DNA from: Corynebacterium glutamicum ATCC 13032
Lineage (GTDB): Bacteria > Actinomycetota > Actinomycetes > Mycobacteriales > Mycobacteriaceae
Length of the DNA: 32,000 nucleotides
Assembly (NCBI RefSeq): GCF_000011325.1
Contig: NC_003450.3
Coordinates: forward strand, 540,001-572,000
Direction: 5' to 3'
The stretch's first letter is position 1, and each line of letters begins with the position of its first letter. The translations under genes were made by a program, and so were the position numbers. This document shows positions 1 through 32,000 of this stretch, piece by piece. The notes under the pieces were generated by a model. It searched no databases and was not told the DNA's origin. It saw nothing but the letters and a program-made list of their open reading frames with translations.

Positions 1-109
1 CAAGAACGACAACGAGCCACGTGGCACCCGTATCTTCGGACCAGTTGCTCGTGAACTTCGTGAGAAGAAGTTCATGAAGATCGTTTCTCTCGCACCGGAG
101 GTGATTTAA
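1..109 (+). CDS. rplN: 50S ribosomal protein L14, 3' end (gene begins upstream of the window)
   Basis: Reading from position 2 gives ...[35 protein letters not shown], ending at TAA 107-109. This is the conserved L14 C-terminus. It lies directly upstream of rplX, as in the canonical spc operon. Confidence 0.9.
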
Positions 110-111
110 GA

Positions 112-426
112 ATGAAGGTCCACAAGGGCGATATGGTTCTGGTCATCTCAGGTCCAGACAAGGGTGCTAAGGGACAGGTCATCGCGGCTTTCCCTAAGAC
201 CGAAAAGGTTCTCGTCGAAGGCGTTAACCGCATCAAGAAGCACGTAGCTAACTCCGCACCAGAGCGTGGCGCAGAGTCCGGCGGAATCGTGACCCAGGAA
301 GCTCCGATCCATGTCTCTAACGTCATGGTCATCGACTCCGACGGAAACCCAACTCGCGTTGGCTACCGTTTCGATGAAAACGGCAAGAAGGTCCGCGTTT
401 CTCGTCGCAATGGGAAGGATATCTAA
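112..426 (+). CDS. rplX: 50S ribosomal protein L24
   Basis: 104-aa [26 protein letters not shown]... with a KOW-type N-terminus. It sits between L14 and L5. GGAGG lies just upstream at about 98-102. Confidence 0.97.
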
Positions 427-1001
427 TGACTGAGAATTACATCCCTCGTCTGAAGACCCGTTACCAGGACGAAATCCGCACCAAGCTTCAGGGCGAGTTC
501 GAGTTCGAAAACGTCATGCAGATCCCAGGCGTCACCAAGATTGTCGTCAACATGGGTGTCGGCGACGCAGCTCGTGACTCCAAGCTCATCAACGGCGCTA
601 TCGAGGACCTCACCGCAATCACCGGTCAGAAGCCACAGCTTCGCCGTGCGAAGAAGTCCATCGCTAACTTCAAGCTCCGTGAAGGCATGCCAATCGGCGC
701 AAAGGTTACCCTGCGCGGCGACCGCATGTGGGAGTTCCTGGACCGTCTGCTGACCGTGGCACTGCCACGTATCCGCGACTTCCGTGGACTTTCCGACCAG
801 CAGTTCGACGGCCACGGTAACTACACCTTCGGCCTCACCGAGCAGACCATGTTCTACGAAATCGACGTCGACAAGATCGACCGTCCTCGTGGTATGGACA
901 TCACCGTTGTTACCACCGCTGTAACCGACGATGAAGGTCGCTCCCTGCTCCGCGAGCTCGGCTTCCCATTCAAGGGTGAAGACGGCAACCGCCAGCAGTA
1001 A
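426..1001 (+). CDS. rplE: 50S ribosomal protein L5
   Basis: 191-aa ORF with typical L5 sequence (RLKTRY...[16 protein letters not shown]...). Its start overlaps the rplX stop (TAATG at 424-428). Confidence 0.97.
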
Positions 1002-1012
1002 ACTGCATAGTT

Positions 1013-1046
1013 AAAAGCACTTACCTTAACTGGTAGGTGCTTTTTT
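1013..1046 (+). terminator. Rho-independent terminator after rplE
   Basis: 13-bp stem with one G-U pair (1013-1025 aaaagcacttacc against 1032-1044 ggtaggtgctttt) and a 6-nt loop, running into a T tract (1041-1046). The A tract on the 5' side gives it a bidirectional look. Confidence 0.75.
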
Positions 1047-1107
1047 CATGTCTACGCAGTGGGTAACTTTCAGAGGAAAATTACCCAACCAAAACAAAGG
1101 AACTTTC

Positions 1108-2082
1108 ATGAACGTGCAACGCAAACTGCTGGCGATCGTAGGGGCTTTCATGGCAGGGTCTTTAGCCTTGGGAACACCAACTGCACAGGCCCAAAGCATT
1201 GGCAGCAGTGCCTCACAGAGAACTGAAGTCTTACGTGGGCTGACCTCATCTGCCGGAATACCAGATGCCACAGCGCCGGAAGGCGGGGCAAAAGTCGTGG
1301 TCTTTGGAGATTCACATGCATCAGGAACCAATGCACCATTTGATGTGGATGAACGCGGCTGCCTCAAGGGGAACCAATCGTGGCCTGATCAATTGCAAGC
1401 ACAACAAGGATTGCAGCAGGGGGAGCTCATTGACCTTTCCTGCAACGGCGCCTCCATCAACTCGACGGGTTTCCACTTTTCCGATGAAGTTCGGCATGCA
1501 GAAGCACTAGGGGCCATTGGACCAAATACCGAGAACATCTTCATCCAATTTGGCAAGAATGATCAGTGGGGACACTCACCAATCAATTTGCGCTATTCCG
1601 TGATCAACTGCCTTTTTGATGCGGCCAACGGATGCGGTGAGAAAGCTGTAGCGGCTGGAACCATGCAGGATCCCTCCTCGGTCACCGGCGAAAACTATGC
1701 TCAGCGGATGAAACCTGTCATCGACTACCTCAAGTACTACGCTCCAAATGCGCAGATCACGTTGCTGGGATACCAGGAATACACCCCACGAAGCGGAAGC
1801 GAGATTTGTGTCCGCGTGGGAGGTACGGAACTAAGGAAACCAGACGCCACCAACCTGGTGTCCTATATGAACAATCTTGAGTCGGCCATTTTTGAAGCCT
1901 CTGAGATTCTTGACGTCCAGCATGCCAATCTCCGTGAGGCCACTGCAGGACACAGCAGCTGCTCAGCTGAACCGTGGGTCAACGGAGTGCTGGATATGCG
2001 GGTAAACGCTGTAGGAGGCACCTGGCACCCATCTCCAAAGGGAGATGAAGTGACCGCGGGCCTCCTCGGAACCTTGATGTAA
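1108..2082 (+). CDS. Secreted SGNH/GDSL-family hydrolase (lipase/esterase-like)
   Basis: Signal peptide MNVQRKLLAIVGAFMAGSLALGTPTAQA. SGNH block I VVVFGDSHASG, block III FGKNDQ, C-terminal WHPSPKGDE. Start moved to ATG 1108, which has AAGGA 6 nt upstream, because the 1048 start abuts the rplE terminator. Confidence 0.75.
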   Translation: MNVQRKLLAIVGAFMAGSLALGTPTAQAQSIGSSASQRTEVLRGLTSSAGIPDATAPEGGAKVVVFGDSHASGTNAPFDVDERGCLKGNQSWPDQLQAQQGLQQGELIDLSCNGASINSTGFHFSDEVRHAEALGAIGPNTENIFIQFGKNDQWGHSPINLRYSVINCLFDAANGCGEKAVAAGTMQDPSSVTGENYAQRMKPVIDYLKYYAPNAQITLLGYQEYTPRSGSEICVRVGGTELRKPDATNLVSYMNNLESAIFEASEILDVQHANLREATAGHSSCSAEPWVNGVLDMRVNAVGGTWHPSPKGDEVTAGLLGTLM

Positions 2083-2086
2083 CTAT

Positions 2087-2896
2087 CTAGAATTCTTCAT
2101 AGACGGCTGGATCTTGATCTTTGATCCGGCCGTTTTTGCGCGCCAAAGCGGTAATCGCCTGGACGTCTTCGTCGATAAGCGAAATCTTTACCGCCTCCAA
2201 GTTGCTGCGCTGCCTGGCCGGGTTGGTGGAGCGTGGAATCGGAACGATTCCCCTGGCGTGATGCCAAGCGAGGGCGATTTCGCCGCTGCCGACCCCGTAG
2301 CGCTCGCCGATTTCCTTGAGCAATGGCTCTTCGACGAGTCCGCGACCGTTGCTGAGCGGGCTCCAGGCCTCGGTAATGATGCCCAGCTCATCGTGGAAAT
2401 CTACCTGCTCCACCTGCGGGAAATAGGGGTGCAACTCGATCTGGTTAACGGCCGGCAGTTCACCGGTTTCGCGGCGCAGGCGATCAATGTGATTTGGAAG
2501 GAAGTTAGACACTCCGATGTGCTTGACCAGGCCAGCATCGCGGACTTCAATCAGCGTTTCCCACGCCTCGACGTAGAGATCCTTGCTGGGATTAGGCCAG
2601 TGAATCAAGAGGAGATCGATGTAATCTAAGTTGAGGCGGTATAGACTTTCCTCAATGCGGACGCGTCCTAGATCGCGAGCATGGAAGCGGCCAGGGAGCT
2701 TACTGGTAACAATCAATTCCTCGCGGGGGACACCCGACTCGCGGACAGCCTTGCCCACGGTACCTTCATTTTCATAGTTGTACGCGGTGTCGATGAGGCG
2801 GTAACCAGCATCAATGGCAGTAGCGATGGCTTCAACGCCAGGTGCGCCATCAAGATGAACGGTGCCGAAACCAATTGGAGGAAGGGAAAGAGTCAT
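2087..2896 (-). CDS. Aldo/keto reductase (2,5-diketo-D-gluconate reductase-like)
   Basis: 269-aa ORF with AKR hallmarks: IDTAYNYENEGTVG, LIVTSKL, LLLIHWP, IGVSNF, NQIELHP. It converges on the hydrolase gene with only 4 nt between the stop codons. Confidence 0.9.
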   Translation of the reverse strand: MTLSLPPIGFGTVHLDGAPGVEAIATAIDAGYRLIDTAYNYENEGTVGKAVRESGVPREELIVTSKLPGRFHARDLGRVRIEESLYRLNLDYIDLLLIHWPNPSKDLYVEAWETLIEVRDAGLVKHIGVSNFLPNHIDRLRRETGELPAVNQIELHPYFPQVEQVDFHDELGIITEAWSPLSNGRGLVEEPLLKEIGERYGVGSGEIALAWHHARGIVPIPRSTNPARQRSNLEAVKISLIDEDVQAITALARKNGRIKDQDPAVYEEF

Positions 2897-2917
2897 GTAC
2901 GCCAGGTTAGCGAAACT

Positions 2918-3412
2918 TCAGGGAAGGGGATCGGTAAGGAATTGAAGGTTAGGCCTCGAGGAGGAAAAGAATTCAAAAAGGCAGCCGATACGCAGGTCTC
3001 CAGGTACTTGACCATGCTCATACTTTCGCTGATCTACAGCCGACCAGGTGTAGATCTCTAGGAAGTAAAACCACTCTTCAAGGGCATTCCACAGACAGTC
3101 TTGGATTTGTTTGTGCGAGAGGTCTTCCCAGTTGTTTGGAAACGATAAAGTGACCCCCGGATAGTGGAAAGCACCCGGCTGGTGGGCGAGAAGATCGTTG
3201 ATTAATGAATCAAAATTGATGATCAATGGCATGACGAAATCTTGGTCGTCATAACTGAAACTGAAATCAGGGAACAGCCACCTTTTCGGGGAGAACTTCA
3301 TTGCCTGACCGACAGACATATCCCTGTTCTCTGCAGCTGACACGAACCACTGCGGGAAAATCCTCTCCAGCTCTTCGCGTGCTTGATTCGGCTGTTCTAC
3401 CTGTTCTGGCAT
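2918..3412 (-). CDS. Hypothetical protein (164 aa), translationally coupled to fdhD
   Basis: Long ORF whose ATG (3412-3410) overlaps the fdhD stop by 1 nt (TAATG). Trp/Phe-rich sequence with no motif I recognise. By eye it is more AT-rich than its neighbours. Confidence 0.55.
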   Translation of the reverse strand: MPEQVEQPNQAREELERIFPQWFVSAAENRDMSVGQAMKFSPKRWLFPDFSFSYDDQDFVMPLIINFDSLINDLLAHQPGAFHYPGVTLSFPNNWEDLSHKQIQDCLWNALEEWFYFLEIYTWSAVDQRKYEHGQVPGDLRIGCLFEFFSSSRPNLQFLTDPLP

Positions 3413-4329
3413 TATCCGAGCTCGCCCGCATAGTGGTTAAACTTGTTGCCCCGAACAAAACCAGCAAGGAAAATACCTGAATCCTGCGCCGCCTCGATTG
3501 CCAGCGATGTTGCAGCACCAACAGCGATTACACCCGAAATTCCAGCCATGGCAGCCTTTTGGACAAGCTCAAAAGACGCCCTAGAACTCATCACCAAAAT
3601 AGTGTTTTCCAAGGGGAGCTTTCCCGCCATCAGCATGTTTCCTATAACTTTGTCAGCTGCGTTATGCCGACCGACATCCTCTCGAATAATCAACATCTCA
3701 CCATCAAGCGTGGCCAAACCAGCAGCATGAACCCCACCAGTTTTGTCGAAAATCTTCTGCTTCGACTTCAACTTATCTGGCAACGACACAATCATCCGAG
3801 GATCCGGTGTAATCGGCGTAATGGGCCAGCCCTTCTTGTTCATCAACTGCTCAATAGACGTCGTGCCACAAACACCACAAGCAGACGTAGTCAGCACATT
3901 GCGTTGGGCTGCCACGAGGTTTAGTTCGCGTACCGGTTGGAAAGTTGGGATGTGGAGTGCTTCGTGTTGGCTGCCTTCGGGATTATGGGAGGGATTCTGG
4001 ACGGGATCCCGGGCCGGATTGTCTTTGGGGATGACATCAAGTTCTAAGACGTTGTACGTATTTTGATTATCTGGGCCAACAGCTCCTGCACAATAGCGGG
4101 CGGTAAAAACCTCAGAAGCATCCGTGATCAGACCTTCTGACAAGAGGAGGCCATGCACCAACTCAATATCATGGCCGGGCGTGCGCATAGTGGTGGTAAG
4201 CGCAGTGCCATTAACCCGAATTTCTAGAGGCTCCTCCACCGCAACAGTATCCGGACGAGTGTTAACAAAAACTTGCTCGTCAGTGGACACAACGCGTGGG
4301 ACCTGCAAGTTTTGGGTAATCCGACCCAT
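3412..4329 (-). CDS. fdhD: Formate dehydrogenase accessory sulfurtransferase FdhD
   Basis: 305-aa ORF with FdhD features: EEPLEIRVNG, TTSACGVCG cysteine motif, GGVHAA, C-terminal SSRASFELVQKA. It lies next to fdhF. Confidence 0.9.
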   Translation of the reverse strand: MGRITQNLQVPRVVSTDEQVFVNTRPDTVAVEEPLEIRVNGTALTTTMRTPGHDIELVHGLLLSEGLITDASEVFTARYCAGAVGPDNQNTYNVLELDVIPKDNPARDPVQNPSHNPEGSQHEALHIPTFQPVRELNLVAAQRNVLTTSACGVCGTTSIEQLMNKKGWPITPITPDPRMIVSLPDKLKSKQKIFDKTGGVHAAGLATLDGEMLIIREDVGRHNAADKVIGNMLMAGKLPLENTILVMSSRASFELVQKAAMAGISGVIAVGAATSLAIEAAQDSGIFLAGFVRGNKFNHYAGELG

Positions 4330-4331
4330 TT

Positions 4332-4670
4332 TTATTTAGCCTCCGGGTAATTTTTAGCGATGATTTCTTGAAGATGCAGAGCATTAACCAACGTGGACTC
4401 GGCCCAATCATCAGTGCTTGTTCCAGAACGGCCAGCAGCTAAACCAAGAAGGAAAGACGTCATTGGTGCCGCTGGTCGAGAAGGGCCATGCGCAACATCA
4501 CGCGTGAGATTCAACAGGTGGGGGACAACCTCTGCGAGAATGTCTGGATCAATATCCAGCTCTGTGCACACAGTGTCGAGCCATTGATACATTTTCTGCA
4601 TCTTCTCGGCTTCGTTGTTTTTGCTTGGGGTGGTGTCCACAGTGAAACTCGTTTCTGATGATGGCTGCAA
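4332..4670 (-). CDS. Small conserved actinobacterial protein between fdhF and fdhD (DUF6457-like by recollection); start uncertain
   Basis: ORF reading ...MQKMYQWLDTVCTELDIDPDILAEVVPHLLNLTRDVAHGPSRPAAPMTSFLLGLAAG... It ends 2 nt before the fdhD start. The 4670 start is a TTG with no SD. Internal ATGs at 4601 or 4592 are more plausible starts. Confidence 0.6.
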   Translation of the reverse strand: MQPSSETSFTVDTTPSKNNEAEKMQKMYQWLDTVCTELDIDPDILAEVVPHLLNLTRDVAHGPSRPAAPMTSFLLGLAAGRSGTSTDDWAESTLVNALHLQEIIAKNYPEAK

Positions 4671-4680
4671 TTGTAAAACT

Positions 4681-4730
4681 GCAATTATAAATAAGCCCGC
4701 ATCCTCGTTTATTTAAACAAGGAAGCGGGC
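4681..4730 (-). terminator. Candidate weak terminator or attenuator downstream of fdhF
   Basis: On the minus strand, gcccgcttcct (4730-4720) pairs with aggatgcgggc (4705-4695) with one mismatch, followed by ttatttataatt. Because the downstream genes are closely spaced, read-through is likely. Confidence 0.35.
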
Positions 4731-4753
4731 GCGGAAAATTCCCTGGTGTTTTT

Positions 4754-7042
4754 CTAAGAAGCAGTACGTCCTGTTGCTTCAAGGCGAACCACAACTGACT
4801 TGGACACTGGAGTGTTGGATTTTTCAGCTACTGAATCCAATGGAACCAATACGTTGGCCTCAGGGAAATACGTGGTGACGCAGTCCCTCGCGGTGTCATA
4901 TTCCACCACTCGGAAATTCGGTGCTCGGCGTTCGCCATCATCAAAGACAGAGACGATATCGACGATGTCTCCATCCTTGAGACCACGTTGCTTACAATCT
5001 TGAGGATTGACGAACACTACGCGGCGACCATTGCGAACACCGCGGTAGCGGTCATCCAGACCGTAAATCGTGGAGTTGTATTGATCATGTGAACGTACCG
5101 TGTTCATAAGCAAATAGTCCTTGGGTAGCTCAATCACATTGGTTTCATTAACCGTCAATTGGGCCTTGCCATTGGATGTGTTGAAGATGCGCTCACGAGG
5201 TCCGTTGGGGAGGAGGAATCCACCGGGGTTGTCGATGCGACGGTTGAAATCGTGGAACCCAGGAATGGTGGCCTCGATGTGATCGCGGACCACATCGTAG
5301 TTATCAATCATCGGCTGCCAGAAGGCATCACCGAAGGTCTGCTTACCGATGGTTCCAATGATGTCGCATTCGGACTTCAAATTCAGATCCTTGTTGGCGG
5401 TTCGTTTACCAGTGGATGCGTGAACAGCGCCGGCAGAATCCTCAACTGTCACACGCTGGACGCCTGACTTTTGGACATCCTTATCTGTTCGAGCAATCAC
5501 CGGAAGGATAAGTGACTGCTCACCAGGCCATGCTTGTGAACCATTGGGCTTGGTCGACAGATGCACCGTCAGCTCATTGGATTCCATGCCCTTTTCGACA
5601 ACAGACGTATCTGAGGACACTCGAACAAGGTTGCCACCGAGGGAGAGAAAGAACTTGGTCTTGCCTTCGCGCATGGCTCGCAGGGAATTTACCGTGTCGA
5701 AGCCGTGCTTGCGGGGCACATCGAAACCAAACTCGTTTTCAAGAGCAGCAAGGAATGCCTCCGGCATTTTCTCCCAAATACCCATGGTTCGATCACCCTG
5801 GACGTTTGAGTGCCCACGAAGCGGGGCAGTGCCTGCGCCAGGCTTACCAATATTTCCAGTAAGCAGCAGGAAGTTCACCATTTCACGGATGGTGTACACA
5901 GCGTTCTTATGCTGGGTGACCCCGAGAGTCCATGACACCACCACGGTGTCAGACTTTTCCACCATGTCAGCGGCCTTGTTGATCTCCGCTGCCGTCAGAC
6001 CGCATCCCTTGAGCAGAACCTCATCATCGAGTGATTTGAGGTGCTCGATGGTTTCATCCACACCTGAACAGAATTTATCCAAGAATGCATGATCTAGGGC
6101 ATCTCTACGGATGAGTTCCTTGTTGAGCGCCTGGAAGAATGCGCGGTCTCCATCAAGACGGATCTGCAAGTATTCATCAGCAAGTTTGTCTGAAATGCTC
6201 AACGCGCCCTTGACTGATTGGGGCTCACGGAATTTCATCAGACCGGTCTCTGGCATGGGGTTCAGCGCCAGAATCTTGCCACCGTTTTCCTTCAATTCTT
6301 TGAAAGCCGTCAACGCACGTGGGTGGTTGGTGCCCGGGTTTTGTCCCACGGAAATCAACAAATCAGTGTTGTAGAAATCCTCCATCACCACGGATCCCTT
6401 GCCCAAACCCAAGGTCTCACCCAAGGCAGTACCGGTGGACTCGTGGCACATGTTTCCACAGTCTGGAAGATTATTTGTGCCAAGTCGGCGGGCTAGAAGC
6501 TGCAGCATATAAGCCGGCTCATTGGGTGCTCGACCAGAGGTGTAAAACACCGCTTCATCTGGCTCGATCTCGCGGAGCTTCGACGCAATGATCGCAAATG
6601 CACGATCCCAAGAAATAGGGCGGTAGTGATCATCGCCAGAAGAACGATCATAAAACATGGGCTCGGTGATTCGGCCACGCTTTCCCAGCCAGTGATCGGT
6701 CTTTTCCCGCAGATCATAAATAGAATGCTCTGCCCAGAACTCTTTGCCGGCACGATCAGGTGTTGTTTCCTCGGCGACCGCCTTGGCACCGTTCTCGCAG
6801 AACTCAACCACACCAAGGTTGGCAGTGGAAGGCTCAGGCCAAGCACAACCAGGACAGTCGATGCCGCCTGGTTTATTCATGGTGAGCAACGGCAGCAGGG
6901 CACGATTCGGAACAGCATGCTGGAGCGCATGCAAAACGCCTGGCACACCAGCAGCAGAAGTAATGCGCCGTCCCACATCCGGATCATCAAATTCATTCGC
7001 GGTGGGATTCACGTTCGAAATCTCAGTTGGAGGGGTTGTCAT
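4754..7042 (-). CDS. fdhF: Molybdopterin-dependent formate dehydrogenase, FdhF/YdeP family
   Basis: 762-aa ORF with an N-terminal Cys cluster (CPGCAWPE...FCENG), a molybdopterin oxidoreductase core (GNMCHEST, NPGTNHPR, VTQH) and a C-terminal MopB-CT-like barrel. It is clustered with fdhD. Confidence 0.9.
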   Translation of the reverse strand: MTTPPTEISNVNPTANEFDDPDVGRRITSAAGVPGVLHALQHAVPNRALLPLLTMNKPGGIDCPGCAWPEPSTANLGVVEFCENGAKAVAEETTPDRAGKEFWAEHSIYDLREKTDHWLGKRGRITEPMFYDRSSGDDHYRPISWDRAFAIIASKLREIEPDEAVFYTSGRAPNEPAYMLQLLARRLGTNNLPDCGNMCHESTGTALGETLGLGKGSVVMEDFYNTDLLISVGQNPGTNHPRALTAFKELKENGGKILALNPMPETGLMKFREPQSVKGALSISDKLADEYLQIRLDGDRAFFQALNKELIRRDALDHAFLDKFCSGVDETIEHLKSLDDEVLLKGCGLTAAEINKAADMVEKSDTVVVSWTLGVTQHKNAVYTIREMVNFLLLTGNIGKPGAGTAPLRGHSNVQGDRTMGIWEKMPEAFLAALENEFGFDVPRKHGFDTVNSLRAMREGKTKFFLSLGGNLVRVSSDTSVVEKGMESNELTVHLSTKPNGSQAWPGEQSLILPVIARTDKDVQKSGVQRVTVEDSAGAVHASTGKRTANKDLNLKSECDIIGTIGKQTFGDAFWQPMIDNYDVVRDHIEATIPGFHDFNRRIDNPGGFLLPNGPRERIFNTSNGKAQLTVNETNVIELPKDYLLMNTVRSHDQYNSTIYGLDDRYRGVRNGRRVVFVNPQDCKQRGLKDGDIVDIVSVFDDGERRAPNFRVVEYDTARDCVTTYFPEANVLVPLDSVAEKSNTPVSKSVVVRLEATGRTAS

Positions 7043-7164
7043 AGGTCACAGTCTAGACCCGGCAATTGAACCCATGCCGAAAAATGAATTCTTCAATCTA
7101 TATGGGGGTATGTGGAAAACCTAAAATCAAGAGGACTCCCAGCACATGCGATAAAATCTCACAT

Positions 7165-7315
7165 GTCGTTTGATACTGCAAAGTACCGAATCGCACTGTT
7201 AGTTTTTCAAGGGAAGCCGGTTAACAATCCGGCGCTGACCCGCAACCGTAGATCACCTTCGCCTGGAGTTTTCACGCAAAGGGGACAAGCCGGATTACTT
7301 GGAAAACTGACATTG
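7165..7315 (+). promoter_or_regulatory. Cobalamin (B12) riboswitch-like leader, copy 1
   Basis: The core at 7211-7250, GGGAAGCCGGTTAACAATCCGGCGCTGACCCGCAACCGTA, matches the conserved cobalamin aptamer core (AGGGAA..GGT..AA.CC...GCTGAC.CGCA.C.GTA). A B12-box-like AAGCCGGATTACTTGG lies at 7287-7302. A possible P1 pairs 7201-7206 agtttt with 7303-7308 aaaact. TAAAAT at 7152-7157 is a possible -10. Confidence 0.75.
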
Positions 7316-7457
7316 ACTTAGAACCTTTTTGTCGTGGACTACGAAAAGCTTGCATCTTCAAATTCTGCGCACAAAGTGTTCTAAGACGACGTCTGCCCAT
7401 CGGCGCTCTAATGCACATTACAGCGTTTACAGAATTGAAAATGAAAGGTTCAAAGCC

Positions 7458-8087
7458 TTGACCATTACTTTTAGCCGCGTTGCTCTGACCACCCTGGCAG
7501 TCACCGCAACCACTTTGTCCCTGAGCACTGCTGCGAATGCACAGTCTTCCTTGTTGGATAAGACTCTTGATGCCCGTCAGTGCATCGATGCAGACAACGT
7601 CTGGGTCTCAGTTGACTATGGTGCAGATTCCGAAAAAGAACCAGAGGGCGCATGTGCCACCGAGTTCACTGATGGTGTTGTAGCTCTTGAATCTGCTGGG
7701 TTCAAACTGACCTTTGACGAATCTGAAATGGGCAAATACATGACCGGTATCAACGGAGTTGTTCCTGATTGGGTTGAAACTGGAACTTACTGGAGTTACT
7801 ACTCTGGTGAAGTCGCAGATGATTACAGCGTGGACTACACCTACTACGAGGTTGGTGCATCTAATTCTGAACCTGAAGGTGGAACTGTTGAGGCTTGGGT
7901 TGTTGGCACCGGCGAGGAAACACCAGCACTCGAGACTCTTCCTGAAACTCCAGCAGCAACCGGATCTTCTGAAGACGGCGGCTGGATTGCAGTCATCGCA
8001 GGTCTTCTCGCACTGATCGGTGGTGGAGTTGCAGCTTTGTACCAGGGCTTGATCACTATCCCAGGTCTGGTTCTGCCTAAGTTTTAA
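7458..8087 (+). CDS. Secreted, C-terminally anchored DUF4430-like (transcobalamin beta-domain-like) protein
   Basis: In-frame TTG at 7458 preceded by GAAAGG. Signal peptide TITFSRVALTTLAVTATTLSLSTAANA. The domain carrying C..V.V, AGF, YWSYY and GTVEAW is paralogous to 11851-12927. C-terminal hydrophobic anchor WIAVIAGLLALIGGGVAALY. The ORF-track start at 7329 would run into the riboswitch. Confidence 0.75.
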   Translation: MTITFSRVALTTLAVTATTLSLSTAANAQSSLLDKTLDARQCIDADNVWVSVDYGADSEKEPEGACATEFTDGVVALESAGFKLTFDESEMGKYMTGINGVVPDWVETGTYWSYYSGEVADDYSVDYTYYEVGASNSEPEGGTVEAWVVGTGEETPALETLPETPAATGSSEDGGWIAVIAGLLALIGGGVAALYQGLITIPGLVLPKF

Positions 8088-8114
8088 GCAACCTAACCTA
8101 AAGCTTCAAACAAG

Positions 8115-8156
8115 AGTGCCCACCGACCCTTCAAGATCGGTGGGCACTTTAGGTTT
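8115..8156. terminator. Bidirectional terminator between convergent units
   Basis: 12-bp perfect stem (8115-8126 agtgcccaccga against 8137-8148 tcggtgggcact). T-rich flanks follow on both strands (ttaggttt on plus, cttgtttg on minus). Confidence 0.7.
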
Positions 8157-8183
8157 GCTCCACGAAGCAAGCCAACAAAATCT

Positions 8184-8990
8184 TTAGACCCGAGGCACCC
8201 CGGCCTCCCCGAAGTCACGCTCGACGCCGAAAGCGGCGCGGCGGCTGGCGCGTCGTAAAGCACCTAAAACGGGTTTGGCTGTGAGCAGTAATAGCACTGA
8301 GGTGAAGAAGGCGCGGCCGAGATCCCAACCCATGGATGTGGTGAGGCAGAACAGCATGAAGGTGTGGAGGTTTTCCAGGACGGGCGCGCCGGGTGTGAAG
8401 GAAAGCCCGCTGGTGACACCGATGGCGTAGGGCCAGAAGCTCATGTTCATCATGGTTCCGTAGCCGAGTGAAGAGACGATGGCGTATAGGACGATGATGA
8501 GCATTTCCTTTTTGCCGCGTACTTGGGGGAGTAGGCCGGCGCCGAAGCTGACCCAGGCGGCTGCGAGCATTTGGTAGGGGAGCCACGGTCCGATTCCTGC
8601 GGTGAGCAGCGCGGATGCGAACAGTCCGGTGTTGCCGAGGATGAATCCGAAGCCGGGTCCGAAGGCTCGTCCGCCGAGGATGAGGACAAAGAAGACTGCT
8701 TCAAAGCCTGCTGCGCCGGCACCGAATGGTCGGACTACGGCAACCATGGCGGTGAGGACGCCGAGCATGGCTACGGCTTTAACGTCGAATCCGTTTTCAC
8801 TGATTTCGGCGATGACAGCGGCCAGCACGAGGGGAATGACGATCGCGATGTAGAGGGGCGCTTGGGCTTTGTCGGACAGGAAGGATTCCGGGTTGACGAT
8901 CAGCGGCCAGAAGAAAATCACGATGCTCAAAACCGCAAGGAAGCTTAAGGTGAGGAAGGTTTTGGGCTTGAGTGTGATGGCGTTGATCAT
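8184..8990 (-). CDS. Polytopic membrane protein, putative substrate (S) component of the ECF-type transporter
   Basis: 268-aa, Gly/Ala-rich ORF with 6 or more predicted TM segments. Its start overlaps the ATPase stop (ATGA at 8987-8990). It is the last gene of the riboswitch operon. No direct family recognition. Confidence 0.65.
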   Translation of the reverse strand: MINAITLKPKTFLTLSFLAVLSIVIFFWPLIVNPESFLSDKAQAPLYIAIVIPLVLAAVIAEISENGFDVKAVAMLGVLTAMVAVVRPFGAGAAGFEAVFFVLILGGRAFGPGFGFILGNTGLFASALLTAGIGPWLPYQMLAAAWVSFGAGLLPQVRGKKEMLIIVLYAIVSSLGYGTMMNMSFWPYAIGVTSGLSFTPGAPVLENLHTFMLFCLTTSMGWDLGRAFFTSVLLLLTAKPVLGALRRASRRAAFGVERDFGEAGVPRV

Positions 8991-10696
8991 GAGATTTCAC
9001 CATGCCCTAGCGCAGCTTTCACGGCCGAGACTGTGAGCCAGTGTGATTCCTCTTGGATGCCGGCGGTGATTTTTGCGACTTGTGGGGCGTAAGCCGGTGA
9101 TGCGGGGAGGATTTCTACGGCTGTGCCATCGGAGATGATCTTTCCAGAGGCCATAAACAACACTCGGTCGGCGCACAGTGCAGAGAATTCCACGTCGTGG
9201 GTGACCACCAAAATGGCGTGGCCGTCGTCTGCGAGTTGTTGGAAGGAGCGGGCGAGGGATTTCTTGCCGTCGTAGTCTAGGCCGCGGGTGGGTTCGTCGA
9301 AAAATACCACGCGGGGTTTTGCGGCGAGTTGGATGGACAGCGCGAGGGAGAGCTTTTGGCCTTCTGATAGATCACGTGGGTGGAGATGGTCCGGGATATT
9401 CGGGACCAGTGAATCCAGGATTTCCCGCGTGGTGCCGGCGGGTGCTGCGGCATCTTTATCAGAGCGTGCGAGCTCTGCATGCACGGTTGATTCATACAAA
9501 ATATCGGTCGGTGTTTGCGGAACCATGGACACAAGATTGCGCCGCTTGGCGGGCTTTAAAGTTTTGGGGTCTGTCCACGAAAATCCCGCGGCCTCATCAA
9601 GCACCTGCACCGAGCCCTGATTTCTAGTCCCTGAACCTTGTAAAGCCCACAGCAGGGATGATTTTCCGCAGCCGTTTCGGCCCATGAGCACGGTAATTTC
9701 ACCGGAGTTGAGATTCAAGTTCACGCCGTCAACGGCACGGATTTCGGGGAAATCAACCATGATATCTTCGGCGATCAAAAGTGGCTGGACAGCGTGGTTG
9801 TGTAATTTGTTCACCACTAAACCACGCTGATACAGGCGTTTGCGCATGTCAGCGGAGTGTGCGCGTGCATCGCGGATCGATAGCGGTAGGGGAGCCCAGC
9901 CAGCCCAGCGTCCTAATTCCACAATGGGTGGTGCCACATCAGAATCAGCCATGATTTCTTCCGGCGTCCCAACAGTGACGTGCCCATCAGCGCCCACATG
10001 CGCCACGCGGTCCACGTACTGCAGTACGCGCTCGATGCGGTGTTCAGCAAGCACTACGGTCATCGCCAAGTCATGAGCCAGCTTGGTTACGGTTGCCAGC
10101 ACATCCTCGGCACCATTAGGGTCCAAAGCGCTGGTTGGTTCATCCAAGATAATCAGCGCGGGGCGAGTGGTCAGCACCGCGCCAATCGCCACGCGCTGCT
10201 GCTCACCACCAGATAGTTCCGCCAATGGCACGTATCGCAGCTCCGCGATGCCTAAAAGATCAAGGGTTTCCTCTACGCGCTTGCGCATGACCGCAGGTGG
10301 GAGCCCTAATTGCTCCATGCTGTAGGCAAGTTCTTCTTCAACCGTGTTGGTGATAAAACTTGCCGCCGGATCTTGCCCAACGACGCCGACCACGTCGGAA
10401 AGCATGCGTGGTGGGAAATCACGCGTATCCCGGCCGACCACGCGCACGCGCCCATCAAGTCGGCCGCCGGTCGCATGCGGCATCGCGCCGGACATCGCGT
10501 TCAGCAGCGTCGATTTGCCGGAGCCGGTGCGCCCCACAACCAGCAGGATTTCGCCTTCAAAAAGCGTCAGATTCACGTCGCTGATCTGCGGCGCCGCCAG
10601 CGTGCGCTCATCGTCATAATACGAGGCAGCGACGCTTTCCAGTTCCAGCACGGGGTCCGTCGACCACGCAGTGCGCGCGCTAAAAGGAGCACTCAT
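8987..10696 (-). CDS. Fused double ABC ATPase (ECF A-A' type, CbiO-like)
   Basis: Two ABC cassettes: Walker A GRTGSGKST and GRNGCGKSS; signatures LSGGEQQRV and LSEGQKLSL (degenerate); Walker B LILDEPTSALD and VFFDEPTRGLD. Confidence 0.93.
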   Translation of the reverse strand: MSAPFSARTAWSTDPVLELESVAASYYDDERTLAAPQISDVNLTLFEGEILLVVGRTGSGKSTLLNAMSGAMPHATGGRLDGRVRVVGRDTRDFPPRMLSDVVGVVGQDPAASFITNTVEEELAYSMEQLGLPPAVMRKRVEETLDLLGIAELRYVPLAELSGGEQQRVAIGAVLTTRPALIILDEPTSALDPNGAEDVLATVTKLAHDLAMTVVLAEHRIERVLQYVDRVAHVGADGHVTVGTPEEIMADSDVAPPIVELGRWAGWAPLPLSIRDARAHSADMRKRLYQRGLVVNKLHNHAVQPLLIAEDIMVDFPEIRAVDGVNLNLNSGEITVLMGRNGCGKSSLLWALQGSGTRNQGSVQVLDEAAGFSWTDPKTLKPAKRRNLVSMVPQTPTDILYESTVHAELARSDKDAAAPAGTTREILDSLVPNIPDHLHPRDLSEGQKLSLALSIQLAAKPRVVFFDEPTRGLDYDGKKSLARSFQQLADDGHAILVVTHDVEFSALCADRVLFMASGKIISDGTAVEILPASPAYAPQVAKITAGIQEESHWLTVSAVKAALGHGEIS

Positions 10697-11844
10697 TAAA
10701 CTTCGGCCCTTTCTGGGCTATTTATTGCTTTTCGACGCTTGACCCTCACTTTGTTCTTCGGCAAGCGGGGCGTCAAGAATCCTGGCATCGTCGCCACAAC
10801 AAGTCCTGCCACAACGAGCAACGGAACGGTGTCTGGCATATGCAAAGGAACCCAGGTGGTGATCATGGAACCTGGATCAAGGTATCGTGTCAGCGCAGCC
10901 ATGAGCAGCGGAATCACACCTGTGATGCACACAAGCCATTCCGCAGCACCCCAAGGCAACTGATCAAAAGTGGTGGATGTTTTTCTATGTGAAGCAACGA
11001 CCAACGAAATGATCAAGAAGCCCACGCCGGTAATAAACACCGGAACGGCAACGAACATCGGTGATGATGCATCTAAGACCACAAACAGACCAACGGTCAC
11101 GCCGAGTATTCCGAATGCACCAAAAATAGAGGTCACACGCTGTTGGAATTTGGATACATGAGCCTGCCTGCCATAACCACGGGCATCCATGGAATTAGCC
11201 AGGGCCAAAGACCTATCCAAAGTGTCCTGGAAAACCGGCATCAAAATCCGCGCGAAACCACGAACACCTTTGGCATCATCACCACGCAAGGTTCGTGCAC
11301 GATTAATGCGGAACGCCGACTCAGCCATCTGAGGTGCAATGGAAATACCGATGACCACCGCAGTTCCCAGTTCGCCCAATGCGCCAGGCAACGATTTGAG
11401 CAGCTTCTTGGGATCCGCCAAAGAGTTCGCAGCACCCACCGCCACGATCATCGTTCCAAGCGTTAAGCCTTGCGTCGTCGCGATGATCAGACCCTCGAGA
11501 TACACCGTGCCAAACACGTGGATACCCGCAGCCCATTCCGGCAACTGCACCGGCGGGATCCGAAACAGTTCAATGGTGCCAATTTTTGCTCCCACCACAA
11601 TGTGCATGACCAACCGGTACACCACGAGCCAACCCGCGATCATCAAATAGATCGGGAAAGCACGCGACCACGGCGATGACCCACGACGGTTAAACACCAC
11701 AAAACACAACGTGGCAAAAGTGAGCGCCAAAATATAAGGATTGTTGGTCATGCTGGCACAACCAGCAATACCCAACGCCCACACCCACCACGCCCAGGGA
11801 TGAACCATCCGCCGGGACAGCACATATCGCTCAATCCATTTCAC
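10696..11844 (-). CDS. ECF transporter T component (CbiQ/EcfT family) with an extra C-terminal membrane domain
   Basis: Both coupling-helix Ala-Arg-Gly type motifs are present (INRARTLRG and SMDARGYG). At 382 aa it is longer than I recall for EcfT proteins. About 4 additional hydrophobic segments follow the second motif. There is a 1-nt overlap with the ATPase start. Confidence 0.85.
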   Translation of the reverse strand: MKWIERYVLSRRMVHPWAWWVWALGIAGCASMTNNPYILALTFATLCFVVFNRRGSSPWSRAFPIYLMIAGWLVVYRLVMHIVVGAKIGTIELFRIPPVQLPEWAAGIHVFGTVYLEGLIIATTQGLTLGTMIVAVGAANSLADPKKLLKSLPGALGELGTAVVIGISIAPQMAESAFRINRARTLRGDDAKGVRGFARILMPVFQDTLDRSLALANSMDARGYGRQAHVSKFQQRVTSIFGAFGILGVTVGLFVVLDASSPMFVAVPVFITGVGFLIISLVVASHRKTSTTFDQLPWGAAEWLVCITGVIPLLMAALTRYLDPGSMITTWVPLHMPDTVPLLVVAGLVVATMPGFLTPRLPKNKVRVKRRKAINSPERAEV

Positions 11845-11850
11845 GAAGCT

Positions 11851-12927
11851 TTAACCCTGGACCTCTGAACGACGAATCGCCCACGCCGCCACAGCAGACG
11901 CTGAAACCAAGGAAATGACAGCCAGTGTGAGTCCAATGATCCATCCCTGAGCAGAAGAATCCACCGTGCCTGTGGCGTACGTCTGCTGCGTCGAACCCTC
12001 AGCCATGACGTCTCCATCTTGGCCCGCAGGCGCCATAAGAACCTGCGTGGTCATCGGATCAACTTCAGGAGCTTCTGCCACCGCTGTTGCCTGCGGTTGG
12101 CTATTTGCTTCACCAGCCCCAGCTGGGGCTTGGACAGCAGCAGTGGTCTTAGCGGCTGCTGCAGCAACCAAGTTCTCGTACTGACCTTTAGTAATCGAGT
12201 TTCCTTCAGAATCCTGATACACCAATACCTCATTAGGGTTCTCAGGGTTTACCTCAGCAGTGGGTTCAGCTGCTTGTCCTCTTGCCGAACCAGCTCCAGC
12301 CCCTGCGATAGGAGCTTCAGTAGTTTCAGTGGGCTCTTCGTCACCCCCTAAATCGGCGATAGGGGACTCGGAGGTTGGGGTTGTGGTGATGAAATCATTT
12401 GGATCAAAATCAATTTTGTAATCCGGATCCGCGGAGTCTAACCCCAACTCCGCCTGAGATTTACTCACCGGGATCGCGCCGGGACGATCAGTATCTCCCC
12501 AATACCACGCTTCAACAGTGCCGGGTTTGGGGTAGTAGAGGAAAGCTCCAAGGTTGCTGTATTCCCATTCATCTCCGCCGAGGGGAGCATGCCAATAAGA
12601 CCAATAAGCTTCAGCAGGTGATGCGGTCATGCAATCGTCCACATCAGGACCTGGGAAATCATTGATTCGGCACAAGAATTCTGGAAACTGAACGGTGGTT
12701 TCCACATCAAATCCGGCATCAAGAAGCGTTTGATAGCCATTTCCGCCGGCGTCAGCACAGCCGATGGTGTTGCCCTCAACCATCACTGTCACTTGGTCGT
12801 CTTCACAAGGCGTGGTCAAGGCGTGCGCAGAAGGAACCCATGGCGATATGGCAAGAACAATCCATAGTGCGACTGCAGCTGCAAAAGACTTCAGCGACAG
12901 GTGAAAAGTTGAGGTTCGAGACATCAC
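11851..12927 (-). CDS. Secreted, C-terminally anchored DUF4430-like (transcobalamin beta-domain-like) protein with a long acidic/Pro-Ala-Thr linker
   Basis: Signal peptide ...AAVALWIVLAISPWVPSAHA. N-terminal domain with C.DDQVTVMV, AGF, YWSYW and GTVEAWYWG. Low-complexity linker, then C-terminal TM WIIGLTLAVISLVSASAVAAWAIRR. The start is GTG 12927 or, more likely, ATG 12924 (GAGAAG 7 nt upstream). Confidence 0.75.
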   Translation of the reverse strand: MMSRTSTFHLSLKSFAAAVALWIVLAISPWVPSAHALTTPCEDDQVTVMVEGNTIGCADAGGNGYQTLLDAGFDVETTVQFPEFLCRINDFPGPDVDDCMTASPAEAYWSYWHAPLGGDEWEYSNLGAFLYYPKPGTVEAWYWGDTDRPGAIPVSKSQAELGLDSADPDYKIDFDPNDFITTTPTSESPIADLGGDEEPTETTEAPIAGAGAGSARGQAAEPTAEVNPENPNEVLVYQDSEGNSITKGQYENLVAAAAAKTTAAVQAPAGAGEANSQPQATAVAEAPEVDPMTTQVLMAPAGQDGDVMAEGSTQQTYATGTVDSSAQGWIIGLTLAVISLVSASAVAAWAIRRSEVQG

Positions 12928-12944
12928 TGTACTTCTCTCAGATG

Positions 12945-14129
12945 TTAAAACTGCAGGTTAGCCATCATTGGTCCCATGACACCAGCGATGGCGGCAAGGA
13001 TGGCCAAGATGGCGATGATAATTCCAGCGCCGCCAATTCCACCGGTGGATCCCTCTGAATCAGCTGGGGGAGTTGGAATTTCTGGATCTGGAGTTGGATC
13101 TACTGGGTTCGCAATGGTGATCAGTTTATCGTTGGCGTAGTTACCGCCTGCAAAACCTAATGCTGCTTGGCCAGTTGCGCGTCGAATCTGATCGCTAATC
13201 GCAGTGTTGGTTTCCTTAGCCTTCACGGTGAAAGCAAAGCCACCCTGAATCGATGGGTCTGCATCTTCGCCAAATTGAACAGATGCCAGGTATTCACGAG
13301 CCTTGAGGTAGTTTTCCTCATCGCCCGCAAGAGCAAAAGCGGATCCGACAATTCCCGTGGAGTTGGAATTCACACCGGTCCAAGTATTTTTGACACCACC
13401 GGTCTCATCCATCGTGGTGACGAGGTAATCGAGAGTGGCTTGTGTGGTTGGATCCTGCGCACCATTTGCCAGAGTCAAAGCCTGTGCAGCCATTGCAGTG
13501 ACATCGGAATCCGTGGTTTTGCATGTAGGTTCGATTGCTGAGGCTAATTGGACACCACCGTCGGAGCACACTTGAGTTTTAAGGAATTCTGTTGCGCGCT
13601 CGGCTGCTTCGGTTTCACCGACGCGGTGCAGAGCTAGAACGCCCCAGGCCTGGCTGAAGTTATTAATTGCAGTTGTGGCTTCACCATTATCTAAGTTTTT
13701 GATCTGACCGTTTTCTTGAACAGCGCTGACAAGTTGCGCGATAAAATCAGCATCTCTGACGCCGAGGGCATCTTGGAAAGCTACGGTCTTGGCTAGACGA
13801 TCGCTGAAGATGTAGTCAGAAACTGAGACATAGCCCTCGAGCTCCGGAGCAATTGCAGCATATGCAGCGTCGATCTCTGGAGAATCAGGGGCAAGCGCAT
13901 TTAGGGACAGCAACAGATCCTGATTGAGCCCAATATCTGGAGTACCTACAGGCCCAGGGATGAGGCCATTCGTTGCAAATTCTTTTTCGATGAATTGGGT
14001 AGCTAATTGAATATCCGATGATGCATCCTGTGCAGCAACGACCTGTGGAGCCAACAGGGAAACACCGGTTGCTAAAGCCACGGTTGCAGCAGACCAGCGA
14101 ATGGTTCTCTTCCCACGTAGATGAGCCAT
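12945..14129 (-). CDS. Secreted, C-terminally anchored alpha/alpha-barrel (prenyltransferase/terpenoid-cyclase-repeat-like) protein
   Basis: Signal peptide ...TVALATGVSLLAPQVVAAQD. Recurring helical-hairpin motifs (QENGQIKN, CSDGGVQL, DETGGVKNTW, SIQGGFAF). Pro-rich stalk, then TM IIIAILAILAAIAGVMGPMM. It is the first gene after riboswitch copy 2. The fold assignment is an inference. Confidence 0.65.
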   Translation of the reverse strand: MAHLRGKRTIRWSAATVALATGVSLLAPQVVAAQDASSDIQLATQFIEKEFATNGLIPGPVGTPDIGLNQDLLLSLNALAPDSPEIDAAYAAIAPELEGYVSVSDYIFSDRLAKTVAFQDALGVRDADFIAQLVSAVQENGQIKNLDNGEATTAINNFSQAWGVLALHRVGETEAAERATEFLKTQVCSDGGVQLASAIEPTCKTTDSDVTAMAAQALTLANGAQDPTTQATLDYLVTTMDETGGVKNTWTGVNSNSTGIVGSAFALAGDEENYLKAREYLASVQFGEDADPSIQGGFAFTVKAKETNTAISDQIRRATGQAALGFAGGNYANDKLITIANPVDPTPDPEIPTPPADSEGSTGGIGGAGIIIAILAILAAIAGVMGPMMANLQF

Positions 14130-14234
14130 GAAAACATGTCCTTAAAATGAATTGGAGAAATGTTCTGACCCCGCTTTAAGGCACACATTACTGCGCTTCA
14201 ATACGGGCTTCAGAACCGTAATCCTCGACGGTTT

Positions 14235-14400
14235 GGAGCCACTCATTTCTTATTCAGGTGATCCGGCTTAATGCAATACCTGGTGAAAGCGATTGCATAA
14301 TACGGTTGCGGGTCAGCTTCGGGTTCTCACCGAAATTCCCCTGAAAAAGAACGGATGGTGTCCTACACCATAAAATCACCATCGGTGCTGGTCAAATGAA
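14235..14400 (-). promoter_or_regulatory. Cobalamin (B12) riboswitch-like leader, copy 2
   Basis: On the minus strand, 14340-14301 reads GGGAATTTCGGTGAGAACCCGAAGCTGACCCGCAACCGTA, the conserved aptamer core. A short P6-like hairpin follows (tgcaat...attgca). The B12 box AAGCCGGATCACCTG lies at 14269-14255. The leader continues to ATG 14129. Confidence 0.85.
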
Positions 14401-14448
14401 AGCCCCCGTAGGGGTGGCAGGGAAAATGTAAGTTCTTGCGAAGATTTT

Positions 14449-14973
14449 TTAAGAATCTGTGGCTATCCAATAGCGTCGCATTCCACGGATCGTGGATTCA
14501 TAAACTCCACCGCACTTTTCGATGACGTTCCTGGACGCTTCGTTATCTCCTGCGACGCACAGCAAAACCTTGTCGATGCCCAAGGCCTGAGCTTCATGAA
14601 CACCGAGTTTCAGCGCTGCGGTTGCAGCACCTTTTCGACGCGCAGACGGGCGCACGCCGTAACCAATGTGGCCCGCGACTTCCAGGAGATGTTGGTTCAG
14701 CTCGTGCCTTAAAGCTAAGAATCCGACAAGAACATCGTCATCATCAACGATCCAGAAATAGCTGCAGTGCACAAAACCTTCCGGTGGTGGAACCGAAGGA
14801 TCGGCCGCGTCAGTGCGCTCCTTGAGGTAGTGGTGAAATCCTGCTTCGGAATAGTCGATGGGAAGATAGTTCTCGAAATAACCCGAGCCGTGGATGGGGC
14901 CTGATCCGAATTCTTCCAAAGCCTCTTTCCACATGGCGTGGCCTGACAAATGCGGTGAGATTAATTTGTACAT
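14449..14973 (-). CDS. GNAT-family N-acetyltransferase
   Basis: 174-aa ORF with acetyl-CoA binding motif A (VRPSARRKGAATAAL) and the typical GNAT beta-strand pattern (FWIVDDDDVLVGFLALRH). Confidence 0.85.
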   Translation of the reverse strand: MYKLISPHLSGHAMWKEALEEFGSGPIHGSGYFENYLPIDYSEAGFHHYLKERTDAADPSVPPPEGFVHCSYFWIVDDDDVLVGFLALRHELNQHLLEVAGHIGYGVRPSARRKGAATAALKLGVHEAQALGIDKVLLCVAGDNEASRNVIEKCGGVYESTIRGMRRYWIATDS

Positions 14974-15330
14974 CGGGCCAGGTTAGCAGCGCTAACCGTG
15001 CCCCGCGTGGGGCACGCGGGGGAGGGCTGATGGAGGGCGGCGTCGATAAGCGTGCTAGGAAGTTTGTGTTTTAGTGTTCACTTGCTGTACTCTGTCCGTT
15101 TGGACTTTGCACCAGAAAACTCTATAGAGCACAACGGTGTTTTAAAGATCCATGTAAACGTAAACACCTACTTTGTTGTAGGCCCCCCGCCATGAATGGC
15201 GATCCGTGTGGGAAATGGTAGCGAGCAAACCGACTATTGAGTTCGGTGAGCGTTGAGTGGCCAGAAAACACACGGTTAACGTCCAAGGTGGGAAGGGAAC
15301 CCCAACGAGAAAGGCATCAGGTCGTCTCTA

Positions 15331-15729
15331 ATGACAATGACTGATCCAATCGCCGACATGCTGTCGCGCGTGCGCAATGCTAGCAATGCGCACCACGACA
15401 CCGTGTCCATGCCATCCTCCAAGATCAAGGCAAACATCGCCGAGATCTTGAAGCAGGAAGGCTACATCGCTAACTACACCGTTGAGGATGCAAAGGTCGG
15501 CAAGACCCTGTCCCTCGAGCTGAAGTACAGCAACACCCGTGAGCGCTCCATCGCTGGTCTGCGCCGCGTTTCCAAGCCTGGTCTGCGTGTATACGCTAAG
15601 TCCACCAATCTGCCACAGGTTCTGGGCGGCCTTGGCGTGGCTATCATTTCCACGTCACAGGGCCTCCTGACCGACCGTCAGGCTACCGAGAAGGGCGTAG
15701 GCGGAGAAGTCCTCGCCTACGTCTGGTAA
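15331..15729 (+). CDS. rpsH: 30S ribosomal protein S8
   Basis: 132-aa [20 protein letters not shown]...GGEVLAYVW, canonical S8. Confidence 0.97.
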
Positions 15730-15748
15730 TAGGGAGGATTGACTAAAT

Positions 15749-16285
15749 ATGTCACGTATCGGAAAAGAACCGATCACCATCCCATCCGGTGTCGAAACCA
15801 AGATTGACGGACAGCTCGTTGAGGTTAAGGGTCCTAAGGGCACCCTGAACGTTAACGTTCCAGAGCCAATCTCCGTTGCAGTGGAAGACGGCAAGATTGT
15901 CGTCACCCGCCCGGATGATCACCGCACTAACCGTTCCCTCCACGGTCTCTCCCGCTCCCTGGTTAACAACCTGGTTGTCGGCGTCACCGAGGGCTACACC
16001 ATCAAGATGGAAATCTTCGGTGTCGGTTACCGTGTCGCGCTGAAGGGCAAGGACCTTGAGTTCTCCCTCGGCTACTCACACCCAGTTCTGATTGAAGCTT
16101 CTGAAGGCATCACTTTCGCAGTTGATGGCAACACCAAGCTTTCAGTTTCTGGCATCGACAAGCAGAAGGTTGGACAGGTCGCAGCAGTGATCCGCCGCCT
16201 GCGTAAGGACGATCCTTACAAGGGTAAGGGCATCCGCTACGAGGGTGAGCAGATCCGCCGCAAGGTCGGAAAGACGGGTAAGTAA
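15749..16285 (+). CDS. rplF: 50S ribosomal protein L6
   Basis: 178-aa [18 protein letters not shown]...GYSHPV...[10 protein letters not shown], canonical L6. Confidence 0.97.
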
Positions 16286-16288
16286 GCA

Positions 16289-16693
16289 ATGAGCAACACT
16301 GAAAACAAGCAGAAGCGCGTTTCCGTTGGCAAGGACATCGCGACTCGTCGTCGCGTTGCCCGTGCACGCCGCCACTTCCGCATCCGCAAGAACCTGCGTG
16401 GCACCCCAGAGGCTCCACGTTTGGTTGTCCACCGCTCTTCTCGCCACATGCACGTTCAGATCATCGATGACGTTGCAGGCCACACCCTGGCTGCAGCTTC
16501 TTCCATCGAGGCTGAGGTTCGCGCAACTGAGGGCGACAAGAAGGCTAAGGGCGCAAAGGTCGGTCAGCTGATCGCCGAGCGCGCTAAGGCTGCTGGTATC
16601 GAGCAGGTCGTCTTCGACCGCGCTGGTTACAAGTACCACGGCCGCGTTGCAGCTCTCGCTGACGCCGCTCGTGAAGGTGGTCTGAAATTCTAA
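16289..16693 (+). CDS. rplR: 50S ribosomal protein L18
   Basis: 134-aa ORF with [35 protein letters not shown] and C-terminal [19 protein letters not shown]. Confidence 0.97.
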
Positions 16694-16733
16694 TGATGAC
16701 CATTTCTAAGAACATCAACGGAAGGATTGCGTA

Positions 16734-17369
16734 ATGCCGGGACGTGAACGGCGTGACGGCGGACGCTCCGCCGACGACAACAAGCAAAACGATCGCAACG
16801 AGCGTCGTGGCGGAGGCCGCCGCGATGACCGTCGCAATCAGCAGCAGGACGAGCGCTCACAGTACATCGAGCGTGTAGTCACCATCAACCGTGTGTCCAA
16901 GGTCGTCAAGGGTGGTCGTCGCTTCAGCTTCACCGCACTTGTCATCGTTGGCGACGGCAAGGGAATGGTCGGTGTCGGTTACGGCAAGGCCAAGGAAGTT
17001 CCTGCCGCAATCCAGAAGGGTGCAGAAGAGGCTCGTAAGAACTTCTTCCGCGTCCCAATGGTCAACGGCACCATCACCCACCCAGTTCAGGGCGAAAAGG
17101 CAGCCGGCATCGTTATGCTGAAGCCAGCTGCTCCAGGTACCGGTGTTATCGCCGGTGGCGCAGCACGTCCAGTTCTTGAGTGCGCAGGTATCCAAGACAT
17201 CCTGTCCAAGTCCCTTGGTTCTGACAACGCTATCAACGTCGTCCACGCAACTGTGGATGGCCTGAAGCAGCTGGTCCGCCCTGAAGAGGTTGCAGCCCGC
17301 CGTGGCAAGACCATCGAAGAGGTCGCACCAGCACGTATTCTGCGTGCACGCGCAGGTCAGGAGGCGTAA
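16734..17369 (+). CDS. rpsE: 30S ribosomal protein S5 (with Arg/Asp-rich N-terminal extension)
   Basis: 211-aa ORF with the S5 core [42 protein letters not shown]. Confidence 0.97.
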
Positions 17370-17372
17370 GAA

Positions 17373-17558
17373 ATGGCGCTGAAGATTACTCAGATCAAAG
17401 GCACTGTGGGCACCAAGCCCAAGCATCGCGAAAATCTTCGTTCCCTCGGTCTGAAGCGAATCCGCCACACCGTGATCCGCCCCGATACCCCAGAGGTACG
17501 TGGCATGATCCTGGCAGTTCGCCACCTGATCGTCGTCGAAGAAGTGGCGGGGGAGTAG
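17373..17558 (+). CDS. rpmD: 50S ribosomal protein L30
   Basis: 61-aa [33 protein letters not shown]... Confidence 0.95.
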
Positions 17559-17564
17559 GTAACA

Positions 17565-18011
17565 ATGAGCGAACCAATTAAGCTCCACGATTTGCGCCCA
17601 GCAGCGGGCTCAAACAAAGCTAAGACCCGCGTTGGTCGAGGCGAAGCATCCAAGGGTAAGACTGCAGGTCGCGGTACCAAGGGTACCAAGGCACGCAAGC
17701 AGGTTTCTGCAGCATTCGAAGGTGGCCAGATGCCACTGCAGATGCGTCTTCCTAAGCTGAAGGGCTTCAAGAACCCTAACAAGGTTGACTACCAGGTAGT
17801 TAACATTGCAGATCTCGCAGAGAAGTTCCCACAGGGCGGCGACGTCAGCATTGCTGACATCGTTGCAGCAGGACTTGTCCGCAAGAACGAACTGGTTAAG
17901 GTTCTTGGCAACGGCGACATCAGCGTCAAGCTGAACGTCACCGCTAACAAGTTCTCCGGCTCTGCCAAGGAAAAGATCGAAGCCGCTGGCGGCTCCGCAA
18001 CCGTGGCATAA
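17565..18011 (+). CDS. rplO: 50S ribosomal protein L15
   Basis: 148-aa ORF with [34 protein letters not shown], canonical L15. Confidence 0.97.
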
Positions 18012-18026
18012 GTTCACCAGAACTTT

Positions 18027-18066
18027 AAAAATGACCTCCAAGGGAAACCTTGGGGGTCATTTTTAG
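18027..18066 (+). terminator. Rho-independent terminator after rplO
   Basis: 13-bp stem with one G-U pair (18031-18043 atgacctccaagg against 18048-18060 ccttgggggtcat), GAAA loop, then TTTT. An A tract lies upstream. Confidence 0.8.
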
Positions 18067-18146
18067 GTTTTTTGGGAGGACCTGGGGTTCTCGGAGGGGG
18101 ATTGCGCAGGGGGCCTACTGATTGGGTTTGATTTGAGTGCATGGAA

Positions 18147-18179
18147 AATGCCACTCTGTGGGGTAACAAGAGTGGCATT
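18147..18179 (-). terminator. Candidate terminator hairpin downstream of the dehydrogenase remnant
   Basis: 11-bp perfect stem (18147-18157 aatgccactct against 18169-18179 agagtggcatt). Only a short T run follows on the minus strand. Confidence 0.4.
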
Positions 18180-18193
18180 GCAAAGAGACTTAC

Positions 18194-18517
18194 TTAGTGG
18201 GTGGGGAAGCCAAGCTCAATCTGTGATTCATTTGGAAGAGGCCAGCGAGTGGTAACCACCTTGCTTCGGGTATAGAAGTTGAAAGACTCAGATCCATACA
18301 TGTGTGTGTCTCCGAATAGTGAGTCTTTCCAACCTCCAAATGAGAAAGCGCCAATTGGGACTGGGATTGGCACGTTAATGCCAACCATTCCGACTTCGAT
18401 GTCCATCTGAAATTCTCGAGCTGTACGGCCATCAACAACTATTGAAGCGCCTTCTTTCAAGGCTGAATCGAGAATTCTGTCCGCACGTCCCTGTGCCTGA
18501 GAATTGGAACTTTCCAA
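18194..18517 (-). pseudogene. Remnant of a methylmalonate-semialdehyde dehydrogenase (MmsA/IolA-type ALDH)
   Basis: The 107-aa ORF retains the very conserved MMSDH C-terminus [53 protein letters not shown]. It lacks the whole NAD-binding and catalytic-Cys portion. It appears to jump from ...IVVDGR to [11 protein letters not shown], which suggests an internal in-frame deletion. Confidence 0.7.
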
Positions 18518-18603
18518 CCTGGCCTTTTGAAGGGGCTCTATTGGCGAATATCTTGTTCTTGGCTTGTAGAGATTCCGGTGAGGTTTGATTTTGGCGAAAA
18601 GGG

Positions 18604-18969
18604 TTAACTAGTAGCTTGACGGCGCCTGGGCCACATTCGGCTAATAAGTAGGGAAGATTCGGCGATGACTGCTCCTGAAGCCACAAGGAGGACGGCGACA
18701 TCGAGAATTCCCTCGGGAACGGTGATCCAGAGATAGATGCAAATTCCCACAATGATCAGGCCAACAAGTCCTACGGTCAGAAGAACCCATTGGGGAGATT
18801 TTTGAGTGAGTGCTGCGGTAATGATGGCCGAAGCGAAGGAAAGTGCAAGGATAAAGCCAATTACCACTATGTCTGGAATAGAACCAATCTTGAACCACAA
18901 ACAAAGCGCGACAAGAACTACTGCGTAAAAAGCAAGAATCGATTTACCGGGTACCGGGGGATGTTGCAC
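18604..18969 (-). CDS. Small hypothetical membrane protein (about 4 TM segments)
   Basis: 121-aa ORF with four clear hydrophobic stretches ([78 protein letters not shown]). No family recognised. Confidence 0.55.
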
Positions 18970-19081
18970 TGCGCGGACTCCTGTTGGGCATCAAATGTTC
19001 TAAATGGGAATAGCTTTTAATAAGCAAACCATACTGAGCATGGATGATCATTAGTTTGATGCGATACAAATGGGCTTCCCT

Positions 19082-19121
19082 AAAACTAAACACCCGCCAC
19101 AATGAAACGCGGCGGGTGTTT
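19082..19121 (-). terminator. Terminator at the end of the cre-type operon
   Basis: 11-bp perfect stem (19088-19098 aaacacccgcc against 19111-19121 ggcgggtgttt), located 20 nt past the ALDH stop. agtttta follows on the minus strand. Confidence 0.65.
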
Positions 19122-19140
19122 AGCTGAGAACTTTCAGTAA

Positions 19141-20634
19141 CTAAATGGTTCGGTGAATACTCTTGTATGTCAGGTAAGCACTGAGGCCTTCGATGCCGTA
19201 TTCCACTCCCATACCGGATTCGTGGCGTCCTCCAAATGGGGCGGAATGGTTGGAACCGAAGAAGTTGATGCCTACGGAACCAGAATCCACTTGACGGGCG
19301 ACTTCTAGTGCTTGTTCCTCATCCGCACCAAATACCAAGCCACCGAGACCGAATTTCGTGTTGTTGGCTAGTGCGATTGCTTCGGAAACACCGTTTGTAT
19401 CGTCGTACTTTAGGATGGAAATAACAGGGCCGAAGATTTCTTCGCGTGATATCCGCATGTCGGGGGTGACATCGGCAAACACGGTTGGTTGGATAAACTC
19501 GCCTGATTCTAAACCTTCAGAAAGGCTGATTGACCGGGTTCCACCTGCAACCACTCGTGCACCTTCCTCTCGTGCGGAGTCAATGTAAGACATGACGGTT
19601 GAGTACTGAGAGGCGCTGGCAACTGGCCCAAAAACCGTTTCTTCATCATAGGGGTCACCTTGTCTACCTGCAGCGATAGTGCTTGCCACTGTTTGTACGA
19701 CTTCCGCATAGCGTGAGCTAGGGGCAATAATCCGGGTACTGATGTAGCAGGTTTGTCCAGTGTTGCGCATACAGGATCGAATCAACCGCGTCGAGAGTAC
19801 TGACATGTCTGCATCAGGAAGGATAATCGCGGAAGATTTTCCGCCTAGCTCTAAAGTCACTGGTCGGAGTAGTTCTCCGCAGGCGGCAGCGATCTTCTTT
19901 CCAACAGGCGTTGATCCGGTAAACGCTACCTTGTCTACTCCGGGGTGGCGGACAAGGGCATCACCGAAACGCCCTGAACCGGTGAGTAGGTTGACTACGC
20001 CTGCTGGCACTCCGGCGGCTTCGATGGCTTCGATGATGAAACGGATCGACAGTGGGGTGGGGGAGGCTGGTTTGATGATGACGGTACAGCCGGCAAGAAG
20101 TGCTGGTGCCAGTTTGATGACTACAAGGTTGATCGGGAAATTCCATGGGGCGATGAGTGCGCAGACACCGATGGGATCTTTATCCACGATGGATTCGGCG
20201 CTACCGGCAGGAAATGGGCGGATGTCTTCGCCGTCTAACCAAGGCGCGAGAGTGGCAAAGTAACGGAAAATTCCTGCTGCATTGGACGCAGCTCCACGGG
20301 TCTCGGAAATGGGGGAACCATTTTCGCGGGTATTAGTAAGTGCTAGAGCTTCAGAACGGGATTCAATTTCCGTCGCGATTTTCAGGAGGTAGCCTGTTCG
20401 TTCCGCACCTGTAAGTGCACTCCACGACTTTAGCGCTGTACGTGCAGCTCCCACCGCAGAGTCCAATTCAGATGCGGTTGCTTCTGGAACAGATCCCCAT
20501 TCTTGACCGACCGCAGGATCAACTACGGGGTTGCGTTGTGTTCCTTCTGCTTTAACCCAGGAACCGTTGATGTAGAAATCATCGACATGGGTATAGGGGA
20601 GTTGCAGAGAAGCACGCCTGGTTGCAGCATTCAT
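19141..20634 (-). CDS. creC: NAD(P)-dependent aldehyde dehydrogenase
   Basis: ALDH motifs VTLELGGKS and NTGQTCYISTR (catalytic Cys). Start set at ATG 20634 (MNAATRR...), which forms an ATGA overlap with the upstream HD-gene stop. The ORF-track extension to 20775 overlaps that gene. The symbol is assigned by recalled correspondence to the C. glutamicum cre cluster. Confidence 0.88.
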   Translation of the reverse strand: MNAATRRASLQLPYTHVDDFYINGSWVKAEGTQRNPVVDPAVGQEWGSVPEATASELDSAVGAARTALKSWSALTGAERTGYLLKIATEIESRSEALALTNTRENGSPISETRGAASNAAGIFRYFATLAPWLDGEDIRPFPAGSAESIVDKDPIGVCALIAPWNFPINLVVIKLAPALLAGCTVIIKPASPTPLSIRFIIEAIEAAGVPAGVVNLLTGSGRFGDALVRHPGVDKVAFTGSTPVGKKIAAACGELLRPVTLELGGKSSAIILPDADMSVLSTRLIRSCMRNTGQTCYISTRIIAPSSRYAEVVQTVASTIAAGRQGDPYDEETVFGPVASASQYSTVMSYIDSAREEGARVVAGGTRSISLSEGLESGEFIQPTVFADVTPDMRISREEIFGPVISILKYDDTNGVSEAIALANNTKFGLGGLVFGADEEQALEVARQVDSGSVGINFFGSNHSAPFGGRHESGMGVEYGIEGLSAYLTYKSIHRTI

Positions 20635-21368
20635 CGGATCGCATCCGTTCTTAACAGGGCCTTTGCACGATTGAGGTCTGCAGTAGCCATCTGGTGTGCA
20701 GCTTCGGTGATTAATTCTGGGAGGATTTCCCTGTGCAGGCGGTCGACATAATCTGAGACTGGCATCCCGAACCATGAGCTAGAAGCCGTGATCCCGGCGC
20801 GGTCGAAACGCCAGAGTCGGTCGCAATCGCGAACAAGAGCGTCTTCTAGTGAGTAGGCCACTTGGCGGGTGTCGTGTCCGTCGATGATGTCGCAGACATG
20901 CTCGACAAAATCGACAGTATATCCGAGGGATGGAAGCACTCGGCGGGCCACAGTGCAGCCTTCTGTTTCGTGTTCGAAGCGGATTGCTGCTTTGCGCCAG
21001 TTTCCGGAGAATCCTTCGGAGATGATTCGGCTCTCATCGACATGTGCCCAGCCCGTGTCGTGGAGGATTGCGGCTACGAGAACCAATTCTCTATCTGCCA
21101 GTGGGTAAGCGTCGCAGAGACGTTCAGCGTACGCCACGACGATGGGAAGATGAATGTCGTTGGCGCGGGTGCGGGTTTCCGGCTCAATGGCTTTCCATAA
21201 TTGCTCAAATCCATTTGAAGGTGTTGCACAGATAGCGGTGGTATCAATTGGACCTACGGCCGGGATGGGACGAATCCCAAAATCCTCCGCAAAAGTGATG
21301 GCGCGGGGATCAGAGGCGTGGACGCTGGGGTCTGCTTGCTCCCAAGCGGGTAAATTACTGCGAGTCAT
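20631..21368 (-). CDS. creD: HD-domain phosphohydrolase
   Basis: 245-aa ORF with the HD signature LVAAILHDTGWAHVD and a downstream His/Asp. ATGA overlaps at both ends (21365-21368 and 20631-20634). Confidence 0.85.
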   Translation of the reverse strand: MTRSNLPAWEQADPSVHASDPRAITFAEDFGIRPIPAVGPIDTTAICATPSNGFEQLWKAIEPETRTRANDIHLPIVVAYAERLCDAYPLADRELVLVAAILHDTGWAHVDESRIISEGFSGNWRKAAIRFEHETEGCTVARRVLPSLGYTVDFVEHVCDIIDGHDTRQVAYSLEDALVRDCDRLWRFDRAGITASSSWFGMPVSDYVDRLHREILPELITEAAHQMATADLNRAKALLRTDAIR

Positions 21369-22633
21369 CGGGTAACCTCCAGGTCAACGGCTAGTTTTTT
21401 CAGCGGCTGCGAAATATCTGCAGCAAGGTCGGCGGGGATATTTTGGTTCCTGGAAAGTGCACTGCGCACAGCCATGAAATCCAGTGGAGCGTTGACGCAA
21501 TCGGCGGCGATGATGTTGTCGCCACGGTAATAAAGGACAGAGAACTTCTTTTTCTCGGGATCCTGTCGGATTACTGTGCTGTCATAACCAAGGGTAAGTC
21601 CTGCAATTTGTAGTTTGAGATCGCCTTGGTTGGACCAGAACCAGGGGATTCCGGCGTAGGCTTCGGGCTGGCCGACGAGTGAGTATGCAGCGATCTTTGC
21701 GTGCTCGATGGCGTTATTGACGCTTTCTAGTCGGATGCGTTCATCAGCGGGGGAACCAGGGATTGGATTGGGAATGTTGGCGACATCGCCAATCGCAATG
21801 GTGGTGCCATCTGACGCGACGGCATGTTTATCCACCACGATGCCGTTGTTGATGTCTAAGCCCAGAACAGCGGCAAGTTCTGTGTTCGGAATGACACCGA
21901 TGCCCACAATGACTAGTTGGGCAGGAATTACTGTGCCATCTTCTAGCTCAATGCCGCTGAGCTTTCCATCCTTGCCCACAAACTGTTTCATGCGGGCATC
22001 AAGCACGATATTTACGCCACGGGAACGGTGTTGTTCGAGGAAGAATGCTGCGGTTTCTTCACCCACCGCTCGGCCAATCAGACGCGGACCATATTCCAGG
22101 ACGGTGACATTTTTGCCGAGGTCATGAAGCGAACACGCAGCTTCCAATCCGATGAACCCACCACCGACTACAACGGCATCGGTGACAGAACCAATCATCG
22201 CTTTGAGCGCCAAGGCGTCGTCCGCGTTGCGCAGGTAGGTGACACCCTCCAAGGTGGCGCCCGGGAGGTCGAGGTGGCGAGGGCGGGCACCAACCGCTAG
22301 AGCGAGACGTCGAAAAGCGAATTCTTGTCCGGCGCCGTAGGCGACCCCTGATCCGTCGTCGTTCTTTTCAATGCGTTCGATGCGCACGCCCTTGACCAGG
22401 CGAATATTATTTTCTTCCCAATACTCATTGGAACGGAAAATCAGACGCTCTTTGTCGATCTTGTCCTGGAGGAACTCCTTGGACAAGGCGGGACGCTGGT
22501 AGGGGCGGTGATCCTCCTCGCCTAGAAGCGTGATCGATTCGGTGAAACCCGTGGCCCGCAGGGAAATCGCCAGCTGCACACCCGATTGGTTTGCACCGAT
22601 GATCAAGATTCCAGTTTCAGCTGAAGTATTCAT
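21365..22633 (-). CDS. creE: FAD-dependent ferredoxin-NAD(P)+ reductase (putidaredoxin-reductase-like)
   Basis: 422-aa ORF with two dinucleotide-binding folds (ILIIGANQSG and VVVGGGFIGLE) and a reductase C-terminal domain. It is adjacent to a 2Fe-2S ferredoxin and a P450. Confidence 0.9.
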   Translation of the reverse strand: MNTSAETGILIIGANQSGVQLAISLRATGFTESITLLGEEDHRPYQRPALSKEFLQDKIDKERLIFRSNEYWEENNIRLVKGVRIERIEKNDDGSGVAYGAGQEFAFRRLALAVGARPRHLDLPGATLEGVTYLRNADDALALKAMIGSVTDAVVVGGGFIGLEAACSLHDLGKNVTVLEYGPRLIGRAVGEETAAFFLEQHRSRGVNIVLDARMKQFVGKDGKLSGIELEDGTVIPAQLVIVGIGVIPNTELAAVLGLDINNGIVVDKHAVASDGTTIAIGDVANIPNPIPGSPADERIRLESVNNAIEHAKIAAYSLVGQPEAYAGIPWFWSNQGDLKLQIAGLTLGYDSTVIRQDPEKKKFSVLYYRGDNIIAADCVNAPLDFMAVRSALSRNQNIPADLAADISQPLKKLAVDLEVTR

Positions 22634-22642
22634 GATTCAACC

Positions 22643-22963
22643 TCACACTTGCGTTTCTGGCGTGGTCAACGAAAGATCCATGCCTTCGGTGACCTTGATT
22701 TGGCAAGACAAACGGGAGCAATCCTCACGGTCCACGGCAGCACCCCACAGCATTTCATCTTCCATCTCCTCCATTGGGGGAAGCGCATCATACTGTGCAG
22801 GGTCAACAAACACATGGCAGGTTGCACACGATAAGGAACCGCCGCATTCAGCAACAATTCCAGGCACTCCGTTTCGGACTGCGGTCTCCATTACTGAATC
22901 ACCAACAGTCGCCTCGATGGTGCGGGTTTTGCCAGCATGATCAATGAAATGAATAGTAGACAT
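22643..22963 (-). CDS. creF: [2Fe-2S] ferredoxin, adrenodoxin/putidaredoxin type
   Basis: 106-aa ORF with Cys ligand pattern C-x5-C-x2-C...C (ECGGSLSCATCHV ... SRLSCQI). AAGGAGAAG SD upstream. Confidence 0.92.
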   Translation of the reverse strand: MSTIHFIDHAGKTRTIEATVGDSVMETAVRNGVPGIVAECGGSLSCATCHVFVDPAQYDALPPMEEMEDEMLWGAAVDREDCSRLSCQIKVTEGMDLSLTTPETQV

Positions 22964-22989
22964 GATCTTCTCCTTAGAACTTTTAGTAC

Positions 22990-23736
22990 TTAGATGAACT
23001 GTCGGCCACCATCAACGATGAGTGTTTGCCCAGTGATGTATTCGGCTTCTGGGGATGCAAGAAACATGGTGGTGCCGACGATGTCTTTCGGTTGGCTTGC
23101 GCGCTTGATGGATCCGCGATCGACACCGTACGTTTCCGCGCTATCCATGAGTCCCAAGCTGGCTTCAGTCAGCGTAAACCCAGGCGCAACCGCATTGACC
23201 GTGATCCCACGACCACCCAGCTCTTTAGCAAGCACCCTGGTTAAAGCAATGACCCCACCTTTGGATGCCACGTAGTGCGCCCAGTGTGCAGATCCTGAAA
23301 ACACAGTCGCGCTGGAAAGATTGACCACACGGGCATTATCGGACAAAAACGGACTCACAGAACGCGTCACCAACCACGGGCCTTTGAGATTGACTCCCAT
23401 GACCAAATCCCACTCCGCAGGGTCAATATCCTCAAACGGTGAACGAGTCACTGTCGCATATATCGCTGCGTTATTAATAAGGACATCAATTCGGCCACCG
23501 CCAAACTCAGCGGCACCGGCGGCTAGGGCCTCGGTGGACTCCAAAGACGTGACATCAACTTCAAAGGCTGCGGCATCTGCGCCCAATGCTTTCAGCTTGT
23601 CAACGGTCTCTTGCGCCCCATCCAGATTGATATCCGCCACCGCGATACGGTCTCCTTGGGCTGCGAAACCTTCAGCGAATGCCCGACCCAAACCGCCAGC
23701 GGCACCAGTGATAAGAACAGTGCGTGGACTAGGCAT
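22990..23736 (-). CDS. creG: Short-chain dehydrogenase/reductase (alcohol dehydrogenase role)
   Basis: SDR motifs TGAAGGLGRA, NNAA and YVASKGG. Start taken at ATG 23736 (MPSPRTVLITG), overlapping the upstream gene end by 8 nt. ATG 23751 is an alternative start. Confidence 0.9.
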   Translation of the reverse strand: MPSPRTVLITGAAGGLGRAFAEGFAAQGDRIAVADINLDGAQETVDKLKALGADAAAFEVDVTSLESTEALAAGAAEFGGGRIDVLINNAAIYATVTRSPFEDIDPAEWDLVMGVNLKGPWLVTRSVSPFLSDNARVVNLSSATVFSGSAHWAHYVASKGGVIALTRVLAKELGGRGITVNAVAPGFTLTEASLGLMDSAETYGVDRGSIKRASQPKDIVGTTMFLASPEAEYITGQTLIVDGGRQFI

Positions 23737-25636
23737 GTGTATCCACCCCATGTGCTGCTACTGAGTGCGCATGGCTGTGCGCGCCGGGTCCTTCGATGCG
23801 TGGCGCATCTGGATCAACAATGACAACCTTGCCCTTGGTTCCATCGACCTTGAGGTAATCGCCGGTTTTGATGGTGGTGGATGCAGCGCCAGTTCCAGTA
23901 ACAGCCGGCAAGCCGTATTCGCGGCACACGATCGCAGCATGGCTCATCATGCCACCAATATCAGTGACTGTTGCCTTGATTTTGCCAAAGATTGGGCCCC
24001 AAGAAGGTGCTGTTACAGGGGCAACGAGGATTTCATCCTGCTGGATTTCTGAAAGGTCATCTGCGCTGAGAATTACTCGAGCGTAGCCTTCCACCACACC
24101 AGGGGATGCAGCCATGCCTTTAAGGGTTCCTTCTTCGGCATCCTCGTCATTGCCCAACCATGATTGCACCTGTTCGGTGGTGATTCCCCAGAGCATGCGG
24201 GTGAAAGGTTCGGTGATGGACTCTGGAGGAGTGTTAAGAGCTGGCGCTGGTCGGGCAGTTTTCAAAGCGGTGACAATTGCTTTTCTTCGCTCAATTTCTT
24301 CCGGCCAAATGATCGTGCCAATTGGACCACCGGGTGCGCCGACACCCCACGCAGTAGCCAGGTCGAAGAGGACATCGCGGACTTCAGTGCGGTTGAGGTA
24401 CAACATGTCATCCTCGTTCTCCCAGAAACCGTAGCCCTGGAGAGTGCGGGAAAGTTCGCGTACTTTGCGCCAAAATACTGACATGGTCCAGTGCTCGATG
24501 TAGAAGTTATGGTTTTCCACATAGGGGTATGCAGTAGCAGCGAGGCCGCATTTAGCATCAAACTGCGCGAGTTGTTCTCCATCCAAAAGGTCGCGGTATT
24601 CTTCCACCACGCGTTCCTTTTCTGCGATGAGTTCATCTTTCGGGCGGGAGATGGTTTGGCCTTCATCTAGGCGGCGGATGTAATCCGCGATGTACCCCAG
24701 TGGAAGTTCCAGGTGCTCGATCCAGTATTTATCGTGACCGTAGAAGCCATTACCGACGGTGAAGTTGAACCACGGATCTTGTGCTTCTTCCCAGCGCGCT
24801 ATCCATGTCGCGCCGCCTTCTGCCTTTGCGATAGCAGCCAAGGTAGCTTGCGGATCATCCGGGTTGGCAAAGTGAGTTTGCAGGCCAAGGTCGACCGCTA
24901 GCTGTGCCAGAATCTTTAGTTCATCATCGGGGCGGAACAGCTCCATATCCACGCCCTGAACCATCATCGAAATTGATTGATCAGGGATATCTGGGAAGAC
25001 TTCCTTGCAGAAATTGAAGAAATCTAGGTAAGCGATGTAACCCAAGTTGAGGAACTCAAAGTGGTATTGCCAGTTTTGGTAGGCGAGCTGAATGAGCCGA
25101 TCGAAGTTTTCCATGAGTACTTCGGTGCCGTCTTTGGCTTTTCCGGAGACAATATCATCGATAGGCACGTAGTCAGGCAGTGGCTTGAATTCTAGAGATT
25201 CCAGCTCATTGATGGTTCCTAATACTCGCTCCTTCCAATTTGCCAGCATTGGCTCCCAGTTTTGGAAGTAGTGCGTGATGCGTTCCTGGAACATGGGGAC
25301 GCGTTCCGCAATCTGATCTTCAGGCACTGGAATAGGGGACATATAGAGGTATCCCAGATGCACGCGGAACTCGATGCCATTGGCATTCGGGATCATCAAA
25401 TGCCGAGCGTTGTATTGGCCGAGGCACTTTACAGCGAATTCACCACCGATAGTTTCAAAAGGCTTGAACACAGTTGGCCAGTGCTGTGAATCGCAGAACC
25501 AGAATTTCTCATTCTCTTGATCCATGAGCTTGTCTTGGAAAACGAGGTAGTACGGGTACAGATCTTCCCAACCTTCAGCGCCCTTGGGCACTGGAAGATC
25601 GGAGGGCTTGGGGAAAGATTTATTAGCCATGGTCAA
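23729..25636 (-). CDS. creH: PEP-synthase-like subunit carrying the phosphohistidine swivel domain (large subunit of an aryl-phosphate synthase)
   Basis: 635-aa ORF. The C-terminal PEP-utilising mobile domain has DIGGMMSHAAIVCREYGLPAV. The N-terminal approx. 500 aa has no PEP/pyruvate TIM-barrel signature. Confidence 0.85.
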   Translation of the reverse strand: MTMANKSFPKPSDLPVPKGAEGWEDLYPYYLVFQDKLMDQENEKFWFCDSQHWPTVFKPFETIGGEFAVKCLGQYNARHLMIPNANGIEFRVHLGYLYMSPIPVPEDQIAERVPMFQERITHYFQNWEPMLANWKERVLGTINELESLEFKPLPDYVPIDDIVSGKAKDGTEVLMENFDRLIQLAYQNWQYHFEFLNLGYIAYLDFFNFCKEVFPDIPDQSISMMVQGVDMELFRPDDELKILAQLAVDLGLQTHFANPDDPQATLAAIAKAEGGATWIARWEEAQDPWFNFTVGNGFYGHDKYWIEHLELPLGYIADYIRRLDEGQTISRPKDELIAEKERVVEEYRDLLDGEQLAQFDAKCGLAATAYPYVENHNFYIEHWTMSVFWRKVRELSRTLQGYGFWENEDDMLYLNRTEVRDVLFDLATAWGVGAPGGPIGTIIWPEEIERRKAIVTALKTARPAPALNTPPESITEPFTRMLWGITTEQVQSWLGNDEDAEEGTLKGMAASPGVVEGYARVILSADDLSEIQQDEILVAPVTAPSWGPIFGKIKATVTDIGGMMSHAAIVCREYGLPAVTGTGAASTTIKTGDYLKVDGTKGKVVIVDPDAPRIEGPGAHSHAHSVAAHGVDTHA

Positions 25637-25676
25637 ACTCCTTTTAGATGCTTTTCGACGAAAAGATGCGGTGGTT

Positions 25677-26771
25677 TTACTTCGTGCCGGTCATTGCGAC
25701 GGTGATTGAGCTGAAATCGAAGGTGCCTATGGTTTTGGCAGCCTGCGGAGTTGGGGTTTCCTTCTTCACACCGTTGGAGTGGATAGTTTCCGGGCGGGAT
25801 TGCAATAACAGAAGGTTTTCTCCATCTGGCAGATCAGCGTCCAGCGCCCATTCGATATCTTGTGGGCACTTGTAGTGTTTTTCTGCACGCTTAGCCATTT
25901 GTGCCACAGCGAGCATTTCCTCATCAGTCAGACTGCGGCGGTTTGCGCGTTCTTCATCAACGGGCTTTTCCACGAGGCTTCCACTGGTGGCATCGGGGAT
26001 GAGTTCAGCGTGTTTGCTTCCAATGTGTTCGGAGACAACCTGCAGCGTGATCTTGTCCAGCAAGATATTGTCTGGTGTCACTTCACCTGAGACCACCATT
26101 TCACCAACACCCCATGAGGAATCGATGGTGATCTTCGAGCGGTCGCCGTTGGAAGGATTCATAGTGATTGCCACGCCTGCGACACGAGAGTTGACCATTT
26201 TTTGAACAACTACCGCCATGGAGAGGCCCTCATTGGGGATGTTGTTTTTCAGACGGTAGATAATGGCACGGGAAGTGAACAGCGAAGCCCAGCATTTACG
26301 GATGTGTTCAGTGACAGCGCTCAAACCGACTTGCCACAGATAGGTGTCCTGTTGCCCTGCGAAGGAAGCATCGGGCAGATCTTCGGCAGTGGCCGATGAC
26401 CGGACAGCAACCGGGACGTCGCCACCGCATCGTTCCATGAGATCGCGATAAGCCTGGTGCACTGCGAAACGAGCATTCTCTGGAACGTCAAGACTGCACA
26501 GCTCATCGCGGATGATCGCAGAAACTCGATCCACTTCCTTAACATCTTCTGCATCGAGATCGTTTAGGAATTTATCGATGTGTTCAGCAACCCCTGCTTC
26601 ACGGATGAATTCATCAAAGCTGGCAGTAGTGACCACAAATCCAGGTGGAACGGGCATTCCAGCATCTGTCATGGTGACTAGTGAAGCGCCCTTGCCACCG
26701 AGTACTTCTAGAACAGGATCCAGGCCTTCATCGAAGCGCTGGACAAACGGGATGTTCAAACTGTTGGTCAT
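25677..26771 (-). CDS. creI: PEP-synthase/PPDK N-terminal ATP-grasp subunit (small subunit of an aryl-phosphate synthase)
   Basis: 364-aa ORF with LGGKGASLVTM, VAVRSSATAEDLPDASFAGQQDTYL and DIEWA, the nucleotide-binding domain of the PEP synthase / pyruvate phosphate dikinase family. Confidence 0.88.
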   Translation of the reverse strand: MTNSLNIPFVQRFDEGLDPVLEVLGGKGASLVTMTDAGMPVPPGFVVTTASFDEFIREAGVAEHIDKFLNDLDAEDVKEVDRVSAIIRDELCSLDVPENARFAVHQAYRDLMERCGGDVPVAVRSSATAEDLPDASFAGQQDTYLWQVGLSAVTEHIRKCWASLFTSRAIIYRLKNNIPNEGLSMAVVVQKMVNSRVAGVAITMNPSNGDRSKITIDSSWGVGEMVVSGEVTPDNILLDKITLQVVSEHIGSKHAELIPDATSGSLVEKPVDEERANRRSLTDEEMLAVAQMAKRAEKHYKCPQDIEWALDADLPDGENLLLLQSRPETIHSNGVKKETPTPQAAKTIGTFDFSSITVAMTGTK

Positions 26772-26795
26772 GGTGTCTCCTTATTTAATAAAGCG

Positions 26796-28088
26796 TTAAG
26801 CGTTCCAAGTCACGGGAACAGAAGTGGGGACGCGGAAGGAGAGGTTCTCCCGGAACCCGATAGCTTTGTCCGCAACCAAGTGCAGGGAAGGAACAAGCCT
26901 GGTGACTTCCTCGAGACAGATCTTGGCTTGAAGTTTGGCCAGCATGTTTCCTAGGCAATAGTGGATGCCGAAACCAAAAGACAGGTGCTCGCGCGCATTA
27001 GCGCGGCTGATATCGAATTCCTCGCCATTTTCAAAGCGAGCTTCATCGCGGTTCGCGGAACCCATGAGCAGCAGAACACCATCGCCTTCCTTAATGGCAA
27101 CGCCGCCGATCTCGGTGTCTTTTAATGCTTTTCGACGCCACCCCACGATCGAGCCGGAGTACCGCAAGACCTCATCCACTGCCGCAGGAATCAGTTTTGG
27201 ATTCTCTAGAATGGCTTGCCACTGCTCTGGATGATCGAGGAGAACTCGGAAACAATTGGAGATCAACGTGGTGGTTGTTTCGTGCCCCGCAAAAAGCAGG
27301 GAGTACAGCAAAGAAGCAATCTCATGATCGGTGATTTCTTGACCCTCTTGCTGTGCTCGCACTAGATCAGCGGTGAGGTTGTCGCCACCGTGTGCATGTG
27401 CATCAGCTACCATGCGTTGGCATTCCTGCCAGTACTCAACCAAATTGTGTGCGTGTGGGATCTGCTCTTCATCACTAAGATCGCCCCAGGTCATGGCCGC
27501 ACGGGAATCTGACCACCGCTTGTAGGTGTCCACCATGGAAATATCTGCACCGATCAGCGTCAGGATCGTGATGGTTGGAATGTCGTAGGCAAGATCTGAC
27601 ACCATATCGCCGACGTGTTGATCATTCGCCAACATTTTCTCCACACGATCAATCACCATTGCTCGGATATCTGGTTCGAGTGCTTTATAGCGGCGTGGCG
27701 TGAAGGCCTTTTGTGCGATTGCGCGGATGCGGGTGTGCTCTGGTGGAATACGAGCTGATAATCCGGAGTATGCAGTGAAGCCGCCATCGGTCATGATTTG
27801 GGTTGCCTGAGGTCCACGCTTGCGGACTGGGGCTTGTGCATTTTCAGAGGAGAATGTTTCCCAGTCATCAAAGGTGGTTTTGATGTCGTCATATTTGGTT
27901 ACCACCCAGTAGCCGATGCGCTCATCGAACATCACTGGCTCTTCCTGACGGAGTTCTTTATATGCAGGAAACGGGTTGTGCATATCGAAAGGCTGGTAGC
28001 CGTGATGGCTGGTGGACTCTGATGTGTGCCCGAATGGGCATCCACCGGTTGAGGTGGATTGTTGGGAAGTCTGGGAAGTCATTGTCAT
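26796..28088 (-). CDS. creJ: Cytochrome P450 monooxygenase
   Basis: 430-aa ORF with I-helix FAGHETTT, EVLRY (ExxR) and heme loop FGFGIHYCLG. Confidence 0.93.
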   Translation of the reverse strand: MTMTSQTSQQSTSTGGCPFGHTSESTSHHGYQPFDMHNPFPAYKELRQEEPVMFDERIGYWVVTKYDDIKTTFDDWETFSSENAQAPVRKRGPQATQIMTDGGFTAYSGLSARIPPEHTRIRAIAQKAFTPRRYKALEPDIRAMVIDRVEKMLANDQHVGDMVSDLAYDIPTITILTLIGADISMVDTYKRWSDSRAAMTWGDLSDEEQIPHAHNLVEYWQECQRMVADAHAHGGDNLTADLVRAQQEGQEITDHEIASLLYSLLFAGHETTTTLISNCFRVLLDHPEQWQAILENPKLIPAAVDEVLRYSGSIVGWRRKALKDTEIGGVAIKEGDGVLLLMGSANRDEARFENGEEFDISRANAREHLSFGFGIHYCLGNMLAKLQAKICLEEVTRLVPSLHLVADKAIGFRENLSFRVPTSVPVTWNA

Positions 28089-28219
28089 CTCCTGACACTT
28101 GTGTGTGGCCGAAGCCGATCACAGTGAAGTTTGAATCACTTTTCCTAAAGATTCGTGATGGCTATCACTTTTAGGTGTGACTCAAAGTGTCGTCAAGAAG
28201 AGATGAAGATACGAATTCA

Positions 28220-28238
28220 GATTCCACTCAGTGGAATC
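28220..28238. promoter_or_regulatory. Perfect 9-1-9 palindrome, candidate IclR-type (CreR) operator upstream of the P450 operon
   Basis: GATTCCACT-C-AGTGGAATC lies about 130 nt upstream of the P450 start and 30 nt past the regulator stop. No convincing U tract follows on the minus strand, so a terminator role is less likely. Confidence 0.35.
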
Positions 28239-28268
28239 AGTTTTAGTTTATGCAGATGGAGGGCGGGT

Positions 28269-29075
28269 TTAGGTATCGCCTTTTCGTTCTGCATTTTTGT
28301 GTGAAGCCAAAAGTGTGTCCAAAGGAATGAGCGCGGTTGCTTTTGTAATTCTCTGACTTGTCGCCTGAAGGATCGGGAGATAGCGCTCAAGATTTGCAGC
28401 CTGTGCGGTGGGAACCACCAACCCCAGTGCTGCTCCCAGTTTTCCTGTATGCCAGACCGGTACGGCGATCGATGCGCCGCCGATTCGTTGCTCGTCATGT
28501 GTGATGGCAAAGCCTTGCGAGTGAATTTGTTTCAGCTGCGCAGCCAAGACGTCGGGATTCACAATTGTCTTTGGGGTGGAGGCGTTGAGTGGCAGCTTGA
28601 GATAGGACTGTTTTACCCATGGCTCATCAAACGCAAGGAGAATCTTGCCAACCGCAGTGGAGTTCAGAGGTAGTCGACCACCGACTCGAGCCGAGCGTGG
28701 AATTTTCTTCGTGCCGTAGGCTCGGTCAATCAAAAGTGCTTCATCTTTATCGCGGACCACTAGCTGCGCAGTCTCGGAAGTAAGTGAGTAGAGCTCTTGG
28801 ATGAACGGGCGTGCAGTGTCGCGTAACTGCCGTCCTGTATTTTGGGCGAGTTCCCAGATACGTAAGCCCAATTGGTAGCGCCCATCAGATTTCTTGCTGA
28901 GTAGTCCGCCTTCGGTTAATTCAGAAACGAGACGGTGGGTGGTACTTGGTGGGAGGTCTGCCAGCTCAGCGATTTCAGTGACACCAAGTGGACGCATGGT
29001 GTGTTCAAAAGCTCCCAGTACGGCGATCACCTTGGAGGTGACTGTACGTCCAGGTTCGCGATTTCCTCCCGCCAT
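28269..29075 (-). CDS. creR: IclR-family transcriptional regulator
   Basis: 268-aa ORF with an N-terminal winged HTH (GVTEIAELADLPPSTTHRLVSEL) and a C-terminal IclR effector domain pattern. Confidence 0.88.
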   Translation of the reverse strand: MAGGNREPGRTVTSKVIAVLGAFEHTMRPLGVTEIAELADLPPSTTHRLVSELTEGGLLSKKSDGRYQLGLRIWELAQNTGRQLRDTARPFIQELYSLTSETAQLVVRDKDEALLIDRAYGTKKIPRSARVGGRLPLNSTAVGKILLAFDEPWVKQSYLKLPLNASTPKTIVNPDVLAAQLKQIHSQGFAITHDEQRIGGASIAVPVWHTGKLGAALGLVVPTAQAANLERYLPILQATSQRITKATALIPLDTLLASHKNAERKGDT

Positions 29076-29451
29076 TATTTAATGCTCCTCTAAGTTCCCC
29101 TGGCACTCCGATGAAGGGTAAAAGTTTTGAAAGGTATCAAATCGGCCAGTGTAACGACGTATTGTTCAAGCCTATCGCCAAATCTTTGATGCGACACAGA
29201 CCCAGTATTTTTATTATCCAACACTTAAGGTAACTATTGGGCGGGGTAGGGGAGGAGCTTTTCGCACCTATGATGCGTCTTACAAAAAAAGGGGTTGCCA
29301 TGCGGTTCTTGGGTAAATACTGGTAGGGTGGACAAGTCAATCGTGTCCGATTTGTAATCGGACCAGGATCTAAAGAACACATCTCCCGGTACCTTTTAGT
29401 CACTATTGTGAAAATATGTGGGTTTAAGTGCTGAGGAGGCCAGGAGGATAA

Positions 29452-30774
29452 GTGTCCGCCATTATTCAGGCATTCAAGGACGCCGATCTGCGTAAGAAGA
29501 TTTTCTTCACTATCGCAATGATCGTTCTATACCGCATCGGTGCGCAGATCCCTTCCCCGGGAGTTGACTACGCAACGATTAGTGGTCGTCTGCGTGACTT
29601 GACTCAGGATCAGTCAAGCGTTTATTCGCTGATTAACCTGTTTTCCGGTGGAGCGCTGTTGCAGCTGTCCATTTTTGCTATTGGTATCATGCCGTACATC
29701 ACGGCGTCTATTATCGTGCAGCTGCTGACTGTGGTTATTCCACACTTTGAGGAGTTGAAGAAGGAAGGCCAGTCTGGCCAGGCCAAGATGATGCAGTACA
29801 CCAGGTACTTAACGGTTGCTTTGGCGTTGCTGCAGTCTTCAGGCATTGTCGCGTTGGCGGACCGTGAGCAGCTGCTTGGCGCAGGTATTCGTGTGCTGTC
29901 GGCTGATCGCAACTTCTTCGATCTCATTGTTTTGGTCATCACCATGACTGCAGGTGCGGTGCTTGTGATGTGGATGGGTGAGCTCATCACGGAAAAGGGC
30001 GTGGGCAATGGTATGTCGTTGCTGATTTTCGCTGGTATCGCAACTCGCCTCCCAACTGATGGCATGAACATTCTGGGTAACTCCGGCGGCGTGGTTTTCG
30101 CTGTTGTTCTGGCTTCCGTTCTGATCCTGGTCATTGGTGTTGTATTCGTTGAGCAGGGCCAGCGTCGTATTCCAGTGCAGTACGCAAAGCGCATGGTGGG
30201 ACGTCGCCAGTACGGTGGTTCTTCCACTTACCTGCCATTGAAGGTCAACCAAGCTGGTGTTATCCCAGTGATCTTCGCGTCTTCGCTGATTTACATGCCA
30301 GTGCTGATTACTCAGATCGTGAACTCTGGTTCGCTGGAAGTGTCTGATAACTGGTGGCAGCGCAACATCATTGCGCACCTGCAGACGCCTTCTTCCTGGC
30401 AGTACATTGTTTTGTACTTTGCACTGACCATCTTCTTCTCTTACTTCTATGTTTCCGTTCAGTATGATCCAGCTGAGCAGGCTGAAAACATGAAGAAGTA
30501 CGGTGGATTTATCCCTGGTATTCGTCCGGGCCGCCCGACTGCTGAGTACTTGGGATTCGTCATGAACCGCCTGCTGTTTGTTGGTTCCCTGTACCTGGCT
30601 GTCATTGCTGTGCTGCCAAACATTATGCTGGATCTAGGTGTTGACGCCGGTTCGGCCGGAGCAACTCCATTCGGCGGAACCGCAATCTTGATTCTTGTAT
30701 CTGTTGCACTGACCACAGTGAAGCAGATTGAGAGCCAGCTCCTGCAAAGCAACTACGAAGGACTTCTAAAATAA
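29452..30774 (+). CDS. secY: Preprotein translocase subunit SecY
   Basis: 440-aa ORF with a GTG start preceded by AGGAGG (29443-29448). Canonical SecY sequence ([26 protein letters not shown]...). Confidence 0.97.
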
Positions 30775-31319
30775 TGCGACTCGTACTCCTCGGACCTCCC
30801 GGTGCTGGTAAGGGCACCCAGGCTGCAATTCTCTCTGAGAAGCTTGGCATTCCTCACATTTCTACTGGCGATCTTTTCCGCGCCAACATTGGCGAAGGTA
30901 CCCCTCTGGGTATCGAGGCCAAGCAGTACATCGACGCTGGCAAGCTGGTTCCAACCGACGTGACTGCACGTATGGTTGCTTCCCGCCTTGCTGAGTCCGA
31001 TGCTGCAGAAGGCTTCCTTTTGGATGGTTTCCCACGCACCGTTGAGCAGGCTGACATCTTGGCTAACCTGCTTTCCGAAGCTGGCCAGACCCTCGATGGT
31101 GTTGTTAACTACCAGGTTTCTGAAGACGTCGTCGTGGAGCGCATGCTGTCCCGTGGTCGCGCTGATGACAACGAAGAGACCATCCGCACCCGTCTCGGTG
31201 TCTACCGCGACGAGACTGCTCCTCTGATCGATCACTACGGTGACAAGATCATCAACATTGAGGCTGAAGGCGAAGTCGAAGAGATCAACGCTCGTACCCT
31301 CAAGGCACTGGGCAAATAA
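30774..31319 (+). CDS. adk: Adenylate kinase
   Basis: 181-aa ORF with P-loop [11 protein letters not shown] and the short LID variant. Its start overlaps the secY stop (TAATG). Confidence 0.97.
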
Positions 31320-31392
31320 GATTTCTTCTCTAGTGCTGCTGAATCTACGATGATAGGTAGATAGCAAGCAGTGACGTGGAAGTACTCACCTC

Positions 31393-31442
31393 AAGGTGGC
31401 CGGAACCGCATGCATTGTGCGGTGCCGGCCACCTTTGGTTTT
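31393..31442 (+). terminator. Long hairpin / terminator between adk and map
   Basis: aaggtggccgg...ccggccacctt outer stem with an inner accgca/tgcggt stem (31393-31435), followed by tggtttt. Confidence 0.7.
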
Positions 31443-31475
31443 AACAGTTTAATTTGAAGAAAGAGACGTGGAAGC

Positions 31476-32000
31476 ATGGGTTTCCGTTCCAAGAAGAAGG
31501 TTATTGCGGCAAAGACCGCCGCTGAGCTGGACGCGATGCAGGCGGCGGGTGAGATCGTCGGCAAGGCTTTGCAGGCTGTGCGCGCTGAGGCTAAAGCTGG
31601 CATGAGCACGTGGGATCTGGATCAGATCGCGGAGCAGGTTATCCGCGATGCTGGCGCCGTTCCTACATTCCTGGGTTACCAGGGTTTTCCGGCATCAGTG
31701 TGCGCTTCGGTCAATGAGGTGATTGTTCACGGCATTCCATCCAAGGAGACCATCTTGGAGGAAGGCGATCTGGTGTCCATCGACTGCGGCGCAACCTTTG
31801 ATGGTTGGGTCGGCGATTCCGCGTGGAGCTTCGGCATCGGCGAGCTGGACGAGGACGTCCAGGGTCTCAACTTGGCTACCGAGTGGGTCCTCATGGAAGG
31901 CATGAAGGCCATGGTTCCAGGCAACCGTTTGACCGATGTCTCCCACGCTCTCGAGGTCGCAACCCGCAAGGCTGAGTCCAAGTTCGGCGTCGCGCTCGGC
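31476..32000 (+). CDS. map: Methionine aminopeptidase type I, 5' part (continues past the window)
   Basis: ATG 31476 opens a frame that runs to the window end: MGFRSKKKVIAAKTAAELDAMQAAGEIVGKAL...VCASVNEVIVHGIPS...GDLVSIDCGATFDGWVGDSAW. These are typical MetAP-I metal-site motifs. It is absent from the ORF track because no stop falls in the window. Confidence 0.93.
   Translation, partial: MGFRSKKKVIAAKTAAELDAMQAAGEIVGKALQAVRAEAKAGMSTWDLDQIAEQVIRDAGAVPTFLGYQGFPASVCASVNEVIVHGIPSKETILEEGDLVSIDCGATFDGWVGDSAWSFGIGELDEDVQGLNLATEWVLMEGMKAMVPGNRLTDVSHALEVATRKAESKFGVALG

Follow-up and report, generated by a model that had tools for sequence, protein, structure and literature searches.

A putative cobalamin-riboswitch unit encoding a transcobalamin-beta-like surface protein in Corynebacterium glutamicum

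Surface capture of vitamin B12 ahead of import is described in Bacteroides, where BtuG is said to be a surface B12-capture lipoprotein, a beta-propeller in the Gram-negative outer membrane, that feeds a transporter; ECF-CbrT is reportedly an ECF-type B12 importer. The C. glutamicum locus that we describe here appears to follow the same functional logic, with a surface accessory binder beside a B12 importer, but its folds and envelope differ from theirs, and the S component of its ECF operon is not recognisable as CbrT. In gene content it matches the Lactobacillus sakei system lsa1836–1840, whose gene order (S, AA', T, beta-like, alpha-like) is also that of cg0621–cg0625 (10.1101/864751). [quoted passage not shown] That paper mentions neither a riboswitch nor an extra, separately transcribed beta paralog, whereas both C. 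glutamicum units appear to have cobalamin riboswitches.

The RNA and the protein of the smaller of these units, cg0620, each have well-described relatives. With the riboswitches of Rfam clan CL00101 (RF00174; RF01482, AdoCbl; RF01689, AdoCbl-II), the cg0620 element shares the core, the B12 box, P4/P5/P6 and a 3' P13, and, as they do, occupies the 5' leader of a gene associated with B12 uptake. It differs in scoring well under every curated threshold, in its unusual L4 loop (UUAACAAU) and 33-nt P6 insert, and in a leader without a recognisable terminator or sequestering helix. The predicted fold of the cg0620 domain resembles that of the transcobalamin and intrinsic factor beta domains and of DUF4430 (5no0, 5np4, 2pmv, 3u7z), although sequence identity to these structures is only 12%–19%; where transcobalamin has a fused alpha domain, cg0620 has its domain alone, on a membrane anchor. 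Taken as a whole, the explanation that we consider probable is that cg0620 is a separate, monocistronic, B12-regulated unit whose exported beta-like domain binds corrinoids and feeds the ECF transporter. Features of the locus are collected in Table 1, with positions counted from the first base of the window, the 32-kb stretch of C. glutamicum ATCC 13032 DNA analysed in this work; three positions given in published RNA-seq supplements and quoted below place it at genome bases 540001–572000.

Table 1. Features of the cg0620 unit and the convergent ECF operon
Feature	Position	Strand	Basis or detail
Candidate -10 hexamer TAAAAT for cg0620	7152–7157	+	Conserved TAnnnT
Putative cobalamin-riboswitch aptamer, long AdoCbl-type, with P6 extension and 3' P13 hairpin	7187–7353	+	RF01482 sub-threshold match, covariation
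Outer closing helix, 5' strand	7194–7211	+	Pairs with 7298–7315
Aptamer core: GGGAA, P4 hairpin 7216–7233, GCUGACCCGCAACCGUA	7211–7250	+	Nearly invariant across 13 upstream regions
P6 extension hairpin	7253–7285	+	6/7 pairs changed on both sides
B12-box-like segment AAGCCGGAUUACUUGG	7287–7302	+	CGG 7291–7293 pairs with CCG 7246–7248
P13 hairpin CUUUUUGU-CGUGGACU-ACGAAAAG	7325–7348	+	5/6 modelled pairs changed on both sides
Remaining leader, candidate expression platform	7354–7457	+	Contains Shine-Dalgarno GAAAGG 7443–7448
cg0620 CDS, TTG start, 209 aa	7458–8087	+	Database homologues start MTITFS; monocistronic transcript
Signal peptide, residues 1–28, ANA/QSS cleavage-type site	7458–7541	+	Read from sequence; residues 1–35 low pLDDT
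Predicted transcobalamin-beta-like domain, residues 38–160, invariant Cys42 and Cys66	7569–7937	+	AlphaFold2, Foldseek, hhalign
Putative C-terminal hydrophobic membrane-anchor helix, residues 176–195	7983–8042	+	Hydropathy, model helix 177–195
Strong hairpin common to the convergent cg0620 and cg0621 transcripts	8115–8148		Folding energies
ECF genes cg0621 (S component), cg0622 (double ATPase), cg0623 (T component, CbiQ)	8184–11844	-	Pfam ABC_tran, CbiQ
cg0624, secreted and anchored; N-terminal domain is a paralog of the cg0620 domain	11851–12927	-	BLASTP, hhalign
cg0625, secreted alpha/alpha-toroid protein, candidate alpha partner	12945–14129	-	Model pLDDT 65.7, Foldseek
Cobalamin riboswitch of the operon, paralogous to the cg0620 element	14203–14364	-	RF01482 52.4 bits, R1 80.2 bits

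A diverged cobalamin-type element in the cg0620 leader

An earlier note, made from the sequence alone, had placed a second, diverged copy of the cobalamin aptamer core (GGGAAGCCGGTTAACAATCCGGCGCTGACCCGCAACCGTA) at 7211–7250 and a B12-box-like element (AAGCCGGATTACTTGG) at 7287–7302, and both sequences were read directly at these positions. At gathering thresholds, an Rfam scan of the whole window returned nothing at 7150–7460; the only cobalamin element found was the operon riboswitch (RF01482), which lies within the 233-nt 5' UTR of cg0625 mapped by a published RNA-seq study (TSS at 554361, window 14361). A permissive scan of 7050–7500 gave an RF01482 match at 7185–7355 with 29.4 bits, far short of the gathering score of 50, and with E 0.0016 over the 451 nt scanned, so a routine Rfam scan misses the element. 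The RF00174 model suggested in the note as a check also matched, but its hit overlapped that of RF01482, scored lower, fell below threshold and was suppressed. Across all CL00101 families, the curated gathering score was reached neither at cg0620 nor at any other cg0620-type locus. Scaled to 32 kb, the RF01482 E-value alone is borderline. The proposed second aptamer therefore stands on its sub-threshold RF01482 score together with covariation, and it is comparative evidence, not an Rfam threshold, that in our reading settles the case for a cg0620 riboswitch.

For this comparison we fetched 14 related loci, two via an alignment-based genome scan, one via a metagenome scan and most via exact-protein look-ups. 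In the permissive Rfam scan, nine of the 12 loci scanned had a CL00101 match directly upstream of the gene (23.7–45 bits, all below gathering). We also built a covariance model, R1, from the eight long-form cg0620-type elements only. A CL00101 or R1 match was found directly upstream of the family gene in 15 of 16 other loci read, a count that leaves out two extra C. glutamicum copies of P0014 (L005 and L006); the sole locus without an upstream element (L015, protein P0036) has its gene inside an operon. R1 recovered seven of its eight training elements, those among the sources searched, at 132–149 bits, as expected by construction. Its 147.8 bits at 7187–7353 are likewise by construction, because the window element is among the training sequences. 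The same model detected the operon riboswitches of three species at 74–81 bits and compact elements before C. gallinarum-type genes at E 0.004–0.012. In the MAFFT alignment, the ribosome-binding site of C. gallinarum-type genes fell wrongly on the B12 box; the covariance-model alignment corrects this and shows a compact, P6-less aptamer at those loci.

Within the element, the clan core and B12 box (GGGAAGCCGG...CCGGCGCUGACCCGCAACCGUA and AAGCCGGA) are present and nearly invariant across the 13 upstream regions aligned with MAFFT, and the core segment contains GCUGACCCGC. All three pairs between the B12-box-like segment and the core are invariant in 14 sequences. The P6 extension varies in length among lineages, and the loop core of P13 is common to the cg0620 element and the operon riboswitch, with the motif CCGTCGNGGANTACGG in both paralog sets. 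Applied to the eight long-form elements alone, RNAalifold predicted the family helices with eight compensatory pairs. In a pooled alignment, 87.6% of pair cells held standard pairs, compared with 35%–43% when partners were slid; 29 of 40 base pairs, including 16 of the 17 in the outer closing helix, had changed on both sides, and none of 500 shuffles reached any of the observed pairing measures. Being model-fitted and holding three operon paralogs as well, the pooled alignment leans towards the structure; both the control with slid partners and RNAalifold, as an independent method, agree with it. These comparisons indicate that 7187–7353 is a genuine cobalamin-type aptamer, a paralog of the operon element with a P6 extension and a 3' P13 hairpin.

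The published RNA-seq study detected no TSS for cg0620, and an E. coli-type promoter scan found no promoter for the gene. Six lineages do have a TAnnnT hexamer at this place in the alignment (TAAAAT, TAAACT, TATTCT, TAACAT), and a promoter near 7152–7157, with a predicted transcript start near 7164, would drive a leader of ∼295 nt in which, judging from homology and covariation, bases 7187–7353 fold into a long-form AdoCbl-type cobalamin aptamer. On the + strand between aptamer and start codon, a terminator scan found no intrinsic terminator. MFE and partition-function folding of 7187–7480, with the aptamer enforced or not, gave no clear switch, and the unpaired probability of the Shine-Dalgarno sequence (0.27 free, 0.30 with the aptamer enforced) amounts to no ligand-dependent change in thermodynamic folding. 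We also considered a three-way complementarity: CUUAGAAC (7317–7324) can pair with GUUCUAAG (7377–7384) or GUUCAAAG (7449–7456), and GAACCUUU (7321–7328) with AAAGGUUC (7444–7451). It was set aside because the pairing, judged by eye, is kept in one related locus (L010) but absent in C. callunae. Because the leader lacks an intrinsic terminator, it would most likely work by translational control, by Rho-dependent termination or by both. Bound intracellular cobalamin would then most likely lower cg0620 expression, as expected of the riboswitch class on uptake genes, by acting on translation initiation and/or through Rho-dependent termination.

The same observations could be read as signs of decay, the element being a degenerate copy of the operon riboswitch, its ligand binding lost, and cg0620 being expressed regardless of B12. 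In favour of this reading are the score of 29.4 bits where the gathering score is 50, the lack of an expression platform that folding can recognise, and the lack of a TSS for cg0620 in the RNA-seq study. A relic, however, would not be so maintained: The core hardly varies, compensatory changes preserve the helices across lineages whose proteins are only 47%–70% identical, and cobalamin-type elements also precede independent distant relatives of the gene. We regard decay as very unlikely.

The cg0620 protein and its candidate partners in the operon

A mechanical ORF start at 7329 was rejected for cg0620; we place the CDS at 7458–8087 because homologues begin MTITFS and TTG 7458 follows GAAAGG at a distance of 9 nt. 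The supplement of the RNA-seq study, which gives the start of fdhF (cg0618) as 547041 (window 7041), lists cg0620 as monocistronic on the + strand, in agreement with the single gene that had been proposed downstream from the riboswitch. The proposal that its product is secreted and C-terminally anchored is likewise upheld by sequence and model, which contain a signal peptide and a C-terminal hydrophobic helix, with a hydropathy maximum of 2.29 at residue 176. An LPXTG motif is absent before the C-terminal hydrophobic segment, where there is only LPETP; the NCBIfam LAETG model matched cg0620 with E 0.11, and Gram_pos_anchor matched one of 18 family members (E 0.034). With 21 invariant columns in the family, including the Cys pair, the protein is under clear purifying selection.

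We modelled the protein with AlphaFold2 on an 18-sequence alignment, and mean pLDDT exceeded 85 in each 10-residue block of residues 41–160. The best 17 Foldseek matches in the PDB were all transcobalamin, the isolated transcobalamin beta domain, intrinsic factor or the DUF4430 structure 3u7z (E 6e-5 to 6e-3), and the next matches were insignificant. Foldseek probability was 1.00, with TM scores of 0.61–0.75 as normalised to small targets (5no0/5np4, E 1e-4 and TM 0.61; 3u7z, TM 0.70–0.75). A PDB search with the cg0620 sequence profile returned no transcobalamin and nothing relevant. Pfam DUF4430 (PF14478) gave cg0620 13.6 bits (E 0.096), short of its 23.8-bit cut-off, and matched nine of the 18 family members weakly (best E 0.0029). 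The description of the protein as DUF4430-like thus holds for its predicted fold and not for its Pfam score.

The published RNA-seq data describe cg0621–cg0625 as a five-gene operon on the strand opposite to cg0620. Similarity between cg0620 and the product of 11851–12927 (cg0624), which the earlier note had seen by eye, was confirmed in pairwise and profile alignments: BLASTP gave 30% identity over 92 aa (E 5e-5), and hhalign gave 97.4% (E 1.5e-11) over 105 columns that include both conserved cysteines. It is hhalign that relates cg0620 to the N-terminal domain of cg0624 and SCO2322, the PF28005 family as named in precomputed matches. Searching Pfam, hmmscan found no PF28005 for cg0620 or cg0624 at E ≤ 10, nor for the distant relative P0036 at E ≤ 1; P0036 has a weak precomputed PF28005 match.

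Elsewhere in the operon, cg0621 matched ECF S folT-type weakly, and the operon protein of 394 aa has a 100% identical counterpart in C. glutamicum MB001. The cg0625 model, of moderate quality, is an alpha/alpha toroid, the fold class to which transcobalamin alpha domains also belong. It had squalene-hopene cyclases and prenyltransferase beta subunits as its best Foldseek matches, and the sequence matched NCBIfam SCO2321 weakly; a PDB sequence search with cg0625 gave nothing relevant. Because transcobalamin alpha domains are absent among its best 50 Foldseek matches, cg0625 is a candidate alpha-like protein as a statement of fold class only.

In our preferred reading, the cg0620 product is exported, tethered to the membrane by its C-terminal helix, and displays one transcobalamin-beta-like domain, the fold of which is predicted with high confidence. 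Corrinoids at the cell surface are the most likely ligands of this domain; it would supply the neighbouring ECF transporter by itself or by serving cg0625 as an alternative beta partner, in parallel with the operon paralog cg0624. The modelling makes cg0620 a good candidate for a helper in B12 capture, ordinary in kind.

Conservation of the unit and its surroundings

We then asked how widely the unit occurs. The cg0620 protein family comprises 36 clusters in the indexed database, and all named ones are from Corynebacterium. In every locus long enough, the gene has the fdh genes on one side and the ECF S-component gene on the other and is convergent with the ECF operon; a G6PD gene intervenes between the unit and the operon in C. 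gallinarum and a MAG (L002 and L013). A profile search of 1.84 billion representatives extended the family to 424 clusters at E ≤ 0.001, with 73 at E ≤ 1e-10. Many of the 424 are proteins of 200–300 aa; in others, the domain forms the N terminus of proteins of 600–1500 aa with LRR, Ig or CWB2.

Two distant, stand-alone homologues resemble the cg0620 unit. In P0053, the gene starts 92 nt past the end of an RF00174 match of 26.8 bits (gathering 31.5) and the next gene matches SCO2322 faintly. In P0046, an RF01689 match of 36.0 bits (gathering 36.5; E 2.5e-6) ends 36 nt before a monocistronic gene that encodes a cg0620-like C-terminal hydrophobic tail and is convergent with the downstream gene. 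On one Corynebacterium contig, two genes of the family stand in tandem, each with its own aptamer before it. The association of riboswitch and beta-like gene recurs in distant actinobacteria and is therefore a recurrent, conserved module and not a peculiarity of this genome. The earlier note knew of no description of such a stand-alone arrangement of riboswitch and beta-domain paralog; we too found no earlier description, but it is no one-off.

We consider it unlikely that the riboswitch is real and the protein something other than a corrinoid binder, whether a module with a general role in the surface or in adhesion or a protein for another tetrapyrrole such as heme, its level tied to B12 status. 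The domain family lies outside Pfam DUF4430, and a more general surface role is allowed by the domain also heading large LRR, Ig and CWB2 surface proteins. There are precedents as well, namely the link of the homologous L. sakei ECF system to heme uptake (10.1101/864751) and the B12 riboswitches that precede adhesin-like genes in C. acnes (PMC9600381). Against this, every significant structural match is to a B12-binding beta domain or DUF4430, the gene always adjoins a riboswitch-controlled ECF operon with a paralogous domain and an alpha/alpha toroid, and the riboswitch association recurs in distant relatives. These points favour the corrinoid-binding reading.

The region between the convergent genes bears on another account. 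The bidirectional terminator that had been proposed at 8115–8156 corresponds to a strong shared hairpin, which spans 8115–8148, and 61-nt segments containing it fold with -29.8 and -32.4 kcal/mol on the two strands. Its T tracts are weak and the terminator scan accepted the minus strand only. The supplement of the RNA-seq study lists predicted terminators for cg0620 and cg0621 at 548113–548148 (window 8113–8148), and the study classed the hairpin as "no significant termination" on both strands. Poor U tracts, this RNA-seq classification and the conserved convergent arrangement would suit a mainly regulatory unit, in which read-through of the hairpin yields an RNA antisense to cg0621 that modulates the ECF operon and the protein is secondary. 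Against this stand the purifying selection on the protein, its 21 invariant columns with the Cys pair among them, and its well-folded predicted domain. The G6PD gene that separates the units in C. gallinarum and a MAG means that convergence onto the ECF operon is not required, and in the distant stand-alone homologue L014 the gene downstream is that of a response regulator, with no ECF gene within the 2.5-kb contig. We consider a mainly antisense role highly improbable.

There is a broader scheme, which we think unlikely: Riboswitch and beta-domain cassettes would form a modular, duplicating actinobacterial family, in which several beta-like subunits, each with a cobalamin sensor of its own, are interchangeable surface partners of one alpha/alpha-toroid protein, a combinatorial "split transcobalamin." The sensors would be either long AdoCbl-type or short class-II-type aptamers. 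If the scheme were true, corrinoid lower-ligand specificity and regulation would be tuned paralog by paralog.

Significance for B12 acquisition in actinobacteria

In the literature on DUF4430, transcobalamin-like proteins with riboswitches, SCO232x and squalene-oxidase, we found no description of the cg0620 unit. Nor was a cobalamin riboswitch before cg0620 described in the part of the literature that the search covered. For C. glutamicum, a model organism also used in industry, the Rfam riboswitch table of the reference transcriptome paper lists 16 elements and no cobalamin riboswitch, compared with the two at this locus. Genes associated with B12 uptake are the canonical targets of cobalamin riboswitches, and cg0620 is such a case. 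The cg0620 riboswitch and its relatives lie just below Rfam thresholds, and threshold-based annotation would therefore under-count B12 regulation in Corynebacterium and related actinobacteria.

The family of the cg0620 protein, which is uncharacterised and lies outside Pfam, has a predicted transcobalamin-beta-like fold and numbers 424 representative clusters. Surface capture of B12 before ECF import in Gram-positive bacteria is far less studied than the Gram-negative route. For such work, cg0620, cg0624 and cg0625 offer a small, genetically tractable candidate set, with growth of a metE mutant as a simple read-out. A possible wider implication is that Gram-positive actinobacteria may possess split, riboswitch-controlled transcobalamin-like surface proteins together with extra beta paralogs.

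Leader and intergenic region of cg0620

The RNA-seq reference study of C. glutamicum tabulated 16 Rfam elements, with no cobalamin riboswitch among them (PMC3890552). The RF01482 element of the ECF transporter operon (14203-14364, minus strand) falls within the 233-nt cg0625 5' UTR mapped by that study (TSS 554361), and its annotation appears to include neither this riboswitch nor the one upstream of cg0620 (7187-7353, plus strand). The RNA-seq supplement gives the fdhF (cg0618) mRNA as leaderless, with its minus-strand start at 7041-7042; the 415-nt intergenic region therefore contains two divergent promoters ∼110 nt apart, the cg0620 one a candidate, in addition to the riboswitch.

Several segments of the cg0620 leader are mutually complementary. 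CUUAGAAC (7317-7324) is perfectly complementary to GUUCUAAG (7377-7384), and it pairs at seven of eight positions with GUUCAAAG (7449-7456), which lies after the Shine-Dalgarno sequence and before the start codon. GAACCUUU (7321-7328) is in turn the perfect complement of AAAGGUUC (7444-7451), which spans the Shine-Dalgarno sequence. The segments at 7317-7328, 7377-7384, and 7444-7456 look like a sequestrator and decoy pair. This pairing was not kept in C. callunae in a comparison by eye, and folding of the leader yielded no switch from it.

Predicted fold of cg0625

Structure prediction gives cg0625 (12945-14129, minus strand) an alpha/alpha-toroid fold with matches to terpene cyclases and prenyltransferases, which accounts for the "terpene cyclase" names given to this protein in databases. 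Its secreted, anchored layout and operon context do not suggest a catalytic role. The RNA-seq supplement also lists a "new antisense transcript" on the plus strand starting at genome position 553397 (window ∼13397), that is, inside cg0625, on the opposite strand, within the riboswitch-controlled operon.

The cg0620 family and its aptamers

In a representative protein library, the cg0620-type domain was also found within proteins of 600-1500 aa (P0048, P0050, P0052, P0057, P0063, P0064, and P0068), alongside leucine-rich repeats, Ig-like domains, or CWB2 cell-wall-binding repeats. The domain is N-terminal in six of these and internal in P0048 (residues 1007-1120); in none of the seven does the domain itself carry a Pfam annotation. 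Both C. gallinarum and a related MAG have the cg0620-type gene separated from the ECF operon by an inserted glucose-6-phosphate dehydrogenase gene.

Coordinates of features in the window and in loci with cg0620-family genes
Feature	Locus	Position
Intergenic stretch, fdhF start to candidate cg0620 promoter	Window	7042-7157
Compact aptamer	L002	7808-7879
Compact aptamer	L003	2808-2879
Compact aptamer	L013	2913-2984
Compact aptamer	L014	99-218 (covariance model R1, built from eight long-form elements); 112-180 (Rfam)
Compact aptamer	L018	757-821
Tandem aptamer-gene units	L011	1-26, 160-762, 847-994, 1084-1812
Glucose-6-phosphate dehydrogenase gene	L002 (C. gallinarum)	8547-9890
Glucose-6-phosphate dehydrogenase gene	L013 (related MAG)	3791-5134

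A Corynebacterium contig (L011) carries two cg0620-family genes in tandem, each preceded by its own long-form aptamer (the first truncated by the contig end) and encoding proteins with different C-terminal tails (...GLLSS and ...LPKF). This arrangement suggests that riboswitch and gene duplicate together, as one cassette. Part of the family is preceded by a compact aptamer that lacks the P6 extension and P13, has AdoCbl-II as its top Rfam match (17-36 bits), and ends ∼20-40 nt upstream of the start codon. One protein family is thus served by two aptamer architectures, which may reflect the sensing of different cobalamin forms.

Follow-up and report, generated by a model that had tools for sequence, protein, structure and literature searches.

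A riboswitch-preceded ECF-type operon of Corynebacterium glutamicum encoding two putative transcobalamin-like surface proteins

The window that we analysed, a stretch of 32,000 nucleotides from Corynebacterium glutamicum ATCC 13032, contains five consecutive minus-strand genes preceded by a cobalamin riboswitch (Table 1). In the order of transcription, these encode an alpha/alpha-toroid protein (cg0625), a protein with a transcobalamin-beta fold (cg0624), a long T component (cg0623), a fused A-A' ATPase (cg0622) and an enlarged S component (cg0621). The last three overlap tightly, as a preliminary description of this DNA had noted from their shared junctions at 10696 and 8987-8990: the TAA stop codon of the T gene (10698-10696) shares one base with the ATG of the ATPase gene (10696-10694) in the sequence TAATG, and ATGA at 8990-8987 provides both the ATPase stop and the S start. 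The riboswitch matches the complete RF01482 model (positions 1-149) with 52.4 bits (E 4.7e-07; gathering score 50), which bears out the earlier statement that the module and two extracytoplasmic proteins lie behind a B12 riboswitch. Between its end and the ATG of the first gene, which is preceded by the Shine-Dalgarno sequence AAGGA, lie 73 nt. The position of the promoter-like site fits the start of the leader, a match that is by itself not evidence of function. At the other end, a strong hairpin lies 36 nt past the S stop and 28 nt past the stop of the convergent ORF 7329-8087, and likely serves both sides as a bidirectional terminator. From the riboswitch (14364) to this hairpin (8115), the operon is predicted to form a single transcription unit.

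Table 1. Features of the cg0625-cg0621 operon and its surroundings (positions in the window).
Feature	Position	Strand	Description
Promoter-like site	14367..14395	-	TTGACC, 17 nt, TATGGT; directly upstream of riboswitch; consensus scan only
AdoCbl (cobalamin) riboswitch aptamer	14203..14364	-	Rfam RF01482, operon leader
cg0625-like protein, 394 aa	12945..14129	-	signal-like N-terminus, alpha/alpha-toroid domain (profile), C-terminal membrane anchor
cg0624-like protein, 358 aa	11851..12927	-	signal-like segment, transcobalamin beta-domain-like fold, acidic Ala/Pro-rich linker, C-terminal membrane anchor
ECF T component cg0623, 382 aa	10696..11844	-	EcfT/CbiQ core, C-terminal extension, basic tail
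Fused ECF A-A' ATPase cg0622, 569 aa	8987..10696	-	two complete ABC cassettes
ECF S component cg0621, 268 aa	8184..8990	-	divergent PF12822-type, about two extra N-terminal helices
Strong hairpin	8115..8148	.	15 bp stem, 9 G-C pairs; terminator-like scan
Second divergent transcobalamin-beta-like paralogue	7329..8087	+	C-terminal membrane anchor; convergent with operon

The three downstream genes encode an ECF-type module with a fused A-A' ATPase, as first proposed, with CbiQ/EcfT matches in the T component, two ECF ATPase cassettes and an S fold. The cg0622 protein contains two Pfam ABC_tran domains (9.2e-49), matches the NCBIfam models ECF_ATPase_1 and ECF_ATPase_2 (~1e-80) as well as a cbiO subfamily, and is a single two-cassette fusion, as had been described: both halves have a Walker A motif (GRTGSGKS and GRNGCGKS), a signature (LSGGE and LSEGQ) and a Walker B motif (LIILDEP and VVFFDEP). 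The earlier view that the second signature is degenerate has to be abandoned; LSEGQ is present in 74 of 80 ATPase homologues, which makes it the family norm and not a decayed signature.

In the T component, the Pfam CbiQ match is restricted to residues 22-226, and residues 71-234 align with solved EcfT chains of 266-280 aa (4hzu_T and 4huq_T, 1.4e-05). Both of the Ala-Arg-Gly motifs previously reported, ARTLRG (residues 183-188) and DARGYG (220-225), are present, and they are kept in the family as ARxLRG and D[SA]RGYG. Four hydrophobic segments follow the second motif (~236-256, 259-287, 298-320 and 338-361). Since solved EcfT proteins have only ~28 residues beyond the aligned part, which leaves room for one helix, one of the four segments takes the place of the canonical last helix, and the remaining three are additional; the initial count of about four is thus right for the segments after DARGYG but one too high for the additions. 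The eight transmembrane helices listed for cg0623 (PMC2807442) fit three extra segments. An alternative ATG located 12 codons downstream would give a protein of 370 aa, as annotated in some databases, and from its sequence cg0623 is long from either start. Its unusual length, already pointed out, is a family trait: T homologues are 345-450 aa long, the YRPDxW motif recurs in them, and W298 and E302 are invariant. This family-wide conservation of length and YRPDxW rules out that the extension is an annotation artefact such as a frameshifted fusion of two genes, a possibility that had been raised at the outset.

The S component had been considered unrecognisable, a view that is not upheld. Its homologues number more than 6075, and the label ECF transporter S component is attached to many of them; PF12822 is matched by 17 of 25 sampled homologues, and cg0621 itself shows a weak match (0.0014) to the FolT-family model TIGR04518, with residues 68-199 on model positions 2-133. 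An AlphaFold2 model of cg0621 (pLDDT 78.5, pTM 0.79) was used in a Foldseek search, in which the best 18 PDB matches were all solved S components (TMt up to 0.75, for 4huq_S). CbrT was absent from the top fold matches, and the cg0621 family, even as a profile at E up to 10, gave no sequence match to PDB chains including CbrT. The other way in which the assignment might have failed, namely that the 268-aa protein is unrelated to S components and does not accompany the T and ATPase genes, is countered by these results and by the 57-59 of 58-59 loci in which it lies beside T and A-A'.

Both surface proteins carry a hydrophobic segment at each end (residues 13-33 and 359-394 in cg0625; 7-37 and 325-352 in cg0624). 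For cg0624, sequence comparison of the beta domain gave no Pfam or PDB match. However, the AlphaFold2 model of this domain (residues ~36-165, window 12433-12822; pLDDT 94.1) retrieved transcobalamin, its isolated beta domain (5np4 and 5no0, TMt 0.56) and haptocorrin at Foldseek ranks 1-14, followed by bacterial 3u7z (rank 15), intrinsic factor (rank 16) and a further transcobalamin entry (rank 20). Judged from the model, the fold of the N-terminal cg0624 domain is that of the transcobalamin beta domain. The family profile of cg0625 matches squalene-hopene cyclase (1e-20), and its homologues match the Pfam families Prenyltrans (14/17), SQHop_cyclase_C (11/17), TED_complement (8/17) and Cobalamin_bind (1/17). 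No solved transcobalamin was among the cg0625 profile matches. These matches tie cg0625 to the alpha/alpha-toroid (transcobalamin alpha-domain-like) superfamily, and not specifically to transcobalamin; the transcobalamin alpha domain belongs to the alpha/alpha-toroid fold class (PDB 2BB5). Cys188 and Cys203 are invariant in the cg0625 family, and the conserved cysteine pairs in the surface proteins fit an extracytoplasmic location. The preliminary description spoke of two extracytoplasmic binding proteins; the signal and anchor segments agree with that location, but the proteins have split transcobalamin-like domains and are not classical ABC substrate-binding proteins.

By profile assignment, both accessory families are already catalogued, because all 17 alpha homologues belong to SCO2321_fam and 37 of 51 beta homologues to SCO2322_fam of NCBIfam. 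cg0625 itself matches SCO2321_fam at 3.8e-13 with 49 bits, below the cut-off of 300, and the beta domain of cg0624 has no SCO2322_fam match; an exhaustive search found 1650 representatives of the cg0624 family. The two families are named after adjacent genes of Streptomyces coelicolor, and these names carry no function. A literature search on SCO2321-SCO2325 found no paper discussing the function of these genes.

Co-occurrence of the five genes was followed across Actinobacteria, as had been proposed. Of the 58 actinobacterial loci compared, 57 contain T, 53 the beta protein and 44 the alpha protein, and the S family is encoded in at least 598 genomes of a species-level collection. The gene set, the long T and LSEGQ recur in dozens of distant actinobacterial genomes, and this recurrence indicates that these features are beyond chance. 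The alpha gene is missing from 14 of the 58 operons and the beta gene is undetected in five, at least two of which retain the long T; hence, the surface proteins may be auxiliary rather than obligatory. In 11 of 16 other loci examined (L001, L002, L005, L018, L024, L030, L034, L045, L047, L051 and L054), the operon strand carries a B12-clan riboswitch upstream of the genes, which makes 12 of 17 with the window included.

We consider it likely that the locus encodes a dedicated ECF importer of group I type that takes up cobalamin or related corrinoids, is repressed by AdoCbl via the leader riboswitch and is equipped with a putative split, tethered transcobalamin-like receptor. Binding of AdoCbl to the leader would switch the operon off. 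On the outside of the membrane, the cg0624 and cg0625 proteins would come together as a split transcobalamin; scarce corrinoid would be caught between their alpha and beta domains and passed to S. As in solved ECF transporters, S would then topple against T as the scaffold, and the fused A-A' dimer would power this step by binding and hydrolysing ATP. The extra T helices, three in number, and the conserved loop RxxYRPDxW would be family-specific additions, to which the enlarged S, the fused ATPase or the surface-protein anchors may dock; with the basic C-terminal tail inside, the loop would be expected in the cytoplasm. Import of B12 is supported by the riboswitches that precede most of the loci, by the best folds of cg0624, which are those of the B12 carriers transcobalamin, haptocorrin and intrinsic factor, and by the alpha homologue that touches Cobalamin_bind. 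Consistent with this reading, an ECF module located behind cobalamin riboswitches has been proposed as the B12 transporter of acI Actinobacteria, which are without B12 synthesis (PMC5301498), and automatic annotation assigns the same five-part layout in Lactobacillus sakei to cobalamin transport (bioRxiv 10.1101/864751). Against this reading, the only relative studied by experiment, that of L. sakei, was linked to heme uptake and not to B12, and in the S alignment no invariant Cys or His stands out as a cobalt ligand.

It is unlikely that the substrate of the ECF core is a different compound relevant to the riboswitch (e.g., cobinamide or a precursor of the lower ligand), or that the surface proteins only share the operon and serve the envelope in an unrelated way, as a terpenoid-type enzyme or an adhesin. 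cg0625 is annotated as a putative terpenoid cyclase or prenyltransferase subunit, in line with its squalene-hopene cyclase match, and sortase anchor motifs, which are typical of surface proteins, occur in some homologues. However, a membrane-tethered extracytoplasmic toroid would lack access to isoprenoid diphosphate substrates, and 44 of 58 loci have the toroid gene paired with the beta gene, in every case directly upstream of T. ECF-CbrT carries both cobalamin and cobinamide (PMC5997447), but cobinamide transport would be a variant of corrinoid import and not a true rival.

Regulation alone does not fix the substrate, because cobalamin riboswitches also control cobalt ECF importers, e.g., CbiMNQO of C. 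difficile (PMC11477304). Import of cobalt ions, repressed by B12 since cobalt would be needed only for B12 synthesis, would agree with the cbiO subfamily match and with the database names "cobalt ABC transporter permease/ATPase" for cg0622 and cg0623, but these names stem from generic CbiQ/CbiO family labels. CbiM has a metal-binding N-terminal His motif, which the S N-terminus (MINAITLKPK) lacks; cg0621 and 25 homologues match PF12822 only and no CbiM model, and in the fold search the vitamin S components come out ahead of solved CbiM. The operon contains no small CbiN-like two-helix gene, and two large transcobalamin-like surface proteins are not expected for an ion, all of which makes a cobalt importer very unlikely. 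The least probable reading is that the split pair scavenges heme for the ECF core: deletion of the L. sakei operon lsa1836-1840 lowered and overexpression raised heme accumulation (57Fe-hemin, heme sensor), but that study had no B12 test and its heme docking was purely computational (bioRxiv 10.1101/864751), none of the operon genes here is heme-related, and the cobalamin riboswitches before this operon and 11 of 16 others would make no regulatory sense for heme.

With respect to known systems, the architecture is atypical for a textbook ECF transporter, as had been remarked, but it is neither rare nor new: the five-part design is widespread in Actinobacteria, and was previously described only for the related L. 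sakei operon. The latter, likened here by its published description (bioRxiv 10.1101/864751), has the same S, fused A-A', T, transcobalamin-beta-like and transcobalamin-alpha-like layout. The L. sakei system was linked experimentally to heme uptake and no riboswitch is mentioned, whereas a B12 riboswitch leads the operon in C. glutamicum, where the beta fold is backed by a model and Foldseek and the alpha toroid by profile. Lsa1836 (S) has 230 aa and six predicted helices, about two fewer than cg0621, and the L. sakei surface proteins are described as soluble or exported, whereas cg0624 and cg0625 have C-terminal anchors. The characterised vitamin B12 transporter ECF-CbrT of Lactobacillus delbrueckii (PMC5997447; PDB 6FNP) shares the T/A/A'/S logic, the expected toppling and the uptake of cobalamin and cobinamide, which is a proposal for the present system. 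CbrT belongs to the group II S components and uses a common module together with seven others; it has separate A and A' subunits and is described with no transcobalamin-like surface protein, in contrast to the dedicated module, fused ATPase and two such proteins found here. Like CbiMNQO and NikMNQO, which are sometimes controlled by cobalamin riboswitches, this module is dedicated and encoded with its own S and extra non-core subunits; however, no CbiM or CbiN homologue is present, and its accessory proteins are large, located at the surface and of another fold. Transcobalamin, intrinsic factor and haptocorrin share the beta-domain fold with cg0624, at undetectable sequence similarity, and the alpha/alpha-toroid class with cg0625. 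The bacterial version, for which cobalamin binding is predicted, is split over two genes with each product membrane-tethered, and is coupled to an ABC-type importer, whereas the eukaryotic carriers use receptor-mediated endocytosis.

Convergent to the operon lies a second, divergent member of the beta family, ORF 7329-8087, with a hydrophobic segment at residues 216-245. It has no riboswitch upstream at the gathering score, and its translation probably begins at a site downstream of the TTG listed for it. It shares 30% identity with cg0624 (BLASTP, E 1e-04) and matches the cg0624-family HMM, built without this ORF, at 3.9e-19.

The operon cg0625 to cg0621 of Corynebacterium glutamicum most likely encodes a dedicated ECF importer that takes up cobalamin or related corrinoids and is repressed by AdoCbl via a riboswitch in the operon leader. 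This view builds on what was shown here, namely the ECF components, the arrangement as an operon, its riboswitch, the protein folds and the co-occurrence of the genes. As the preliminary description had stated, the gene junctions overlap (TAATG at 10696 and ATGA at 8990-8987), and the ORF map and the junction sequences show that the genes for the T component, the fused A-A' ATPase and the S candidate are translationally coupled within one operon. In published tables, cg0622 is listed as a cobalt-transport ATPase, cg0623 as a permease with 8 predicted helices, cg0624 as a hypothetical membrane protein or secreted protein, and cg0625 as a putative terpenoid cyclase or secreted protein (PMC2807442, PMC3140484). 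In the literature, cg0621-cg0625 and SCO2321-SCO2325 turned up in expression tables only, and no study of their function was found.

Features of the operon and of the neighboring paralog (window positions)
Feature	Position	Strand	Remarks
Promoter-like site	14395-14367	-	upstream of the riboswitch, consensus scan
AdoCbl riboswitch	14364-14203	-	RF01482, 52.4 bits, E 4.7e-07
cg0625-like ORF, 394 aa	14129-12945	-	first gene of the operon
cg0624-like ORF, 358 aa	12927-11851	-	second gene
T component (cg0623), 382 aa	11844-10696	-	
Fused A-A' ATPase (cg0622), 569 aa	10696-8987	-	
S candidate (cg0621), 268 aa	8990-8184	-	
Hairpin, 15-bp stem	8148-8115		after the S gene
Second, divergent beta-like paralog with C-terminal membrane anchor	7329-8087	+	convergent with the operon, hairpin 8115-8148 in common

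The T component belongs to the EcfT/CbiQ family, as shown by a match to Pfam CbiQ (5.6e-06, over the cut-off) together with the two Ala-Arg-Gly coupling motifs, ARTLRG and DARGYG, both of which are present as previously claimed and are kept as ARxLRG and D[SA]RGYG in about 65-70 T homologs. The protein shares 99% identity with cgR_0632 of C. glutamicum strain R, and the solved EcfT chains 4hzu_T, 4huq_T and 5d3m_D align with it in a PDB sequence comparison. The Pfam family and these chains reach only residues about 22-234, and four hydrophobic segments follow beyond residue ~234. All four had been regarded as extra, but the solved EcfT chains (266-280 aa) extend for ~28 residues past the aligned part, which is room for one helix, so that three of the four segments are additional; this number agrees with the 8 helices tabulated for cg0623 (PMC2807442). 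It should be noted that the long T component does not originate from a frameshifted fusion, and that its extension is not an annotation artefact: homologs of similar length occur in many orders (the best 120 have 345-450 aa, with a query coverage of mostly 85-97%), residues W298 and E302 of the extension are invariant in a cross-order alignment, and a YRPDxW motif recurs in most of 67 T homologs. T ends in a strongly basic tail, and a cytoplasmic position of this tail would place the YRPDxW loop in the cytoplasm as well.

The two ATPases (A and A') of an ECF transporter are present in cg0622 as two ABC_tran domains on one chain. Both ECF_ATPase_1 and ECF_ATPase_2 match the protein at ~1e-80, each under its single-domain equivalog cut-off, and both cassettes are complete and of the ECF type, having Walker A, signature and Walker B sequences. 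The signatures are LSGGE and, at residues 443-447, LSEGQ, in which Glu replaces the second Gly. The second signature had been called degenerate; it is indeed unusual, but it does not reflect decay of this particular gene, since LSEGQ is found in 74/80 ATPase homologs and is therefore a family character, and since both of its Walker motifs are preserved. In 65/78 homologs, the first cassette carries LSGGQ or LSGGE, and the difference between the two signatures points to ATP sites that are inherently asymmetric.

The product of cg0621, in which no S component had been recognized, can be assigned to this class. The protein itself scores under the Pfam thresholds, with a weak match to the FolT family (residues 68-199 versus model positions 2-133); PF12822 is matched by 17 of the 25 sampled homologs, and many of the >6075 homologs carry the name ECF transporter S component. 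An AlphaFold2 model (pLDDT 78.5, pTM 0.79) has the six-helix S fold, and its best 18 PDB matches in Foldseek are all solved S components, namely PanT, FolT, RibU, ThiT, BioY and CbiM (probability 0.87-1.00, TMt up to 0.75). With its 268 residues, cg0621 is larger than usual and, judging from the FolT alignment and the list of helices, seems to have two more helices at its N terminus. Conservation within the S family is strong, with an identity of 53-59% between Corynebacterium and other actinobacterial orders. Even at E up to 10, the family profile matched none of the PDB chains in a library that included the CbrT entry 6FNP; hence, cg0621 is not a relative of CbrT or BtuM at the sequence level. 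CbrT was also absent from the leading Foldseek matches of the model, and the CbiM models matched neither cg0621 nor 25 of its homologs.

The first two genes of the operon each encode a protein with a signal-like segment at the N terminus and a hydrophobic anchor at the C terminus. NCBIfam entries SCO2321 and SCO2322 cover the two families without an assigned function, and both families have nearly invariant cysteines, which fits with an extracytoplasmic location. The domain of cg0624 had no sequence-level match in Pfam, NCBIfam or PDB, whether searched by single sequence or by two profiles, and was identified by fold comparison alone. The model of its N-terminal domain is confident (pLDDT 94.1), and in Foldseek ranks 1-14 are taken by entries of transcobalamin, of its beta domain alone (5np4, 5no0) and of haptocorrin, with a probability of 0.99-1.00; intrinsic factor follows at rank 16 (probability 0.75) and one more transcobalamin entry at rank 20. 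The TM-scores against these cobalamin carriers are moderate, about 0.5. The predicted structure of this cg0624 domain thus has the fold of the C-terminal beta domain of the transcobalamin family. Rank 15 is the bacterial protein 3u7z, which we take to be a DUF4430 protein. A word-indexed homolog search with the 130-aa domain returned 2 proteins, owing to an index limit, and an exhaustive search returned 1650.

The profile matches place the cg0625 family among the alpha/alpha toroids. The family profile matches squalene-hopene cyclase at 1e-20, and among 17 homologs Prenyltrans is found in 14, SQHop_cyclase_C in 11 and the complement TED domain in 8. The eukaryotic Pfam family Cobalamin_bind was found in one homolog alone (E 0.01), and no transcobalamin chain was among the profile matches of the family. 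We set aside the idea that cg0625 acts enzymatically, as terpenoid cyclase or prenyltransferase, because the protein has signal and anchor segments and its gene is in a fixed pairing with a beta-like gene. Instead of a plain C-terminal helix, several alpha-like homologs have sortase anchor motifs of the LPXTG/LAVTG type (alignment A4 of the alpha-like homologs; operon loci L006, L017, L021, L060 and others), and Gram_pos_anchor (Pfam) and Microco_LAVTG (NCBIfam) are matched by 3/17 and 7/17 of them, respectively. In some lineages, the alpha protein may therefore be fixed to the cell wall rather than to the membrane.

In a scan of one genome per species, the S family was found in at least 598 genomes, which include the abundant freshwater acI lineage, soil relatives of Streptomyces and the industrial C. 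glutamicum; the best 80 loci are all from Actinomycetota. The ATPase was detected by tblastn in 59/59 loci. In 58 loci the DNA reached far enough upstream for HMM searches, which detected T in 57 of them and, in 53, a beta-like gene that lies upstream in the same orientation. The S gene thus accompanies the T and A genes in 57-59 of 58-59 loci, and the lack of co-occurrence that would have spoken against an S component was not borne out. An alpha-like gene was found in 44/58 loci, and alpha and beta together also in 44/58; tblastn had undercounted these accessory genes (alpha 25/59, beta 49/59). Since the alpha gene went undetected in 14/58 loci, its product may be dispensable or encoded elsewhere. 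Of the 17 loci checked, including the window, 12 have a riboswitch of the B12 clan (RF00174, RF01482, RF01689) ahead of the operon. In Luteococcus peritonei (L030:6381-7168), an AdoCbl-II riboswitch is immediately followed by the beta-like gene and then by T, and this operon has no alpha-like gene. The neighborhood of the operon in Embleya sp. MST-111070 (L034:360-12600) shows unusually dense B12 regulation, with six cobalamin riboswitch matches on both strands within 20 kb. The beta-like protein of a Candidatus Nanopelagicales genome of the acI lineage (L045:6461-7183), which tblastn did not detect, has a swapped motif order, YRYWTYW...GSVEGWRF preceding ...RVALAIDFG...GYELL...LICGIAGYP, and this order suggests a circular permutation of the domain.

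ECF transporters are characterized in textbooks by having no extracytoplasmic substrate-binding protein, a trait that is not a strict criterion; the present operon departs from it by encoding two tethered surface proteins. The closest described system, the lsa1836-1840 operon of Lactobacillus sakei, shows the same exception (bioRxiv 10.1101/864751). Its products are a 230-aa S component, an A-A' fusion, a T component, and exported proteins that HHpred matched to the transcobalamin beta and alpha domains (bioRxiv 10.1101/864751). According to that description, the same five parts are found here, in the order alpha, beta, T, A-A', S. Hence, cg0621-cg0625 is not a new kind of transporter, but the actinobacterial, riboswitch-controlled case of a barely studied ECF class with split transcobalamin-like accessory proteins; the observations of the preliminary description hold, and its interpretation is supported in part. 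The L. sakei operon is auto-annotated as cobalamin transport, yet it has been shown to affect heme accumulation (bioRxiv 10.1101/864751). By this analogy, which is the one support for such a role, the C. glutamicum operon might import heme, but this conflicts with control by a B12 riboswitch, which favors a corrinoid. It is also possible that the substrate is a different corrinoid-related compound, or that the surface proteins have an unrelated role in the envelope. Import of cobalt is suggested by inherited database names, its one support, but the operon lacks CbiM and CbiN, and the nature of the surface proteins also speaks against it.

Import of cobalamin or a related corrinoid is consistent with the proposal that, in acI Actinobacteria, an ECF module behind cobalamin riboswitches is a B12 transporter (PMC5301498). 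The system differs from known ones in several aspects: the S component of ECF-CbrT shares a general ECF module encoded elsewhere, whereas cg0621 has no sequence match to CbrT and has T and A-A' in its own operon; CbiMNQO systems have a CbiM-type S and the small CbiN, whereas no small two-helix ORF is present in cg0621-cg0625; and transcobalamin, intrinsic factor and haptocorrin are each one soluble two-domain polypeptide with cobalamin bound between the domains, whereas here two genes encode proteins each with its own signal and anchor. In the proposed mechanism, the tethered alpha and beta proteins would pair like the two transcobalamin domains, catch the corrinoid outside the membrane and hand it over to S. 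The S component would then topple against T, a movement controlled by the fused ATPase and familiar from solved ECF complexes, and the additional helices of both membrane components may have a role in this enlarged assembly. A more far-reaching reading, which we consider conceivable though rather unlikely, is that Actinobacteria take up B12 mainly via an ECF transporter that, against the ECF paradigm, needs an extracytoplasmic receptor, in which proteins resembling the alpha and the beta part of transcobalamin, encoded by separate genes, form a heterodimer tethered to the membrane. This receptor would capture the corrinoid and load an enlarged eight-helix S, the three extra T helices and the YRPDxW loop would form a docking platform, and the split pair would be the prokaryotic counterpart, related by descent and possibly ancestral, to the fused carriers of animals (transcobalamin, intrinsic factor and haptocorrin).

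Predicting routes of B12 uptake from genomes still works poorly, and the candidate lists of current studies contain BtuBFCD, BacA and CbrT and leave out the cg0621-type S family (bioRxiv 10.64898/2026.09.01.748612). The operon is of interest as a likely major, unannotated route of B12 uptake and as a test case for ECF transport assisted by binding proteins. If it encodes a B12 importer, a large annotation gap will be filled, as most copies are now named 'cobalt transporter' or 'hypothetical'; a tractable organism will be available for asking whether ECF transporters work with extracytoplasmic binding proteins; and bacterial relatives of the animal B12 carriers will be at hand for structural and evolutionary study.

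For the beta-like paralog next to the operon, no riboswitch was found at gathering score, and its TTG start is probably placed too far upstream, because the signal-like stretch begins near residue 43. Downstream of this paralog lies a 762-aa ORF (4754-7042, - strand), presumably the formate dehydrogenase cg0618. On the other side of the operon, a 174-aa ORF (14449-14973, - strand) sits just upstream of the promoter-like site of the riboswitch, and ribosomal protein genes begin at position 15331 of the window.

Follow-up and report, generated by a model that had tools for sequence, protein, structure and literature searches.

A candidate two-polypeptide corrinoid-capture module with transcobalamin-like folds in a riboswitch-preceded ECF transporter operon of Corynebacterium glutamicum

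Results

The window analyzed here is a 32,000-nucleotide stretch of the Corynebacterium glutamicum ATCC 13032 genome (NC_003450.3:540001-572000). Behind an AdoCbl riboswitch, its minus strand carries genes for two exported proteins, cg0625 and cg0624 (locus tags from PMC2807442), followed by an EcfT-type component, a fused ATPase and a candidate S-component, and a third exported component is encoded convergently on the plus strand (Table 1). The cg0625 product is 100% identical to an entry named 'putative secreted protein [C. glutamicum MB001]'.

Table 1. Features of the operon and its convergent neighbor (positions counted from the first letter of the window)
Feature	Coordinates	Strand	Description
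Promoter-like site	14367..14395	-	TTGACC-17-TATGGT, just upstream of riboswitch; consensus scan
AdoCbl riboswitch aptamer, operon leader (copy 2)	14203..14364	-	RF01482, 52.4 bits, E=4.7e-7, full-length model match
cg0625	14129..12945	-	394 aa, ATG start; exported, predicted alpha6/alpha6 toroid protein: signal peptide ~1-33, toroid 38-335, Pro-rich stalk 336-365, hydrophobic helix 367-385, end ...GPMMANLQF
cg0624	12927..11851	-	358 aa, GTG start; exported: signal peptide 1-36 (AHA/LT), beta-grasp (SLBB-like) ~37-160, linker 161-325, TM anchor 330-348, end RRSEVQG
Predicted transcobalamin-beta-like (SLBB) domain of cg0624	12448..12819	-	Residues 37-160; AF2 and Foldseek
cg0623, EcfT/CbiQ-type transmembrane component	10696..11844	-	Pfam CbiQ 5.6e-6, 26.6 bits (cut-off 25); 7 hydrophobic segments
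Fused EcfA-EcfA' ATPase	8987..10696	-	Two ABC domains; Pfam ABC_tran x2, 9e-49
Candidate S-component	8184..8990	-	268 aa; 6 hydrophobic segments; weak ECF_S_folT_fam match, 1.4e-3
Hairpin	8115..8148	.	15-bp stem, between convergent transcription units; pattern match
Third exported component, paralogue of cg0624 SLBB domain	7458..8087	+	Signal peptide ...STAANA/QSS; C-terminal hydrophobic helix ending ...LVLPKF
Sub-threshold AdoCbl-like riboswitch, leader of third component (copy 1)	7185..7355	+	RF01482, 29.4 bits, E=0.11, full-length model match

The initial annotation of this locus had described the first two genes behind riboswitch copy 2 as encoding exported proteins, each with a signal peptide and a single C-terminal hydrophobic anchor and neither with an LPXTG motif or a lipobox. 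The reading frames proved exact, Kyte-Doolittle analysis gave a single hydrophobic segment at each terminus of each protein (14-32 and 367-385 in cg0625; 10-28 and 330-348 in cg0624), and a motif scan found neither signal in the two proteins, with L[PA]xTG absent from every window protein examined. The two halves do lie on separate polypeptides: the cg0625 frame stops at 12945, and that of cg0624 starts at 12927. Distant toroid homologues carry LPRTG, LARTG, LATTG or LAITG with a basic tail; these sortase signals and the invariant cysteines of the family alignments (C188 and C203 in cg0625; C41, C57, C86 and C99 in cg0624) point the same way, toward a predicted extracytoplasmic location. A pH-response study has entries for cg0624 and cg0625 in its proteome columns and lists their transcripts together with that of cg0623 (PMC2807442).

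In the AF2 model of cg0625 (pTM 0.75), pLDDT exceeds 90 throughout residues 38-335; Foldseek matched the model to 8pak (3.4e-7) and RabGGTase-beta (3e-6), and the family profile retrieved squalene-cyclase-like domains from the PDB at 5e-6. On this model, cg0625 can be confidently assigned as an alpha6/alpha6 toroid, closest among solved structures to squalene-hopene cyclases and prenyltransferase beta subunits. This agrees with the earlier proposal of a prenyltransferase/terpenoid-cyclase-type alpha/alpha-barrel, and the motifs cited for it (QENGQIKN, CSDGGVQL, DETGGVKNTW and SIQGGFAF) are all present in the translation. The transcobalamin alpha domain was absent from the 50 best Foldseek matches of cg0625, HHalign against the human alpha domain gave a nonsignificant probability of 0.3, and PF01122 (Cobalamin_bind) had no match at E<=1 in cg0625 or 21 relatives. 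PF13243, PF13249 and PF00432 likewise had no match at E<=1 on cg0625; each matches no more than 2 of the 21 relatives in the alignment (best E 4.4e-8), fitting the distant P0066 and one other, and the fused toroid relatives described below score 16-19 bits on cyclase/prenyltransferase Pfam models (gathering score 26). NCBIfam cyclase models gave 18-34 bits on the relatives, with cut-offs >300. At the position of the catalytic DxDD(TA) motif, cg0625 reads D207-S-D209-V-T-A; the fourth Asp is missing here and in relatives (DPDS, DVDG, DVDS), and D207 and D209 of the DxDxTA remnant are invariant.

For the N-terminal domain of cg0624, AF2 produced a beta-grasp (pLDDT ~80-95) with the DSSP element order b-b-a-b-b-b-b-b (E45-50, E54-59, H64-70, E75-77, E85-88, E109-115, E120-124, E137-143), two strands (E75-77 and E85-88) being predicted directly after the helix. 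Its top Foldseek matches were transcobalamin beta domains (7qbg_C, E=2.8e-3; 5no0, E=5.7e-3, TM 0.60, probability 1.0), which together spanned E 2.8e-3 to 2e-2 at probability 0.97-1.0, with TM 0.55-0.60 for the isolated beta domains 5no0 and 5np4; haptocorrin (4kki), intrinsic factor (2pmv), the DUF4430 structure 3u7z and then Wza SLBB domains followed. None of the PDB E-values of this domain reached 1e-3, and the beta-grasp is a common fold. Searches at the sequence level behaved differently: PF14478 (DUF4430; gathering score 23.8 bits) had no match at E<=10 in cg0624, the isolated domain, the paralogue, or 23 close and 25 diverse relatives, and HHalign against the human transcobalamin beta domain gave a nonsignificant probability of 0.2, the references being validated human transcobalamin domains. 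The best DUF4430 score in the wider SLBB family was 16.3 bits (E=0.013), from the tandem-SLBB relative P0174, and profiles run against the PDB sequences retrieved no cobalamin binder. The initial reading of this domain as DUF4430/transcobalamin-beta-like is largely supported for its modeled fold and unsupported for its sequence; the HMMER check proposed with that reading (PF14478, PF01122 and PF00432) returned no matches in the two proteins.

The motifs on which that reading drew (C.DDQVTVMV, AGF, YWSYW and GTVEAWYWG) are all found in cg0624, and the linker described as long, acidic and rich in Pro, Ala and Thr has 18% Ala, 11% Thr, 8% Pro and a net charge of -24; it contains a small conserved strand-plus-helix element at ~225-262. 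The domain family comprises 2,706 representative proteins at E<=1e-3. Within the window, the convergent plus-strand gene encodes a paralogue with 29% identity over 100 aa to cg0624 residues 37-165 (BLASTP, E=9e-6). Its probable start is the TTG at 7458, after a GAAAGG ribosome-binding site (the ORF call gives 7329). This gene, which sits behind the weak riboswitch copy 1, had been overlooked in the initial annotation. A convergent counterpart lies behind the S gene in related loci L001-L003; loci L010, L015 and L029 have one more convergent gene of the SLBB family.

The ECF-type importer proposed to lie behind the two exported-protein genes was recovered as a CbiQ-type protein, an ECF ATPase and a 6-TM candidate S-component. 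The best NCBIfam matches of the fused ATPase are TIGR04520 and TIGR04521 (4e-80 and 1e-79), under their equivalog cut-offs. A cg0623-type gene holds the same position in related loci, as does the candidate S-component gene, the last of the operon. The S-component has no PDB relative by sequence; its homologue at locus L042 has a weak PF12822 (ECF_trnsprt) match. An EcfT, two ECF-type ATPase domains and a candidate S-component are encoded in one operon, the composition of an ECF transporter, with the S-component assignment as the weakest link. Neither CbiM nor CbiN was found, and the S-component is of a different kind. From its pattern and position, the hairpin between the convergent transcription units is likely a bidirectional terminator.

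The operon riboswitch exceeds the Rfam gathering score (50 bits for RF01482 AdoCbl, clan CL00101), placing a supported aptamer upstream of the two genes as initially claimed. Matches to the cobalamin clan lie directly upstream of the operon, on the correct strand, in 8/8 loci (3/3 Corynebacterium and 5/5 distant), a count taken at an E-value threshold, with most matches in distant loci under the Rfam gathering score (48.8, 44.1, 41.9, 34.2 and 20.9 bits); the operon riboswitch is above it in this window and in L003. Counterparts of copy 1 occupy the same position in L002 (23.7 bits), L015 (30.2), L029 (29.8) and L010 (36.5, above the gathering score). No terminator-like hairpin was found between the copy 2 aptamer and the cg0625 ATG, suggesting that control is exerted at translation. 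The promoter scan was a pattern match only, yielding 1 site versus 0.7 expected.

The predicted system is shared widely among related bacteria. In the loci long enough to display it, namely three Corynebacterium genomes (or MAGs), the metagenomic loci and L042, the gene order is toroid, SLBB, EcfT, EcfAA', S, and the toroid and SLBB genes are neighbors wherever both were seen. Single-chain fusions occur with the architecture SLBB-toroid-anchor (P0097, P0114, P0121) or SLBB-toroid-SLBB (P0132), and single ORFs in L015, L029 and L032 place the toroid first and the SLBB domain second, the transcobalamin order. HHalign linked the fused toroids to the cg0625 family profile at probabilities of 97.9% (E 4.8e-13) and 99.5% (E 1.4e-22). 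Tandem proteins with SLBB domains only also exist (P0174). The L042 cassette adjoins CbiJ, and the S-component of this cassette carries a fused tetrapyrrole methylase; in producers, therefore, cobalt or a corrin precursor may be what is transported.

Discussion

Comparison with transcobalamin, intrinsic factor and haptocorrin (2bb5, 2pmv, 4kki; PF01122 plus a beta domain) suggests a likeness in two modeled folds and in extracellular placement. It extends to the transcobalamin beta domain, whose two strands right after the helix occupy the position of the hairpin insert of the SLBB clade discussed below, and to some relatives of cg0624 and cg0625 that, as in transcobalamin, hold both domains on one chain in the same N-to-C order. 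In contrast, cg0624 and cg0625 have no detectable sequence similarity to transcobalamin, are two polypeptides (three with the paralogue), each membrane-tethered, and the cg0625 toroid is structurally nearer to terpene cyclases and prenyltransferases. Transcobalamin delivers to receptor-mediated endocytosis, whereas cg0624 and cg0625 are predicted to serve an ECF transporter. Thus, the 'split transcobalamin' of the initial annotation largely holds at the level of fold (toroid, beta-grasp, fusions and genomic context) and does not hold at the level of sequence (Pfam, HMM and HHalign), and the structural comparison put forward with it favors transcobalamin for the cg0624 domain and not for cg0625.

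The novelty of the idea had been overstated, since Burroughs, Balaji, Iyer and Aravind had in 2007 predicted that SLBB-plus-toroid surface proteins of Firmicutes and archaea, encoded beside CbiO/CbiQ, are B12 scavengers, and had defined the transcobalamin-like SLBB clade by a two-strand insert after the helix (PMC1796856). The modeled cg0624 domain has the fold of this clade, with a five-stranded beta-grasp core, one helix and the two-strand insert. Secretion or surface anchoring, a toroid, a frequent second SLBB paralogue, CbiO/CbiQ neighbors and hosts that lack B12 synthesis characterize the clade (DUF4430, PF14478, 3u7z; PMC1796856), and all of these traits were found here. Unlike those mainly Firmicute and archaeal proteins, which are fusions, cg0624 is split from its toroid, and its family escapes the DUF4430 model and has four invariant cysteines. 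The evidence largely supports a variant, in Corynebacterium and with the domains on separate polypeptides, of the scavenger concept already predicted for Firmicutes (PMC1796856).

On balance, cg0625 and cg0624 probably constitute the extracytoplasmic capture part of a dedicated, B12-repressed ECF importer, with a corrinoid as the putative ligand. Both proteins would be exported by Sec and remain attached to the external side of the cytoplasmic membrane via a single C-terminal helix, cg0625 as a toroid on a ~30-residue stalk and cg0624 as an SLBB domain on an acidic, disordered ~165-residue tether, with the third, shorter SLBB paralogue supplied by the convergent gene under its separate riboswitch. 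The SLBB domain and the toroid would close on one cobalamin or cobamide, as in transcobalamin except that they are separate polypeptides; the ligand would be handed to the membrane S-component and imported by means of EcfT and the fused EcfAA' ATPase, and plentiful AdoCbl would turn the operon off through the riboswitch, probably at translation initiation. The modeled folds, the export signals and anchors, the riboswitch, the ECF genes, the syntenic order and the fusions underlie this model; the ligand identity, the joint clamping and the hand-off are the parts of it that we infer. C. glutamicum has been assigned to the B12 salvagers, not to the de novo producers (PMC11071462), and it imports B12, since its metE mutants grow with cobalamin in place of methionine (PMC1590026). 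Hand-off to an S-component has only a loose precedent in NikK/NikL and CbiN of metal ECF systems, because ECF transporters are defined as needing no soluble binding proteins (PMC2667541). The literature searched contained no published binding data for members of the DUF4430/SLBB clade or the cg0624 family.

Several observations would also suit corrinoid binding by the SLBB domains alone, with the toroid acting as a membrane-proximal dock, a chaperone or a cell-wall-associated scaffold receiving SLBB-bound B12, or having no ligand role: the human transcobalamin beta domain can bind corrinoid in isolation, and its structure with bound cyanocobalamin (PDB 5np4) is among the best matches of cg0624, the window has two SLBB paralogues per toroid, tandem proteins lack a toroid, separate riboswitch matches precede additional stand-alone SLBB genes, and the toroid resembles enzymes more than transcobalamin. 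This division of labor is nonetheless considered unlikely, given the one-chain fusions of toroid and SLBB domain in several lineages and in both orders, and the constant adjacency of the two, which is expected of domains sharing one ligand, as in transcobalamin (PMC1796856). It is scarcely credible that cg0625 modifies an envelope isoprenoid as a catalytically active enzyme, whether a class II terpene cyclase or prenyltransferase-like, its link to the transporter being incidental or regulatory. Class II terpene cyclases and prenyltransferase beta subunits (8pak, 1sqc, 3dsu_B) share with cg0625 the toroid and recurring x-[DEQ]-x-G-G-[VF] hairpin turns, they are its best structural matches, and the invariant aspartates of the DxDxTA remnant, database names such as 'terpene cyclase/mutase family protein' and 'prenyltransferase/squalene oxidase repeat-containing protein', and the published name 'putative terpenoid cyclase' (PMC2807442) fit an enzyme. 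However, cg0625 differs from these enzymes in being exported and anchored, with a predicted cleavable signal peptide, and in lying in a transporter operon; DxDD is degenerate (DSDV in cg0625, D-x-D-[SG] in relatives), the Pfam and NCBIfam cyclase models fall short as described above, and synteny and fusion with the SLBB domain and the ECF genes are strict.

The absence of CbiM and CbiN, the different kind of S-component, the use of exogenous cobalamin by a salvager, and the better fit of a 300-residue toroid and a transcobalamin-beta-matching beta-grasp to a large organic ligand than to an ion render quite improbable a reading in which cobalt, a different metal, or a noncobalamin tetrapyrrole or corrin precursor is imported, with the exported proteins as accessory factors like NikK/NikL or CbiN. 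In favor of such a substrate, the annotation of cg0623 names a component of an ABC-type cobalt transporter (PMC2807442, PMC12113857), cobalt transporters of producers are also under B12 riboswitches (PMC9600381), the L042 cassette sits beside CbiJ with its S-component-TP_methylase fusion, and an ECF-like heme system has been reported in L. sakei with mention of a transcobalamin-like protein. The exported proteins might instead hold B12 at the surface for sequestration, storage, competition with neighbors or sensing rather than for delivery, as the separate transcription of the extra SLBB gene, the sortase anchoring of homologues to the wall rather than beside the membrane, and the long tether of cg0624 could suggest; this is very improbable, as the genes share a transcript with the ECF genes and always lie beside them, and B12 repression suits an acquisition system.

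As a corrinoid importer, the system would resemble ECF-CbrT, the vitamin B12 ECF transporter of Lactobacillus delbrueckii, in combining EcfT, two ATPase domains and a membrane S-component. ECF-CbrT reportedly works with a shared ECF module and lacks accessory proteins on the extracytoplasmic side; by comparison, the system here has fused ATPases and an additional two or three exported proteins. The same five-gene layout occurs in the SCO2321-SCO2325 cluster of Streptomyces coelicolor. SCO2321_fam (NF053823, 'SCO2321 family membrane protein') is matched by cg0625 and its relatives at 49-83 bits versus a cut-off of 300 (49.1 for cg0625, 61-83 for the relatives alone), and SCO2322_fam (NF040672, 'SCO2322 family protein') by the SLBB relatives at 21-45 bits versus a cut-off of 85, with no match in cg0624 itself. 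Because these scores lie far under the curated cut-offs, the Corynebacterium proteins form a separate subfamily, related to both families but outside them by the NCBI rule. The NCBI names of the two families carry no function, and SEED labels the cluster 'predicted cobalamin ECF transporter with additional components'.

Organization of the operon and its neighbors

The two genes directly behind riboswitch copy 2 encode the exported proteins cg0625 (394 aa) and cg0624 (358 aa), and are followed by those of an ECF-type module comprising EcfT (cg0623), a fused double ATPase (EcfAA') and a candidate S-component. In a published table these genes are named "putative terpenoid cyclase" (cg0625), "hypothetical membrane protein" (cg0624) and "ABC-type cobalt transporter, permease" (cg0623) (PMC2807442), and in a sequence search the cg0625 product was 100% identical to a "putative secreted protein" of C. 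glutamicum MB001. The B12 locus is wedged between ordinary neighbors, among which are a run of ribosomal-protein genes, as judged from translations, and a small ORF of unknown family between FdhD and an aldo/keto reductase. A megablast search of the plasmid collection returned no match.

Features of the B12 locus and its surroundings, with the evidence for each
Feature	Coordinates	Strand	Evidence or remark
Ordinary neighbors, one side	2918-7042	-	neighbors
FdhD	3412-4329	-	neighbor
FdhF/YdeP-type molybdopterin oxidoreductase	4754-7042	-	neighbor
Riboswitch copy 1	7185..7355	+	RF01482, 29.4 bits, E=0.11, below threshold
SLBB paralogue	7329..8087	+	ORF; probable start TTG 7458
C-terminal tail of paralogue	7930-8087		conserved segment
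Hairpin, 15-bp stem	8115-8148		pattern match
Candidate S-component, 268-aa six-helix membrane protein	8990..8184	-	ORF, NCBIfam, hydropathy
Fused double ECF ATPase	10696..8987	-	ORF, Pfam, NCBIfam
CbiQ/EcfT protein	11844..10696	-	ORF, Pfam
cg0624	12927..11851	-	ORF
Linker island of cg0624, ~residues 290-300	12028-12060		conserved segment
Linker island of cg0624, ~residues 225-262	12139-12255		conserved segment
cg0625	14129..12945	-	ORF
C-terminal tail of cg0625	12945-13060		conserved segment
TTTTAAGGAC	14138-14147	-	9-18 nt 5' of the cg0625 ATG
AdoCbl riboswitch (copy 2)	14364..14203	-	RF01482, 52.4 bits, gathering score 50, E=4.7e-7
Promoter-like site	14395..14367	-	pattern match
GNAT acetyltransferase	14449-14973		neighbor
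Ordinary neighbors, other side	15331-18011	+	neighbors

The initial annotation had described cg0625 and cg0624 as exported, membrane-tethered proteins. Every motif it quoted was found in their translations, by hydropathy each protein has a single hydrophobic segment near each terminus and no other, and neither carries LPXTG or a lipobox, confirming that observation. The stalk of cg0625 is ~30 residues long, and cg0624 has an acidic tether of ~165 residues with a net charge of -24. Invariant cysteine pairs are present in both proteins. Two other export classes were ruled out for cg0625: it has no Cys in its N-terminal 45 residues and no lipobox, excluding a lipoprotein, and GKRTIRW, as read from the sequence, is not a twin-arginine motif, excluding a Tat substrate.

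A third exported component, missed in the initial annotation, is encoded convergently to the ECF operon behind riboswitch copy 1. Its probable start is the TTG listed in the table, which follows a GAAAGG ribosome-binding site, rather than the first position of the ORF. The product has a signal peptide, an SLBB-like domain and a C-terminal hydrophobic helix, and its domain is 29% identical to that of cg0624 over 100 residues (BLASTP, E=9e-6), with AGF, YWSY and GTVEAW in common. The 15-bp-stem hairpin lies between the two convergent units.

Predicted folds and sequence-level comparisons

The alpha/alpha barrel of the cyclase/prenyltransferase type that had been read from cg0625 was borne out by structure prediction. 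In an AlphaFold2 model built from a 21-sequence alignment, residues 38-335 are predicted as a stack of paired helices (pLDDT >90, pTM 0.75). A Foldseek search of the PDB with this model ranked squalene-hopene cyclases first (8pak, 3.4e-7), and also returned RabGGTase beta (3dsu_B, 3e-6), MstE and further alpha6/alpha6 toroids; 157 PDB matches were below 1e-3, and transcobalamin was absent from the best 50. In the model, the recurring motifs described as helical hairpins are sited at the short strand pairs or bridges that separate successive helices, and we interpret them as the turns, x-[DEQ]-x-GG-[VF], found in prenyltransferase repeats.

For cg0624, residues ~41-170 are predicted as an ordered domain (pLDDT 80-95) of two strands, a helix, two short strands and three strands, while the remainder is modelled as disordered, save for a small strand-plus-helix element (233-264) and the terminal helix. 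Its best PDB matches were transcobalamin beta domains (7qbg_C, 2.8e-3; 5no0, 5.7e-3, TM 0.60 on the target; and 5np4) with Foldseek probabilities of 0.97-1.0, followed by haptocorrin, intrinsic factor and the DUF4430 structure 3u7z, with other SLBB and generic beta-grasp proteins ranked lower. The E-values are modest, none reaching 1e-3; nonetheless, the ranking is specific. The transcobalamin-like SLBB clade is defined by an insert of two strands directly after the helix (PMC1796856), and the model predicts such an insert in cg0624.

The initial annotation had proposed a HMMER check of both proteins against Pfam, and no DUF4430, Cobalamin_bind or prenyltransferase-type domain was detected at E<=1 in either. 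By Pfam, DUF4430 was likewise absent from 23 cg0624 relatives, the isolated cg0624 domain, the paralogue and 25 diverse family members, as was Cobalamin_bind from 21 cg0625 relatives. Searches of all PDB sequences (phmmer, hmmsearch) found no cobalamin binders for cg0625, cg0624 or the cg0624 family; cg0624 and its family matched nothing at all, nor did cg0625 alone. The cg0625 family profile, which includes the distant member P0066, itself matching PF13243, reached squalene-cyclase-like PDB domains at 5e-6, the sole positive sequence signal for cg0625 beside a match to NCBIfam SCO2321_fam (49 bits, below the cut-off of 300). Relatives also match SCO2321_fam and SCO2322_fam below their cut-offs, linking the toroid/SLBB pair to the adjacent Streptomyces coelicolor genes of those names. 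HHalign comparison of the family profiles with the two domains of human transcobalamin (query 409/409 identical to 7qbf_A) gave probabilities of 0.2 and 0.3, which are not significant; the pairings (AGF/GGF, YWSYW/EFWQLL, DxDxTAMA/SVDTAAMA) looked topologically sensible and were given no weight. The assignment of the cg0624 domain to the transcobalamin-beta/DUF4430 type is upheld by its predicted fold, but not by Pfam or by any significant HHalign match.

Family size, natural fusions and conserved gene order

An exhaustive HMMER profile search with the cg0624 domain recovered 2,706 representative proteins at E<=1e-3 and 906 at <=1e-10, a large family that is not recognised by the Pfam DUF4430 model. 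Among the 150 best representatives, five proteins are long, and four of these five are fusions. In P0097, P0114 and P0121 a toroid and an anchor come after the SLBB-like domain, and P0132 is arranged SLBB-toroid-SLBB. By HHalign, the toroid of P0121 matches the family profile of cg0625 with a probability of 97.9% (E 4.8e-13) and that of P0132 with one of 99.5% (E 1.4e-22). Another relative, P0174, has a tandem double-SLBB arrangement and is the sole family member with even a weak DUF4430 match (E=0.013).

Synteny was assessed by hmmsearch of all stop-to-stop ORFs in 38 metagenomic loci, 3 Corynebacterium loci and 1 locus reached via P0066 (L042). In loci long enough to show it, the gene order is toroid, SLBB, EcfT, EcfAA' and S. 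In three loci (L015, L029 and L032), toroid and SLBB are joined in that order, the order of transcobalamin, within a single ORF (6342-8849 in L029), while in two others (L013 and L024) an SLBB-then-toroid fusion precedes a second SLBB gene. A 1,375-aa ORF with an SLBB and two toroid domains is found in L006 (3116-7240, -). The family is apparently actinobacterial, with taxonomy established only for Corynebacterium and, via NCBIfam names, Streptomyces; a search of genome contigs with the toroid profile, whose back-translated patterns proved too specific, returned only the 3 Corynebacterium loci.

In L042, a distant relative (6151-7888, -, and 12990-15435, +), the S-component carries a fused tetrapyrrole methylase domain and CbiJ comes next, linking the cassette to corrin biosynthesis in B12 producers. 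This locus also has a second, divergent toroid-plus-SLBB pair, which is preceded by a Cobalamin riboswitch that scores above threshold (39.5 bits).

Riboswitches and regulation

All eight leader matches are located directly 5' of the toroid gene on the correct strand: L003 (54.3 bits), L002 (47.4), L001 (34.8, RF00174), L029 (48.8), L025 (44.1), L015 (41.9), L030 (34.2) and L016 (20.9). The gathering score of the matched family was reached only in L003 and L001, and the five distant loci fall below it, so that each of these is weak alone and the argument lies in positional consistency. At the Rfam gathering threshold, riboswitches in 15 distant loci were found only beside accessory genes, and a more permissive mode was needed for the operon leaders. 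A convergent extra SLBB gene after the S gene was observed in L001-L003, L010, L015 and L029; cobalamin-clan matches of 23.7-30.2 bits precede it in L002, L015 and L029, and one that exceeds the gathering score (36.5 bits) does so in L010.

In C. glutamicum, AdoCbl would repress the operon, probably at translation, since a pattern scan found no terminator-like hairpin between the aptamer and the cg0625 start codon. A 2024 preprint describes strain ATCC 31269 of C. glutamicum as one that "lacks cobalamin riboswitches" (PMC11071462), in contrast to copy 2, which exceeds the RF01482 gathering score in the window, and to the second, weak copy. Either a strain difference or a pipeline in which the AdoCbl family went undetected could account for this discrepancy. 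In addition, binding of MprA upstream of cg0625 has been reported, and the motif TTTTAAGGAC is tabled for cg0625 among MprA-regulated genes (PMC12113857). The motif includes a likely Shine-Dalgarno sequence, AAGGA, placing the reported MprA site over the ribosome-binding site 3' of the riboswitch.

Proposed mechanism of B12 capture and alternative readings

C. glutamicum is classed as a salvager (PMC11071462), and cobalamin replaces methionine for growth of its metE mutants (PMC1590026), which shows that this species imports B12. The locus combines two or three exported, tethered proteins, whose predicted folds are a toroid and transcobalamin-beta-like domains, with a dedicated ECF module under a B12 riboswitch; its synteny is conserved, and natural fusions of the two domains occur in relatives. 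In the proposed mechanism, the toroid and an SLBB domain would close on one corrinoid, as in transcobalamin; the acidic tether of cg0624 would let its domain range through the envelope, with cg0625 sitting near the membrane, and the ligand would be handed to the S-component and imported by EcfT/EcfAA'. We consider this route of B12 capture reasonably probable overall, the two-polypeptide clamp being less certain than the general capture role. Most probably, the cg0625/cg0624 system works like the split transcobalamin proposed in the initial annotation, an interpretation that is partly supported: fold, context and fusions argue strongly for it, but the sequence-profile test does not.

Among the alternatives, binding of B12 by the SLBB domains only, with the toroid serving as a dock, would be consistent with binding of cyanocobalamin by the isolated human beta domain (5np4); it appears unlikely, albeit more plausible than a cobalt or corrin-precursor substrate. 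The latter is suggested by the L042 cassette, with its adjoining CbiJ and methylase-fused S-component, and we regard it as distinctly improbable. Sequestration or sensing of B12 at the surface by the exported proteins, with no delivery, seems very unlikely. An active cyclase or prenyltransferase is the least credible role for cg0625, a protein that is exported, has a degenerate DxDD motif (DSDV) and always occurs with a transporter.

Relation to known systems and significance

Few microbes make B12 and many scavenge it, and little is known of how Gram-positive and mycolate bacteria take it up; to our knowledge, the B12 transporter of C. glutamicum has no experimental assignment. The textbook definition of the ECF class excludes reliance on soluble-type binding proteins. 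If cg0620, cg0624 and cg0625 capture B12 for the ECF module, they would provide the first biochemical handle on a large, apparently actinobacterial family and establish that extracytoplasmic binding proteins can serve ECF transporters. They would also offer a bacterial counterpart for studying the origin of the animal toroid and beta-grasp B12 clamp, and would be of practical use where an industrial organism is engineered for B12-dependent processes.

An idea of this kind had been put forward before, and the novelty claimed in the initial annotation was overstated. Burroughs, Balaji, Iyer and Aravind defined the SLBB superfamily in 2007, and in their prediction the transcobalamin-like SLBB domains of bacteria act together with an alpha/alpha toroid to scavenge B12 (PMC1796856). 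The domains they described form fusions with the toroid, are secreted or anchored, and have CbiO/CbiQ genes as neighbors (PMC1796856). In contrast, the system described here has its domains on separate, individually tethered polypeptides, belongs to a large family undetected by the DUF4430 model, and includes two SLBB paralogues under two riboswitches. By membership rules, cg0625 and cg0624 fall outside Pfam DUF4430 and Cobalamin_bind and the NCBIfam SCO2321/2322 families, and cg0625 is not a class II cyclase; judged by structure and context, the system matches the way the transcobalamin-like SLBB clade has been defined. In the literature that was searched, neither this system nor any bacterial SLBB-plus-toroid protein proved to have been the subject of a binding, structural or genetic study; the characterised bacterial B12 importers that surfaced were ECF-CbrT, BtuM and mycobacterial BacA.

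As a joint and tentative reading, to which we assign somewhat less than even chances, this would be an ECF importer relying on surface-tethered soluble-type binding proteins, in which a transcobalamin-like clamp formed from separate polypeptides (one toroid and one or two SLBB proteins, on tethers of differing length) catches cobamides in the thick corynebacterial envelope and loads the S-component. The ~2,700-cluster family, invisible to the DUF4430 and Cobalamin_bind models, would then represent a major unrecognised and apparently actinobacterial route of B12 acquisition, and a form of the transcobalamin architecture that is either independent or ancestral.

Conserved linker and tail segments

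Two conserved islands were observed in the cg0624 linker, NP[ED]NP[ND]EVLVYxDxEGNxI[ST]KxxYExL (strand plus helix, pLDDT ~80) and DP[KM][ST]TxV[ML]xAP (strand), through which cg0624 could dock to the toroid or the transporter. The Corynebacterium toroid tail (cg0625 and L001-L003) consists of GSSxGG, a hydrophobic helix and G..GP...(F)LPxQF-COOH, with no basic residues. A similar C-terminus is found in the paralogue (...LVLPKF in the window and ...LVLPKI in L002), while the L003 copy diverges. Toroid homologues of other lineages (P0030-P0065) have LPXTG/LAXTG sortase signals and a basic tail at the same place, and the Corynebacterium tail may be an unrecognised sorting or anchoring signal. The C-terminus of cg0624, by contrast, is an ordinary TM helix followed by RR.
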